In this document: positions 1 through 64,000 of the stretch, piece after piece
How positions within the stretch are numbered: the first letter of the stretch is position 1
Layout of the letters: every line of letters starts with the position of its first letter
Assembly (NCBI RefSeq): GCF_036588685.1
Contig: NC_086386.1
Coordinates: 9,052,001-9,116,000 of the forward strand
Length of the DNA: 64,000 bases
DNA from: Mytilus trossulus
Lineage: Eukaryota
Direction of reading: 5' to 3'
The notes under the pieces: generated by a model
Told to the model about the DNA's origin: nothing
Seen by the model: only the letters and a program-made list of their open reading frames with translations
Database searches by the model: none
Program-made: the position numbers and the translations under genes

Positions 1-1343
1 ATTCTGAAAGGTTAGAAAAGATTCAGATTGAAGCTGCACGTATAGTTACCGGTTTACCATGTTATGCTAGTATCAACTCTATTTATAGAGAGACGGGATG
101 GGAGAAATTAAGTGTCAGAAGGGAAGTTAAAAAACTGACCATGTTTTATAAAATTGTAAATAATCAAACACCGGATTATTTACAAGTATTGGTTCCTCCG
201 TATGTATCAGATACTAATAATTATAACCTGCGAAATAGACATAACATTAATATACCATTGAATCGTCTATCAGTTTATCAACAGTCTTTTTTTCCATCTT
301 CTATTACATTGTGGAATAAATTAGATTTGCATATTCGTCAAATTCCTACTTTCTTTTCTTTCAAGTTACAATTGCAACAGCTGTATTTTCATAATGTAAA
401 ACCTCCTAGGTACTATTTTTATGGAGATAGACTGCTATCTGCATTACATGCAAGGCTACGCAACAAGTGCAGTGCACTTAGCGCAGATTTAAACAAGGCC
501 AATTTAGTACATGATGCATATTGTGCATGTGGGTACACTAGTGAAAGTGTTGAACACTATTTATTATATTGTAATAACTTTGCATCGCAAAGAAATGTTA
601 TGCTTACCGAACTGACCCACTTAGACATTCCTGTTACAATTGAAATGTTATTGTTTGGTAATGACAACTTAGATACAAAAGACAATTTTGTAATATTTTC
701 TGCAGTACATAAATATATAAAAGAAACTCAACGTTTCTCACTCTGATAACAACCTTGCTGGTTATTGTTTTATTTACTAGTCTAAAGTACAGACGATGCA
801 TTGTTCGAATGATTGATTTATTGTTCATAACGGTTAAAATAATGTTTCGCCTCAATGGATTTCAATTATTGAAGTTAAAACAAAAACGATACTTACATTA
901 AACATACGTTCTTGTCATCCTTTTATCCGCATTTTAACGTCAGAATTTAATGTCCGTATCACAATTATATATATTCACAATATTGCATGTTACTTTTACA
1001 ACTTCTACATGTAAATATTATAGAAAGTCATTTAAAAGCACACTAATAACAGTAGGTGTTTTCCCTTGAGACCGATCGTTTGGGTGTGTTTGATTATTTA
1101 AAAGAAGAACGTTTGATATCCACTGAGCCGTTTCTATTATTCTTTGTGTATAAATATTATAATAACAATAGTTGTGATTTATTTAATTATTTTTCATGCC
1201 TTCATGCTTATTAGAAAAATACAAATTTATGTTATGTGCTATATAAATATAATGTATATTCATGTATATTATGGAGAAGACGGAACTAAGTTGGAAAACT
1301 TGTGTCTAATCCATTTGTTTTCAACAATAAAATATGTTTAAAC
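1..1343 (+). mobile_element. 3' end of a CR1/L2-group LINE (ORF2 C-terminus plus 3' UTR), running off the left edge
   Basis: Frame is open from 3 to 746 (SERLEKIQIEAARIVTG...WEKLSVRR...MFYKIVNNQTPDYL...SFFPSSITLWNKL...CACG...ESVEHYLLYC), typical of the post-RT and C-terminal zinc region of CR1/L2-group LINEs. AATAAA at about 1326, then ...atgtttaaac at the junction. Confidence 0.8.
3..746 (+). CDS. LINE ORF2 C-terminal region (5' partial)
   Basis: Uninterrupted frame extending the 141..746 ORF back to the window start; C-x-C...H-x4-C zinc motif. Confidence 0.8.
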   Translation, partial: SERLEKIQIEAARIVTGLPCYASINSIYRETGWEKLSVRREVKKLTMFYKIVNNQTPDYLQVLVPPYVSDTNNYNLRNRHNINIPLNRLSVYQQSFFPSSITLWNKLDLHIRQIPTFFSFKLQLQQLYFHNVKPPRYYFYGDRLLSALHARLRNKCSALSADLNKANLVHDAYCACGYTSESVEHYLLYCNNFASQRNVMLTELTHLDIPVTIEMLLFGNDNLDTKDNFVIFSAVHKYIKETQRFSL

Positions 1344-2824
1344 TAATAGTACTGCAACCAGAGTTCATTTTTTTAAACTTTAATGGTCCGGAAGAACACA
1401 CAGATAAATTATATATCGATGGAAAGAGGAAAACGTGTACAATAAGAAAAGTTGGGTCGTAAAAATCAAGAGTGGTCACAATTTTGTAAAATTGAGGTCA
1501 AAGGTCAGACCTAAAAATATCAATATTTCAACCACAAGGACAAAAAGGAGAAATATTCAATATTTATTCAATAGAATGCTACAAACACGATTCAATTATA
1601 AGCATATGCTATAAACGATGTTTAAACGACAACTTTGACTACTTATAAGAAGAGCTGCCATTACAAATTAGCGTTGATTTGGAACCTTCTGATTTTTTTC
1701 CATTTAAGACATAGCAAACGAAAAAGCGGCCTTGACCTTTTCACATCCATAAACCTTCATATTGTGTATAGTGGTTCACTATAGTATATTACAGAATTAT
1801 TTTCTAAACTATAAAACACCAGTTTATCAAATTATTTCAATATTTTTTCTATCTTTGAAAAAAACAAAATTCAAGCGCTAAAACAGTGTTTTTAAGTTTG
1901 CATCGTGAAGGTTGTGGATTTTGTTAAAATTAGTATCTAGTTATAGATAAATACATATTGTGCATTTGCAAAGCCTGGACAGAGCAGTTATAACACAAAA
2001 TATACTATAGTCACCCGAGGCGAATGCGAGGTTTAAAAAAAATGAGTAAAACAAAGTCAGTTTAGTTCATGAACATTTTTTTAGTGGGATAATCCTGGTA
2101 AAAAAGTTAACTCATTATTTTTTTAAGGGAAGGATGAAAAATTATACAATGCAATGCCAATTTTCTAATGTTGTAATTCAAAATCAGTCATGATCCTTAT
2201 ATAACTTTTAAAAGCGACACACAATAGCTCAAGTATTCATTAAATAGGGACATGAATCAATCTCTTAGTCATCATATGCGGATTCAGTACGCGTATTAGC
2301 ATTATAAGACACTCCCTTTTTTTTTATAAGAACAGGTTCGGCGCAGGACAGAGTTTGTTTAAAACAAACACATTTTTTAGTACACATGCTATCTGGAGAG
2401 TAAATACCGTCATGATTCGGTCAAACTCGTCATATACAGTCTTACATTTACATCAATGTTTGTGACACATATTCCCATATGCATATGCATGATATATCTG
2501 CACTGCCAATCCCAAATGTAATGGGGCGAATGATGCTTCAGAAACGATTGGCTCTGTAATAGCCATAAATTTACGAATTTTTGTTCTCTTAGGGAGAGTA
2601 TACGGGTCAGAAGCGCCTTTGTGTTATTTTTTCACCAATTAACTAACAAATGAACTTTTGAGCCTAGGCTCCGTGTTGAATACCGGACCGTGATCTTTAA
2701 TGGTTTACTTTTATAAATGTGACTTGATTGATGTATTGTATCGGCACTCATACCGCATCTTCCTATATCTATTAAGAAGCTATGCGGGCATCATTTCCAT
2801 AGAAATACCAAAACGAGGACATAG

Positions 2825-3200
2825 CTCATAAGAACACTGGTGGCAGGGTGAAGTAATTGTTCTTCTTTTAATGTATCCTTGATTTTTTCAGACACACCTT
2901 GGTGTAATTCTGAAAGTCTTAAGTTAAACATAGACTTCAATTTTCCTGCAGCAGATATGGCATCCTCTATATTGAATTCAGAGCTAAACTTTATATTTCA
3001 TATCCCTTGGGTCCCCCTGTGTCTGAATTGTAAGGTGTCACAATATCTAGTTAATTCTGGAGTTTGGCAGTTTGGTAAGCATCAGAGACAATCTTGGGTA
3101 GAAGTGATCGGTATATGTAGAGTATGTGCTACATGAGAAATACTTTTTCTTATGGAAGAACAAATCACATCACTTACAATCGTTATTAATGAACTGACAG
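2825..3200 (-). pseudogene. Decayed coding remnant inside the Academ-like element (possible transposase fragment)
   Basis: Frameshifted minus-strand translation ...KVFLM*HILYIYRSLLPKIVSDAYQTAKLQN / RYCDTLQFRHRGTQGI*NIKFSSEFNIEDAISAAGKLK...EEQLLHPATSVL reads like protein. The resemblance to Academ transposase N-terminal regions is from memory only. Confidence 0.4.
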
Positions 3201-3520
3201 CAAGTTCAAATTCTCTTTTTCAGTAACTATTTTACTTAATTGCACAGGTGTTGACTTCAATAAGTACTTGGTTATGCATGGATAAATGATTACTCACATT
3301 AATAAGCACAACTTAAAAGACTGTCAACACGTTTAGAGGACTCAGTTTTGTGTAGTTTTCTGTTTTGTTGTAAAGGTTTTTCTTTTACACAAAAACACTG
3401 TTTTCATGTCTAAACTACAAGGAAGAAACTGAGCGAGAGATCATATAAATGTGTCAGGTTGTGAGGATGCATGTCGATCAGTTTGATCACATATATGGAT
3501 TTCTGTTGTTTCTAATTTAA

Positions 3521-3940
3521 AGTTCCCCAAAGGTGACTGGGGAAACGAAATATGGTTACTTGGTCTTCTTCCGACCGGCAGTAAAACGAATTGGGGCGTC
3601 CGTTTTGCTGTGCGGGATGTACCAAGTTCGCAGTCACGTCCGGTCAGTATGGGGACGTAACATCCGATGCCTCGTGTAAAGGGAGTGCCACGTTAAAATC
3701 CCTTGCAACAACTCTTTGAGGAGTCCGTAGGTGGTCTGTAGCAATGGAAAAATTTCTGTCCAAGTCCTATATACCATCATTTTCCAGTGGCAGTCTTAAT
3801 TTTCCAGACCATCATCCCGAATGGCCTCTATTATGACAACATCTACCTATTGTTTTTATTGTTAACTTGTTCTCGTCGTAAACACGCATGAAATATTTGC
3901 CACTGGACATTAAGCAACCAACAATCAATCAATTAATCAA
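3521..3940 (+). mobile_element. 5'-truncated SINE (Meta-core-like bivalve SINE) with 10-bp TSD
   Basis: Exact TCTAATTTAA at 3511-3520 and 3941-3950; (AATC)n tail; central ggggacgtaacatccgatgcctcgtgtaaag...cacgttaaaatccc resembles the MetaSINE core. Confidence 0.7.
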
Positions 3941-4957
3941 TCTAATTTAATGAAGCACCAATTGTGCCTTCTGGTGCAAGTCTTATAACATAACTGATGA
4001 TTCGCCAAAGGAAAGCAGAATATCAAAAAAAGTTGGTTTTAGCATCATCTTGTCACACACCAAATCTCCGCGTAACTTAGAGTACTTTTCCCCCGACCTT
4101 GCATGCATATTAGTTGCTCTGAGGTTAAACATTAACATACACTGTATTTTCACACTATATCAACTAGTCATTATCCGGGGAAAAAAACTCTTATCCGAAG
4201 GATTTGGTTAACTTTTATAAAAAGTCAAAATTTTATTAACAAAAATATAACTTATTTACAGAAAATACACGAAGGAACAACTATATATATATTCAAATTT
4301 CTCAAAAATAAATTAACTTCTCCTACAAAATCTACATAATCACATCGAAACTATCAAACTGATTTTGAAGGAAAAAATAAATGCTGGAGTTGATTGACGG
4401 ATAGGAAATTTCCGTAATTAAAAAAGGTAGAAATGATGTTTTTATTTTTGAGTTTTTGATCAAATTGTTTGGAATTTGCCCAACAGAATTTGCATGCAGT
4501 ATCGCAATAATATGTTTCGACCTCTCAAATGTCAAATACTGTTTTTGAATCATACGTTTTCTCGTTTTTAAAGAAAAACGCGTTAAATTTCAATCTAAAA
4601 AAACAGCCAACTTTAAGTTTGAAAGTTTTACTTGGAGATGGTATTATATTTATGTCTTCATCATTCCGATGATCCTTGATGATATGTGCATAGAAAATAT
4701 TTACGAAAATAGAGAGAAACTAAACCAAAAAATATATTTTTGGATTTTAAGGTAATTACCCAAAACCGTAAATTGAGGGGTACCCTCATTAAAGAGATAA
4801 AATACACAAATGTGACCATAGAAACTTTTTACGACCCGACGGAAATTAAAAAATAGATATTATTCTATCATTTAAAACAATTTGCAGCCGTGTGTTATTC
4901 CGGACCATTAAACTCGTTAACTAAGCGTCTTTTTCGATGTCAGTTGCAGTACTATAA

Positions 4958-5146
4958 GGCTTTTCTACCTCAGACATAGATTACCTTAGCTGTATTTTGG
5001 CAATACTTTTGGGAATTTTAGTCCTCAATGCTCATCAACTTAGTATTTTATTTGGCCTTTTTAACTTTTTTGGATTCGAGCGTCACTGATGAGTCTTTTG
5101 GTCTGGTGTCTATACTTAATTTGATTCTGGTATCTGTGATGAGTTA
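4958..5146 (+). repeat. Partial copy of the 334-nt hammerhead repeat family; ribozyme deleted internally
   Basis: Matches about 50094-50270. gagcgtcaCTGATGAgtcttttg joins directly to gtctggtgt, with the GAAA/stem III segment missing. Confidence 0.7.
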
Positions 5147-7096
5147 ATGTATTATATGCAGTCATAGAAACTATATATGTATGTATATAACTGTTCCATA
5201 TCTGCTAAATATTTACAACATTATAAAGTATATACATAGGCTTTATTCATATTTGAAAAATGTTATGTGCATTCTGAATCGAACATTTGTGTGAATCTTG
5301 AAACTGAACACGTAAATTTATATTAAAAGTGAAGATAAAATGCCGAAGACAAATTGAATTTCAATTAAAACCCAACACATTTCACGGTTGGATTTTGTGG
5401 TTGTGGAAAGTATAAAATCTGCTGTATCACCCTCACCCACGTGAAATTAAAGTTATAATATTTCTGCTTATACTTTCTTTTAAATTTTGAATTAAAAGTC
5501 ATAATTTATGACAACATCTACATAGCTATCATTACATGCATTGAATTAATTGCTTGATATATATTGTTTCCTGAAATGTAATATAATATGAGCCAGGGTA
5601 GAGGTGAAGTAGAATAATGATACATGTTATCTATAAATAGTGCTTTCTTCAATAATGCTGAGCACCTATGTATTACTTATGGCTGACTACTATCTAGATA
5701 TTTTACTGTGAATAGACTGTTATGTTTGTGCATTCTTTGAAACAATCTTAATCATTTTCAAACATTGCTGTTTAATGAGGAAATAGATTTTTGATTTTTA
5801 TTTAAAAAAAAACTTTCAATTAATTGCATTTTTTGACATTTTAAGATTGGTAGTTTACATTTCCATAATGTTATTAAATGGTTTTTCCTCTCTCAAAAAT
5901 ATGTGTTTTGATTTCTATTGTCAAAAGACTACACTTATTTAAGTAAAGCAAGTACCAGTAAATTCTTTAGATAGTTAAGTGAACTGAATATTAAAGAGGC
6001 ACTTCAAATCACAGGTGAAGCAAGGTCGAGCGACGAAATAAAAAGTCCACAAAACACTGCATAGGAATCCAAAGATTAAGTTTCACGAAACAGTTCCTAT
6101 GTTATATATACTGAAATGTCATATATTCCTGTTTCAGCTGGTTGTAGAAACATATTTATCATAATACATCTCGCAAGAGCGCTTCTGCATAATTAAATTT
6201 ATGTGACTGTTCAAGCATTCACTTTTAACATGTTTAAGTCGACTTTTCTATTCATAATTTTCAGTGACTGCTTGTGACCTAATTATAAAGCTCAAAAGAA
6301 AAATAAATAATGTACAAATTATCGAATTTTAATGGCGCGTTCATCGCTTGTAGAAGTTAAGACATACTCAACACCCATAGTCGATTTACCGCTTTTCGTA
6401 TTTATCATTTTTACTGTATGTATACGACAGTGACTGGGGTGTAATCATACTTGGTGGGACGTGTATGTATATTTAATTGTTAATATTAATACCAGTAGCA
6501 TGATTTGATCCCTAGGTGTCTTGTTTTCCTGATTTGGTTTTTCCTGTAATATAAAATTATTGTTTTAATGTTGAATATAAGTTTTCTTTTATATCAATGA
6601 GTAAAAAACTTCATCGTTTTTACAAAAAAAAACAGTCATAAACAAAAAAAGGATAAAAAAATCCTAAATATTTTGCCAAATACAGGTAAAAGATAAGGTA
6701 CTTCATTGGTTGTCACTGTCAACTCTTTCAAGTACTTCTACATATCCTATTACAATTATCAAACATATGCAGGAATATCCAAACACATTTAAATTAGATA
6801 GTTGAATATTGCATTTATTGTAAACCGGATACCTTTCCTGTTGAATAATCCACAAGTTTTTTTGTCAGTACCGATTTACCATAGGTTTTTTTTCATACAT
6901 CATTTTAAAACCACACTTGCTCTGTTTCTTTAGTGATTAACGAAAATCAATATTTTACTTACACACCTAGAAGATCCTAACGAGAAGTATTTTTGTCTAT
7001 TAAGAATGGGTTTTCTTTTTCTATTTATCAATATGTCAATCTATCAAACGTCCTTACACATTTTTCGTGCTAAGTTTATTCTCTTAATAAAGTAAG

Positions 7097-10000
7097 CAGT
7101 GTATATAAAGTGCAAATCCAGCTAGTTTATTTTCACTGTTATATGCGGGTATGTCTATTGTAGATTAAAGGATCATTTGTTTACGTTTTAAAAATACCAA
7201 ATCAATTGATTTGAAGGAAAGTTTTTACATATTTTCATTTTGGTATGTCTATATTATGTATAAACATAGCATTAAATAAAATTGAGAAAGGAAATGGTGA
7301 ATATGTCAAAGCGACAACCACCCGACCATAGAGCAGACAACAGCCGAAGTTCACATAAGTGTTATAAAAGCAACATAATATAGCATTTCGATTATTGAAA
7401 GCGATCCATTTTAACTATAGATGCGATGAATTATCACTGTTATTGCAGTCATTTCTGATGTGGAATTGTCGAAGATGCGAAGAATTTTAATTGTAGAATT
7501 ATGTGATAAATGCACTTGAAACAAATGCAAAAACTTAGTTGATGACTTGATAATTTATGATAAATGTATTTTCAAATTGAAATACAAACTCCTCGTTCAT
7601 TCTTATCAAATATATAGCTTTTCAAACTTGTAACAAAAACGCTTCTCAAAATGTCATATTGTATTCTTCAAATTACGTTTTTCCTTGATTTATAAAAAAA
7701 TTCAGTCTGTGTAAAACTGAGACGAGTACATTTGAGGACGTTATCTTCCACGCAATACATACACTTGCGAACAGAGAAATGTGCATCTTGAAACACAATG
7801 GTGACAGAAAAGCTTATATACGATTAACTTTCCCATTTGTACCCTCAACTGCTTCAATTTCCATATTCTGAAAAAAATAGTTTTTGGTAGAATAAATGTT
7901 TTTGACTCGATTGTTGCTTGCATGATTTTTACTGTTTAAGGTGAAACGGTATGTGACATAAATTATCCACAGTCATTAAAACATGAAATGTAAGATGTGT
8001 GGAAGAACTTTTTTGTTTGCATTGGTACGTGACGTAGAGCACCCAAAACATTATCCGTAATGCACAGCTCGATAACAGAGGAGGATTTAGGGGGAACAGG
8101 GGGTTGCCCCCTTTTTGGGAAAACATTTGGTTACTTTTATTTGGAATCACTGGAGCGGGCCCCCTCTTAGGCAGTCATTGGGCCCCTACTTATGAAAATT
8201 TCTAGATCCGCGAGTGGATACTACCACAGAGGTCAAGCAATGCACATTTGGGTAATTGTACACGACATGCATGCCACAATTCTAGTTTGATGATCTTAGA
8301 CCCTTTGGACCTCACTGTGGGTTAAGTCCGTCACTTAGCAAAAAAAATCCCCAAACTTGATACACGGTTAGATTCAGCATATCAGAGAACCCCAAAAATC
8401 AATAAGGACCTTTGTCTATAAATTTGGAGATCACAAACTTGAAAAAGGGACCAAAAATATAAAAATACATGAATGGGATACATTTTTTATTGAAGGCATG
8501 ACTGTAACAATAGGATGAAGATAAATAAATATCTTATTCTGGGATCTCATTGGGTTTTTTAGGGGGGGGTTATGATCCCTGATCCCGCTTACTGTTTTGT
8601 CAGATTCCCGTATCCCGCTTATACTATGCAGTTCTCATTTTTTGAAATGATCCGTGTCCCTAATTGTGACTGTTTATTTAACGCATCATGTAAATATAAC
8701 GGAATTTGATGAGACTTTTATTAAAGTGAGAGGGTTAGCGCTATAGAACCAGGTTTAATCCACCATTTTCTACATTTGCAAATGCCTGTACCAAGTCAGG
8801 AATATGACAGTTCTTGTCCATTCGTTTTTGATGCGTTTTGTTATTTGATTTTGCCATGTATTATGGACTTTCCTAATTGATTTTCCTCTGAGTTCAGTAT
8901 TTTTGTGATTTTATTTCTTTCCGCTATACTTAATTTCCCGTTTTCACGACACAGCCATTTGACAATCCCGCGTCACGCTTATATCCCAACGTTACCCACT
9001 ATTCCACTCTTTTCTGACTCATATTTAGCCCATTATAAATATATTAAAAAAGTAGTGTTTTTTTTTGTCCCTTTTAATCCCGTCTCGTTTCGGTTCGAGT
9101 CATAGATAGATAAGATGTCATATATGAAAATGAGACAACTCTCCATCCGAGTCACAATTTATAAAAGTATACCTTTATACGTCAAAATACGGTCTTCAAC
9201 ATGGAGTCTTGGCTCACACCTAACAGCAAGTTTTAAAGGGCCCCAGTCTAAAACCTTTTAAACAGGAAAACCAACGATTCAAAGTATATCAAGATGTACG
9301 TAATTAGTGGTGAAGTGTTATGGAAATGGATAAAAAAAAACAAGGATAAAGATCCCTATACGATTTATAAGGAATTAAATGGAATACATTTGAAGTAAAT
9401 GTTATTTCTATTGAATTTATTTAGAATGTTTTAAAACCAAACTTTCCTCCTTAAGTTAAATTTTATCAAATCCGTCTCTTACTTTATCTATTGTTTTAGC
9501 AAGTCGGCTAAATTAAGGCTTTACACCTAATTTCCTAATGCATGTAAAGCAAAACTTTGGTTGACTTGCTCGCTTTGTTTGTATAATTGTTTATACAAAC
9601 TTTATAAATAAGATTGACATATTTAAACAATATGTATCGGCATAGTTTAACCTGTATTTATATAATTATAATATTTGAATTAGATTGGGTGTTGTCATAA
9701 TGATTGTACAATAAAAAAAACTAAAGGAAGCACGCTAACTAAAGTATTGATTTACATGCTTAAAAAAATACGCTGTAATAGATAAAAAAAAAATTCATAC
9801 AGTGAAAATGCTCCGCATATACAATACTAATGAATCGCTCTACAGTGAAAATGAAAGAATAGTATCATTATTCGACAGTAAACATGACTCGCATAAAGAA
9901 AGCATCATATTGTAATTCAGTTCAATATGAAGAAACTGAATGACAAAATCTATTCTACGTTAGACAACTTTAATAATTGTGTTGAAATGAATATTTTTTC

Positions 10001-10307
10001 TGCAACAACATCTTACCTGTTAGTTATAAAACACCTGCACGATCTGTTCGTGAAATGTCCTAAATATTCACCTATTTTGGTATATATTTCACAGCTATTT
10101 GACTTAAGGTGCGAAAAAAACCCGTTCGCATCTCTTACTTTGTTTTATTAGTATCATGTAATTCTTAACATATACATTTTAACTCATTTTCTTCATTTTC
10201 TTAAAAAATAAATAAAAAAGTCGTCTGTTTATTTATCATTCTACATCAGAAATTTCTGGCATATAAAGTGAAAATGATATTTTAGGATCCGCACTTTACA
10301 TACACTG
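7097..10307. mobile_element. Non-autonomous TIR element, copy 1 (CAGTG termini, 5-bp TSD; hAT5-like)
   Basis: 23-bp imperfect TIR CAGTGTATATAAAGTGCAAATCC / GGATCCGCACTTTACATACACTG; TSD GTAAG at 7092-7096 and 10308-10312; colinear with 13352-15680. Confidence 0.85.
8076..8216. mobile_element. Small MITE nested in hAT5-like copy 1
   Basis: cagaggaggatttaggggg ... ctagatccgcgagtg imperfect TIR; flanks GATAA / GATAC. Its right half is also present in copy 2 (about 13900-13986). Confidence 0.45.
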
Positions 10308-10444
10308 GTAAGTGTATAACAATTATTTACCTACACTTTTCAATTCAATCAGTAAGTAGGAGTGATTTGGGGTAGGGAGGGGTGAAAGTACATGTAAACA
10401 AATTTAGGACATGAATTTTTTATTAGTAATTTTATTTTTCAGTA

Positions 10445-10860
10445 AAACGTTCAATCTGGAAACTGACCAAAATCCGCTCATACTGTTACTCAGTTCTGTA
10501 GTAAAGGAATTGCAGAATTTCTGCTACGTATTCAAAGATTTCGATTGCGCCTTTTGAGATTTGATTCCACAATTGAGCACGTACCAGGTAAGGAATTGAA
10601 TACCGCAGATACATTGTCTAGACAAGTCCAAGTCGAATGAATTAAAGACCGAGACAAAAGCGTACAGACGACGTGTGCGACCATTTTCTGAAGTAAAACC
10701 AAACGATCGCGTTTGGGTTAAAGATCAAAGGAAACAGAGAACAATCAAAGACGAATCTAATGAACTGCGTTCGTATATAACTGAAACCAAAATTGCTAAA
10801 AATACTTTTGAAACAGTCCCAGATGATAATCAATTCAAAATAATGAACTGCAAGATACAC
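10445..10860 (+). pseudogene. Gypsy pol remnant (RNase H end fused to integrase C-terminus)
   Basis: FNLETDQNPL (degenerate TDHKPL), IEHVPGKELNTADTLSR, then RPFSEVKPNDRVWVKD...RSYI. Confidence 0.65.
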
Positions 10861-13351
10861 AATAGATCAATCTGGGAAGACATCAGGGTCACGACATAGG
10901 TTTATCATAAAATGTAAGTTCTTAACAGATCCTAGTAACTGTTATTATCTTTATATGAGAACTGTTTCTAAATCAACATCACGTGCGTACTTAAAACTTA
11001 ACAAGTTAGCATATACGATATTAGATTACAATAAAACATATGTAAATATATAAAACGAGTATATTATTTGCCTCGCCAATATAACAATTATTCAAATTGA
11101 CGTCTTTTAAACAAGGTTATGCCTTTACTGTCAACATTCAAGTCATTTGCATAAACAATTATTGTGACGCTACTGTATTTATAGATAGTTGGTTGCTTTA
11201 CGTCCGGTAGCAAATATTTCATGCATAATCAACCTTTAAAGAGTGTGGAAATACCTGTACAAAAAGCGTAAAGTTCTAATTCTAACTAGACGGGAGTGCA
11301 TACTTGTATGCCGCACGCACAAACAATCTGAAATCAAAACGTTTGCAACAAGAAAGTGTGGTCTTAGGACATTGTGTCACGTCAAATCATATTTCCATGT
11401 TGGTGCTCCTCTAAATTAGGCCCCAACTCTAATTTGTTATATAATTATAAATGTATTTTTCTTGAAGATGCTTCCTCATAAATTCCATTGGATAAAATTC
11501 GACGGAAAGGTGTCAAGTTATGTCATTTTAATCGAAATCTCTATTAATAAAACTTAAAAGAGATTTGACATCATCAAACATACCCTAAAGCGCTTTAGAA
11601 ATCCATCCTCTGTTAACAAAAACCACTGATCTCGATAGCCTTTAATCAAAGACACTTTCATCTTTAGATTCCCTTCCATCATCTAGATATCTGAATAAAA
11701 TAAAGGAATAGTATGTAATGACCTAGATGTATCTGTCAAACGTATACACATTTCGCAAATAAAAACCATATTAAAGAATACGAACCTAATTTTGATTAAA
11801 AATGTATTGTTTCGATTTTTCAGTCTCATTGAAATCAGGAAAATTTAAATCAATCTGATCAGTTTCTTCAGCCAAAATGTTCAGAAAAGAATTGTGGGTA
11901 TAAAAATATAGCTACACAAAATACATGTTTAGGACTCAAAAGTGCAATGGTACTCTAAAGTGCGATGGTCACGCTAAAGTACGGTGGTTTATCACGCTAA
12001 ATGCGATGACTGTTTGTTCGCTAAAGTACTATGGTTTATCACGCTGAAGTGCGAGGGACAAAAAAGGTAATATTAAAGGGCTGAAAGTACACGGATTTAT
12101 AAAAAAGAAAAAGCTAGTACAAGGTATTATGACATATTTGATAAGCTTGATAATTACCGTTTTTTTGTCGTTTTTTATTCAAATTAAGTAACATAAAAAA
12201 TATATATCAACAGCAGCAGTTTGATGCTCTAAACCTATATAGTTTTAAAGAAAAATAACGTAACATGTTTCAAGTAAAAAAAAAACATCTTCTGATGACG
12301 TCATGGTCAACTATGACGTCATTTTTCTGGGCGTAAAGTTAATGATGGACGACGGCGATTCGGGATCCGAATATGAATCGGACATACATATTTCAGACTC
12401 TGAATCAGAGGGAGATGAAGAACTGGATGAAGGAATTCCCATGAATAGGGGACCGTGGTTCCCTGTATTAGATCCAGGGACTTTTTCATTGCCGGAACCA
12501 AATTTTCATGAACAAACTGGACCGGTAAATTTTCTGTCAAATTCAACAATTTTGGATTACTATATGAAATTTATAGACATGCCGGGGAGAAGTGTTATCG
12601 ACCTGTTAGTTGCCGAAACAAATCGATATGCCACCCAGTGCATTGATTAAAAAAGTCGACCCCCAAGAGTAGTGCCAGAGTTTGCACGATTGAAGAATTG
12701 GACTTCTGTGACACGCCAGGAAATTCTGGCATTTGTTGGACTAGTTCTTTCCATGGGAGTTGTTAAGAAACCTACATATGAGTCATATTGGGAGAACAAT
12801 CCTAGATCATGGTCTATGGAAACACCAAATTTTGCCCAAGTAATGTCTAGAAATAGATTCCATGCTATCTTGCAGTTTTTGCACTGTAACAACAACGAGA
12901 CAGCAGTGCCACATGACCAACCAGGCTACGACCAACTCCACAAAATCAGTCCTGTTATAGACATTTTAAATCAGACATTTTCAAAAAATTACAGGTACAT
13001 GTACGATAAATAAAGTGTGCGATAGTACTTTTTGGTTCAAGAGAATACAATACATCTTAAGTTATTAGGAGAGTGAAGATATTATATATGTTGTTAAAGA
13101 ATGAAAATTTTATTACATTGTAAATAGGAAAAAAGACATTGATTTCAAATTTACACATTTCTCACATTTTATTACATTGTGTAACCAGAAACACATAATA
13201 CATTAGCCTTGACTTTGTGTATAAAACTTGTCCAAAGTTAATAACAATGTTGTCATTACTGCGATGAAACAAATGAAAGTGGGCAAGAAATTAAATCTAA
13301 AAAATATATATCTGTTTACATGTTTTTTTTAATTTAAATATATACACTCTA

Positions 13352-15680
13352 CAGTGTATATAAAGTGCGAATCCATCTAGTTCATTTTTACTGTTATATG
13401 CGGGTATGTCTATTGTAGAATAAAGGATCATGGGAAAACTGTATTTGTTTACGTTTTGAAAATATCAAGTTAAAGGATTTTAAATTAAGTTTTAACATAT
13501 TTTCATTGTGATATGTCTTTATAATATACAAACAAAGCATTAAAGTTAAAATAAGTGTTATAAAAGCATCATAATATAGCATATCGATTATTGAAAGCGA
13601 TCCATTTTAACTATAGATGCGATGAATTATCACTGTTAGTGCAGTCATTATTTATGTAGAATTTTCAAAGATGCGAGGAATTTTTATTGTAGAATTATGT
13701 GATAAATGCACTTGCAACAAATGAAAAAAAAACTTAGTTGATGACTTTAGGATTTATGATACATGTATTTTCAAATTGAGATACAAACTACTCATTTATT
13801 CCTTATCAAATATATAGCTTTTCAAACTTGTAACAAAAGCGATTCTCAAAATGTCATATTGTATTCTTCAGATTACGTTTCTCCTTGATTTTAACTTATA
13901 TAGGGAATCACTGGAGCGTGACAGCAGCGGGCCCTCTTAGGAGTCAATGGGCCCCTACTTATGAAAAATTCTAGATCCGCGAATGGATACTACCGCAGAA
14001 GTAAAACCATGCACATTTGGGTTATTGTACACGAAATGCATGCTACAATTCATTTATGTTGATTTTAGACCTTTGGAACTCTATGTGGGCTATTTCAGCA
14101 ACTAGGCAAAAAATCCCAAAACTAGATACACGGTTAGATTCAGCATGTTAACGAATTCCAAATATCTACATTAAAGGACTAGCTATAAATTTGGACCCCA
14201 CAAAATTGAAAAGGGACCAAAAATATAAAAAAAAATGCATGCATCGGATACATTTGTTATTGAAGGCATGACTGTAACAATAGGATGAATATACAAAAAT
14301 ATCTTATTCTGGGGTTTCATTGGGGGGTTCTGATCCCGGATCCCGCTTACTGTTTTGGCAGATTCCCGTATTCCGCTTATTATTTTGTAAGATTCCCGTA
14401 TCCCGCTTATACTAAGCAGTTCTATTTTTTTGTAATTATCCATGTCCCGCTAGACTTCATTTCCCGTTTTTCACTACACAATCATTTGACTTTCACCTGT
14501 CACGCTTGCAAAATGAGACAACTCTCCATCCGAGTCACAATTTATAAAAGTAGACAATTATACGTCAAAATACGGTCTTCAGCATGGAGTCTTGGCTCAC
14601 ACCGAACAGCAAGTTATAAAGGGCTCCAGTGTAAAACCTTTCAAACGGGAAAACAAAGGTGCAATCTATTTCAAGATGTACGTAATTAGCGGTGAAGTGT
14701 AATGGAATTGGATAAAAAAAAAATAAGGATAAAGATCCCTATACGCTTTATAAGAAACTAAATGGAATACATTTGAAATAAATGTTATTTCTATTGAATT
14801 TATTAGAGTGATTTAAAACCAAACTTTCCTCCGTAAATTAAATTTTATCAAATCTTTCTCTTACTTTATCTATTGTTTGAGCAAGTCGGCTAAATTAAGG
14901 CTTTACAGCTAATTTCCTAATGCATGTAAAGCAAAACTTTGGTTGGCTTGCTTGCTTTGTTTGTATAATTGTTTATACAAACTTGGTAAATAAGATTGAC
15001 ATTTTTAAACAATATGAATAGGCATAGGTTAACCTGTATTTTTAATATATGAATTAAATTGGGTGTTATCATAATGATTATCCAATAAAAAAACAGCAAG
15101 CAAATCAACTAAAGTCTTGCTCTACATGCTTAAAGAAATGAGCTGTAATAGATAAAAAAATAAATAATTATACAGTGATAATGCACCGCATATACAATAA
15201 TAATGATTCGCTCCACAGTGAAAATGAAAGAATAGTATGATTATTCGACAGTAAACATGACTAGCATTACGAAAGCATCATAGTGGAATTGAGTTAAATA
15301 TGAAGAAACTGAATGAGAAAACATATTCTACGTTATACAACTTTAATAATTGTATTAAAATGAATATTTTTTACTGCAACAACATCTCACCTGTTAGTTA
15401 TAAAGCACCTGCACGATCTGTTCGTGAAATGTCCTAAATATTCACCTATTTTGGTATATATTTCACAGCTGGATGGCTTTCGGTGCGATAAAACCCCGCT
15501 CGCATCTCTAACTTTGTTTTATTAGTATTATGTATTTCTGAACCTATACATTTTAACTAATTTTCTTCATTTTCTTCAAAAATTAAAAAAAGTTCGTCTG
15601 TTTATTTATCATTCTACATTAGACATTTATGGCATATACAGTAAAAATGATATTTTAGGATCCGCACTTTACATACACTG
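13352..15680. mobile_element. Non-autonomous TIR element, copy 2 (hAT5-like), in intron 1 of the piggyBac gene
   Basis: Same TIRs as 7097-10307; different TSD CTCTA at 13347-13351 and 15681-15685. Confidence 0.85.
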
Positions 15681-17586
15681 CTCTACGCGTGCATCTGTAA
15701 CAACGATTTTTTTTTATTCAAAAACGTAAAGTTTGCTTTGAATATTTAAAAAAAATCACCTACTGTTATTATTCTTATATTTTTACAGACTTAACCAGGA
15801 TGTTTGTGTAGATGAAAGAGTTGTGGGATTTAAAGGCCGACATCAGTTAAAGCAATATTTGTCCAACAAAAAGGCACATAAATGGGTGATTAAATTGTGG
15901 GTTTTAGCGGAATCCTACACCGGTTACACCCACCAGATTAAAGTATACAAGGGTAGACGAAACGAAGCAAGAAGTGAAAATGGACAGGTAAGGTCAATTA
16001 TTGCATGTTGTAACTTTTTTGAAATTTAAAGTTCCTTTACTATATATTTTTTTCAAGATTAAATTCAATAAATGGGCATAACGCGGCATAGTGATAGCAT
16101 ATAGTTATGTTTTTAGAAATAATATACTTCCCTTGTCCATATTTTATATATTATCTTGAAATCAATCTAACAGCCGGTCACCGTGAAACACTTTTCGGTA
16201 AACCAGCCTTCGTTTTGCCTAATAGAATCACTTGTTCGTGTTTATCCCCTGTTTATTTCAATATATATTTTCAGGATCTATTGAATAAAATTAGTGGCTT
16301 AAACTTCAATATTCTCGTGGGATTTTCTCGCTGTATTAAAGACCCATTTGTGACCTTCGGTTGTTTTCTTTTGTTTGGTAGGGTCATTGTCTCTTTGACA
16401 CACTCTCCATTTTCATTCTCATTTTTTCTTACACGCCAGGACTTCACAAATAAAAACATATAAACTCAAAGCATTGTTTTTTCAGGGGTACCAAGTAGTG
16501 ACAGAGTTGATGACACCTCATTTAAACAGAGATCATCATGTTACAGTTGATAGTTTCTTTACAAGTCCCAAATTGGTACATGATTTGAAAGATAAGGGTA
16601 CATTCTGCACAGGAACTGTAATTAAAACCAGACGTGGCATGCCAAAAAGCTACCGCACTGCTAAACTTCAAAAAGGAGACATGACAGTGAAATATCAGGG
16701 ACAACTCATGGCAGTTGTATGGGCAGATCGCAGACTTGTAACCATTCTTACAACAACTGGCTCTGCAAGGTAAATTTAAACGTATATTAGATACATGTAT
16801 TTTTATTTTAAAATACAAATATTGGATATGATCGCCTATGAGACAACTATCCACAAGAGAACAAATGAAGTACACAATGTTTCATCAAAGTAATGTTGAA
16901 ATTATAATCATTATAATATTATTGTTAACTTTCTTTAATGATAATTTGATCAAATATTCTATGATCGAAAATTAAAATCAATACGGTGACATATTTATTG
17001 CTGCACAAGTTTAAAATGTCGGTACAGACACCACAGAAACTTATTTCAATTGAAATAAATTAATTTTAGAACAGATGATTTTAAGCTAAAACAAATAAAA
17101 TCTGTATATTGAGTTTACTTTTTTATAAATGCATTTTCGACCTTCTTGAAAATATTTTCATGTTCTTGAAGAAAACTAAATGTTTATAAATTTGAAGCAT
17201 GATTAACACAACAAACAGTAGAGGAAGAGATTTGGCCATTCCATCCGCTGTTAAACGATATAACTTTACAATGGGTGGAGTAGATCTCGGGGATCAACTT
17301 CTCTTACAGTTCGAGCCAAATTTTAAAAGTGTGAAAATGTGGAGAAAACTACTTTTCCATCAATTAGTTACTGCTGCAGGTAAAAGATAATTTGCAAGTT
17401 TAGAATATATAAAATTAATGTTTGTCGAAAGACATTGACATATTTCTTTTTAAATAAGGAGAATGTTGATTGACAATGAAAAAACTATCAACAAAATTCA
17501 TATGAAATGGATCGATTCAAATTTTTATATATCGAAATGGATTAAAAGATAATAGAAAAGCTACATATAAACTTGTATAGTTGTTA

Positions 17587-17843
17587 CAGCAGATTTCAGT
17601 GAGTATGTAGCTAAAGGTAATCTCTTTGGTTACCTTGCTTGTTAGCTGAACCGTGAAGTCATTGTTAGGTTAGCCAAACTTCCCTCCTTTAATAGTAGAC
17701 TTGCCCAACAGAAAACCAATCTATCTCACTGTGGGACTAAGCTACTTTAAAAGGATGGTAGTATAACTTACCTAACAATAACTCCACGGTTTAGCTAACA
17801 AGCAAGCTATTACCATTAGCTACATACTGACTGAAATCTGCTG
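17587..17843. mobile_element. Tc1/mariner-type MITE in piggyBac intron 4
   Basis: TA|CAGCAGATTTCAGT...ACTGAAATCTGCTG|TA with about 80-bp imperfect TIRs. Confidence 0.75.
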
Positions 17844-20225
17844 TAAAGAAATCACATAACCTGTATAGTTGTTCAAGAAATGAAATAACCCTAATATATA
17901 TTTATCAGTCACTGGCCTTCTCTTTCATATATTTTTTCACCTGGATTTTTTTTTTCGAAATGCATTTATTTATTCGTGATTATTTCAAGAACAAAGGTTA
18001 GACACATTGTCATATGCTGAAATATTTTTTTGAAATGTTTTTTTCTATCATTTTTCTTTATATTTTTTGCGTATTTGACATGTATCTTAATCGTACAAGC
18101 CTAAATTCATTTTGTATTCAATTTTGTTTTCTTCTTTTGATTTACTCGTGGAAGACATTGGTCCGTATATTAATATGTATTATTTTTATTCTTCGTTTTC
18201 AGTTAATGCCTTCATCTGTTACAAAAGAACTTTTGTTGTTGAAACAAAGCTAGACAGGCTGGTATCACATATTTGAATAATTATTGTAGCTTGCCGTTCA
18301 CACAGTCAATCACTAATGTGAACATCTCCACTCAAAGTCGTCATTGTACAAAATTCGTTCTTATGTTTTAGCAGACAATGTATGATTTACGCATGTAAAC
18401 ATGACGTATCTTTGTTTTACCGACTTTACTTTTCATGAAAATCGACAATATTTGAAAGGGAACGGCAAAGTAAACTGAAACATAAACAATGATTTCAATG
18501 TATCCATTATCATCAAATAGAAACAGGATAAAGGTTACTTATGCGTATACTTTTGTATAGTAAGATGGTCGGCGGCAGGACAAAAGTTCTTCGTCTAGCA
18601 CCGGAAAAAAACACATTTCCTTCAGCCCACAAAACACGGTTATCATGCTTAAATTGAGTAAGTCATGGACATTTGGTTTAAAGTTGTTAATCAAATATTC
18701 TACATTTATCTTTCGGCATGTTATTTTTTGTTCACGTCATAATCCATAGTACGTTTATTACGTCTATACTTTCGCGAACCATCGCACTTTAGAGTGTGTA
18801 GGCATCGTACTTTAGCGTAAACCATCGCACTTAAGCATGACTATCGTACTTAAGCGTCCCCATCGCACTTTAAAGTCCTGCACATGTACTTACAAAATCT
18901 TCTTTTTTTATGAAAAGGCCACAAATGGGTAAATAGACGGAAAATGGGAAAATCCTTTACAAAAGTAACTTTGAAAATGTCCGTATCAAAACAAAAGTGA
19001 ACCCCATATGAATTTGATCTTCCTCAATTACTTTCTAACAGTTATACAAACCTAAACGTTGATTAAGAACAAAAGTGAATATCTAGAACATGTTTCGCTC
19101 CTCAGATGTATACATCCTTAAATATCAACAAACGCAGACAAAAAATCGAATTTTACTGCATCCAATTCTGTCTCGTCAGTGAATCTTCATTCAAAAATAA
19201 AATATAAATTGTAATTGGAAGATGTTTTTATCATGTAGTGTCTCAAGTTGACTCTCAACTTTGTACTAAATTTGTCATTTTAACCTATGACCTTATGAAG
19301 ACGAAAACGCACGTCTAGTGCACAAAATAACATCCCTAGTATCTACGATAAGTTTTTAAAGGAATTGAATTCCAATTGTTAAACATTTGTATTGAAGGAA
19401 AAACCAAATGAAATATATTTTTTCAGGAAACAACAACACTTAACATACTTATTATGTAATCAGTATATTTTAGCAAAAAAGGGGCAAGTTACTTTTTCAA
19501 TAATTTCGTTCGTGGTCCGTAGTCATTCATCTTCTTCGTCCGTTATAACCTTAGTATAAACTTTCTTCACAAAAAATATGGCATTTTTAGCATTTTCGAA
19601 TATTAAAGACAAATAAAAAAGGGAGTACTAGTAAAACCCATTTTATTTAAAGAGTTCAACAGAAGATTAGAGGTTGATTCAACAGATTTTTAATAAAAGT
19701 AAGATGAAAACTGGGATTTCTATAAAATAACCTCACATCAAAATGTGCATCAAGAGTGACGTTCGATTCACTTAATGTTTTCACAGTTTTTTGTGCGCCC
19801 CATAAACTGCAAATTGACATTGGTCATGGATTTACAGATCTGTTATTTGACTTGTGAATAAGCTACTAAGTAATCATGATTGATTTTATTGCAATGATTA
19901 AGAAATAATTACGACAAGTTGAACAACAGACACCTAGTAACATGTATATCCATGTTAAAACTAAAGTGGCTAAAAATTATTCTTGTATTTGTGTCAATTG
20001 CGTTTTATAGTGATTGAGATTGCATTACAATGTTAACTGATGTGTCCCTATTTATGACGTGTATACCTGTTATACTTGTTTGTTTTGCTTACACACTTTA
20101 TCAACATAATGAAATTCTTAGTGACTGTGAATAAAATATAATACGTTTGGTCTGAAACAATGCAATGACATCTAACAGGAGTTGTTGTCCCTAAATTGAT
20201 TCAAGTTAGGTTTAATTGATTATTA

Positions 20226-22008
20226 GGGACCGGTCAAAATCTTGATGCATGGGACCGGTGCAAACTGTAATGGGACAAGCACTTTTTGCAGTGTTTACAG
20301 TAATGGGACTCAATGTTTTTTTCATTATTGGCAAGCATGGAACATGAACTTTTTGAAACAAGTCTGTATATGAAAAAAAATCTCCATTTCATATGCTTTA
20401 GAAGTTTCAATAAAAGAAATGTGGTGTATAAACCAGCCATACTTTTAAGAAAATTGACAAAATGTGTGATGTCCATGTACTTTGTATACAAATTATCTCC
20501 CTTGGATTGAAACAGAAATTTTGAAAATGGCCAAGCAATTAAAAGTGCTACTTCAACTATAATTAAACAAAATGAATAGACCACTTTCGAGTTCAATTAT
20601 ACACGCCTTTATGACGTCATTTACCAGATAGAGGGGCTCGCCTGTATCCCTGCACTATTTACGTTCATCAAGCGTCTTAGTGATCGTCTTTGTGCAGGAT
20701 AAACTAGAAATAATGGTTGCTCTGTAGGTACTTACTGACATTTCCCTAATGACAGCAGTGTTGATTGTCAATTTTGAGAATTCAATTTGCCGAATAATTC
20801 GTACAATATAGAATTATAGTTTTCCAACCACTCGCTCAACATTGGAAGGAAGTGACGACGCCCCTAAACGCACAAATGACGATGATAAAGGCGCGTATAA
20901 TTGACGAGTTTTTTCCGGTGACAGATGAACTCGAAAGTGGTCTAATATGTTTCTGTTTTATTTTGTACATGTAGACCATAATTCCTTAAATAAAACAAAA
21001 ATCTAACATGCTCAGAAATGATGTTCAGTGATGACCCCCTGAACTACCTTAATCATAAATGTTATTATCATGATTATGCAAATTCAACAGACATTGTAGA
21101 ATGAAAACTCTTTTTTTTTATAATACATACTGGCTGTAGAAAAAGAATGTTTGTGGAAATTTAACAAATACAGTAGCATACTACCAAAAGAAATGATTGG
21201 AATATTCATTCAAAGGTCACAACAAATCTGGAACCCACACCCAACAAGCTCTGAATAGCCCAGATATAAATATATAATCACTCAAGCTGCATATATGTTG
21301 AGATAGTAAATTTTACTTTTTTCCCACTTTTTAAAAAAAATGTTTTAAATACAATATTGTTGTAAGTGGAAGTTGGAGATGTTCACTTCTTTAATTTTGA
21401 TGCTATTTTCACATTCCTCTCGTTTTAAATTTGAAAATTTAACTGTCTCGAGATGTTCACTTCTTCTGGTATGACTATTCAAATAATGGGGATTGTTTTA
21501 TTCTAAGCAGAAAAAAAAATCATATTTTTGTAATTTATTTTTTTTGGAAAATTTACCTACCCACTGTTAATTTAGAATAGTTAGATTCTAAATTAAGCTG
21601 CAATATTTTTGAAAAAATGTATTCTACCATACACTTCATACATGTTAATTGTTTAATATTGCATGTATCATTTATTATAATCAATAACATATTGTCATCT
21701 GTTTGGGCTCCTGTGTTGGCAATAACATATGCTTATGTATTGTTTTGTTTACTTTATAATAGCAAAATAGATACAGTTCACACATAGTAGCATTATTTTT
21801 CAGCTATCCAAATACATTGTAGCATGAAATGTATCCACAACTTTGATCATGTTTTTGTGCTTTAACATGGGACACACACTTTTTTACTAGGTAAAGTGCA
21901 TGGGACAAGCATATTTTTATTCTGCCAGTAGCCATGGGATCAAGAGAATTATTTCAGCAATTTTCTTTTTGCACCGGTCCCATGCATCAAGAAATTTTGA
22001 CCGGTCCC
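20226..22008. mobile_element. Non-autonomous PIF/Harbinger-like element
   Basis: TIR GGGACCGGTCAAAAT(..)CTTGATGCATGGGACCGGTGCAAA at both ends; TTA TSD at 20223-20225 and 22009-22011; subterminal catgggac repeats. Confidence 0.8.
20577..20944. mobile_element. MITE nested in the Harbinger-like element
   Basis: TAGACCACTTTCGAGTTCA ... TGAACTCGAAAGTGGTCTA, plus inner inverted match caattatacrcgcctttat; TSD ambiguous. Confidence 0.75.
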
Positions 22009-23409
22009 TTACGTCAATTTGGTACATGATAAAGCTTTAGGGTATTTTGCAAACCGTTTGGCCTTGACAAACATCAAAAATAAGTCACCTAGAGAAAGCT
22101 GGGATGATCCCTTTTTGCATTGATATCATGGAAAGAACCTGTAAACCATAATTGTTTTCAAATATGCTCAATTGAGACCGATAGTGACCTTGGTCAAACC
22201 GGTAGTACCTTATTTCTCCCTTCTTACAGGCACAAGTATATAGAAACCAATTATTTTTGGAATCAGTGTACATAAAGCTATCATTTGAGATAGTAAGTGA
22301 CATGTTTTAAACAGGAAGTTATCTGAACAATTGGTTTTTAATTATTTTTCTTCCTCCACATTGTTTTCTTGTGATGTAATTTGACGGTACCCAAACTGCA
22401 CCTATTTTGATAGTTTTTTTACCCACGTTTTTTTATGATCAAACATAAATAACCATTCTGTATTTATTTTGTATCCGTATCCTTCGTTATTATATAGGTA
22501 ACCCATTTTGATTTTAATCCATTTTGAGTGTTACAAAAATTGATTTTAATCGACCTTCAAACTATTGATGATTCCGTAATGACGAGCACCCAAATTGCAT
22601 CCATGCTTAAATTCACATCAATCAAAATCAAATTTCAGATGTTTTGTTTTATTTTTTCAAATATTTAGAACAATTTGACATTAGTACATGCTCATTATTC
22701 ATTTTTTTTAATTGAATGCTTGCAACATATTTTTTTTTTTCAAAGATGACTTTTTTGTGAACGTCGCAAGGCAGCATTTTCGTACAAGTTTCCTTTTTGA
22801 CTTATCCTGTTTCACCGAAGTTTTATCTCTTCAAACAATGTGTTCATGCATGCGCATCTCCTTTCCAACAGTAAAAGATTATGACAAAATTATGTTTGCA
22901 ATTTGCGCGTTATATTCTAGCGTCTGAAGAGTAATGTTGACCGAGACAATTCGGAGACTTCATACACGAGTTAACTTATTTACCCATATGCATTTGATAT
23001 AAGGAATATATATTTGTAACTGTTGAACCATAAGTGATGGAGATCTAGGATCTTTTAATTTGAGGTCCTTATTCCAAAAAAAAATTAAGACAAGGTCAAA
23101 GGTCAATTTCAATGTCATGGCAAATTTTACGCTAAGTATATGTCCAGAGAGAGTTATAGATATTTACAAAATGATTAACAAGTAACAAAAATGATGTGTG
23201 ATGTGACATGTCGGTAATGATCCTTTTTGTAATGCCACACGCCATGTTATGCAGTGCCATTGCCTCTGAATGGGTTAAATCGGCAAATTACTAATTAAAT
23301 GCAGACTTTGCAAATATCAGATTTTAAATGTATCTTTTATCAATTATCAGACAAAAATCTACCACTATCCCTTCCTTCCCCCCACTCGTTCTGACGGATC
23401 TGACGGATA

Positions 23410-23708
23410 TTTTTATGCCCCACCTACAATAGTAGAGGGGCATTATGTTTTCTGGTATGTGCGGCAGTTCGTCTGTCGGTCCATCCGTCTGTCTGTCCGT
23501 CCGTCCGTCTGTCTTTCCGTCTGTTCGTAAGTCCGTCTATCCCGCTGCAGGTTAAGGTTTTTGGTGAACCTGAAACTTAGTATACATGATATGATCTGTT
23601 CCATTTTAATGCTAAATTAGAGTTCTGACCCCAATTTTACGGTCCATAGCAAATAGAAAATAATAGCGCGAGTGAGGCATCCGTGTACTGGGGACATATC
23701 CTTGTTTT
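23410..23708 (+). mobile_element. Helentron-associated (HINE/DINE-like) non-autonomous element
   Basis: T-rich start tttttatgccccacc...aggggcat hairpin, (GTCY)n microsatellite at about 23470-23540, 3' end ...cttgtttt. Confidence 0.6.
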
Positions 23709-24079
23709 AGTATTCTATGAAAAGAAAATCACCTTCAGTTGCGTACATTCAACTGTTAAAAAGTAAATATTTCTTATGTAAATACTTCTGAAATGAAAAT
23801 CTTTACCTATAAAAAAAATCAGTTCGTGTTTGTTTCTGAAATTAATCGATACGAGCTGTAATAGTTTTTGAACAACATTACTTTTGTGTGCATGCACAAT
23901 ATGAAGACACGTGATCAAAGATTAGACAAAAGTTGAACTGTAAAATGAATCACGATAATATGACCCCGTTATCACTTTAAATACACGTTCGTTGCGTTTG
24001 ACTATGTTGATGGCCTGGACTGGATTAAGAAATCAAAATCAATGACGTAAAAAGTCGTAAATACTGATGAGATCCTACA

Positions 24080-25650
24080 ATCAAATTTCTAAATGGGCAT
24101 TTAAAAAGTCAGAATGTGAATATATATGTTCAGACTCTTTAAGGTCATTTTTAGTAGCAATAAACAAAAAGACTATGTCAATTGGACATGCTTTGATACT
24201 ATATATGCCCTTGAATTTTTACTAGATAACATTTTTGTTCGCTTTGGGGATTCCGTTTATCGTCAGGTTATCGGAATTCCAATGGGGACTAACTGTGCAC
24301 CACTTATTGTGGACTTGTTTTTGCATTGCTATGAATTACAATTTATGACAAAAATAAGCAAAGACCCATCGAAACCACATCTGATACACAAATTTAAAAA
24401 TACTTTTAGACATTTGGATAATATTTTGGCTCTCAATAATGACGACTTCAGTATGTATATTAAAGAAATTTATCCTGTTGAACTTACTTTGAATAAAGCT
24501 AATTCTAATAATGACCACTGCCCATTCCTCGATCTTGATATCTATATCACTAACGGAAAGCTGAATACTAAAATTTATGATAAAAGAGATGATTTTTCAT
24601 TTCCTATCGTTAATTATCCATATGTAAATGGTGCCGTTCACTTGTCACCATCTTACGGTGTTTATTGTATGTAGCAATGTTTTAGATTTTAACGAGAGAA
24701 ATTTATGTATCACTGAAAAATTATTGTTGTCAGGTCATTAAAGATTGCATATTTTGGCGTAAATATTGATTCACTTATAGGGTCTTTGCGTCGGAACTAA
24801 ACACATTTATTTAAAAACCAGCTGTTGGAATGAAACGGGTTATTGTCTTCTCATATATGTTTTCATGGTATGAAATTAAACCCCTAACGGGAATTATTGT
24901 GCCTGATGCTTATATGATGAAATCATAATCTTTCAGTCAGTTTAATTGAAGTCTGGAGTTGGCATGTCAGTTAACTGCTAATAATCTGTTGTTATTTAAG
25001 TATTATTGTCATTTTGTTTATTTTCTTTGGTTTCTTCTTCTGACATCAGACCCGGACTTCTCCTGAACTGAATTTTAATGTGCGTATTGTTATGCGTTTA
25101 CTTTTCTACATTGGCTAGAGGTATAGGGGAGGGGCTGATACTGTGGATTCATTTATTTTCGTGGGTATCAATTTTCGTGGATTGAAGAAAACTTACATGT
25201 TCGTGGATATTTGATTTCGCGGTTTTGCCGGAGTCTGCATACAAGCCTATTGAAAATTTGTCATTCGTTGAACATTTAATTTCGTGGTTCAACTCTTCGC
25301 ACGAAATACACGAAAATTGGTATCCAACGAATAATAATGAATCCACAGTATCTCACAAACATGTTTAACCCCGCCGCATTTTTGCGCCTGTTCCAAGTCA
25401 GAAGCCTCTGGCCTTTGTTAGTTTTGTATTATTTTAATTTTAGTTTCTTGTGTACAATTTGGAAATTAGTATGGCGTTCATTATCACTGAACTAGTATAT
25501 ATTTGTTTAGGGGCCAGCTGAAGGACGCCTCAGGGTGCGGGAATTTCTCGCGACATTGAATACCAGTTGGTGACCTTCTGTTGTTGTTTTTTTTCTACGG
25601 TTGGGTTGTTGTCTATTTGACACATTCCCCATTTCCATCCTCAATTTCAT
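24080..25650 (+). mobile_element. 5'-truncated Penelope-like element: RT fragment plus 3' non-coding region (possibly Naiad/Chlamys type)
   Basis: ORF 24126-24674: FLLDNIFVRFG..YRQVIGIPMGTNCAPLIVDLFL..FRHLDNI (degenerate YxDD)..FLDL..KIYDKRDDFSF; no GIY-YIG follows; ends ...acattccccatttccatcctcaattt. Confidence 0.75.
25141..25348. mobile_element. TA-TSD MITE
   Basis: TA|CTGTGGATTCATT..TTCGTGG ... CACGAAAATTGGTATCCAACGAAT..TGAATCCACAG|TA; absent from the sister copy at about 29283. Confidence 0.85.
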
Positions 25651-26469
25651 TCTTAACATGCATTAAGATGGAAATATGTGCTCCCGTAAACATGTGCACG
25701 TAAAATGCATGCATGATCCGACATCGAAGACTGGTACAAAAATAAACAAAAAGTTATCGTGTTTTCTGATCCATACAAATGCTTTGTTCATAGGTCTCCC
25801 GGGATCACGTTTCATCAACATTTTATATTTGATATACAGGTTAATAATTTATTGTTGAAGAAACATGATATTTTATATTAAAGATAAACGGTATGTACCT
25901 GTAATTTAAGTTACTCAAACCCGCACAAAAATCTTAATTAATATATTAGGTATCCCAAATAAAGAAATCAGCATTATAATTTTTTTTATACAGATACTGT
26001 TTTTGATGAGGTAAATATGTAATTTTATTGACTTTTGAAAAACTGATATTCACTGAGGTCAATTAAACTACATATTTACCGAAACGAAAGACAATAATTG
26101 ATTAATTCCATATTCAAAGAGAAATGTATGTAATGGCAATTACTTACCAAACCAGATACGCATCAAACGTTTTTAACCCAAATTATACACGTAAAAGCAG
26201 GCGTCGGTTTGCGCGGAGGGTATACTTTTCCTGCATGTGAATATGTTTATTTATTCAAAATCTCATTCATATAGAACAACCTACTACATTATGTGCATTT
26301 ATAGACAAATACTTGAAAAGCTTTAGGTTGAGTGAGAATTTATAGCATTATTCAACCTTAGCTTGATTAAGAAAAGATAGCAGAAGGACATTTAAACTCA
26401 TAAATTAACCCTTTTAAGGTACAACTGATGTATAAGCAGTTGTCTTAGTCTTGGATCAATTTCCTTCTG

Positions 26470-27342
26470 GGCCGTTTTGTCTTATGTTAATCCTATGGGG
26501 AAAAAGTAATCTCCTGAGAGGTAGCCTCTCGATGTGAGGCTAATTTCTATGACGTCATTTTGTACAACGATACCAAAGAAACAAACATAGAGTTTATCAA
26601 TCATAATTATCTGCAGAGCAATGCTGCATATCAGCCGCTACAACACATTTTGGAAAGGTAGCCTCCCGATGTGAGGCTTATTTCAAATGACTTAACATGA
26701 TAAAATTCATGATTTAAAAATTTCACCCCATAAATTTTCAGAAACACAATATTAATTAACGCCATTTACAATTTGATGAATTCAAAAGAACAACATTTTT
26801 TTTTCAATATGGCGGATTTATTGACACGTAACAATATGTTGAAGAACAGGTTGAAACACGCTTTTCAATATTGATTTAATAATCTTGTTTTCACAGCTTA
26901 ATCGTGTCAAGCCGCAAGTGAATAATATGAGAAACACATATGATATAATACTATAGGCATGTCTCTGCTAATACACTCTAAGATGGGTTTTTCTGTATGT
27001 CTATTAATAGACTGGAAATTTTCATCAATTTTAAAGAAAAAAATGTATCATATACGTATCCATAATAAAAACACACGTACTTTAAGTAACACGTTAAAAT
27101 GACCTTATCTCCAAAGAAATTAAATAATTTAATTAATCAATGTCATAATACCTCATAGCGTTGCAGCTGCGGCGGTGGCAGCGTTTATGCTTCATTACTC
27201 TGCGAGTATGGTATACTACCTCTTTGGTATTTTCTTTGGTATCGTTAAACCAATTACGTCATAGAAGTAAGCCTCACATCGGGAGGCTACCTCTCAGGAG
27301 GCTACCTTTCCCCCCATAGGGTTAACATAAGACAAAATGGCT
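26470..27342. mobile_element. TIR element with about 110-bp inverted ends
   Basis: gccgttttgtcttatgttaatcctatggggg...cgataccaaagaaa versus tttctttggtatcg...cccccatagggttaacataagacaaaatggc; TSD not resolved. Confidence 0.7.
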
Positions 27343-28561
27343 TACAATCCCCACCTCCCTCACTACTAAACTGTCTCATTTAATATGTCATGTCTACACG
27401 AAACTAACAAGTCGAGCAAGATACATTTTGTAACCTAATTCAATTTGCGTAAAATTTATCAATATCTTACATTGCTTAAGCATTTGTATCATAATATGGT
27501 ATTACATGTATCATGTACGGTCTAGATGGTCTTTTAATGTTGTTTTTTTGTCTTTCCAATCGCATTTATTAGATATTGAGTAGTTCTTCATTTGAAAATG
27601 CAATTGTGTTTCATTTCAATGACAATTAAAGTAAACAGAATAGTTTCTAGAAATGTCAATCGTGTTTTTTGTATCTGAATATATTTATATACAGTCGAGG
27701 TTACGCAAATCTAGGGATAAAACATTTGCAGTCAAAACGAATTGATAGAATGATAAAATTTCAATTATTTAAAAATAAGTAATGAATTTGTTTTTCGAAA
27801 GCAAATAAAGATTTTAAAATTCTTACCAGAGGTTATTGTTTTTAACCTAGAACACGTAATGTCAACGTCGATATGAAAACTCAACAAGTATTTGAGAGCA
27901 CATACCTTTAATTCTTAGGTTTGTTCAATTTGTAAACGTTAACCAATCAATGGAGACTGCTTTAGATATTGATTTTTACACCAGGAGTTCGTTCATAAAA
28001 AATACATACAAAAACAGGAACATACACAAATGTAAATACCTTCGTTATGTCATCATATTTTGTCTATTTCGTTGTTTTTTATGCCGATATTCATATCATC
28101 ATGTTATATGGTTCGTTCCGTTTAATTTAGTACAACTCGAATAAACATTTTAAGTTCCTAGTCATTAAGATGTACAAAAGTCAAGAAAAAGAATATGTTT
28201 ATTTTCTATAAAAAGGATACATTTACATTTTTAAAATATGTGAAGTACAGCTAACAACAGATAGCAATAACATATGACTCCTCTAAAACATTATCGCACC
28301 GCGGGTAAATTAGTTGGAGAATTTTGAGGGCTGTTTCTATCAAAATGAACGTTCATTTTAGTGACAATAACCTGCAATGATCTACCAACTTATTTAAATA
28401 AAGACAATTACCCAGATATGACATAAGACCTAAAACTCAAAAACATGTGAATGTGTAAAGTTTAGGTTTAAGATCCTAGCCTCCCCCCTTATCATGTTGA
28501 TATGTTGACAAAACTAATAGCAAACCGTGAATTAAAAGAACATATACTTATGTGTATAGAT

Positions 28562-28688
28562 AATTAGTTATCAAAGGTACCAGGATTATAATTTAGTACG
28601 CCAGACGCGCGTTTCGTCTACATAAGACTTATCAGTTACGCTCATATCGAAATATTAAAAAGCCAAACAAATACAAAGTTGAAGAGCA
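28562..28688 (-). repeat. Partial 334-nt-family repeat with a mutated hammerhead (28598-28641)
   Basis: Reverse complement gagcgtaaCTGATAAgtcttatgtagacGAAAcgcgcGTCtggcgt; core G8 changed to A. Confidence 0.75.
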
Positions 28689-28983
28689 ACTATTTAAGGT
28701 AGCACAATACAAAGATGTTATATCTCCAATTCCCCAGTTTTAAAGTGCTGTAACTTTCTTTATATTGCTTGAAAATTTATAAACGTGGTATTTATGGATA
28801 GCTAATTAACTAGTTACTCTTTCAAATTAATGCAATGTTGGTATTATACAACAATAATGTATTCAACTATCATGTTAACTTTGTCTACAAAATTTTACAA
28901 GAAATTTCCACTTTTATTTCGTTAAAATTTACTGTATAGTTAAAGACTTCATTCAAGTGAACTGAACACAATTTTGCCATTTA

Positions 28984-31400
28984 TTAAAGTTGAGAATAGA
29001 AATGGGGGGTGTCAAAGAGACAACAATCCGACCATAGAACAGACAACAACAGAAGGTCACCAACATGTCTTCAATGCAGCGAGAAATTCCCGCAACCGGA
29101 GGCGTCCTTCAGCTTGCCCCTTAACCAATGTATATACTAGTTCAGTGATAATGAACACAATACTTAACTCCAAATTGTATACACAAGAAACTAAATTCAA
29201 AAATAATACAAGACTAACAAAGGACAGAGGCTCCTGACTTGGGAAAGGCGCAAAAATGCGGCGAGGTTAAAGATGTTTATGAGATCTCATCCCTCCCCAT
29301 ATTCCTCTAGCCAATGTAGAAAAGTAAACGCATTACAATACGCATATTAAAATTCAGTTCAAGAGACATCCGAGTCTGGTGTCATAAGACGTAACCAAAG
29401 AAAATAAACAAAATGACAACAATACATAAATAACTATAAAGTATTAGCAGTTAACTGACATGCCAGCTCCACACTTCAATTACAGCTTTTACATTAATGC
29501 TAGCAAGACAAATCTTTGTTTGACTTGCTTGCTTTGCTTGTATCAATGTTTGCTCAAGCATGGCAATTAAGATAGGCGGGGCTTCAGCTTGTATACATGT
29601 ACATCATACTTAAATTTTATTGGACGTTATGTTTGAAGTTAAGAACAGTCACACTAAATTTTAAAACATCACAAGATGACAAATATAAAGCGCAATCGTA
29701 GAAATGGAAGCCAAAAATTTGTATTTGTTTTTTTTCTTCTCGAAGACAAGCATTTTTTCATCATCCAACTGAAAAGACTGTCGTCAAGTACTTTTAGTAA
29801 AACAAAAAAAACGATTCGAACACACCTACTCTGATTTCGAGTGATTTATTACAAAGGTATTTCATTTGACCCATATATTTCATCTTTTAGTACTGTGATT
29901 TTTTCATGTTATAACGTCAATCTGTAGCTTTGCTATATAAACATGATAGAATCTGAAGCGAGATGATGTATCAAACATTCTTTCTTTGTACGTTTTCAGC
30001 ACAAAATATTCATCTCAAACACACCTTAATAAAGAAAGTGCACTTGATTTTCTAATAAAAGGGATAAATTAATTAGGGGGGGATGATTTAATTATTTTAT
30101 TTATTATGTCTATTGTTATTGAATATTGCGCACTTTGGATTAATTTTTGCTTGTGAACCTTCAAACTGATTATTCTTTGTTTATAGAGGAGGCGAAAAGT
30201 GCTTTCTGTTATGTTTAGTAAGAAGTTTTTTAAAAGTGAATAGAAACAAATAAAATAACCATTTTCTTCTCAAATACGAGTGTTTTATTGTAAAAAACAA
30301 CCATTTGCATAAGTTTTTAATTTATCTATTACATAGTAAGCAGAACAGTTAAATATGAAGTCGACGACATGGTTATCTATCAAGTTGAATGACGAAAATT
30401 CTTCCCTTTCTTTAATTAATACAGACGGAGAACATATCAATCTATAAGTTTACTTATTTCTGTGTCTGTTCTTCCATTACGTGACTCAAGAAAAAAAATC
30501 AAAAAATTGGAAACAATTGTATCAAAAAGAGAAAATCGAGCGAACCTTTTTATGTAAGGGTGTGTTTGAGATGAATAATTTGTCTTAAAAACGCCCAAAG
30601 GAAGAACATTTGATACATCATCTCGCTTCAGATTCTATCATTTTTATATAGCAAAGCTACAGGTTGAATTTATAACATACAAAAATCACAGTACTAAAAG
30701 ACGAAATATATGGGTCAAATGAAATACCTATGTAATGATTCACTAAATCAGAGAAGGTGTGTTCGAATAGTTATTTTGCTTTTCTAAAAGTACTTGGCGA
30801 CAGTCTTTTCAGTTGGATGACGAAAATGCATATCTTCGAGAAAAAACAAATACAAATTTTTGGCTTCCATTTCTACGATTGCGCTTTATATTTGTCATCC
30901 TGTGATGTTTAAAATTTAGTGTCCTTAACTTCAAACATAACCGTCCAATAAAATTTAAGTATGACGTATACAAGCTGAAGCCCCGCCTATCTGAATTGCC
31001 ATGCTTGAGCAAACATTGATACAAGCAAAGCAAGCAAGCCAAACAAAGATTTGTCTTGCTAGCATTAATGTATTAACTGTAAACTGATTAAAAGATTATG
31101 TCTTCATCATATGAATATCAGACACAATCCTCCTCGTTAGGGGTTTAGTAGCATACCATCGTAACATATATGAGAAGAACATAACCCGTCTCATGCCAAC
31201 AACTGGTTTTTAAATAAATGTGTTTATCTCTGATGCAACGACCCTATAAGTGAATCAATATTGAAAACAAAATGTGCAATCTCTAATGACCTGACAACAG
31301 TATCGTAACTATATACCTTCTTAATAAGTATATTTAAAGATTTTTTTAGCTTCTGAGAAATATGAAATACATAAACGTATAAGAATTCTTCATGTTGAGT
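28984..31400 (-). mobile_element. Second copy of the 24720-25650 Penelope-like 3' region, split by a foldback MITE
   Basis: 28984-29482 and 31082-31300 are reverse-complement matches of about 24730-25645. Confidence 0.75.
29483..31079. mobile_element. Foldback-like MITE with about 545-bp TIRs and TA TSD
   Basis: 29483-~30028 is the reverse complement of ~30555-31079; TA|CAG...CTG|TA; removal restores cttcaattaaactga as in the sister copy. Confidence 0.85.
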
Positions 31401-33079
31401 TGTATTTACGAATGCTGCGTTTTATACCGATGATAAAATTTAGTAAATGGTTTGACTAGTTTGTGATATCGAAATCCCTGGTGTAATAATTTTTCAGTAA
31501 TACATAAATTTCTCTCATTAAAATCTAAAACATTGTTACATACACGAGCGAATCGTACAAGTTAATATATATAAACTCCGTATGATGGTGACATTTAAAT
31601 GACAATCAATAGATATAGAAAGATTCAAAAGTATCCTTCCTTCGAGGAACTTAGAAAACTGTATGTAGTAAGAAAATTTTTGATTCTATAAAATATGAAT
31701 GAAACCAAAAATAGTATCATTGTAATATAGAGCAGTTTGATAGACACCAAACTTGGTTAGTTTTGTGTAAACTAATATTACGAAAGACATATATGTCACT
31801 GAACACTCAATGTACATCCATGCTTGCATTATCTTTCCCTTGAAATAAAAAGCAGAATTCATACAGAACAATATAAAACTGTTACAATGACACAACTGAT
31901 CAAAGTGAAAATTTAAGATTATGGCATTTTTCTTGTTTTATAAAAAACAATTACTCTTTTATAAAAACCAATTACTCTTTTGAGAACGAAGAGGATGGAA
32001 TATGACGGCACCTCAAATATTACTTAGTCTTATGCTTACAGGATAAACATGGGAGCTTAAAAACGACCGAATTTCGTCGAAACCTTATATCCGTGATTGC
32101 ATAATTTGTAAGTAAAAACCTTGACATGTACTAAGAATAGATGTCCTAAATATGTATCTCGGTGTTAGTTTGTTAAAAGATTGTCAACAGCATGAGTCAC
32201 TTTTGAAATTTAAATGCAAAATGATTTGAATTTTTAAAGTAGTTCACAAACGCAATATAAATGAAACATGTACGTGTAGTTTGAAGAGATAGAAGATGAC
32301 GCACTTTTTTTTTCTTTTTTTTTGGTGTATGAATTCTATTCTATGAGATGAATTATCAAAAAAAGTAAAGAACTGTACAGTTTCGTATTTAAACTTCAGG
32401 AGTTGTTTTTTCTGTTGATTAAATTGATCACAATGAGATAATAAACAAGTTATTCTTAACTTGGTCCTTAAGAAGACAAATATGCCATCATTTGCTACAT
32501 GTATAAATCAATGACTTATCGATGCGTAGCACTATTGTGCAGTTTCGTATTTGGGAATTACGAGTAGTAATTAAATTCATTGGATTAATCACTTTGAGTA
32601 ATCTTTGACCTTAACCATAATTGGAAGAAAGGCCACGATAGTTATTTGCACTATTGTTACCACAATTCTGTATTTATATTTTAGTAATTGTTATAAGATA
32701 CATCAAATAACATAATCAGAAATCTAATCATCTTGATTTATATCAAATTTCTAGAAATTTACATTTGTCTGTGACGTTACTTTTTGTGTTTTAATGTATA
32801 CTGTCAAAATTAGTTTTTGTTAATCGTTCTTATTCTGTGGTTAACATGACAAAACTTACTATCATATTATTTATTTATGTATTTATCTGTTTTTGGTGAT
32901 CTTGCGTGTATATTTGTATTATATTGTCATTTTTGCGATATATTTTTTGGTTTTGCTATATATATAACCGTTAGTTACATTCAGCCATGATTATCACAAA
33001 GATATGAAACCGGTTGGAGAAAAATGTAGAGAGTTAAAGGACTTTTAGAGCATTTTGAAATTTTATTTTATTTATATAT

Positions 33080-33980
33080 ATGTTGGCATATCAATTGTAT
33101 GGTTTGTTACTTGTTTAGACTAGTCTGTATGATAAACTTGTGTCTAGTGACTATATAATGAAATTAATCATGATCCCATATAATATATAAACATGGTTGA
33201 GTTAGATTGCTGACAAATAAAATATACATTGTGTATAAAAAATACTATTATAACATCTACATAGGCTTAAAAAAAACACGTGTCTCATGTCTAGATTAGC
33301 CTTCCGTGACAAGGTAGCACTACGACTATTGAAGTTATATTTTCATATAGTGGATGTTGTCAAGTGGTCTAGAGCGCTGGACATGAGGCTAAGCGATTGG
33401 TGCTGTAGTTTATCAAAGGTGTGAGTTCGAATCCCGTCGAGGGACGGACACAAATTTATCAGTAGAAAATCTAACACTTACAATGTTTGATGTAATTTTT
33501 AGACTTATATAATATCTGTATTAACCATGTATCTCAATCACTCTGAAATCCAGTGGGCATATATATTGTATGGGTTGTCACTTGTTTAGACTTGTTTGTA
33601 TGATATACTAATTTCTAGTGACTTTATAATGAAATGAATCATGATCCCATAGGATATATAAAAATGGTTGAGTTAGATTACTGACAAATGAAAAATACAT
33701 TATGTATAAAGATAATAATATAACATCAACACACGCTTAAAAACATGTGTCTCATGTCTATCTCTAGATTAGCCTTCCGTTACAAGGTAACACTACGACT
33801 ATTGAAGTTATATTTTAATATAGCGGATGTGGTCGAGTGGTCTAGAGCGCTGCACATGATGCTAAGCGATTGGTGCTGTAGTGTATTAAAGGTGTGAGTT
33901 CGAATCCCGCTGTGGGACGAATAAAAATTTGTCAGTAGAAAATCTAACTCTAACACTGTTTGGTGTAATTTTCAGACTTA
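33080..33980 (+). repeat. Two ~473-bp tandem units, each with a tRNA-like Pol III A/B-box segment, ending in (TA)n
   Basis: tctagagcgc at 33368 and 33841; A-box TGGTCGAGTGG (about 33830), B-box GAGTTCGAATCC (about 33424 and 33896); both units end agacttatata. Confidence 0.75.
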
Positions 33981-33999
33981 TATATATATATATATATAT

Positions 34000-35669
34000 A
34001 TATAAATGTCTAAGAATATAACTTAAACACGCTAATTAATACAATAAGTTCTATTAGATACTAGATAGAAATACGCAATATTTCGCTTAATAATTTAGCT
34101 TCATTAGGCGTGTGCATCTCTCAAGGTGAAATCGAATGCATGACAAAAAATATTTTTGTAGCTTAATCTTCTTGTTCTTGTCTACGTATGAAGCTCCTTT
34201 AAATAGGAGCACCACCATGAGTTATGACGTATAAAGGAGGACATTTGGAGCCTGTATCGGTAACGATTAATGTGAGCATTTGCCTACCCCATTCCCCAGC
34301 CAGGCCGTGACGTGCCTTATTAACAGAAAGTTAACCTTTACCCAAACAAAGTACAATGCAATCAGATAAAACATACTAAACTCACACACTCACCTGATTC
34401 GCTCAGTCCTCAAAGTGTAAAAAAAGTGCAAAACTATATACATAAAATGAAACAAGGTCACCCCGGATGCCCCACAAATGCCGTGGCAAAATACGCTAAG
34501 GTAGTAACGAGGAATCGGTTAGGACACTGCCAAATGCCCTGCTGTATCAATGGTAGAGGAAAGCCGGAAATCCGACTGAAAAGGATTTGGAAAGAAAATA
34601 GTAAAAACACACAAAAATACTGAACTGAAGCAAAAGAAAAAGACCGAACAAACCTACTTGAATTTGAATACAAAGAAAAGACGGCCCATATAAATAAAAT
34701 CCCGTTTGTTGTTAGCTTTCATCCTGACCTGACAAATCTTTCATCAATTTCCACAAACACTGGCGTCTTATTGAAAATTATCCTTCCTTAAAAGAGAATT
34801 TTTCATCACCTCCCGTTATTGGGTACCGCAGACCCAAAAACCTGAAAGATATTCTAGTAACATCAAAAGTTCTAAACAGGCTATCAACAATCTGAGGTTA
34901 TAAACCATGCCGAAGGTGCAATTGTAAGTGCTGCAAAGTCGTCAACATCGGAACCCGATTCGTTAACAGTCACACAGAAAAAATACAACATATTTATAAC
35001 ATACAATTACAAAACGCAAAATTGAATTATGTTCTAACGTGTGGGACTTGCAAATTACAATATTTTGGTGAAACAGAAACACCATTTAACATCCGACTTA
35101 ATAACCACCGGTCATTTTTTACAAAAGAAAGAAACTGCCCAATTACAAGACAACTTTTAAGATCAGGACATGATTTTGAAAACGTCAAATTTCAAATCAT
35201 TGAGAAAAATCAAAATTGGGATACACAAAGAAGGCCAAAGAGATAGAGATTTTGGATGCACCAGTTACGAACTATTGAACCTGATGGACTCAATGTGAGT
35301 GACGAATAAAGGTTTAAAAGCAAATCAAAACCATAATTATCTTGAAATCAAACAAATTAATTTATAGAAATTCATACAATTTATCGAACATTTATAAATG
35401 TGTTAAACTTATATTCCAACTTTATGTACTTGTAGCAACACACATATTTTATGCAACATCAATAAATATGTTACAGTTTTCCTCAAATCTTGTATAGCTT
35501 AAGCTACAAAAATATTTTTTGTCATGCATCCGATTTCACCTTGAGAGATGTTCACGCCTGATGAAGTTGATTTGTTTAGCGAAATATTGTGTATTTCTAT
35601 AACAAATCTAATAGAACTTTTTAATGTATTAATTAGCGTGTTTAAGTTATATTCTTAGACATTTATATA
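34000..35669 (+). mobile_element. Penelope-like element (Neptune-like) with inverted pseudo-LTRs; RT mostly deleted
   Basis: 34000-34166 is the reverse complement of 35499-35669. Internal 34620-35300: PFVVSFHP..PPVIGYRRPKNLKDILV..C-x2-C/C-x2-C linker..YVLTCGTCKLQYFGET..RLNNHRS..FWMHQLRTIEPDGLN (GIY-YIG). Confidence 0.85.
35554..35592 (+). ncRNA. Minimal type I hammerhead in the pseudo-LTR (mutated mirror copy at 34073-34111, minus strand)
   Basis: acgc CTGATGA a gttga tttgt ttagc GAAA ta TT gtgt: stem I acgc/gtgt, stem II with G-U pairs, very short palindromic stem III. Confidence 0.6.
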
Positions 35670-35752
35670 ATTTTAATTCAGTATTTATTTTCACAAACTG
35701 ATCCTCGTTTAAATGGATTGAATGGTGATTGTTGCTATTTTTATACATTATA

Positions 35753-35958
35753 GGGTTAAAGAACATCAGCTGTTCCACATGTTAGTCAAACGTATTTTGT
35801 TTTAATATACTTTTTCACTTTTTTGGTCTTTTTGAAAATGTTGTTTGTGCTGTATCTAAACCCTTCTACAGCGAAATTTGTTTTACATGCACACGTATAA
35901 AAATTGCGGTTTTTATCCAACGCAATTATAGGTTTGAACGTAGTTTTCAATTTAGACT
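35753..35958 (+). repeat. Fragment of the 574-nt hammerhead repeat family
   Basis: Reverse complement of about 47103-47307. Confidence 0.75.
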
Positions 35959-35980
35959 TACATATATATTATATATATAT

Positions 35981-37760
35981 ACAATTCGGATAACAGATAT
36001 CCTTCTTCGGTAATAGCACGACGTAAAATAAATCATGTCAAATTATTCAAATTAAGACACTATCAAAATCTTGCACGTTTATACAATTTAAGCGGACTCC
36101 ACAGATGCTGGTGCAATTTTCAAATTTTCCAAACACGGCGCAAGGATTACAAAGATATGCCAAATACAAATAGTTATTTGCGATGTGAACTGGCACAACT
36201 CTAAATTTCCAAAGGTTTGAAAGTTTAGATGTGATAACTGCATGGAGGGCGGTCATCAAACAAAAAAATCAAAAATGCCCTAAGCGATACAAGTTGGTAT
36301 AATATTTCAAATTTGACAACGGTAGGGCAATTGCAACAGAAACTACATATTTAAGCCTCGCAAATAAATAGCAGTTTAACAATGATTAGAAAAATAAATT
36401 TCATCTAATAAGGTAAAAAATTGAATGTGGCCACGTACTTATACATCCATCACAAATGAATGGAGCCCTGAAATTTTAACTGGTAATATAAAAAAAATCT
36501 TCAAACTGTAAAGCCAGTACGGAAGCCGGAGTTACTGGAAACAAGTGATGACAATTTTTCATGTATGCCCTTTGGGGAAACTGTCCTTAACTTTCTTATC
36601 CAAAATCTTTCCCGAGCAACTCTGTCCACCTTTGACCAACCCTCGTTGTGGTCTATGATTGTGATGGTAATGTTTTTGAAATCAGCTTGCCCAGATGATC
36701 TCAAATGACGACATGCGGGTAGGTCGGGCTTACAAGTGTAGTCACTTCGATGACCATTCATGCGTTTGTTGAATGTCTGCTCTGTCTCGCCAACATATTG
36801 CATGCCACATCGACACTGAAGGAGGTATACAACATTCTGGGTTTTGCAAGTTACATTGCAAAATATAGTGTACACAGACCCAGTCGAGTGGCAAGTAAAT
36901 GTTTGAGTATTTAGGATTTGTTGACAAGTCAGACAACGTCTATTACCACATGACTTGCACCATCCTGCAGTTGAACAGCTTTTATTTGAGGAGACCTCAG
37001 CTCTTACAAAGAAGTCTTTCAGACTTGATGGTCTCCGAAAAGCTAAGCCAGGAGGATTGGGAAAGATCTTGGATAATTTAGGGTGTTTGGCAATAATAAT
37101 CAAACGTGAAAGGTTAGTAAAGGCTGGATTGTATGTTTCAACAAACATAGGGTGACAGCTTTGGTAGGAAAAGTACTGATATTTATCTGTGGGTTTACAG
37201 TAGAGGTCCGTTGATATACCACCGTCCTTTATAGATGTGGTTGTGTCTAAGAAAGATATTTTAGAGTCTTAAATTTCAAACGTAAATTTTAATTCAATGA
37301 TCGGCGTTGTTTGCATGTTTGAAATCATCCAGTTTTTTTGTTGGGATTCAATCCATTTCATGTCAACATCATCAATGAAACGGAACCAAGACAGAGGTTT
37401 AGATAAAGATTGCAATAATTTGTTTTTCTAATTGCCCATGAAAATATTGGCGTAAGACGGTGTCATTTTCGTCCCCATCGCTGTCCCGTTTAAACATTCA
37501 GTAGGTGGTTCTAAAATAGTGCGCGAGTCCCATATTTCCCTACAAGATTGTATGGATCTTTTTCATTTTTAGCCATGGCGTTGTCAGTTTGTTTAGATTC
37601 ATGAGTTTGACTGTCCCTTTGGTATCTTTCGTTTCTCTTTTGTATGCCGTCATTATGAGGTATTTTGGTATACAATGAGTTGACATCTAAAGTGACAAGG
37701 AGGGTTTCCGAAGAAAGAGGGTTCATGGATTCCATTTTACGAAGATAATCTGTAGTCTTC
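35981..37760 (-). mobile_element. Penelope-like element (Neptune-like), internally deleted
   Basis: RT pieces [49 protein letters not shown]; GIY-YIG ORF 36501-37148; 3' region ends in a hammerhead remnant next to (TA)n at about 35962-35981. Confidence 0.85.
36501..37148 (-). CDS. PLE Cys-rich linker plus GIY-YIG endonuclease (fragment)
   Basis: AFRRPSSLKDFFV, CKSCGNRRCLTC, NVVYLLQCRCGMQYVGET, RMNGHRS, RERFWIRKLRTVSPKG. Confidence 0.8.
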   Translation of the reverse strand: MFVETYNPAFTNLSRLIIIAKHPKLSKIFPNPPGLAFRRPSSLKDFFVRAEVSSNKSCSTAGWCKSCGNRRCLTCQQILNTQTFTCHSTGSVYTIFCNVTCKTQNVVYLLQCRCGMQYVGETEQTFNKRMNGHRSDYTCKPDLPACRHLRSSGQADFKNITITIIDHNEGWSKVDRVARERFWIRKLRTVSPKGIHEKLSSLVSSNSGFRTGFTV

Positions 37761-37761
37761 T

Positions 37762-38880
37762 CAGATTAAACTGTTACAATCTTGAAATGTATACAAAATA
37801 AAAGTCAAAACGAACATCAGTTAAAACGCTTGCACCATTCTAAAAATTTATTATATGGCTTATTACAACAGAGGGTTCAAATACATGGTTTGAATACAAA
37901 TAATTATATGCGATATGAACTAGCACAATTCTAAAACTTTAACGGGAACGACAATTATGATGATACAATAATGATAACGTAAATAAAATTACCAAACAGA
38001 CAGCACTCGACGATCTAAATGTTTTAAATATTTTCAATTGACAGAGTTAAGTAGCGAAAACAGACTCTAATTATTTAAACATCGTGAAAAACAGCCGTTG
38101 AAATGTAATAATAAGTTTTGAATAGGTATAACTAGAAGAACGTGGCAGGGTTCTTATACATCCCTCAAAAAATTAAGCAATTTAAATCTTCAACAAATTA
38201 ACTTATTAGATGAGAAAGGTTAAAAAATAGAAACAGAAACTGTAATAAATATATATAACCTAAATGTGAAGCACTACATGAATTCGAACTACATCTTTTC
38301 ATTAATCCGATTTGGTGCCAAAGTTGTAAATTTTCTTATCCAAAATCCTTCCAGAGCGAGTCTATCCTCCTTAGACCAAGCAGAGGTGTGGGCAATGGTT
38401 GTAATGGTCAGTCGATTGAGACCTACCTTAGTGTGGCCAGTGGATCTCTGAGACTGAGAGGGAGGTCTGGCTTGCATTAGTAATCGCTACGATGGCCGTT
38501 TATTCGTTTGTGAAACGGCTGTTTTGACTCGCCAACATACTGTGGACCACATTTACACACTGTAAGAGATACACAACATTTGAAGTATTGCAATTAAAAT
38601 TGCATAATATGGTGTATTATGTACCAGTGGAGTGACTGTTAAAAATCTGTGTATCCAGTATTTGTTTGCAAGTCAGACATCGTTTGTTTGTGCAACCCTT
38701 GCAAGAACCCCTAAATGAAGAGCCTGCTCGGGAGGATAAGTCAGCTTCCACCAGCAAGTTTTTAAGGCTTTTGTGTCTACGGAAAGCCAGTACAGGTGGC
38801 TCGGGAACGATCTTGGATAGTTTAGGATGTTTTTCGATCTCTTTTCTATTTTCGCTGATTAGGTGAGATAAGTTGTGAAA
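37762..38880 (-). mobile_element. Second Neptune-like PLE 3' part (decayed GIY-YIG plus 3' UTR)
   Basis: HPKLSKIVPEPPVLAFRRHKSLKNLLV, CKGCTNKRCLTC, QYVGES, RINGHRS, LEGFWIRKFTTLAPNRIN; 3' UTR weakly matches 36047-36480. Confidence 0.8.
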
Positions 38881-38884
38881 AACA

Positions 38885-41546
38885 ATTTTGTAATTTATTT
38901 TTATTTCATCTGAAAATACACCAAGTATATACTGTGAAACATAATTATATAGTTAATTCATAATACATATATTGATATTACATTTTTCAATAACAGTCTA
39001 AAATTAAAAAGTTAGTTATGCTAATTGTTCTAAATTTTATACTCGATTATACACATCCTTTATCACTCTGGATTAGAATACCTGAAAATGCTGATAAGGT
39101 TAATGATTGAATCAGCCTTTCCCTCTAGCTACATGCATCACAGCCTACACAATGATGTTGAACATGAGAGGTACAAGGAGAGGCCACCAGAGATCATTAA
39201 TAGATAACATGTTGGACAACATGTTGGACAGAGTCACATATTAACTGTTAACCTAAGTCAAGGGGAGATAATTCAAATACAATCAAACAAACACTTGTAT
39301 ATCAATAAACATATAACAATAGCAATAAACATAGATAGTACTTTTAAGATGCACACAAATCACTGTCCAGTTGTGATGTGCATCAACATATTATTAATTC
39401 TACATAAAGCCTTAAGTAAGTACAATATAGAAAGATCTCTCCTCACATGTGAACTAAGTTTTTAATTACTTCCCATTTAGTATCAACTTTCTCTCTTACT
39501 CTAGGGGATCTGTAAAAGGAGGTAGATATTTTTTCTATTTGGTAGGAATTTTTAATCATATCTATGACACCTGTGAGAGTCGGTAATGAAGTATTAAAGA
39601 GACATGTATCGACATGTATAAATGTAATATTTAACCAGAGTAGTGAATAAGTTGAGGGAAATATCCCAAGACTCTGACCCAAGAACAATATTTTCCACAT
39701 TAAGAATTAAGTTAAATTATTTTCAACTAGAAAAAGTACTGCAATTTCTAACCACAAATTTCTAACTAGGGTACATTCCCAGAATAGGTGACTTATAGTT
39801 TCTTTAGTTTCATTACAGGAACTACATAAGTTAGTTTCTTTAGTTTCATTACAGGAACTACATAAGTTAGTTTCTTTTAACCCATATTTCTGCAATAAAG
39901 CATTAGTAGCGAGAGTTCTATGTAAAATCTTTAACTGGAACATACTAAATTTGTTGTTTTTAGTGCCTCAAAACGGTAAACTATAAATGAAATCCCAGTT
40001 TTCTATGAATGCCATTTTGACTTCTTGTTTTGTAGGACGTTCTGTATATATTGACAAGAATTTTTTATAAAAGAACTGACATGACTTTTTATTGTTTTTT
40101 TATAAATTCAAATTTATCGTTAGATATGTGCGTAATTTTCTCTGAGGTAGTGAAAAAAAATTCCAGTCTTTTGGTATCATATGCAGCAAAGAATGGTATT
40201 CCAAGAAATTAATATTAGAATTATATTTTTCGCAGAATTCTTTAAAAGTAAAACAATTACTGTTTTCATCAAGTAAATCATCTATAAAAAAAAACTCCTG
40301 ATTCAACCCACCTCTGGTAAAAGACAGTTTTATTATTAATTTTCAAACTGTTGTTTAGCCATATGGATTGTTTCATAATCCCTTCAGCAGTGCAATTAGT
40401 GACAGTGTTTATGATATTCCAGTTTAGTCAATTATCTTTCCAGAAATTATCAAAATTTGAAGAAATCTTTTGGATACCATCAGGGGTTATCAACCATATT
40501 GTGTCTGCTCCTAATCTGTTGTATTGATCTATTAACAATGTTTTCTATGGGCATATATTCAAGGAGTCTAAAAGTTTATTTATCCATGTCATCTTTAATG
40601 AATAATTAAAGGATCTTACATCTGGCATTATCAAAACCCCATTTTTAAATAACCCTATCATAAATTTTCTTTTAACCTTGTCTGGTTTTCCTGAACACAA
40701 GAACTAAACAAAATATTTTGAATTTCTTTTTAATTTATCATCAGGCGGGTTTGGCAAAACTGTCAATGATTGAATTAGAATAGGTATAGCTAGTGATTTA
40801 ATGACAGTGAGTTTTCCCATATATGTTAAATCTCTATAAACCCAGGAATTTAGCAGGCTCTGTATTTGTTTTTTATTTTTTCTTCAAATTTTACAAGTGT
40901 TTTATTTTCCCTGAACAGATTTTATTCCTAAAAGTTTAAATTTTCCTGAATGATTCCAGTTCAAATTTCTTGCAGTTGTTAGTTTATCCCTTGAGTGAAT
41001 CTTTGACCCAATCCATATGGTTTCAGTTTTATCAAAATAAGCCCTATGTCCCGCACACTCAGAAAGTTTGTCTAAAGTATATAAACATTTTTCTAAAGAT
41101 TGCTCATCCTCGTTTAATAAAAGACATGAGTCATCTGCATACTGGCTTAGTAGATACTCAGAATCATTTATTTTCAGACCATTTTTGTCTTGGTTATTTT
41201 TAAGTGCAGCACTCATAAGTTCTAAGGATAATATAAAGAGATATGGAGATAGAGGATCACCTTGTCTAACACCCCGACCAATATTAAAAAATTGAAAGCA
41301 ATGTCCAGAATTTTTAATACAGCTTTAAGATTCTGAATATAAGGTCTTGACCCATCTACAAAAAATAGGACCAAATCCTAGAAAAGACCAAGCCAAGTCT
41401 ATAAATGACCACTCAATAGTATCAAAAGCTTTCTCAAAGTCTAATAAAAGTAAAAGACCTGGTAGATTATCATCTGCCTTTTCCATAATGTCAAAAATAA
41501 GCCTGGTACATTCTCCAATATACCCTCCTTTTATGAAACCTTGCTT
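38885..41546 (-). mobile_element. 5'-truncated Tx1/L1-type LINE (decayed ORF2)
   Basis: QGFIKGGYIGECTRLIFD, LLLLDFEKAFD, GVRQGDPLSPYLF, SQYADD, zf-RVT FQLKILHR..C..C..HLFWEC; AATAAA near the 3' end at about 38895-38906. Confidence 0.85.
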
Positions 41547-41895
41547 GGCCGCGAAGTTCTTGTAGACGTTGGTTTTTTTTTGCAATATCGTTGGTGGAGC
41601 AAATCCTTTTTATACGTATGGCCTGGCTGTAGGGAATGCTCTTGGTGCAGTGTTTAGGATGACAACTCAAAGGAGATATATATTGATGTTTGTCTGTGGG
41701 CTTGCAATACAGATCTGTAAATATGTTTCCATCCCTGAATTGCGTTGTAGTGTCAAGAAATGTGATCTTAGAGTCAGAGATTTCATATGTGAATTTGAGT
41801 GAGGGAAGGGCATGATGAATGAACAAATTGAGTTCTTGTTCAGTATTGTCCCACTTCATGTCGATATCGTCGATAAATCGGAACCAAGAGAATTT
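41547..41895 (-). pseudogene. PLE RT fragment, probably the upstream part of the 37762-38880 element
   Basis: WFRFIDDIDMKW..FLDT..DLYCKPTDKHQY..SCHPKHCTKSIPYSQAIRIKRICS. Confidence 0.85.
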
Positions 41896-42593
41896 GGCCA
41901 CTTTATAAGAACTTTCCGTTTTGAATTTTCCTCCTAGTTCGGTATTTTTAAAATTTTACCTGTTTTATATAGACAGGTTATAGGATTTTCATGGAAGAAA
42001 ACACATAGGGTCAGCTGACATTTATAAACGTCTCGTTTTCAATTTTTTTACATATATATTTAAAAACAACTGTGGGTATGAAATGTACTGTAAAAACACT
42101 TCAATATATGTAGTGATTTATTTTAGGCTATGATTCTAATAAATAAATTGACAAGTGTTTTTTCAAGATTTTTTTATTCAAATAAATGGTATTATAGGGT
42201 GCACTTTGTAAAATACAGCTGTTTTACAAACCACCCATCTTTTGAGGAGATAAATATACATTCATATACTTGTGTACCAACTGGTTCCAAGGTATGTTCC
42301 TTGGAATGTTCCTTTTGATAGAATAAAAAACTTGAGAATGTAAAATGCATAAAAATACGTAAGTAGCGGCCATATTGAAAATAATGAAAGACTCAAATAA
42401 GGTGAGGTATAGTACATAATTTTAGTATAAGCTTAAACTAATATAATTTCTAGGCATACCATTGTTGAAAATATGCCGCAAAGCACTATCTCGTTACCTT
42501 TCAAAAAATAGTAGTAAATATAAGTTTTCTATTTTATCATAAATTTCTACGGCACTTCATAGTAAAAAATATAATACAGTACCATGTTTGCTG

Positions 42594-42636
42594 CACCAGA
42601 TGCGTATTTCGACAATCTGTGGCTTTTCAGTGATGC
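42594..42636 (-). ncRNA. Degenerate hammerhead related to the 46888 type
   Basis: Reverse complement gcatcaCTGAAAAgccacagattgtcGAAAtacgcATCtggtgc; stem I intact, core and stem II mutated. Confidence 0.5.
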
Positions 42637-43319
42637 AAAATATTTGAAAATCCGAAGCTTATTAAAAGAATAAAGAGCTGTAAACCAAAACAGGATATGC
42701 AATTATAGACAAATCCGGGGAAGGAATTGGAGCTTTGCATAAGGGAGATACATTCCTTAGTTTTCAATAACTTAAAAAACTTTAAACAGCAAACTTTGAT
42801 ACTAGTAACACAAAATCCGTATTTTCATGTCAGGGAGAAGTATTGGCTACTGGTAGGAAGATACCAACTGGGACAATCAAAGAGGTGCAGTTTTTGTCGT
42901 TAAAGGGGGTTCTTTGAATTGTTTATATAAACAGAAGTGAAACCTATTAGAAGTAAAGTCTTTATTGGAGAAATACATTTCATCTCTGTGTTCAATGGAA
43001 AACCACATTTTAGTTTGATAGTAGTACCATGTATAGATGTATTTATACTTTTATACATGTTGAAAAAATCAATACAACATTTTGTGTTGATCCGTGAAAT
43101 CCTTTAATTAATAAAATATACAAATCATTTTAAAATACCTTTCAATTGCAGTAAACCTAAACAGTATTTTTCAAATTGTATTCTGTTGGTTTTTTTTATA
43201 TTCAGATGTACAAATATTTTATGGAAGCATTCACCGCCTGTCAAAAACGATTCCCCATCGTGTTTGAAATGCCTTTTTGTGTACATATACTATATGAGCA
43301 CCTTACAAAGTTCATTCGT

Positions 43320-43635
43320 AGCAATACTTAACCTTCTGTTTTGACATGAATTATTATTGATATGGTCACAATTATGAATTAATTGTTTACAAAACCTGAA
43401 ATGTTTGTAATACTTAGTAGGCTTTTCTACCTCAGGAAAAGATTACCTTAGAGAAGGTAATAAAAGCTGTATTTGGCCAAACTTTTAGGAATTTTTGGCC
43501 CCTTAATGCTCTTCAACTTCGAACTGCATTTGTCCTTTTAAAAAAATTGATTAGAGCGTCCTTGATGAGTCTTTTGTGAACGAACTCGTGTCTGGCGTAA
43601 ATATAGATTTCAATCCAGGTATCTATGATAATTTA
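43320..43635 (+). repeat. Old diverged copy related to the 334-nt hammerhead repeat
   Basis: ggcttttctacctcagg..gattacctta..gagcgtccttgatgagtcttttgtgaacgaactcgtgtctggcgta. Confidence 0.6.
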
Positions 43636-45034
43636 ATTTGCTATCCACTACTTACATTTTTTATTCACGTATTTTCAACAAACAACATCAATTACAAAAA
43701 CTTTTGTTATCGTATTTGTTGGATTTGTTTAGTCAGGTTTTTTTTGTCTGTGGTGTATGTTAACACAGTTTTGGTTGCTGGATCCAAGGTATTGTCATAT
43801 TAACCTGTTATTACTGTTTGAATATATCACTCAATTCTGGGAATATAACGAAACTACAAACAACTTTCGGAAACGTGGCAGTTTACGCTAGCTATAAAAC
43901 AAGGTATAATCCCCAATTTTCGTTTATTTTACTAGTTCTGTTGGTTGATAACGTTTGGTCTCGACGATCGATATTTTATGATCTTTTCCTTTTGTTTTAA
44001 TTTACCATAGAGTTCAGTAAGTTTTATATATTTTTTGGTCACTAGACGCACGAATATAAACAACTAACATGTTGGTTTTGTTTTTCATTTTCTCAATATG
44101 TAGTTCATTTATAAGCGATGAGTTGATGTGAGTGATCTTATGAACTGATGCGTAGAAAAGATTTACAGATTATGAAAAATAGTATCAACTTAAGCTATGA
44201 CATCAAAACACTGCGGCTAATCGAGGAAATGAGATAAAGTAAACCAAGTAATCAATTAAATGAATAATTAGCCTCACAGACAAATATTGTATGTTATAAT
44301 CAATTTTTGCAAAATTAGTTACCAAGACGAAAGGCACTTGAGCCCTTTTCGATTCGTTGATAGTTGAAAAGGGAAAAAGAAAACGGGTTTTACACATTAT
44401 TATATATTGCATACTTATGAAATCATTAAAAAGAAGATGTGGTATGAGCGCCAATGAGGTAACTTTACATCCAAGTCACGAAGGTAAAAAGTAAACAACT
44501 GTATTTCAAAGTACGACCTTCTTCAACATTGAAATCTGGCTCACACTGACATCGTATGGGTCCATACATGATTGAAACACCGGGTTATCAAACCTCTTAC
44601 GACAATGGCATCGACATGTTTGTTTTAAAAACTCATTCTAGATACCAGGCTTATAGTTTATTACTTCAGACGTGTTTTTTGTTTCCATAAGACTTATCAA
44701 TGAAGCTTGAATCAACAGTGACCTGAAACTTTTGAATGTTACCCCTATTCTTTTACATATACTCCTCTAAATCTGTTTGTATTATTTAACTGTGAGGTGT
44801 TTTAGATTTTAAATTTGCTCATAATCTTGTTGTGTACGACAAGGTTACCGGGTATATTTCAGCTAAATTGCATGTCGTTTCCGATTACTACAATGAACTA
44901 TGCTTTTTATCATGCTTATTTTTATATTTTATAATTGACTATGAAAACATTTCCGTTTCTTAACACATTACATATTTTTATGTCGGACATCTGTACAACA
45001 GGTCGTTTCAATGAACGAGATTTTCTCATTCGAT

Positions 45035-45866
45035 ACAGATTAATTAACACTTTTTGTTACAATACTTTTCAGCGAAATCATCTACATACGGAATAACTTT
45101 TCTGAAAAATGAAACGTCCTACTTAGATTTAAAGGAAATGTTAACAACGCTTATAAAATATCTAAGTATAGTTACAAAATACAGAATTTTATTGAACCCT
45201 TTTTGCATAACATATTTTGTTGATCGATTTAATGTTCATGTCATCTATTTGAAGGTCATAATCCACCATAAACGAACACAGATACAAATATTTATTCATT
45301 ACCTGTCTTATGTTATTCGATCTGTATTTTTACTACAGTATCTACGATGTCTTATTATGACATTAAGTGTTTTAATTTAGAATTATTTCAATGAGAAACC
45401 CAGCTCGAAAGATTTTTTTTTTTGTATCCTTCAGATCTATTGTATTAGCAAAATAAGACATTTACATGGGCCTCTGTCTCTAACTTGTATAAATCAAATG
45501 AATTTTTTTTAAGGCAGACTTCATACAAGAGTTTTACAGATTAATTAACACTTTTTGTTACAATACTTTTCAGCGAAATCATCTACATACGGAAATACTT
45601 TTCTGAAAAATGAAACGTCCTACTTAGATTTAAAGGAAATGTTAACAACGCTTATAAAATATCTAAGTATGGTTACAAAATACAGAATTTTATTGAACCC
45701 TTTTTGCATAACATATTTTGTTGATCGATTTAATGTTCATGTCATCTATTTGAAGGTCATAATCCACCATAAACGAACACAGATACAAATATGTATTCAT
45801 TACCTGCCTTATGTTATTCGATCTGTATTTTTACTTCATTTAAGGCACACTTCATACAAGAGTTTT
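45035..45866. repeat. Recent tandem duplication (501-bp period; second unit internally deleted)
   Basis: Near-identical text starting at 45035 and 45536; this explains the twin spurious ORFs at 45054 and 45555. Confidence 0.85.
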
Positions 45867-46009
45867 CCATAGACAAAATTAAACTACTTTTTACCGTCAG
45901 CTGACTGTGTATTTAACTTCACTAAATTTGTTATTTTTTGGTAGTGATGTCAATCGTATCCATCTAATTAATCGTGGAATAAAGGATATTATAGATACAG
46001 TTTAGTGAT

Positions 46010-46300
46010 ATTTAAATATTATACATCTAGCCAGTACGATAGGGGGTTGTTAAATAAGCTAATCTTTACAACAAAACATACTGTGAACTTTACATCTGAA
46101 TATATCAACATTGTAGAAGCACCTCCATATGGACTATACATACCAGTTGAAAGCATATACCAGGGATTTGTTTGCTGCCGAGATTTTTTATTATGATGCA
46201 GAATTAATTTTACAAAGAATCTATACACATAAGAGTTCCAAATGAAAGTTATTTTGTCAAGTCGCACGTTTCACAGACGACTTCATGATTTTGTTCACCG
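46010..46300 (+). pseudogene. Highly decayed PLE RT C-terminal remnant
   Basis: VNFTSEYINIVEAPPYGLYI..DFL resembles the VNYPY..SPSYGVY segment of the 24126 RT. Confidence 0.35.
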
Positions 46301-46619
46301 TAATAAAAAAAGTTATGTAATATATGGCAACGAGCTCTTTCCTCGTTTGGAACATGAACGAATGCACATTTTCATTTTTTTTCCTGGCAACTGGATTCGC
46401 GATAGGTGAGACTACATGAGCAAAACCTTTTTTTCGATTCATCGTGTTTTATGTCCCGATGAAGTCTGTCAATTGAGAGAATAAGCATCTCTTGCAGCTA
46501 CATTCCTGTTGACTTAATCATCAACCCTTCTACTAAAGTAATTTGAATTTAACTAGTAAAATATATTTCACCGCTAGAGATGTCATACCTCAGCTTTGAT
46601 ACTTAACAAGCATATATAT

Positions 46620-47473
46620 ATTTGTAGAAGTGTCTTAAACAGCACAAACAACATTTTACAAAAAAAAAACAAAAAAGTGAAAAAGTATATTTAAACAAAA
46701 CGCATTTGACTAACAGGTCGAACAACTGATGTTCTTTAACCCTGCTGCTGACTGCCGTTGGCGATTGCCAAATAAAATTGATCACCAGATGTTATAAAAT
46801 GGATCTTAATATAAATTTAATTCTAAACAGAAAACAAACTTTTACTTGTGGCCACGATGTTATGCCACGGTGTCAATATTTTTTAGTACACCAGATCCGG
46901 ATTTCGACAATAAATGTCTCTTCAGTGATGTTAGGGATCGAAACGGTATTTGGAAGGCCATATAAAAAGTACCCTCATATTTAGGAAAAGTACCCTCATA
47001 TTTAGATCCTGACTCTTGAATTTAAAGAGTCAATATAAGATGAACGGATCCTATAAACCGGAGGGAAAATATGATACAAGCCCAAACGAAAAAATATAAA
47101 TGAGTCTTAATTGAAAACTACGTTCAAACCTGTGATTGCGTTGGATAAAAACCGCCATTTTTATACGTGTTCATGTAAAACAAATTTCGTTGTAGATGTC
47201 TAAAAACATCTAAAACAACATTTTCTAAAAGACCAAAAGAGTGAAAAGGTATATTTAAACAAAACGCATATGACTAACAGGTCGAAAAACTGATGTTCCT
47301 TAACCCTGCTGACCGCCATTGGCGATTGCCAAATAAAATTGATCACAAGATGTAACAAATTAAAATGGATCTTAATATAAATTTAATACTAAACAGCAAC
47401 AAATTTTAACTTGTCACCACGATGTTATGCCAAAAACATACGGTGTCAATATTTCTTTAGTACACCAGATCCG
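46620..47473 (-). mobile_element. Retrozyme-like repeat, about 1.5 units of a 574-nt monomer
   Basis: tacaccagatccg recurs at 46887 and 47461; about 46650-46899 is duplicated at about 47215-47473; an intact hammerhead lies at the unit junction. Confidence 0.75.
46888..46931 (-). ncRNA. Intact minimal type I hammerhead ribozyme
   Basis: Reverse complement ACATCA CTGAAGA GACA tttat TGTC GAAA TCCGG ATC TGGTGT: 6-bp stem I, full core, 4-bp stem II, palindromic stem III ATCCGGAT, AUC cleavage triplet. Confidence 0.85.
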
Positions 47474-48914
47474 TAATAATACACAAGCATGAGAGAAAAG
47501 CAAAACAGAAAGACATGAGTATAAACCCTAGACACACTTAAACATTAGGTCTTCTTTTTGAAAATCATGAGTTGGGTCACCATATTTGAAAATTTATAAG
47601 CCTATACACATATTGGAAAAAACGTTAAAAAGCAAAACCAAAAGTAAACCAAATCCCGAAAAAAGGAAGTAAAGCTATAGACGAAGGATAAATGGTATTC
47701 ATAATTTCACAACAGTTCATTTTGATAAAACAACACCCGAATACTCATGTAAGTGCATTCAACAGGACCAGATAAATGGATGTAATAGTCTCATGCATGA
47801 AGTTCAGTCCGACGACAGAGATATCGATCCAGGGGAAATAACATTAACGGTACAAACTCAATCTTCTCTTTTTCTCAAATGTGACTTACCGAATTATACT
47901 TATCAACGAGTTTATACTTACATGAGCAACATGTGAAGCATGATCAGCTTATCCTTCTAGCGCACGGTTGGGTTCATATTGCACAGTCTAAAGGAGTGTT
48001 TTTGTGTTGTTTGTTTTTCGATCGTTTTTCGTTTTTCTAGGCGTTAACAGTTGAATTAATGAGTGAATGTCCATTCAGTATCGTTCGCCTCTCTTTTATG
48101 AGTATATATGATGAGTGTATTTCATTTATAATAAGCATTATTACAAAAGTGTTTTTCCAGCATGTACAGTTATATAAGAAATTCAAAAATTGAAAGCTTT
48201 GCGTTGATAGCCGTTAAAAAGGGGGTCATTAATGAACCCAAACCCGGTTTCAACTGCCTTCTTTTCCTCTATATAATATCATGTAATGCGAATTGTAATA
48301 TAGATTAGTTATAGAAGAGTATCACTACCAGGCAATTATTGTTTTGTTTTCTTAAACTTGAATATTAAGTGATTTCTTGACTGTTGTAAACTAAATAAAT
48401 CTTAGTTTTTCTATTTCTTTTTTTTTTGTTCTCATCTACTTGTTGTTTGTGTTTTGGTGCCTCGTTATTTCGTCCCTTTTATATTTAAAAAATAAAATCA
48501 TGAAAGTTTATAAATTTACCTGTGACGTCATTCTGTTACGTTGATGCAGTCGTATGACAGAAAGTTCGTGGTTCTATTGTGCTGCTTTTGTGTGCTTTCC
48601 TATGTTGTTTTACGTGTTTGTTTTTATTCTGTGGTTAGCATGTCGAAGTCAACTGTTTATTTGCGTATTTCTCTGTCCTGAATGTTCTTGCATATATTTG
48701 TACTGTAAACCTTTCATGTAATGTTGTCATTTTATTGTTACATTTAATTATTATGTTTATTATTACGCCTTATATAACACTACAACTACTATACGTGCTT
48801 TATATGACAATTAAGACAAACGTACACGCGTTCGAACACACACGAAACTATAGAGTTAATAATAAACTAAAACATGTTTAAAAGCATACAACATCAAATC
48901 AACTATAAAAAGTT

Positions 48915-49165
48915 AAGGCTCTAAAAACGTGGTTATACATGATTTTAAGGAATTGGTTACTAGCCTGGCAACCGTGTTCTTAACCCGTTGAAGTTTGAAA
49001 AGACTCGGGGCATTCACATCATACATAAGTCGCGACGTAACAGGGAAACATACAAGAGTTTTGCAAGCGTCCTCCGTTATATATAATCGAATTCGTCCTA
49101 TGTAAAAAATCTGATGGAAACATGATTTGGTAATTGCATTGGTCTGTTCCTGCATGCTAAGGGTT
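48915..49165 (-). pseudogene. L2-like LINE ORF2 C-terminal fragment
   Basis: NAITKSCFHQIFYIGRIRLYITEDACKTLV..VTSRL..KLQRVKNTVARLV. Confidence 0.65.
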
Positions 49166-49881
49166 TGCTCGAGAGAAAACTCCGAGATTTCGAACACAGG
49201 TAGATTCATTTAGTATAGTTCCTTCAAAATTCAAACATAAAATAAACACATAATTTCACATGGTGATTATGATTATAAATCCCTTCTTATATTTGTTACA
49301 TAAAACAATAAAACTTTAATTAATGTGTTTATAGATTTCAATGGCGTACTTGTACTTTTTCCGCTATTTATAACCAGTTTATCCTCATGTGAACTTCAAC
49401 GCAACCCCTAAGCTAGAGATGGATCACACATGATTAATGCGTTATCGGTTATTTAAGAAAAGAATGCTAACATTGAAAGTGAAAAAAGGGTAAATCATTT
49501 AATGATTGACTGATTCGATCCACAAAAAAAACATTCTTATACAAGTAGAATCGAAAACAGACTTATTATTTGGCCTATAAAATGAAATCATATAGACATA
49601 GAATTATCCATTTGCACGAGGACCATGTTTATCTATTTATTTGCATCACGGTGCGCAGCTATTAATTTCAGTTCACATACACGCCATCTTGAAACAATTA
49701 CTTATCACATATAGATTCTGATTGGCTGCCTTATGATGCGGCTGAGACACAACAATAGCTATTGGTTGAAATAAGATAAAGAATTACAGACTTTTCTCGT
49801 CTACGGATAAGAATCAAATGCCGGACAATTAACTTTGTGTAATTCAGTTCCGATCAACTGTCATTAAGTCATGTTCGTTTA

Positions 49882-50290
49882 TTGATGAGTCTTATGTAGA
49901 CGAAACGCGCGTCTGGCGTACTTAATTATAATCCTGGTACCTTTGATAACCATTTACCTCACTTGGTCGATGCCACTGCTGGCGGACGTTTCGTCCCCGA
50001 GGGTATCACCAGCCAAGTAGTGTTACGAATATCAATAATGTGGTCATTTTAATCAATTTACTGTTCCAAACTTTGAATTTTTGGAAAAACTAAGGATTTT
50101 CTTATCCCAGGCATAGGTTACCTTAGCCGTATTTGGTACAACTTTTTGGAATTTTCCTCAATACTCTTCAACTTTGTACTTGTTTGGCTTTATAAATATT
50201 TTGATATGAGCGTCACTGATGACTCTTATGTAGACGAAACGCGCGTCTGGCGTACTAAATTATAATCCTGGTACCTTTGCTAACTATTAT
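49882..50290 (+). mobile_element. Retrozyme-like repeat: one 334-nt monomer bounded by two hammerheads
   Basis: TGATGAgtcttatgtagacGAAAcgcgcGTCtggcgta at 49883-49920 and gcgtcaCTGATGActcttatgtagacGAAAcgcgcGTCtggcgt at 50210-50253; GTC sites end at 49913 and 50247. Confidence 0.85.
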
Positions 50291-50577
50291 TATGTATAAA
50301 TTCCACACTAAAATTCAAATTTATTGAAATAGTAATTATTAAAACGTGTGTATTTGCTTTGTTATTCTGCAATATGCACGATTTGTTTCATATGCATAAA
50401 GCTGCGAAAATCCCGGTTCATCTGGAAGTTTTAAAATAAACCGTGATTATCTGAAGAATAATTATCCCGGTTTATTTGAATTTAATGTAAAATACGATGT
50501 TTACAAAAATGCATTACCTGTATTTTATAGCAAATCAAGATACACCTCCAGAGAGTCACATCTCCAGAGTCTTATAA

Positions 50578-50830
50578 AAAATAAGATGTGGTATTATAAT
50601 TGCCAATGAGACAACTGTCCACAAGAGACCAAAATGACACAGATATTAACAACTATAGGTCATCGTAGGGCCTTCAACAATGAGCAAAGCTAATACCGCA
50701 TAGTCAGCCATAAAAGGTGCCGGTGTAAAACAATTCAAACGAGAAAAACTAACGGTCTTATTTATATAAAAAAAATGAATGAAAAACAAATATGTAACAC
50801 AAAAACAAATCCCTCTGAATTACAGGCTCG
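50578..50830. repeat. Dispersed repeat family (agatgtggtat..gccaatgagacaact..)
   Basis: Related copies at about 9110-9290, 14510-14670, 16825-16870, 44430-44550 and, on the opposite strand, about 2660-2770. Confidence 0.6.
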
Positions 50831-53630
50831 TGTTCATTTGTAAGTGTCTAAAATTTCAACTCGTAATGTGAACCAATTTATATTCCAAGTTGATGACATC
50901 CATTTTATATCATTCCGTATCTAAAAATAGCACGTACATTACTAAATCAGCAACCACATGCAAACATATTACATGAATATGGCAAGCCGTTGTTGAATTT
51001 ATTCCCTATTTATTAATAGTACGAAAGGCTTTTGAGTTATTTGTACAAGTAAAACATGTAAAAATAAACATAACTTTATTTTTGATCTTGTTATTTATAC
51101 AACAATTAGTTGATAGAAGATTAAAAGCAGGTGTTTCGTGTTATTTTTGTTATTAATATTTTCCACTGATCTAGTTCAGCTACATGATCGCAGTAAAGTA
51201 TGATCATCGTATAATATGGTAACAAGGAAGTAATTATATACATAGCCGACAATGGTAGCATTATTTGGTCCTGCCGTTTCACTATCAAAGATCCATTAAA
51301 AAAATCGAATTCTGAATTATCAAGACCTTTTGGTGTAATTGCAATGGTCAAACACATAGTGTGCCGCAGCTTTTTTGATAGAAAAATGGCATTTTTTAAG
51401 GGTAGTCAACGGTTCCGGAATTTTCGCAATAGTATGAATGAAGAACACCCCTTGCGAAATTTGGCACACAAAATGTTGCTTGTCTCAGAGAGTTTTTCGC
51501 TATTTCTACACCAATGGCCAACACCCATTTCTCACTATTTCAATTATAATTGCTAATTACCAAGGCAGCAGAAAATAAAGGTAAAAGTGTCTTTCAAACT
51601 GGTCTTAGTGTTAAAAGTGGTCGAAGTTGTCTGTACTGCATCAGTTCCGAGTTTTCTCTAAGTTGGTCCGAGGTGTTGGGGTCCGACTATTTTTGTCCGA
51701 GTTGTCTTCGACTGACTTGTCGTTTGTCCTAGTGTCCTATTTGTTATACGCTAGCTATACGTATTGGGTCCGTTCTCCCTAATTACATGTTCATCCCAGG
51801 TCCGTGTATATAACTAATCATTTACTAATATACTGTGTATATATACATTTCAGGTTTCAGTCATCCTTATCATTAAAGAAAAAAACCTCGGAAGATGTTG
51901 ACTCTCATTTATGACTGATACTCAACTAACAGCTGAAACACAGTGAATTTTCAATGCCAGTTCTACAGTGCCCTATAGACGGCTGTAATTGGAAATCTCA
52001 GGACATAGATGCAGTATTTACCGCTGCTCTACAGATTCATGACAGAACCGTCTACGGTCTACCCACCTCTGGCTCAACCGTCAACGCACAAGTTAAAATT
52101 GTACCCACCTTCTATAGCTACAGGATGTGATCAAGATCAATGGTTTGCCTTCACTAGACAGTGGAAGATTTATAAAACAGGTATGGCGATTACAGACAAT
52201 GTCTTGCCTACAGCCCTTTTCTACTGCTGTGACACTAATCTGCGTACAGATTTATATTATGCGTGACCTTTAAGGTGAGATTGAACAGAATGACTCAATC
52301 ACCTGGTTCAAATATCAGAACTTGTTTGGCCAGTCTCAGAGGCCAAGCAGCACTCTGTCAATATAAAGCAACGTGTAAAGAATTAGGTTGCAACCATATA
52401 GTTGACTATAGTGATGAGATAATCCAGGGCAATTTAGTAAGAGGTATTGCAGACCCATAACTTATGTCTTACCTGCTAGGTGACTCCAAGACAGATAGAA
52501 CACTTTAAGAGACTGGCTCGTTTATTGCTCAGAAAGAGCAGGGTAAAGTAACAAGGAGTGCAGTAGGATATTCAGCTAGTGTCATGAGTGTCACATGTAA
52601 TACGAAAAAACGACTACAAGCATCTGGAACCAAATTATGGGCTTGTGGTGGTCCTGCTCATGAACAGAGGACGGATCGCAAGGCCAGGCTTAGAAACTAT
52701 GAAGCTTGGACTATCACATGTGCTAAATTTACAGTCAAAAGTCATTACACCAAATCATGCAGCAAGTGCACTACATGTGGTGTATGAGGCCACCGTGATG
52801 CATCTTTGAGAATCTGAGCTTAAGGTAATGGCCACAGATACCCGCCCAATCAAGGGGAATCAACCAAAGATACAGAACAAGAACAAGTTGGTTATATCTA
52901 TGAGCAGCTGTGCACTACATCTGAACAGACAAACCAATAACCGGTATCACGTCGTGAACATCACATATTTGACGGACATTGGGTGGCCAGACCTTACAAA
53001 TCACACCCAATGCTCCTGGTGAACCTGACACCCTAACCTAGAGACCATGCATCGTTTATACATCCCATTTAATACACCTCTCAGCTCAAGACAATCACTA
53101 TGTCCATGGTGGCTAATACAGGATGCCAGAGTTCAATCATACCTTTAGAATCTGCAAACAATTTTGGAATAACAGAAAAGGATCTCCTTCCAGTCAATGA
53201 AAAAAGCTTTCATTTGCAGAGAAGCACTCATATCTCTTGGAATTATTCACACAAACTTTCTTATTTGTCACATCTCCAAACATTGCTTATCTATGGAAAA
53301 CTCTGAAGATGTAACCTGCTCTTTTCCTAGACGTCGACCTTCACCACCACCTGTTCCCACATCGTACCACCCGGTCTGAAGGCCACAGAGGAACATGTAG
53401 AGTCACTAAAAGAGTGTCTTCTTGATTACTATGGTGCTACAACATTTAATTTCTGTGAACATCAACCTTTACCGCTTATGAATTGTGAGCCTCTAAAACT
53501 CCATGTTGATCCTAGTGCCACACCCGTAGCCGTCCAAAATTGAAAATCAGCACTTGTTCCTATCCTTTGACAGGATACAGTGTATGCTGATCTTGAGAGG
53601 GATGCTCGCATTGGTGTACTAGAACGAGTA

Positions 53631-54384
53631 CTGTGAAAGTACTTTTATTCGTGGGGTACCAATTTTCGTGGTTTTCGTGGATGACTTTATTCCCGAATTT
53701 GAGTGTCCAACGAAATAAAACAACCATTGTCCAAATCAAGACATGGAAGATTCCCATTTGGTTTGACCACTGATATGATCTAGAGAATATATTAAATAAC
53801 GTTAAATCTGAGAATACTGTAATAGCCGTCATAGAACTACAACTGCATGCAAGGTTATACCCATTTAATCTTTACTAACATAAACTGAATAACTTTTGAT
53901 ATTTTAATTCCCATAAACAATATTTTTAATCGATGAAAGTCAGATTTCCGGTATATGCTAGCATGATAAAGTGTTCATTTTATATCCTCATAGTTCTCGT
54001 ACATATTGGAAACAATAATTTCATGCTGGGCTTGATTTTGATTAGAATTATTTGACAATTCAAGATACGTTCATAGCATTTGTTTATGTTAAATGTTTTC
54101 TTTAGGTGACATATTGATGGCCTAATTAACACCTTTGGTGGCCTTTAATCTGTTGATCATTTTATCTTGGGTTAATTAGTGTTGTTACTATGATTTACAC
54201 GTGTCAATGTTTTCTTTGTAATTTCCCTCAATTCACACTATTTGTAATCTTCGTTTCTAAAGGCTTTTATTTTTCTCAATTTTGTTTTTAGAAAACTAAA
54301 ATCCACGAATTAAAAAACCCACGAACATGTTAATATTGCGCAAACCACGAAAATTGATACCCACGAATTCAAGTACTTTAACAG
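53631..54384. mobile_element. TA-TSD MITE inserted in Gypsy pol
   Basis: TA|CTGTGAAAGTACTT..TTCGTGG ... CCACGAATTCAAGTACTTTAACAG|TA; removal restores VLERV-SQNTPTTW. Confidence 0.85.
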
Positions 54385-57300
54385 TAAGTCAAAACACACC
54401 TACAACTTGGTGCTCAAAAATGGTGGTAACCAGCAAGGATGATGGCACTCCAATGCGTACAGTAGACCTACAACCACAAAATCCACATTCTGTTCGGCAA
54501 TCACATCATGTCCCAACTCCTTTCATCTGGCTGATCGTGTCTCTCAATGTATAATAAAACAGTGACAGACGCTTGGACTGGGTACCACTCAGTGCTTATT
54601 TGTGAAGAAGATCGCCATTTCACAACATTCATCACACCATGGGGGCGCTTCAGGTACAAGGTTGCTCCACAGGGATTCATGGCCAGCGGTGACTCTTACA
54701 ATCAACGATTTGATGCTATAATGTCATCTTTCAGCGACAAGGTTAAATGTGTGGATCACACATGTATGTGGACGAACTCTATTGAAGCAGCATTTTTTTC
54801 AGACATGTGAATGACTCGACCTGTATGCTCGTAAAAGCATTACATTAAACCCAAAAAAGTTTTAATTTGCTCTAGACACTGTCAATTTTTGAAAAGAATT
54901 ACAATCACCCTAACAAAATACCACCAAGTACTAAGTTCCTAGATTTTATTTGCAACTTCCCAACACCAACTGACATTACTGATGTAAGAGCTGGGTTTGT
55001 GCTTATAAACCAGCGAGCATATGCATTTTACATGGCAAGACAAATGAAACCTTTTCGTGCTCTATTGAAACTGTCCACAACATTCTGCTGGACAAATGAA
55101 TTAGATGAAGTATTTCACAAATCCAAAGAGATCATTATTCAGGAGATGAAGGAAGGTGTTTGTCTTTTTTGACCATGCTCGTATGACATGCCTAGCTACC
55201 GACTGGTCTGTTGACGGAATTGGGTTTTTTTTATGCAGAAGAACTGTCAAAGCTAAAATAAAACCTAACTGCTGCAATTACGGTTGGAGACCATATCTAG
55301 TTGGCAGCAGATTCACACATCCAGCAGAAACCAGATATGCTCCTATTGAATGTGATGCCTTGGCCGTTGTGTATGCACTTCACCAAACACGCTACTATGT
55401 TCTTGGTTTCAAAGACCTTCTTGTTGCAACTGACCACAGGCCACTACTCCAGATTCTGAACGATCGATCACTCACAGACATCGACAACAGACGACTTCTC
55501 AATCTCAAAGAGAACACTTTAGGGTACAGGTTCACAATTCTTCATGTACCAGGCAGAAAGAACCTTGGGCCAGATGCAGCGTCACGATATCCTGTTGGAC
55601 CACCAGATCGCCTGAAATTACTTGGTGAAGCACCTGAATTTGATTCCCTAGTTCAAATGATACACTTACCAGTCTATGTCTACATACAATAATAAAGATA
55701 CAGCTAATGACGCCTTCACAGTTACTGCTGCCACATGTGCCTTGAATGCTGTTATCACAGTTGTTACTTGGAGCATAGTTCGTGAGGCCACTGCATCAGA
55801 CCCTACATTTTTAAATCTCATCAGGCACCTGGAATCATGATTCCCAGAAGACTACAAGGAGCTACCAACAGACTTGTGTCCTTATCATCGCTTTGCATCT
55901 AGTTTATGCACCGTGGATGATATAGTTCTTATGGGCCAACGAATTCTTATACCTCCAGCTCTTTGCAAACCAGTACTCAGCGCTTTACACGCAGCCCACC
56001 AAAGAGTCAGCGCTATGCGTGCGAGGGCCATGGACTCTGTATATTGGCCTGAGATCACAGTATATATTGGCCGGGTGAGAGACCAGTGTGTTTACTGCCA
56101 TCAGATGGCCAAGTCAAACCCTCTGCAGCCACCATCTGTCATAACACCTCCAGATTATCCATTCCAGATGATTTGCAGTGACTATTAGTACTTCAAATAT
56201 AACAGTAATGTTATGTAGTTATTGTTCAAAGGTATTCCAAGTGGCCAACGTCTAAATCAGGTACAGAAGGACTTGACAAGAGACATCGTGAGACGTTCGT
56301 GATATTTGTTATCCCAGAAGAGTTGACGTCTGATGGAGGTCCACAGTTCACAGCAGGGAAACTCAAACGTTTTTAAAGGTCTGGGGAGTTCGTAAAAGAT
56401 TTTCGTCAGTTGCAAACCCACACGCTAACTACAGGGCTGAGATAGCGGTAAAAACAGTAAAACGCATGGTGGTGGACAACATCACTGCTGTTGAATCTCT
56501 GAATGTTGACAAATTCCAGAGCTTTACTGATGTACAGAAATTCGATTGACCCAGAGACAAAAGCATCACCGGCATGATTATGTTTGGACGACCCATTCGT
56601 GATGCCATTCCCATACTGATGGGTAGATATTCTCCGTACGAAACATGGACTGAGTTAATGTCTTACTGAGAGATGGCTCTTGCCAAACGTCATTCAAGGG
56701 AACATGAACGCTGGAATGAACACACTCATCACCTGCCAACACAACAGGTTGGAGATCATGTATACATACAAAACGTGGTATGCAACCATCCCAGGAGATG
56801 GGAACGTACAGGAACAAGTGTTGAAGTACGCCAATACCACAGGTATGTTATACGTGTGGATCGCACAGGCCGGGTAAATATCCGCAACCGCCAACACCTT
56901 CGAAAGTTCACTCCTTTTCAAACCAACCAAACACAAGGTACGTTGATGGCACCTACTGCAGTTCAACATCAAGAAGTAATCTTGAGCTCTCCAACTACAT
57001 CCAAGACGACACAGCCACAAGTGCCCAAGATTCCAGTGTTTTTATCACCAAAAAAATATTAAGTCAACCAGCTGCATTGAATGAGACACCAAGTATAGTC
57101 CCCGCTCATAAACAGGCGACTTAGACAATTCAACAGCCTACACAAATAGATTTGGACCAGACATTCCACCACACCCCTGAACCAGATGTACCTACTATGT
57201 CTAAGATACCACGTGCTCTATCACGTTTTCAGCCACACAATACAGCTGGAGAAAAGGAACTATTGACACTACGAAGACCGAGGCGCCGCAACACAACAGA

Positions 57301-57556
57301 ACATAACATTGATGAATCAGGACCTGAATAACGAATTATGCATAGACATTGATAAGTGAATCTAGAGACTTTGTGTTTAAAATTGTGAAAGGACACCATA
57401 CGTGTCATCTTGTTCGCGTCCGGAATACTTTAACAGAACATTCCTGAAGATTTGTTTTCTAATAGACTTGACTTTATTTGTTTATTTTTTTATCGTATCC
57501 AAAAAATTGTCCCCGGGGGAGGAGATAACTAATTATTTACTAATGTACTGTGTATA

Positions 57557-60500
57557 TGTTACAGTAAATAGGTGAAATTAGGAATTACAAGTAATCACTG
57601 AACAGTTCAGTAAATACCTGTAATTCCTAGCCAATTTAGTTATTACATGTATTTACTGATTGTTTCAGGTATTACAGGTAATCACTGATTTTTTTTGTTA
57701 TTTTTTCAGCTATTTACTGACTGTCAAATTTAAGACATAAATCGAGAAATCAAATACGAAAGTAAAAAAGATAGGCGAGATTATGGCTTACTTTAGGGTA
57801 AATGAATCAAATATCATTTAATATTGCATGTGTTAACTTATAGTTTGTGAATTGTAACAAGAGAATGGCTGTGTTATAATTTTGAAAACTAGCTGATAAT
57901 AATATTTAATTTATTTTGAAACATGCAAATTATTGGTGAAACCCATGACATGGCAATGTTTTATACACAAATTATATGAACCAAAAATACACATTTCATC
58001 ATTTAACATAGAACATGTAGAACTAATACCTATTTATATAATGAATGAAAGTTACTTGTTATGGCATGACAAACTGTTATGACATCTAGAGTTGCATAAA
58101 ACGTTAGATTTGACACATTTGCAGGTCTTTCTTACACAACCTGTCTTACATGCACACTTTAGGAATCCCTGTCCATCCCCGATTGACTGTTGCCGTGCTG
58201 CTTCCCTTACATTTAACTCTACAAGGGTATTTGCATCTTGCAAAGCTAACGAATGAATTGGTGAAAAAATAAATTGATTCCTCGAGTAAGATCCATTTAA
58301 AATTCCGTCCTTTGAGCCGAGTTTGAATTGGTCATTTGTCTGATCATGTTCCAAAACTATGCACAAAAGATTTCTCGGATCTCCACGCCCCCTATCGACA
58401 CTAGGAATGGGAACAGTAACGTTATCACCAACTTGTACAGGTCTCAAAATTTGATTGCTTCGAGCAACCATCTTTTCGGCTTGCTTTGACAAGTTTGAGC
58501 CACTGACATGACGTTCCCGTTGAATGCATTCCGAACGGACACATATGTCGCAACAGATCTGTAATATTGAATCAGTCTGAAAAAATGCAGAGCATTTGTT
58601 GCATTCACGTTCATATTGTAAACATTGCACCTCATTCAGAGTTTCATCATCTACAGAGTTACTTTGAGGTACTATGATGTCCAGTAGTGCAGCTTCGAAA
58701 TAGGAGCTCTGTTGGCTATCCTGAGTTTCGAAGATTGGTTGCCTATCAGACGTGTCAGATATTTCAGAGGTTGGTTGACTATCAGGTAATGAACTATTCA
58801 CCACGCGTATAGCACTGATTTGATTAACTGATGTTACAAGCTGATAATCTTGAGCAACCAAATCCTCATTATTGCTTTGAGAAACTAGACCATGATGTCT
58901 GGTTGTCATCTCAAAATTCAAATCCTCTTCTTGCTGCAGAGTCTGTAGCAATTCAGTTGGTATTGGAGAAGACGCTAGGCCAACCTTTGGTGGACAACCA
59001 AACATTGCCTCGTAGGGTGAACGTTTGATTCCAGAGTGATTACGGCGATTTTTCTGAAACTGCACAAATTTAATTCCAGTTGCCCATTTTGTAGTTTTGT
59101 TGTCTCTCATCCAACTCACTAGCATGTCATGTACATCTCCATTGGACCTTTCTACACTGCCTTGGGATTGAGGATGACGTGGTTTTCCATGTACTATTAC
59201 CAATTCAGGCCATAACTGCTTCAGTTCGAGAATGCTGTTAGCTGTAAATTCCCTGCCATTGTCACTCTGCAAAATGTGAGGAGCTCCAAATACAAGAAAT
59301 ACATTTGTAAGAAGTTTATATGCAACTTCAGCAGCTCTTTTTGACGACAGACTTTCAATTACACCAAATTTTGTTAAATGATCTTGATAGTTCATAATAA
59401 ATTTAAGTCTCCATCAGGCATACTCTGCATATCAATGAGATCAACTTGCCCTCGAGAGTTAAACTCTTTTGACAAAATAGGTTTCACTACGACCCCTTTT
59501 GCTGGATTTTTCCGTCGAAGCTGACATTCTTCACACATAGATTTGTATAGATTTATGGCGCTAAGTGTCACGTTTGCATATTTTTTGTTCAGTTCCTTCT
59601 GCATCTTATCTCTACCAGCATGGTTGAGTGCACTGTGGGATTTCTTAATAACATCAAATGTCTCTTCAAGTGAGACGAAGTACAGAATAGGATCTTCTTC
59701 TGTTTTTCTCTTTCTTATCAGTTTTTCCAGACCTGCAATCTGCAGCACTTCATACCTGCAAGAAATTGTAATACAAGTATAAAAGTAAGGAGATGTGGGA
59801 TGAGTGCTAATGTAACACCTATGCATCAAAGTTAAAATTAAGTAGATGTAATTATTATGTTAATCAACCGTTGTTGCCTTCGACAATGAAGACAAAAAAA
59901 CACAGCAGCAGTCATTTTAAATGGGAAGTACCCATGCAGTAGATTATAAATTTGATTTGAACCACCGACCTTCAATAGGAAAAAATGCCAATATAAAACA
60001 ATGATATAAGTTATATTAAAACCTGGCAAGAAAACGTACACCCCCCTTTAAATTAAATGGTCTTTCTCTAAAGGATTAAAATACATTGATATGTGTATTT
60101 AGTGTTTTAGGGGCTACACAGAAATGTCATGAAAAAAAATCACTTACCTTGAGAGCAGATTGTAATCATCTCTTGTCCTTTTTATTGTTTCACTTTCACA
60201 TAAAATGTTGAATCTGCTAATTATGATGTTAAGTTTCTCCTTTGGCATTAAAACCCTATCACATTTTTCATTGTACATTTTTAATAACTCCTCTGTAAAT
60301 ATTTTTTCTTTCTCATTAGCCATTTTCAACAAATATGTTTAACCTTGTCACTATATATCTGCATATATGTTTTTAGTTTAACATCAAAATATATTATAGA
60401 ATGATCACTTTTAAATAGTACTCACTGACCTTCTATTCAGAATAACCTAAACTTTTGACCAGCTGACCATATTACTACATTGTTTTAACAGTTAGTAAAT

Positions 60501-60654
60501 AGCTGTAAAAATGCATTTAAAAATTAGTAATTACTGGTAATAACTGGGCAGTTTCAGGAATTACTTGTATTTACTAAGTACATTAGGAATTACCTGTAAT
60601 TCCTGAATTTTAGTAAATACATGTAATTCCTAATTTCACCTATTTACTGTAACA
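57557..60654 (-). mobile_element. Ginger2-like DNA transposon, near-intact
   Basis: Perfect 33-bp TIR TGTTACAGTAAATAGGTGAAATTAGGAATTACA, TGT..ACA termini, TATA TSD (57553-57556, 60655-60658), subterminal repeats over about 170 bp. Confidence 0.9.
58052..60323 (-). CDS. KRBA2/SCAND3-like DDE integrase/transposase; exons 60323-60148 and 59755-58052; one 1-bp frameshift near 59405
   Basis: AG|GTAAGT donor and TTGCAG|G acceptor, phase 2; HHCC (H..HAGRDKM..CEEC), QVDLID, YQDHLTKF, LQSDNGREF, HPQSQGSVERSN; Cys-rich C-terminus CACKTGC..CKC..CNSRCH..C; about 626 aa if the frameshift is repaired. Confidence 0.85.
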
Positions 60655-60726
60655 TATATATACGATTCAGGTATTAGTCATCCTTATTTTAAAGACATAA
60701 ACCTAGGAAGATGTTGACTCTCATTT

Positions 60727-62760
60727 GCATTCGACCTGGGTCCAAAACGTCCAACTTCAATTTGAAGCTTATGAGCAGAAATACGTAATTTGCATATAGA
60801 TCTTCTAAAATCAAAGTCCTTAATTAAAGAAAGATCATTTTCATAACCAAAATTCTGTTTTAATTTCACATAATTAAACAGTTTCCATCAGAAGATTTAT
60901 TTTGGCTAGCATACCAATTGCTAATATATTTAGTGTGAATTAATTTGCTAGATATGTTCAAAATTTTATATTGTCCGAAATGTTTTACTTCTTTGTCCGA
61001 AATGTTTTACTTCTTGTTTAATTTCAAAAACTTCTAATACTTTTTTAGCAAATGAGAACCAAGAAGTTATGTTAGATTTGTGAAGCTCTTGGCTGCATTT
61101 TAAGCATCTTTCAATAGACTGAATTCAGTTGTAAGATTTTCAAATCTATACCAGTATTTTACAATTGACTTTACAATATCACAATGTAAGGGGAAACGCC
61201 CCAGTTCTGATAATACAGCAAAATTGACACTCCTTTTGTGTACCCCAAGTATAAATTTAGAAAATTTAAGATGGAGATTCTCACACTTAAGACTTTTAAA
61301 AATATTTTCAATATTGAATAAGGAAGACTGTAATTCATAACAAGAAACATTATAACCTCCCCATACCTCTGAATTATATAACAGAATGGGTTTAAGGGTA
61401 TGATAAAAAAAAATATGAACACAACATTTTATTCAGGAGACAAATTGATAAAATCCTTTCTAAGTTTATAGTAGACCTTAAGAGCCTTATTATAAAGTTA
61501 TTTAGCTAGATGAAAACTTCCAGATGCAGTAAAGTGAACACCTAAATATTTTTAATGAGTGACACAGTCAATCAAGTTATTCTGCAGTCGAAGATTCGCC
61601 TGAATTTTCCTTCCAGCCTTATTAAAAATTATGACTTTAGTCTTTTTAATATTTACTTTCAGGCACCAGTCAGCACAATATTTTTCTAGCTAATCAAGTC
61701 TACTTTGAAGCCCTGTGGCTGATGTTGACATAATCACAATATCATCCGCATACTTTAAACAAATTAATTTCTCTGAGTGCAGGGAAACTGCATCCAGACA
61801 GGAGTCAAGATAAGATGGGAAGTCATTAATTTTTACAAATTTTAAATAATGAAGGACTCAAGTTGTCTCCTTGTCTTACACCTAATTGAATGCTAAAAGG
61901 GTCAGTGAGAGAAGCTCCAACTCTTACACATGCTTGACTATTGTTATACATATCTGATATAATATAATAAAATAAAGTACCAACTTTCATATTAATTAGC
62001 TTCAGTTTAAGACCTATATGAATTACACTGTCGAATGCTTTGCAAAAGTCTACAAAACAAGTATATAATCTACCCTCTTTACTGTGACAGTATTTGTCTA
62101 TCAGTGTTTTTAAAATAAATATATGATCTGAAGTTCTGGCATTTTTTGTAAAGCCAATATGAGAATTATGAATTAAGTTGTTTTGGTACAAAAGTTTGTC
62201 AAGTCTTGTATTCAAAATATTTTTAAAAATAAAACCATCAGCCCAAATCTTTGGGTACACACTATTCTTGAGGCACAAATTAAATAATTTATATAAGCAA
62301 CCTATCAAATATGACTGACTATATTTTAACATTTCATTTGAAATCAAATCAGGTCCACAGGCCTTGCATGATTTTAAGCTCGCAATAGAATCGGAAATTT
62401 CTTTTTTACTAATACCATTATCTAAATCATTTAAAACTAAAAAAAAATCTTTGTCATTCATTGTCAGGATCATTTACAACTGGTTAAGTCGTGAATAAAA
62501 TGTGTTATCCATTGCAGAGTGAAGATTACGAAAGTGATTGGCCCATGTATCAGAATCAATTTGTGAAGAGCAGTTTTCTTTTTTGCTATCCCGGGCTGAA
62601 TGTCATTTATTAATTTCCAATACTGCTTATGGTTTTCAACTCTAAGAGTATCAAGTTTTTGTAGCATGGAATAGATAAATTAATTTTGCTTATATTTAAC
62701 TTTTCTACATTTATTATAGATTCTAAAATATTTATAGTATCTGCCTTTAATAACAGCTAG
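60727..62760 (-). mobile_element. Decayed non-LTR retrotransposon ORF2 (RTE-X-like or CR1-like)
   Basis: KACGPDLISNEMLK, FVDFCKAFDSV, GVRQGDNLSPSLF, YADD (about 61740-61752), YLGV, CKLRISAHKLQIEVGR. Confidence 0.8.
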
Positions 62761-63127
62761 GATCCTTAGGATTTTTGTATTCACTCAACCTTTAGTTTTA
62801 AAGGGAATTCATTTTCCTAGTCATTACATTATAATTCTTTAGAGTAATCAGATCGAAAAACTTACCCACCCTCCCTCCCTTTTTTATTTTGTTTAAAAAT
62901 TCCATTTTATTTATTTATTTATTTTGCATGTTTTGCATCAGTAACTTATGTGGCGGATATTTAATTTTTGGGCCGCCATTATGTGTTGTTTTCTAGTTCA
63001 ACTGAATAAATATTAGTATTTGTATATGTCTTGGTAATTGTTCTTTATATCATTGTAAAAACATGTATGTAAAGATTTATGTTTTCGGCCAAATAAATTT
63101 ATATTATTATTACAATCTTTTATGAAG

Positions 63128-63345
63128 CCAGGAAGTAATTGTTACTAAGATGCACCTGAGATCACCCCAGTTTTTTATGGTGCTCCTGTTGCTTAGCCTT
63201 TAGTTTTCTATGTTGTGTCTAGTGTACTGACTTGTATGTGTCTCTTCTTTTTTTTCCTTTTTAGCCATGGCATTGTCATTTTATTTTCGATCTTTGAGTT
63301 TGAGTGACTGACTGTCCTTTCTTGAATCTTTCGCTCCTCTTTGAT
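63128..63345 (+). repeat. Dispersed repeat (gcacctgagatcacccc...ttagccatggc.ttgtca family)
   Basis: Related text at about 37560-37640 and 47880-48100. Confidence 0.55.
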
Positions 63346-63679
63346 CATTATTAAATATAAATAACAAGAACAAAACTCAAGAAATTTATTATGGCTTTAT
63401 AAACTTTATTGAAAAGCACTTTACGCCCATATGGACCAATGGCTTAAAACATTATACATAATATACAGTTTACATAAAACAATGAAAATAAACAATGGAC
63501 ACACTTTGAACTATAATTTGTCTTTTTTTTAAATCAATATATATATATATTTATATAAGAGATTCAAATTATATCAAGATATAATTTTACACGAGATACG
63601 AAACGTCTCAGTTACAAACCAAGCTACTAGTATTTATACGAATCGACCAGGTACGAAAGAATCCATGACAAATCACCCC

Positions 63680-64000
63680 ACCGGAATATCGCCCACACCT
63701 GATCGCCCCACTTTTTCACCAACTCGCCCCACTTTGAAAAATAACCGCCTCAACCTGGATTACCAAATCCCACCACTATTTAAAAAATCGCCTCACTTGT
63801 GAAATGTGTTAAATCCCGTTAATATAACTCCTGCCAACTCGTCCCACTTAATGGAAAACGATCAAATCTAGATAAATATATTATTAACCAGGATGAATTT
63901 AGTAATGCCAACACTCGCCCCACTTATGGAACAAGATGTTATCCCGTTGTATATAAGTTAAATCCCGTGAATATTACTCCTGCTATTAACTCGCCCCACT
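63680..64000. repeat. Array of aactcgccccact motifs, probably one end of a TIR element that runs off the window
   Basis: Motif at about 63703, 63721, 63837, 63912, 63988. Confidence 0.5.

Follow-up and report, generated by a model that had tools for sequence, protein, structure and literature searches.

A truncated copy of a piggyBac family with a four-intron transposase gene in the mussel Mytilus trossulus

Transposase gene and its setting in the window

The window, the whole 64,000-nucleotide stretch of Mytilus trossulus DNA that was analysed, contains the remains of a five-exon piggyBac transposase gene. Scripted joining of the exons at 12342-12994, 15789-15987, 16486-16769, 17198-17379, and from 18203 onwards yields 463 codons and a stop. 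The four introns have phases 2, 0, 2, and 1, with GT donors at 12995, 15988, 16770, and 17380, and AG acceptors before 15789, 16486, 17198, and 18203. The same introns were placed by an independent spliced alignment of the Mytilus edulis protein model P0001 (554 amino acids, the best of seven matches to exon 1) on the window copy, with 96% identity. The exon-intron structure given in the original prediction was thus reproduced by both approaches. An in-frame ATG at 12303 moves the start 13 residues upstream, as in two RefSeq models. The features of the gene are (introns with codon and phase):

12342..12994, + strand: exon 1, codons 1-218
12648..12650, + strand: premature TAA, the single internal stop; GAA in the C3 and C11 sister copies
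12995..15788, + strand: intron 1 (codon 218, phase 2), for which the sister copies have 460-463 bp
15789..15987, + strand: exon 2, with the first catalytic aspartate, D226, at 15811-15813
15988..16485, + strand: intron 2 (codon 285, phase 0), with a repeat common to all three copies
16486..16769, + strand: exon 3, with the second catalytic aspartate, D306, at 16549-16551
16770..17197, + strand: intron 3 (codon 379, phase 2), from spliced alignment and RNA-like joints
17198..17379, + strand: exon 4, with the third catalytic aspartate, D408, at 17283-17285
17380..18202, + strand: intron 4 (codon 440, phase 1), from spliced alignment and RNA-like joints
18203..18255, + strand: the first 53 nt of exon 5 (347 nt in full), Cys-rich domain lost

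The Pfam profile DDE_Tnp_1_7 matches exons 1-4 collinearly at profile positions 30-123, 119-193, 190-282, and 287-343, which bears out the expected family assignment. A transposase match was found in four of the seven stretches tested, namely the frames of exons 1-4, and the other three have none. The profile matches P0001 with an E-value of 6e-89. The DDD triad is aligned at D226, D306, and D408, with 79 and 101 residues between the aspartates, so that both the intact triad and the one premature stop were seen as predicted. The predicted 463-codon product held as a joined length, but its C-terminus is foreign. Homology to the sister copies stops at 18255, the last six codons and the stop are MITE sequence, and 97 codons of exon 5, including the Cys-rich domain, are absent. 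The profile zf-Tnp_2, which represents this domain, scores above the cut-off in exon 5 of the C3 copy and is deleted in the window copy. The true protein of the family has about 554 residues, not 463.

The transposon body in the window has lost both of its ends and lies within a MITE, neither of which had been noticed in the original prediction:

11922..12161, + strand: left part of an older, high-copy MITE of about 1.05 kb, collinear with uninterrupted MITE copies at 79-81% identity
12162..18255, + strand: piggyBac body, matching the C3 and C11 copies at 97-98% identity up to these exact limits
13352..15680, no strand assigned: 2.33-kb TIR element (CAGTGT...ACACTG) in intron 1, with a 5-bp target duplication, in the window copy only
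17584..17846, no strand assigned: MITE in intron 4, shared by the three copies
18256..18888, + strand: right part of the surrounding MITE, the source of the last six codons and stop of the 463-codon model

The window copy lacks the left 57 bp of the transposon, including the TIR, and about 653 bp on the right, which comprise the 3' part of exon 5, the 3' UTR, and the TIR. The surrounding MITE as a whole is approximately 80-84% identical to its uninterrupted copies, and 110-120 bp of it, holding up to four TTAA sites, are absent at the junction. Inverted repeats at 11950 and 18850 were considered as piggyBac TIRs and rejected, as they belong to this separate high-copy MITE. The repeats of introns 2-4 are common to the three copies and therefore moved with the parent element. 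Accordingly, repeats do lie in the introns as claimed, but the insertion at 13352-15680, which contains further repeats and is absent from the C3 and C11 copies, is the only one specific to the window. For the family, the claim that no insertions fall in exons does not hold, as exon 3 of the C11 copy carries an insertion of 3.85 kb; the restriction of insertions to introns is less meaningful because of it. The window copy is an ordinary dead fragment.

Copies, transcripts, and TIR-sharing elements of the family

Searches of the M. trossulus genome with the 5' DNA, exon 2, and exon 3 showed that the family has three dispersed copies, all of which keep the introns. Each exon query found the copies on contigs C14 (the window), C3, and C11 with 90-100% amino acid identity, whereas the next best match had 60-73%. 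The C3 and C11 copies are 97-98% identical to the window over 12162-18255, introns included, and their flanks are unrelated. The copy number of three is low, an observation that speaks against mobility.

The C3 copy retains the left end of the element, where TTAA is followed by CCCTTTCGGCGCC, and the C11 copy retains the right end, GGCGCTGATAGGG followed by TTAA. The two TIRs match at 11 of 13 positions and begin with CCC. The full element, pieced together from these ends, is estimated at about 4.45 kb. All three copies are damaged. The C3 copy has a 19-bp frameshift and has lost its last 18 bp, the C11 copy is interrupted in exon 3 and lacks its left end, and the window copy has the TAA stop and has lost both ends. 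Thus, none of the three copies in the assembly is intact (0/3), and neither a copy with both target duplications nor an empty site was found there.

Among the three copies, the exons differ at 12-22 positions per approximately 1350 nt (0.9-1.6%) and the introns at 24-32 positions per approximately 2195 nt (1.1-1.5%). Nine of the 14 changes private to the window copy are non-synonymous, including the stop and G251V. The proposed dN/dS comparison gives 0.53 for the window copy against the C11 copy, based on 33 differences. The equal divergence of exons and introns, together with the private changes, fits recently formed, decaying copies and not paralogues under selection.

Four sequencing runs from three studies, whose status as RNA is a guess, were aligned to the C3 copy. 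The contigs of these RNA-like runs are joined at GT..AG at all four predicted junctions: intron 1 in three of the four runs, introns 2 and 3 in all four, and intron 4 in three. The depth of these contigs on the C3 copy is zero in the repeat-free intron bins. Contigs of X16, a large run of unrecorded kind, pass five splice sites unspliced, as DNA would. In the two raw runs on record as RNA (X21 and X24), which have only few reads over the exons and thin coverage, there was no splice joint among the 15 listed of 46 joints. A contig from run X1 carries the sister-copy base at all 12 listed of the 14 window-private sites, including G at 12648, and 3/3 reads of X24 have GAA instead of TAA at this site. 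The stop is private to the window copy, and since the transcripts lack it, they do not derive from that copy.

The TIR pattern of the family has 35 matches, compared with none for the control. Nine TIR-bounded elements with lengths of 1.0-12 kb were examined, and all nine have TTAA on both sides. They have approximately 160 and 125 bp of their ends in common with the window family and show 86-96% similarity along the greater part of their sequence. No tblastn match to the transposase was found in the nine, and none of nine ORFs from one of them has a Pfam match above the cut-off. It is likely that the nine elements are non-autonomous partners of the family.

Sister families and the mollusc clade

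Five further intron-bearing families were compared with that of the window (A). Intron positions are given as codon/phase on P0001 and, except in family A, are predicted by spliced alignment:

Family A (window): 218/2, 285/0, 379/2, 440/1; joints in RNA-like contigs
Family B (L082): 218/2, 285/2, 379/2, 440/1; predicted
Family C (L087): 95/2, 218/2, 285/2, 379/2, 440/1; predicted
Family D (L084, L085): 218/2, 379/2, 440/1; predicted
Family E (L086): 218/2, 276/0, 379/2, 440/1; predicted
Family F (L088): 263/2, 379/2, 440/1, 506/1; predicted; 263/2, 379/2, and 506/1 also in L091

Introns 379/2 and 440/1 are common to all six families and 218/2 to five of them, at 48-53% protein identity, and synonymous sites between the families are saturated. 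The positions that vary are 95/2, 263/2, 276/0, 285/0 versus 285/2, and 506/1. In L082, an intron was also predicted at codon 54, but it was discounted because L095 of the same family is continuous there. The aligner creates spurious introns where a sequence has decayed, and those predicted in ten degenerate loci (L095-L104) and in L089 and L091 were therefore counted only if repeated in a cleaner copy.

The sister families include complete transposons with TIRs at both ends, which the window copy lacks. L084 and L085 are 4.25-kb twins on different contigs, flanked by TTAA and TIRs, 98.7% identical, and open in frame once their three predicted introns are removed. The complete element L086 has a length of 4.8 kb, is likewise flanked by TTAA and TIRs, and has an open frame across four predicted introns. 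Seven control loci from six distant families (32-37% identity; L090, L105-L110) have no intron in the core. N-terminal introns of L109 and L110 were ignored, as they lie within an unalignable acidic tail.

Trees of 30 and 72 rows were built, both by a quick search without bootstrap. In the 30-row tree, a branch with an SH-aLRT of 99 sets the six intron-bearing elements apart from the six intronless ones, and the 72-row tree is in line with this. The distinction between six intron-bearing and six intronless elements requires one change on the tree, and none of 500 shuffles was as low. The intron-bearing branch also holds two proteins from Haliotis, one from Argopecten, and one from Saccostrea. 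The scallop model runs only to codon ~379, the similarity of the oyster model stops at ~436-440, and five exon-1 proteins with 47-73% identity match only to ~218-225. The M. californianus model starts within intron-1 sequence. These observations are indirect hints of shared introns. A metagenome scan for DNA of relatives gave three loci from 254 candidate stretches, all with 29-30% identity, and no intron evidence from outside.

Within the genus, the family persists at 92-97% identity across five Mytilus species; a conserved host gene would give the same pattern. The 'PGBD4-like' entries of Mytilus XP_071170435.1, XP_071134233.1, and CAG2252077.1 belong to the family, with 96% identity to the window and 97% among themselves. 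They are automatic gene models, and the name PGBD4 shows neither orthology nor domestication.

The shared positions suggest a clade of mobile, multi-intron piggyBac elements in molluscs, in which introns 379 and 440, and probably 218, would have been gained once and the others gained, lost, or shifted. A broader proposal can be made tentatively, with somewhat less than even confidence: the clade may be ancient and still mobile, its introns acquired once, before or across the split of bivalves and gastropods, three of them kept at a divergence that saturates while others were gained, lost, or slid, and the introns may shelter repeats.

Interpretation and comparison with known systems

The reading that we consider very likely is that the window holds a dead copy, without its ends, of a recently mobile, four-intron piggyBac family of mussels that belongs to an old mollusc clade. 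Judged by its sequence, the family is a piggyBac transposon in every feature tested except one: the single uninterrupted ORF that is usual, but not universal, among PBLEs is here divided by four introns. The DDE_Tnp_1_7 domain with its DDD triad, the Cys-rich domain, the TIRs of CCC/CCY type, the TTAA duplication, and the dispersed copies are all present. An intact element of about 4.45 kb would be transcribed and spliced by the host, yielding a DDD transposase of about 554 residues with a C-terminal Cys-rich domain. This putatively active enzyme would cut the element and paste it into TTAA sites. The introns and their nested MITEs would travel with each copy because transposition is DNA-to-DNA. 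The window copy probably inserted at a TTAA of the older MITE and then lost both ends by deletion, which we infer to be its simplest history. It would also have gained the 2.3-kb insertion in intron 1, and it may now be decaying neutrally.

The original prediction left a choice between an intron-rich mollusc piggyBac and a damaged domesticated gene, of which the former is supported by the TIRs and TTAA, the dispersed broken copies, and the complete sister elements, and the latter is not. It is very improbable that the window holds a damaged paralogue of a PGBD-like host gene with introns. Such a gene would agree with the spliced transcripts in three studies (RNA by guess), the full-length models of 554-567 residues in M. 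edulis, the relatives with 92-97% identity, called PGBD4-like by automatic annotation, in four other Mytilus species, and the domesticated nature of the multi-intron piggyBac genes in the literature available in part (PGBD5, PGM, TPB2). However, the C3 and C11 copies keep a TIR with TTAA and are dispersed among unrelated flanks, exons and introns have diverged equally, all three local copies are broken, M. edulis has two distinct full-length RefSeq loci on different sequences, and the related families are complete transposons. The traits of PGBD-type genes, which are a single copy without TIR or TSD, exons conserved over introns, and an open frame, were not found.

The absence of both piggyBac TIRs, the lack of TTAA at either junction, and the presence of both MITE ends would also be explained if template-switch repair had placed a copy of the body in a broken MITE, giving a 7-kb composite between the MITE ends. 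We regard this origin as unlikely. The missing MITE segment has up to four sites of the expected target, TTAA, and microhomology at the junctions is at most 1-2 nt. Furthermore, the C3 and C11 copies have no MITE flanks. Although this MITE does not surround it, the C11 copy is truncated on the left at nearly the same base, and the C3 copy has lost its right tip; therefore, the loss of ends is common in the family. The chance that the 'introns' are later insertions into an intronless ORF, with GT-AG borders by coincidence, is negligible. Most mobile piggyBacs are intronless according to the available text of PMC3902484, as are the six distant elements here, and repeats do lie within the introns. 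Nevertheless, the joints in the RNA-like contigs fall exactly at GT..AG, which refutes this origin if the runs are RNA, and introns of matching position and phase are found again in families with saturated synonymous sites.

In the published accounts found, as far as their available parts show, multi-intron piggyBac transposases are domesticated, and mobile ones have no intron or a single small one. Elements of mobile type, with TIRs, TTAA duplications, and three to five introns at shared positions, weaken the equation of introns with domestication for piggyBac. With one family seen spliced in RNA-like contigs, the clade offers a compact system for studying the gain, loss, and sliding of introns. 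Surveys based on ORFs have a blind spot here: the bivalve transposase survey mined ORFs of at least 300 residues (PMC10294476, available in part), and the longest coding exon of the family has 218 codons. If the ancient mobile clade is real, introns in a piggyBac gene are not a signal of domestication, and PGBD5-type genes could derive from elements that already had introns. Our literature searches, with Repbase and Dfam outside their scope, where an entry may exist, found no account of mobile piggyBac elements with several introns in molluscs, and the words 'intron' and 'exon' are absent from the part of PMC10813416 available. The novelty of the clade is thus provisional.

The nearest solved structures are those of Trichoplusia ni piggyBac (PDB: 6x67) and piggyBat (PDB: 9c0f), with phmmer E-values of 2e-42 and 3e-24. 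The family resembles them in the TTAA target, short TIRs beginning with CCC, DDD triad, and C-terminal Cys-rich domain. It differs from a typical PBLE in its five-exon transposase, the repeats nested in its introns, and its length of about 4.45 kb, compared with a mean of 2.8 kb (PMC5381638, in part). The available portion of PMC3902484 describes mobile piggyBacs as mostly free of introns, with PGBD5 and the ciliate piggyMacs as exceptions. According to that of PMC5381638, the domesticated PGBD5, PGM, and TPB2 contain introns, and mobile elements have short TIRs and TTAA. In the accessible text on Pokey of Daphnia (PMC3575242), a single GT-AG intron of 68-70 bp was verified by RT-PCR. Like Pokey, the mussel family is a mobile-type, TIR-bearing piggyBac relative with GT-AG introns, but Pokey targets rDNA, whereas the mussel clade has three to five introns, each 0.2-0.9 kb long, spread over the catalytic core. 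With PGBD5, PiggyMac, and TPB2, the family has in common that the transposase domain is divided by several canonical introns. As described in the partial sources, PGBD5 is a conserved single-copy gene without a CRD and with an incomplete triad, in contrast to the TIRs, TTAA, young dispersed copies, triad, and CRD of the window family. The TLEWI elements, TIR-less Tc1-like elements of pteriomorph bivalves with two to five introns (bioRxiv 10.1101/656579, seen in excerpt), are likewise low-copy bivalve DNA transposases with GT-AG introns, some conserved positions, and spliced transcripts. Unlike TLEWI, which have a DD36E triad and are proposed to be co-opted, the mussel piggyBacs keep their TIRs and TTAA duplications.

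Presumed transcript forms and the position of intron 2

The main contig of sequencing run X1, presumed to be RNA, aligns to positions 801–3484 of the sister copy L019 and joins exons 1–4. Exon 4 is followed by 323 nt that none of the alignment rows listed places on the element, and the alleles of the contig match none of the three copies of this piggyBac family in this genome. Run X4, from the same study, contains two forms, one of which departs from the element after exon 4, while the other includes exon 5, which encodes the C-terminal Cys-rich domain. The X1 contig and the form leaving after exon 4 possibly derive from an expressed chimeric copy lacking this domain.

Intron 2 (window 15988–16485) is located at codon 285 of the Mytilus edulis protein P0001 in phase 0, whereas the related families B (L082) and C (L087) have a predicted intron at the same codon in phase 2. 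The difference in phase makes this position a candidate for a 2-nt intron slide.

Left ends and the elements that share the termini

The window and C11 copies have a subterminal palindrome in common, AAAACGACA-T5-GTCGTTTT, and both have lost the left end no more than about 2 bases from its center, at positions 12162 and G000:C11:~7715780, respectively. Upstream of the loss point, the DNA of the two copies is unrelated. The palindrome may be a breakage hotspot. The ends of the window family are shared with a family of TTAA-flanked elements (L072–L081), mostly 4–5 kb long (range 1.0–12 kb), in which neither a transposase nor a long open reading frame was found.

Other insertions and piggyBac families

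Window 14510–15680, which forms the right half of the insertion in intron 1, has a second copy, ~90% identical, 5.4 kb upstream (9127–10307). Several intronless piggyBac families of the same genome (L105/L106, L107, L108, L109, and L090) have long open frames and multiple copies. Short frames at window 10467–10899 look like a decayed Gypsy RNase H/integrase remnant. Exon 3 of the C11 copy (L016) contains a 3.85-kb insertion (G000:C11:~7709850–7713700) with a 3-bp duplication and TAG...CTA ends, which presumably resemble those of Academ elements.

Follow-up and report, generated by a model that had tools for sequence, protein, structure and literature searches.

A 570-bp hammerhead retrozyme family with a fixed insertion end at (TA)n microsatellites in Mytilus trossulus

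A 64,000-nucleotide stretch of the Mytilus trossulus genome (contig NC_086386.1, positions 9,052,001 to 9,116,000 of the forward strand; hereafter the window, numbered from its first letter) carries a hammerhead ribozyme at the junction of a tandem unit, which raises the question of what kind of element this is and by which route its copies enter DNA. The original prediction, made from the letters of the window, was a second retrozyme family with an unusually long unit and a minimal hammerhead that cleaves as a dimer.

The window copy and its ribozyme

The insertion, its parts and a further fragment of the same family are placed as follows.

46622 to 47473, minus strand: decayed insertion, some 1.5 units long, that belongs to the 570-bp retrozyme family (by alignment; best other copies 92% identical)
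46894 to 47467, minus strand: predicted 574-nt monomer, from AUC cut site to AUC cut site (sequence and self-alignment)
46888 to 46931, minus strand: intact type I hammerhead, predicted to cut between 46894 and 46893
46895 to 46902, minus strand: stem III palindrome of 8 nt, predicted to form the intermolecular helix in a double hammerhead
47462 to 47473, minus strand: partial upstream ribozyme, its 3' half, with the cut triplet, the 3' arm of stem I and some of stem III but without the catalytic core
47094 to 47112, minus strand: internal copy of the family's fixed 3' end, the predicted priming site
46965 to 47005, no strand: 21-bp tandem duplication whose copy number differs between units
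46612 to 46621, no strand: (TA)5 run at the shortened 3' end of the window copy
35752 to 35970, plus strand: 5'-truncated copy that reaches the fixed 3' end and then (TA)n, between two PLE remnants

Stems, core and AUC triplet of the hammerhead are all in place, as had been predicted: on the minus strand, stem I pairs 46931-46926 with 46893-46888 (6 bp, two of them G-U), the core CUGAAGA stands at 46925, and stem II (4 bp), GAAA, the palindrome (46902-46895) and the AUC triplet complete the motif. It was the sole match of a hammerhead scan of both strands of the 64-kb window, and the Rfam scan that had been called for returned 0 matches at the gathering score. The label 'minimal' did not survive, since helix III of the family's hammerhead has 2 bp and a palindromic loop, the 'canonical' metazoan type I in the terms of PMC4209133; neither the lack of helix III nor the extra base between positions 9 and 10.1, by which the part of that source used here describes the 'min-HHR', was found.

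The predicted cuts at 47468/47467 and 46894/46893 bear out the spacing of 574, and the insertion does begin at 47473, six bases ahead of the upstream cut site; the locus holds one complete ribozyme and the 3' half of a second. Because its two overlapping halves are only 84% identical in self-alignment, with gaps, the window copy is not young. Its 3' end is atypical, about 90 nt short of the family's usual one, and we rejected it as a second regular end of the kind found in PLEs (6 matches at 5 places, against 1402 junctions at the usual end). The further fragment announced at 35753-35958 is present, slightly longer, on the plus strand. As for the related ribozyme reported at 42594, a relative is indeed there, but it belongs to a decayed copy of a 350-bp sister family (75% identity) in which the core is broken and reads CUGAAAA. 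The window copy is an ordinary, old, partly decayed insertion, in surroundings with a low GC content, 0.34 (46001-48000).

Elsewhere in the window, tandem duplications of 473 and 501 bp occupy 33085-33989, which ends at (TA)13, and 45034-45834; the hammerhead scan gave no match in either. Remnants at 12264-16773, 40902-41324, 55150-57062, 58052-59859 and 61100-62473 comprise a piggyBac-like transposase (PF13843), LINE RTs, LTR retrotransposon pol and an integrase-core gene.

A dispersed family of tandem non-coding units

Exact ribozyme matches with the window's palindrome (central CCGG) numbered 2911 in the 1.3-Gb genome, and those with central CTAG numbered 686; reversed-pattern controls for both counts gave 0 matches. 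The CTAG form marks a 551-bp subfamily of the 570-bp unit with the same 3' end. Genome-wide collection of units, which had been proposed as a check of the period, gave a median length of 570 (10-90% range 556-576; 211 units, some of which overlap between loci). Each unit carries a type I hammerhead, with the cut triplet AUC in 124 and AUA in 87, and units stand head-to-tail in arrays that have two or more complete ribozymes and reach 14 units or more. Units within an array were 98% identical in the median (38 arrays), those of different loci 93% (55 loci). Across five arrays, which lie on four contigs, the major units are 0-2 bases apart, which argues for recent mobility of the family, and in one array 12 of 14 units are identical. 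The longest ATG frame over a dimer encodes 78 aa in the sense and 63 aa in the antisense direction, and the unit is non-coding.

Genome-wide matches, arrays and frames agree with the prediction of a second, distinct, dispersed, tandem and non-coding retrozyme family, which by testable criteria is a new member of the non-LTR retrozymes. Growth in place without an RNA-type footprint, as for a satellite, was not what we found: the copies are dispersed and have a fixed 3' end with variable 5' truncation. Higher-order repeats of 2-4 units occur within some arrays (L144, L149, L050 and L042) and could come from multimeric circles or from local duplication. A deleted derivative with a period of about 199 bp (L089:3131-3540) retains the ribozyme and the fixed end.

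The nearest published element is the 350-390-bp non-LTR retrozyme of Mytilus galloprovincialis (Cervera and de la Pena 2020, PMC7229834), which likewise consists of tandem non-coding units with a type I hammerhead and a short helix III; as that paper describes it, it differs from the present family, with its unit of about 570 and its fixed end about 365 nt past the cut at (TA)n. We infer that its ribozyme is a sister of ours. The 350-bp sister family of the present genome fits the published account of it. Two similar mussel ribozyme families appear in Fig. S4 of PMC7229834 and may include the 570-bp family. The family was absent from the literature titles and abstracts searched, a search outside which the supplement of PMC7229834 lies, and a term search of the supplements of PMC4918200 returned 375-nt as the only Mytilus unit label.

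Vertebrate non-LTR retrozymes have been described as PLE derivatives of 51-972 bp (Li, Clavereau, Pollet 2026, 10.64898/2026.07.22.740005), and share with the mussel family the tandem type I hammerhead units and the co-occurrence with PLEs. The claim of a unit longer than known for animal retrozymes thus held against the 170-400 nt of PMC7229834 and failed against this wider range. In Xenopus, 24 of 57 families match known elements, nearly all of them PLE termini, whereas the 570-bp family is without clear pseudo-LTR homology; insertion ends and targets, mapped here, are not analysed in the portion of that work drawn on.

Cleavage, transcripts and insertion ends

The amplified palindrome centres are CCGG and CTAG in the 570-bp family and GCGC in the 350-bp family (4715 exact ribozyme matches in the genome), and single-change forms are rare (CTGG 28, CCAG 38), such that the whole stem III palindrome is kept in three amplified lineages. 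Because its inner pair is a loop in the monomer, the kept complementarity points to pairing between two copies, although the test amounts to about two independent changes and not thousands; judged on sequence, palindrome retention supports cleavage as a dimer. The double hammerhead was the minimum-energy two-strand fold (−25.7 kcal/mol), while the monomer ribozyme fold (−2.6 kcal/mol) was beaten by a non-catalytic fold at −8.8. The dimer-type ribozyme with palindromic stem III, as first proposed, is supported by the retained palindrome and the predicted two-strand fold. Compared with shuffles, there was no gain in fold stability for the ribozyme (z −0.59) or the monomer (z −0.42), and ribozyme columns were no better conserved than the middle of the unit. 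Of nine Xenopus retrozyme dimers, one is reported to cut in vitro (10.64898/2026.07.22.740005).

We also assessed transcription in four raw-read runs (X21-X24, two studies), whose species label may differ from that of the genome and which possibly come from a related species. Reads cover the 570-bp unit in all four. By first-mate strand, depth in unit-specific bins (L055 4771-4808) was 306-386 vs. 11-14 in X21 and 523-637 vs. 7-10 in X22, a bias of 25-80-fold that fell to about 3:1 in X23 and was slight in X24. The library orientation of these runs is uncalibrated; if it is the usual one, the RNA is the ribozyme strand. At least 282 (X21) and at least 438 (X22) intact reads run across the cut site, an observation equally compatible with circles, with uncut multimers and with an inactive ribozyme. 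Short reads look the same from a circle and a tandem transcript. Read joints that go back 568 were discarded as evidence of circles, since they only rejoin the arbitrary cut of the reference. Between L055 4880 and 4883, 4-6 nt before the cut, depth dropped from 900 to 687 in X21 and from 1009 to 686 in X22, where sister-family reads stayed level; no such drop was seen in X23 or X24. This may reflect cleaved 3' ends.

Insertion ends were mapped in 77 loci: the C1 list supplied 40, taken in its order, and the best-scoring arrays 37. Of the 110 segments with a closed 3' end, 68 shared one fixed end, which lies about 365 nt beyond the cut site, and (TA)n followed in 52 of these 68 vs. 3 of the 42 others. 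Genome-wide, 1402 exact junctions join the fixed end to (TA)n. The 5' ends were scattered round the unit: in these ribozyme- or score-picked loci, 2 of 66 came within 12 nt of a cut site, where 2.9 were expected. Since loci picked by ribozyme could miss copies that end at the cut site, we repeated the 5'-end count on loci picked by 3' end (60 of the first 79 listed, with loci already sampled or their neighbours left out), a sample that includes some segmental duplicates and in which a few 5' ends are alignment breaks. Of the 60, 38 end ahead of the first cut site and 22 extend past one or more; the distance from a closed 5' end to a cut site was 12 nt or less in 1 of 57 cases and 15 nt or less in 4. 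Any excess of 5' ends near cut sites is at most weak.

A 5' end near the cut site, taken from the window copy as a trait of the family, was therefore not borne out in either sample, and the scatter rules out, as a family rule, the idea that the 5' end marks a cleaved linear template. Because 5' ends scatter round the unit, it is probably by chance that the window copy starts at a cut site. Target-primed reverse transcription by PLEs, as described in PMC8557442, leaves copies with a fixed 3' end, random 5' truncation and a microsatellite as target, and by analogy the end pattern of the 570-bp family fits that process. Priming far from the cut together with copying through cut sites would need a circle or an uncut multimer as template. 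Head-to-head pairs were seen in 1 of the 77 loci, and one end is used. The family has been inserted into TA microsatellites well over a thousand times, likely by a borrowed PLE-type enzyme.

On the reading that we consider probable, the window holds an old copy of a transcribed, non-coding tandem retrozyme family. Its RNA is predicted to form a double hammerhead and thereby cleave itself, and the reverse transcriptase and endonuclease that copy it into (TA)n are likely those of a C-terminal-endonuclease (Neptune/Nematis-type) PLE. Tandem transcripts would pair two palindromes and be cut to monomers, which a host ligase may circularise, as published for the 350-390-nt mussel family. The PLE enzyme would nick (TA)n and prime at the AU-rich site, about 365 nt beyond the cut, rather than at the cut end itself. 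With a circle or an uncut multimer as template, copying would then continue past cut sites and stop at random, which would leave 5'-truncated monomers and arrays.

Among the alternatives, uncut linear multimer transcripts of existing arrays could themselves be the template, with rare ribozyme cutting and no circle. The many reads that span the cut site, the unstable monomer fold and the heterogeneous, higher-order arrays agree with this, as does the finding that 8 of 9 Xenopus dimers did not cut, but it accounts poorly for a palindrome kept in three lineages and for arrays of up to 14 near-identical units, and circles have been shown for the 350-390-nt mussel family (PMC7229834). We regard a template of this kind as unlikely.

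PLE helpers and the 350-bp sister family

Three more features of the window bear on the choice of enzyme.

36501 to 37756, minus strand: remnant of a family-1 C-terminal-endonuclease PLE, the candidate helper type
34627 to 35750, plus strand: remnant of a family-3 C-terminal-endonuclease PLE, whose end abuts the fragment at 35752
42560 to 42853, minus strand: decayed copy of the 350-bp sister retrozyme, with a broken ribozyme core

We sampled four PLE families, one of them a Naiad family. The genome contains young C-terminal-endonuclease PLEs: in family 1, copies outside the window keep an intact frame of 911 aa, which encodes DKG, RT, a linker zinc-finger-like motif and GIY-YIG, and form 3.5-kb tandems, features that, on sequence, fit the Neptune/Nematis type as PMC8557442 describes it. 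The C-terminal-endonuclease families 1-3 end at (TA)n and carry minimal ribozymes of their own. The 570-bp unit lay within 1.5 kb of 8 of 30 family-1 loci and 2 of 20 family-3 loci (the window's own included in each), and the co-location with family 1 is evidence that the two share a target but does not identify a helper. What speaks against a match is that families 1 and 3 each have two ends in use, with inverted pairs in family 1, whereas the retrozyme uses one end. The unit end and PLE tails resemble each other weakly (6 shuffle tests, p 0.007-0.29, with two registers scoring alike), a short AGAC/TGAC/AGGC motif shared by retrozyme and PLE ends was seen after the fact, and local alignment of the 570-bp unit to family 1 gave nothing beyond chance.

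As side observations, each of the 8 inverted pairs among 30 family-1 loci (L113-L139) has one arm ending at the first TA junction and its partner at the second, which lies 87 nt beyond, and the window's 33980-37756 is a (TA)n hot spot of nested elements that combines a family-3 PLE with an inverted end copy, a retrozyme fragment and a tail-to-tail family-1 PLE. A tRNA-like non-coding element (box A/B by eye) also sits at (TA)n sites (L048:4250-4545, L055:6975-7850 and the 3' flank of L060). It has two TA-abutting ends about 93 nt apart, as in PLE families 1 and 3, its tail resembles that of family 1 (shuffle p 0.002), and it is a candidate PLE-mobilised SINE; exact motifs did not find it in the window.

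The mussel family resembles Neptune/Nematis PLEs (Craig et al. 2021, PMC8557442) in its fixed 3' end, 5' truncation, tandems, (TA)n target and hammerhead within the repeat, and differs from them, as far as that account goes, in having no reading frame, a canonical ribozyme, one end and only rare inverted arms. Non-autonomous Chlamys elements (MRC1; PMC8557442) are likewise PLE-type and inserted in multicopy head-to-tail form, but in that description they have 3' sequence in common with their helpers and belong to a clade without canonical hammerheads. Return of animal retrozymes into DNA is put forward as a hypothesis in the discussion of PMC7229834, and their mobilisation is left open in the portion of 10.64898/2026.07.22.740005 cited here. 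The 570-bp family has a priming site mapped far from the cut and a target that is defined, its arrays are very young, and intact candidate helpers reside in the genome that carries it; with the 350-bp sister as control, helper choice and rolling-circle copying become testable.

A helper from a (TA)n-targeting Naiad, or from another PLE family outside the sampled set, appears improbable. It would sit well with (TA)n as a frequent Naiad target (PMC8557442), with the 28,344 Naiad candidates in the genome and with the failure to find firm homology to PLE families 1-3, but the one Naiad family examined, identified by its N-terminal GIY-YIG and DKA motif, ends at an AATTTTA motif, mostly without a TA run, which is the kind of end found in the 350-bp family and unlike that of the 570-bp family, and it is PLE family 1 beside which the 570-bp unit is co-located.

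That the current copies descend from the pseudo-LTR of an autonomous PLE, which became detached and was multiplied in place as satellite DNA, is very improbable and largely refuted: it follows an origin route proposed in 10.64898/2026.07.22.740005 and the higher-order repeats in some arrays could also come from local duplication, but no frame of a sampled PLE runs into the unit, unit sequence and not a PLE frame lies directly upstream of the ribozyme in 40 of 40 C1 loci, PLE frames match in 8 of the 77 loci and reach their own (TA)n end first in all 4 junctions read, and the arrays are dispersed with a common 3' end and differing 5' ends. The original prediction had named this as one of the findings that would overturn it. 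A lost PLE may be a more distant ancestor.

Alongside copying of the 570-bp family by Neptune/Nematis-type enzymes, the preferred reading, the sister family suggests a different helper for itself. The ribozymes of the two families are 87.5% identical over 48 nt, with no similarity elsewhere, and the 350-bp family ends 25-30 nt past the cut at a AATTTTATT-like motif, and 20 of 22 distinct loci lack (TA)n there. That one ribozyme occurs in two unrelated units with different types of end suggests a swap of the ribozyme or a switch of helper. Tentatively, and with somewhat less than even confidence, one ribozyme module may have moved between two otherwise unrelated RNA parasites, each built for a different PLE clade. 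In the 350-bp family the Naiad-type end would lie beside the ribozyme; in the 570-bp family the (TA)n end, of Neptune/Nematis type, would lie across the circle from it. If so, the ribozyme and the priming site could be separated and exchanged as modules, and the two families together would readily test how PLE enzymes select RNA circles and start copying on them.

More decayed pieces of the 350-bp family lie in the window at 49960-50250 and 4996-5093, both on the plus strand. The abundant Naiad, of which the window holds a remnant (24120-24674, plus strand), has an in-frame TGA eight residues past the DKA motif (L239:7077-7079, G000:C8), after which most top copies continue in the same 480-aa open frame. 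Selenocysteine is reported at that position in clam and spider Naiads (PMC8557442), and the element is, from its sequence, a candidate mussel selenoprotein Naiad.
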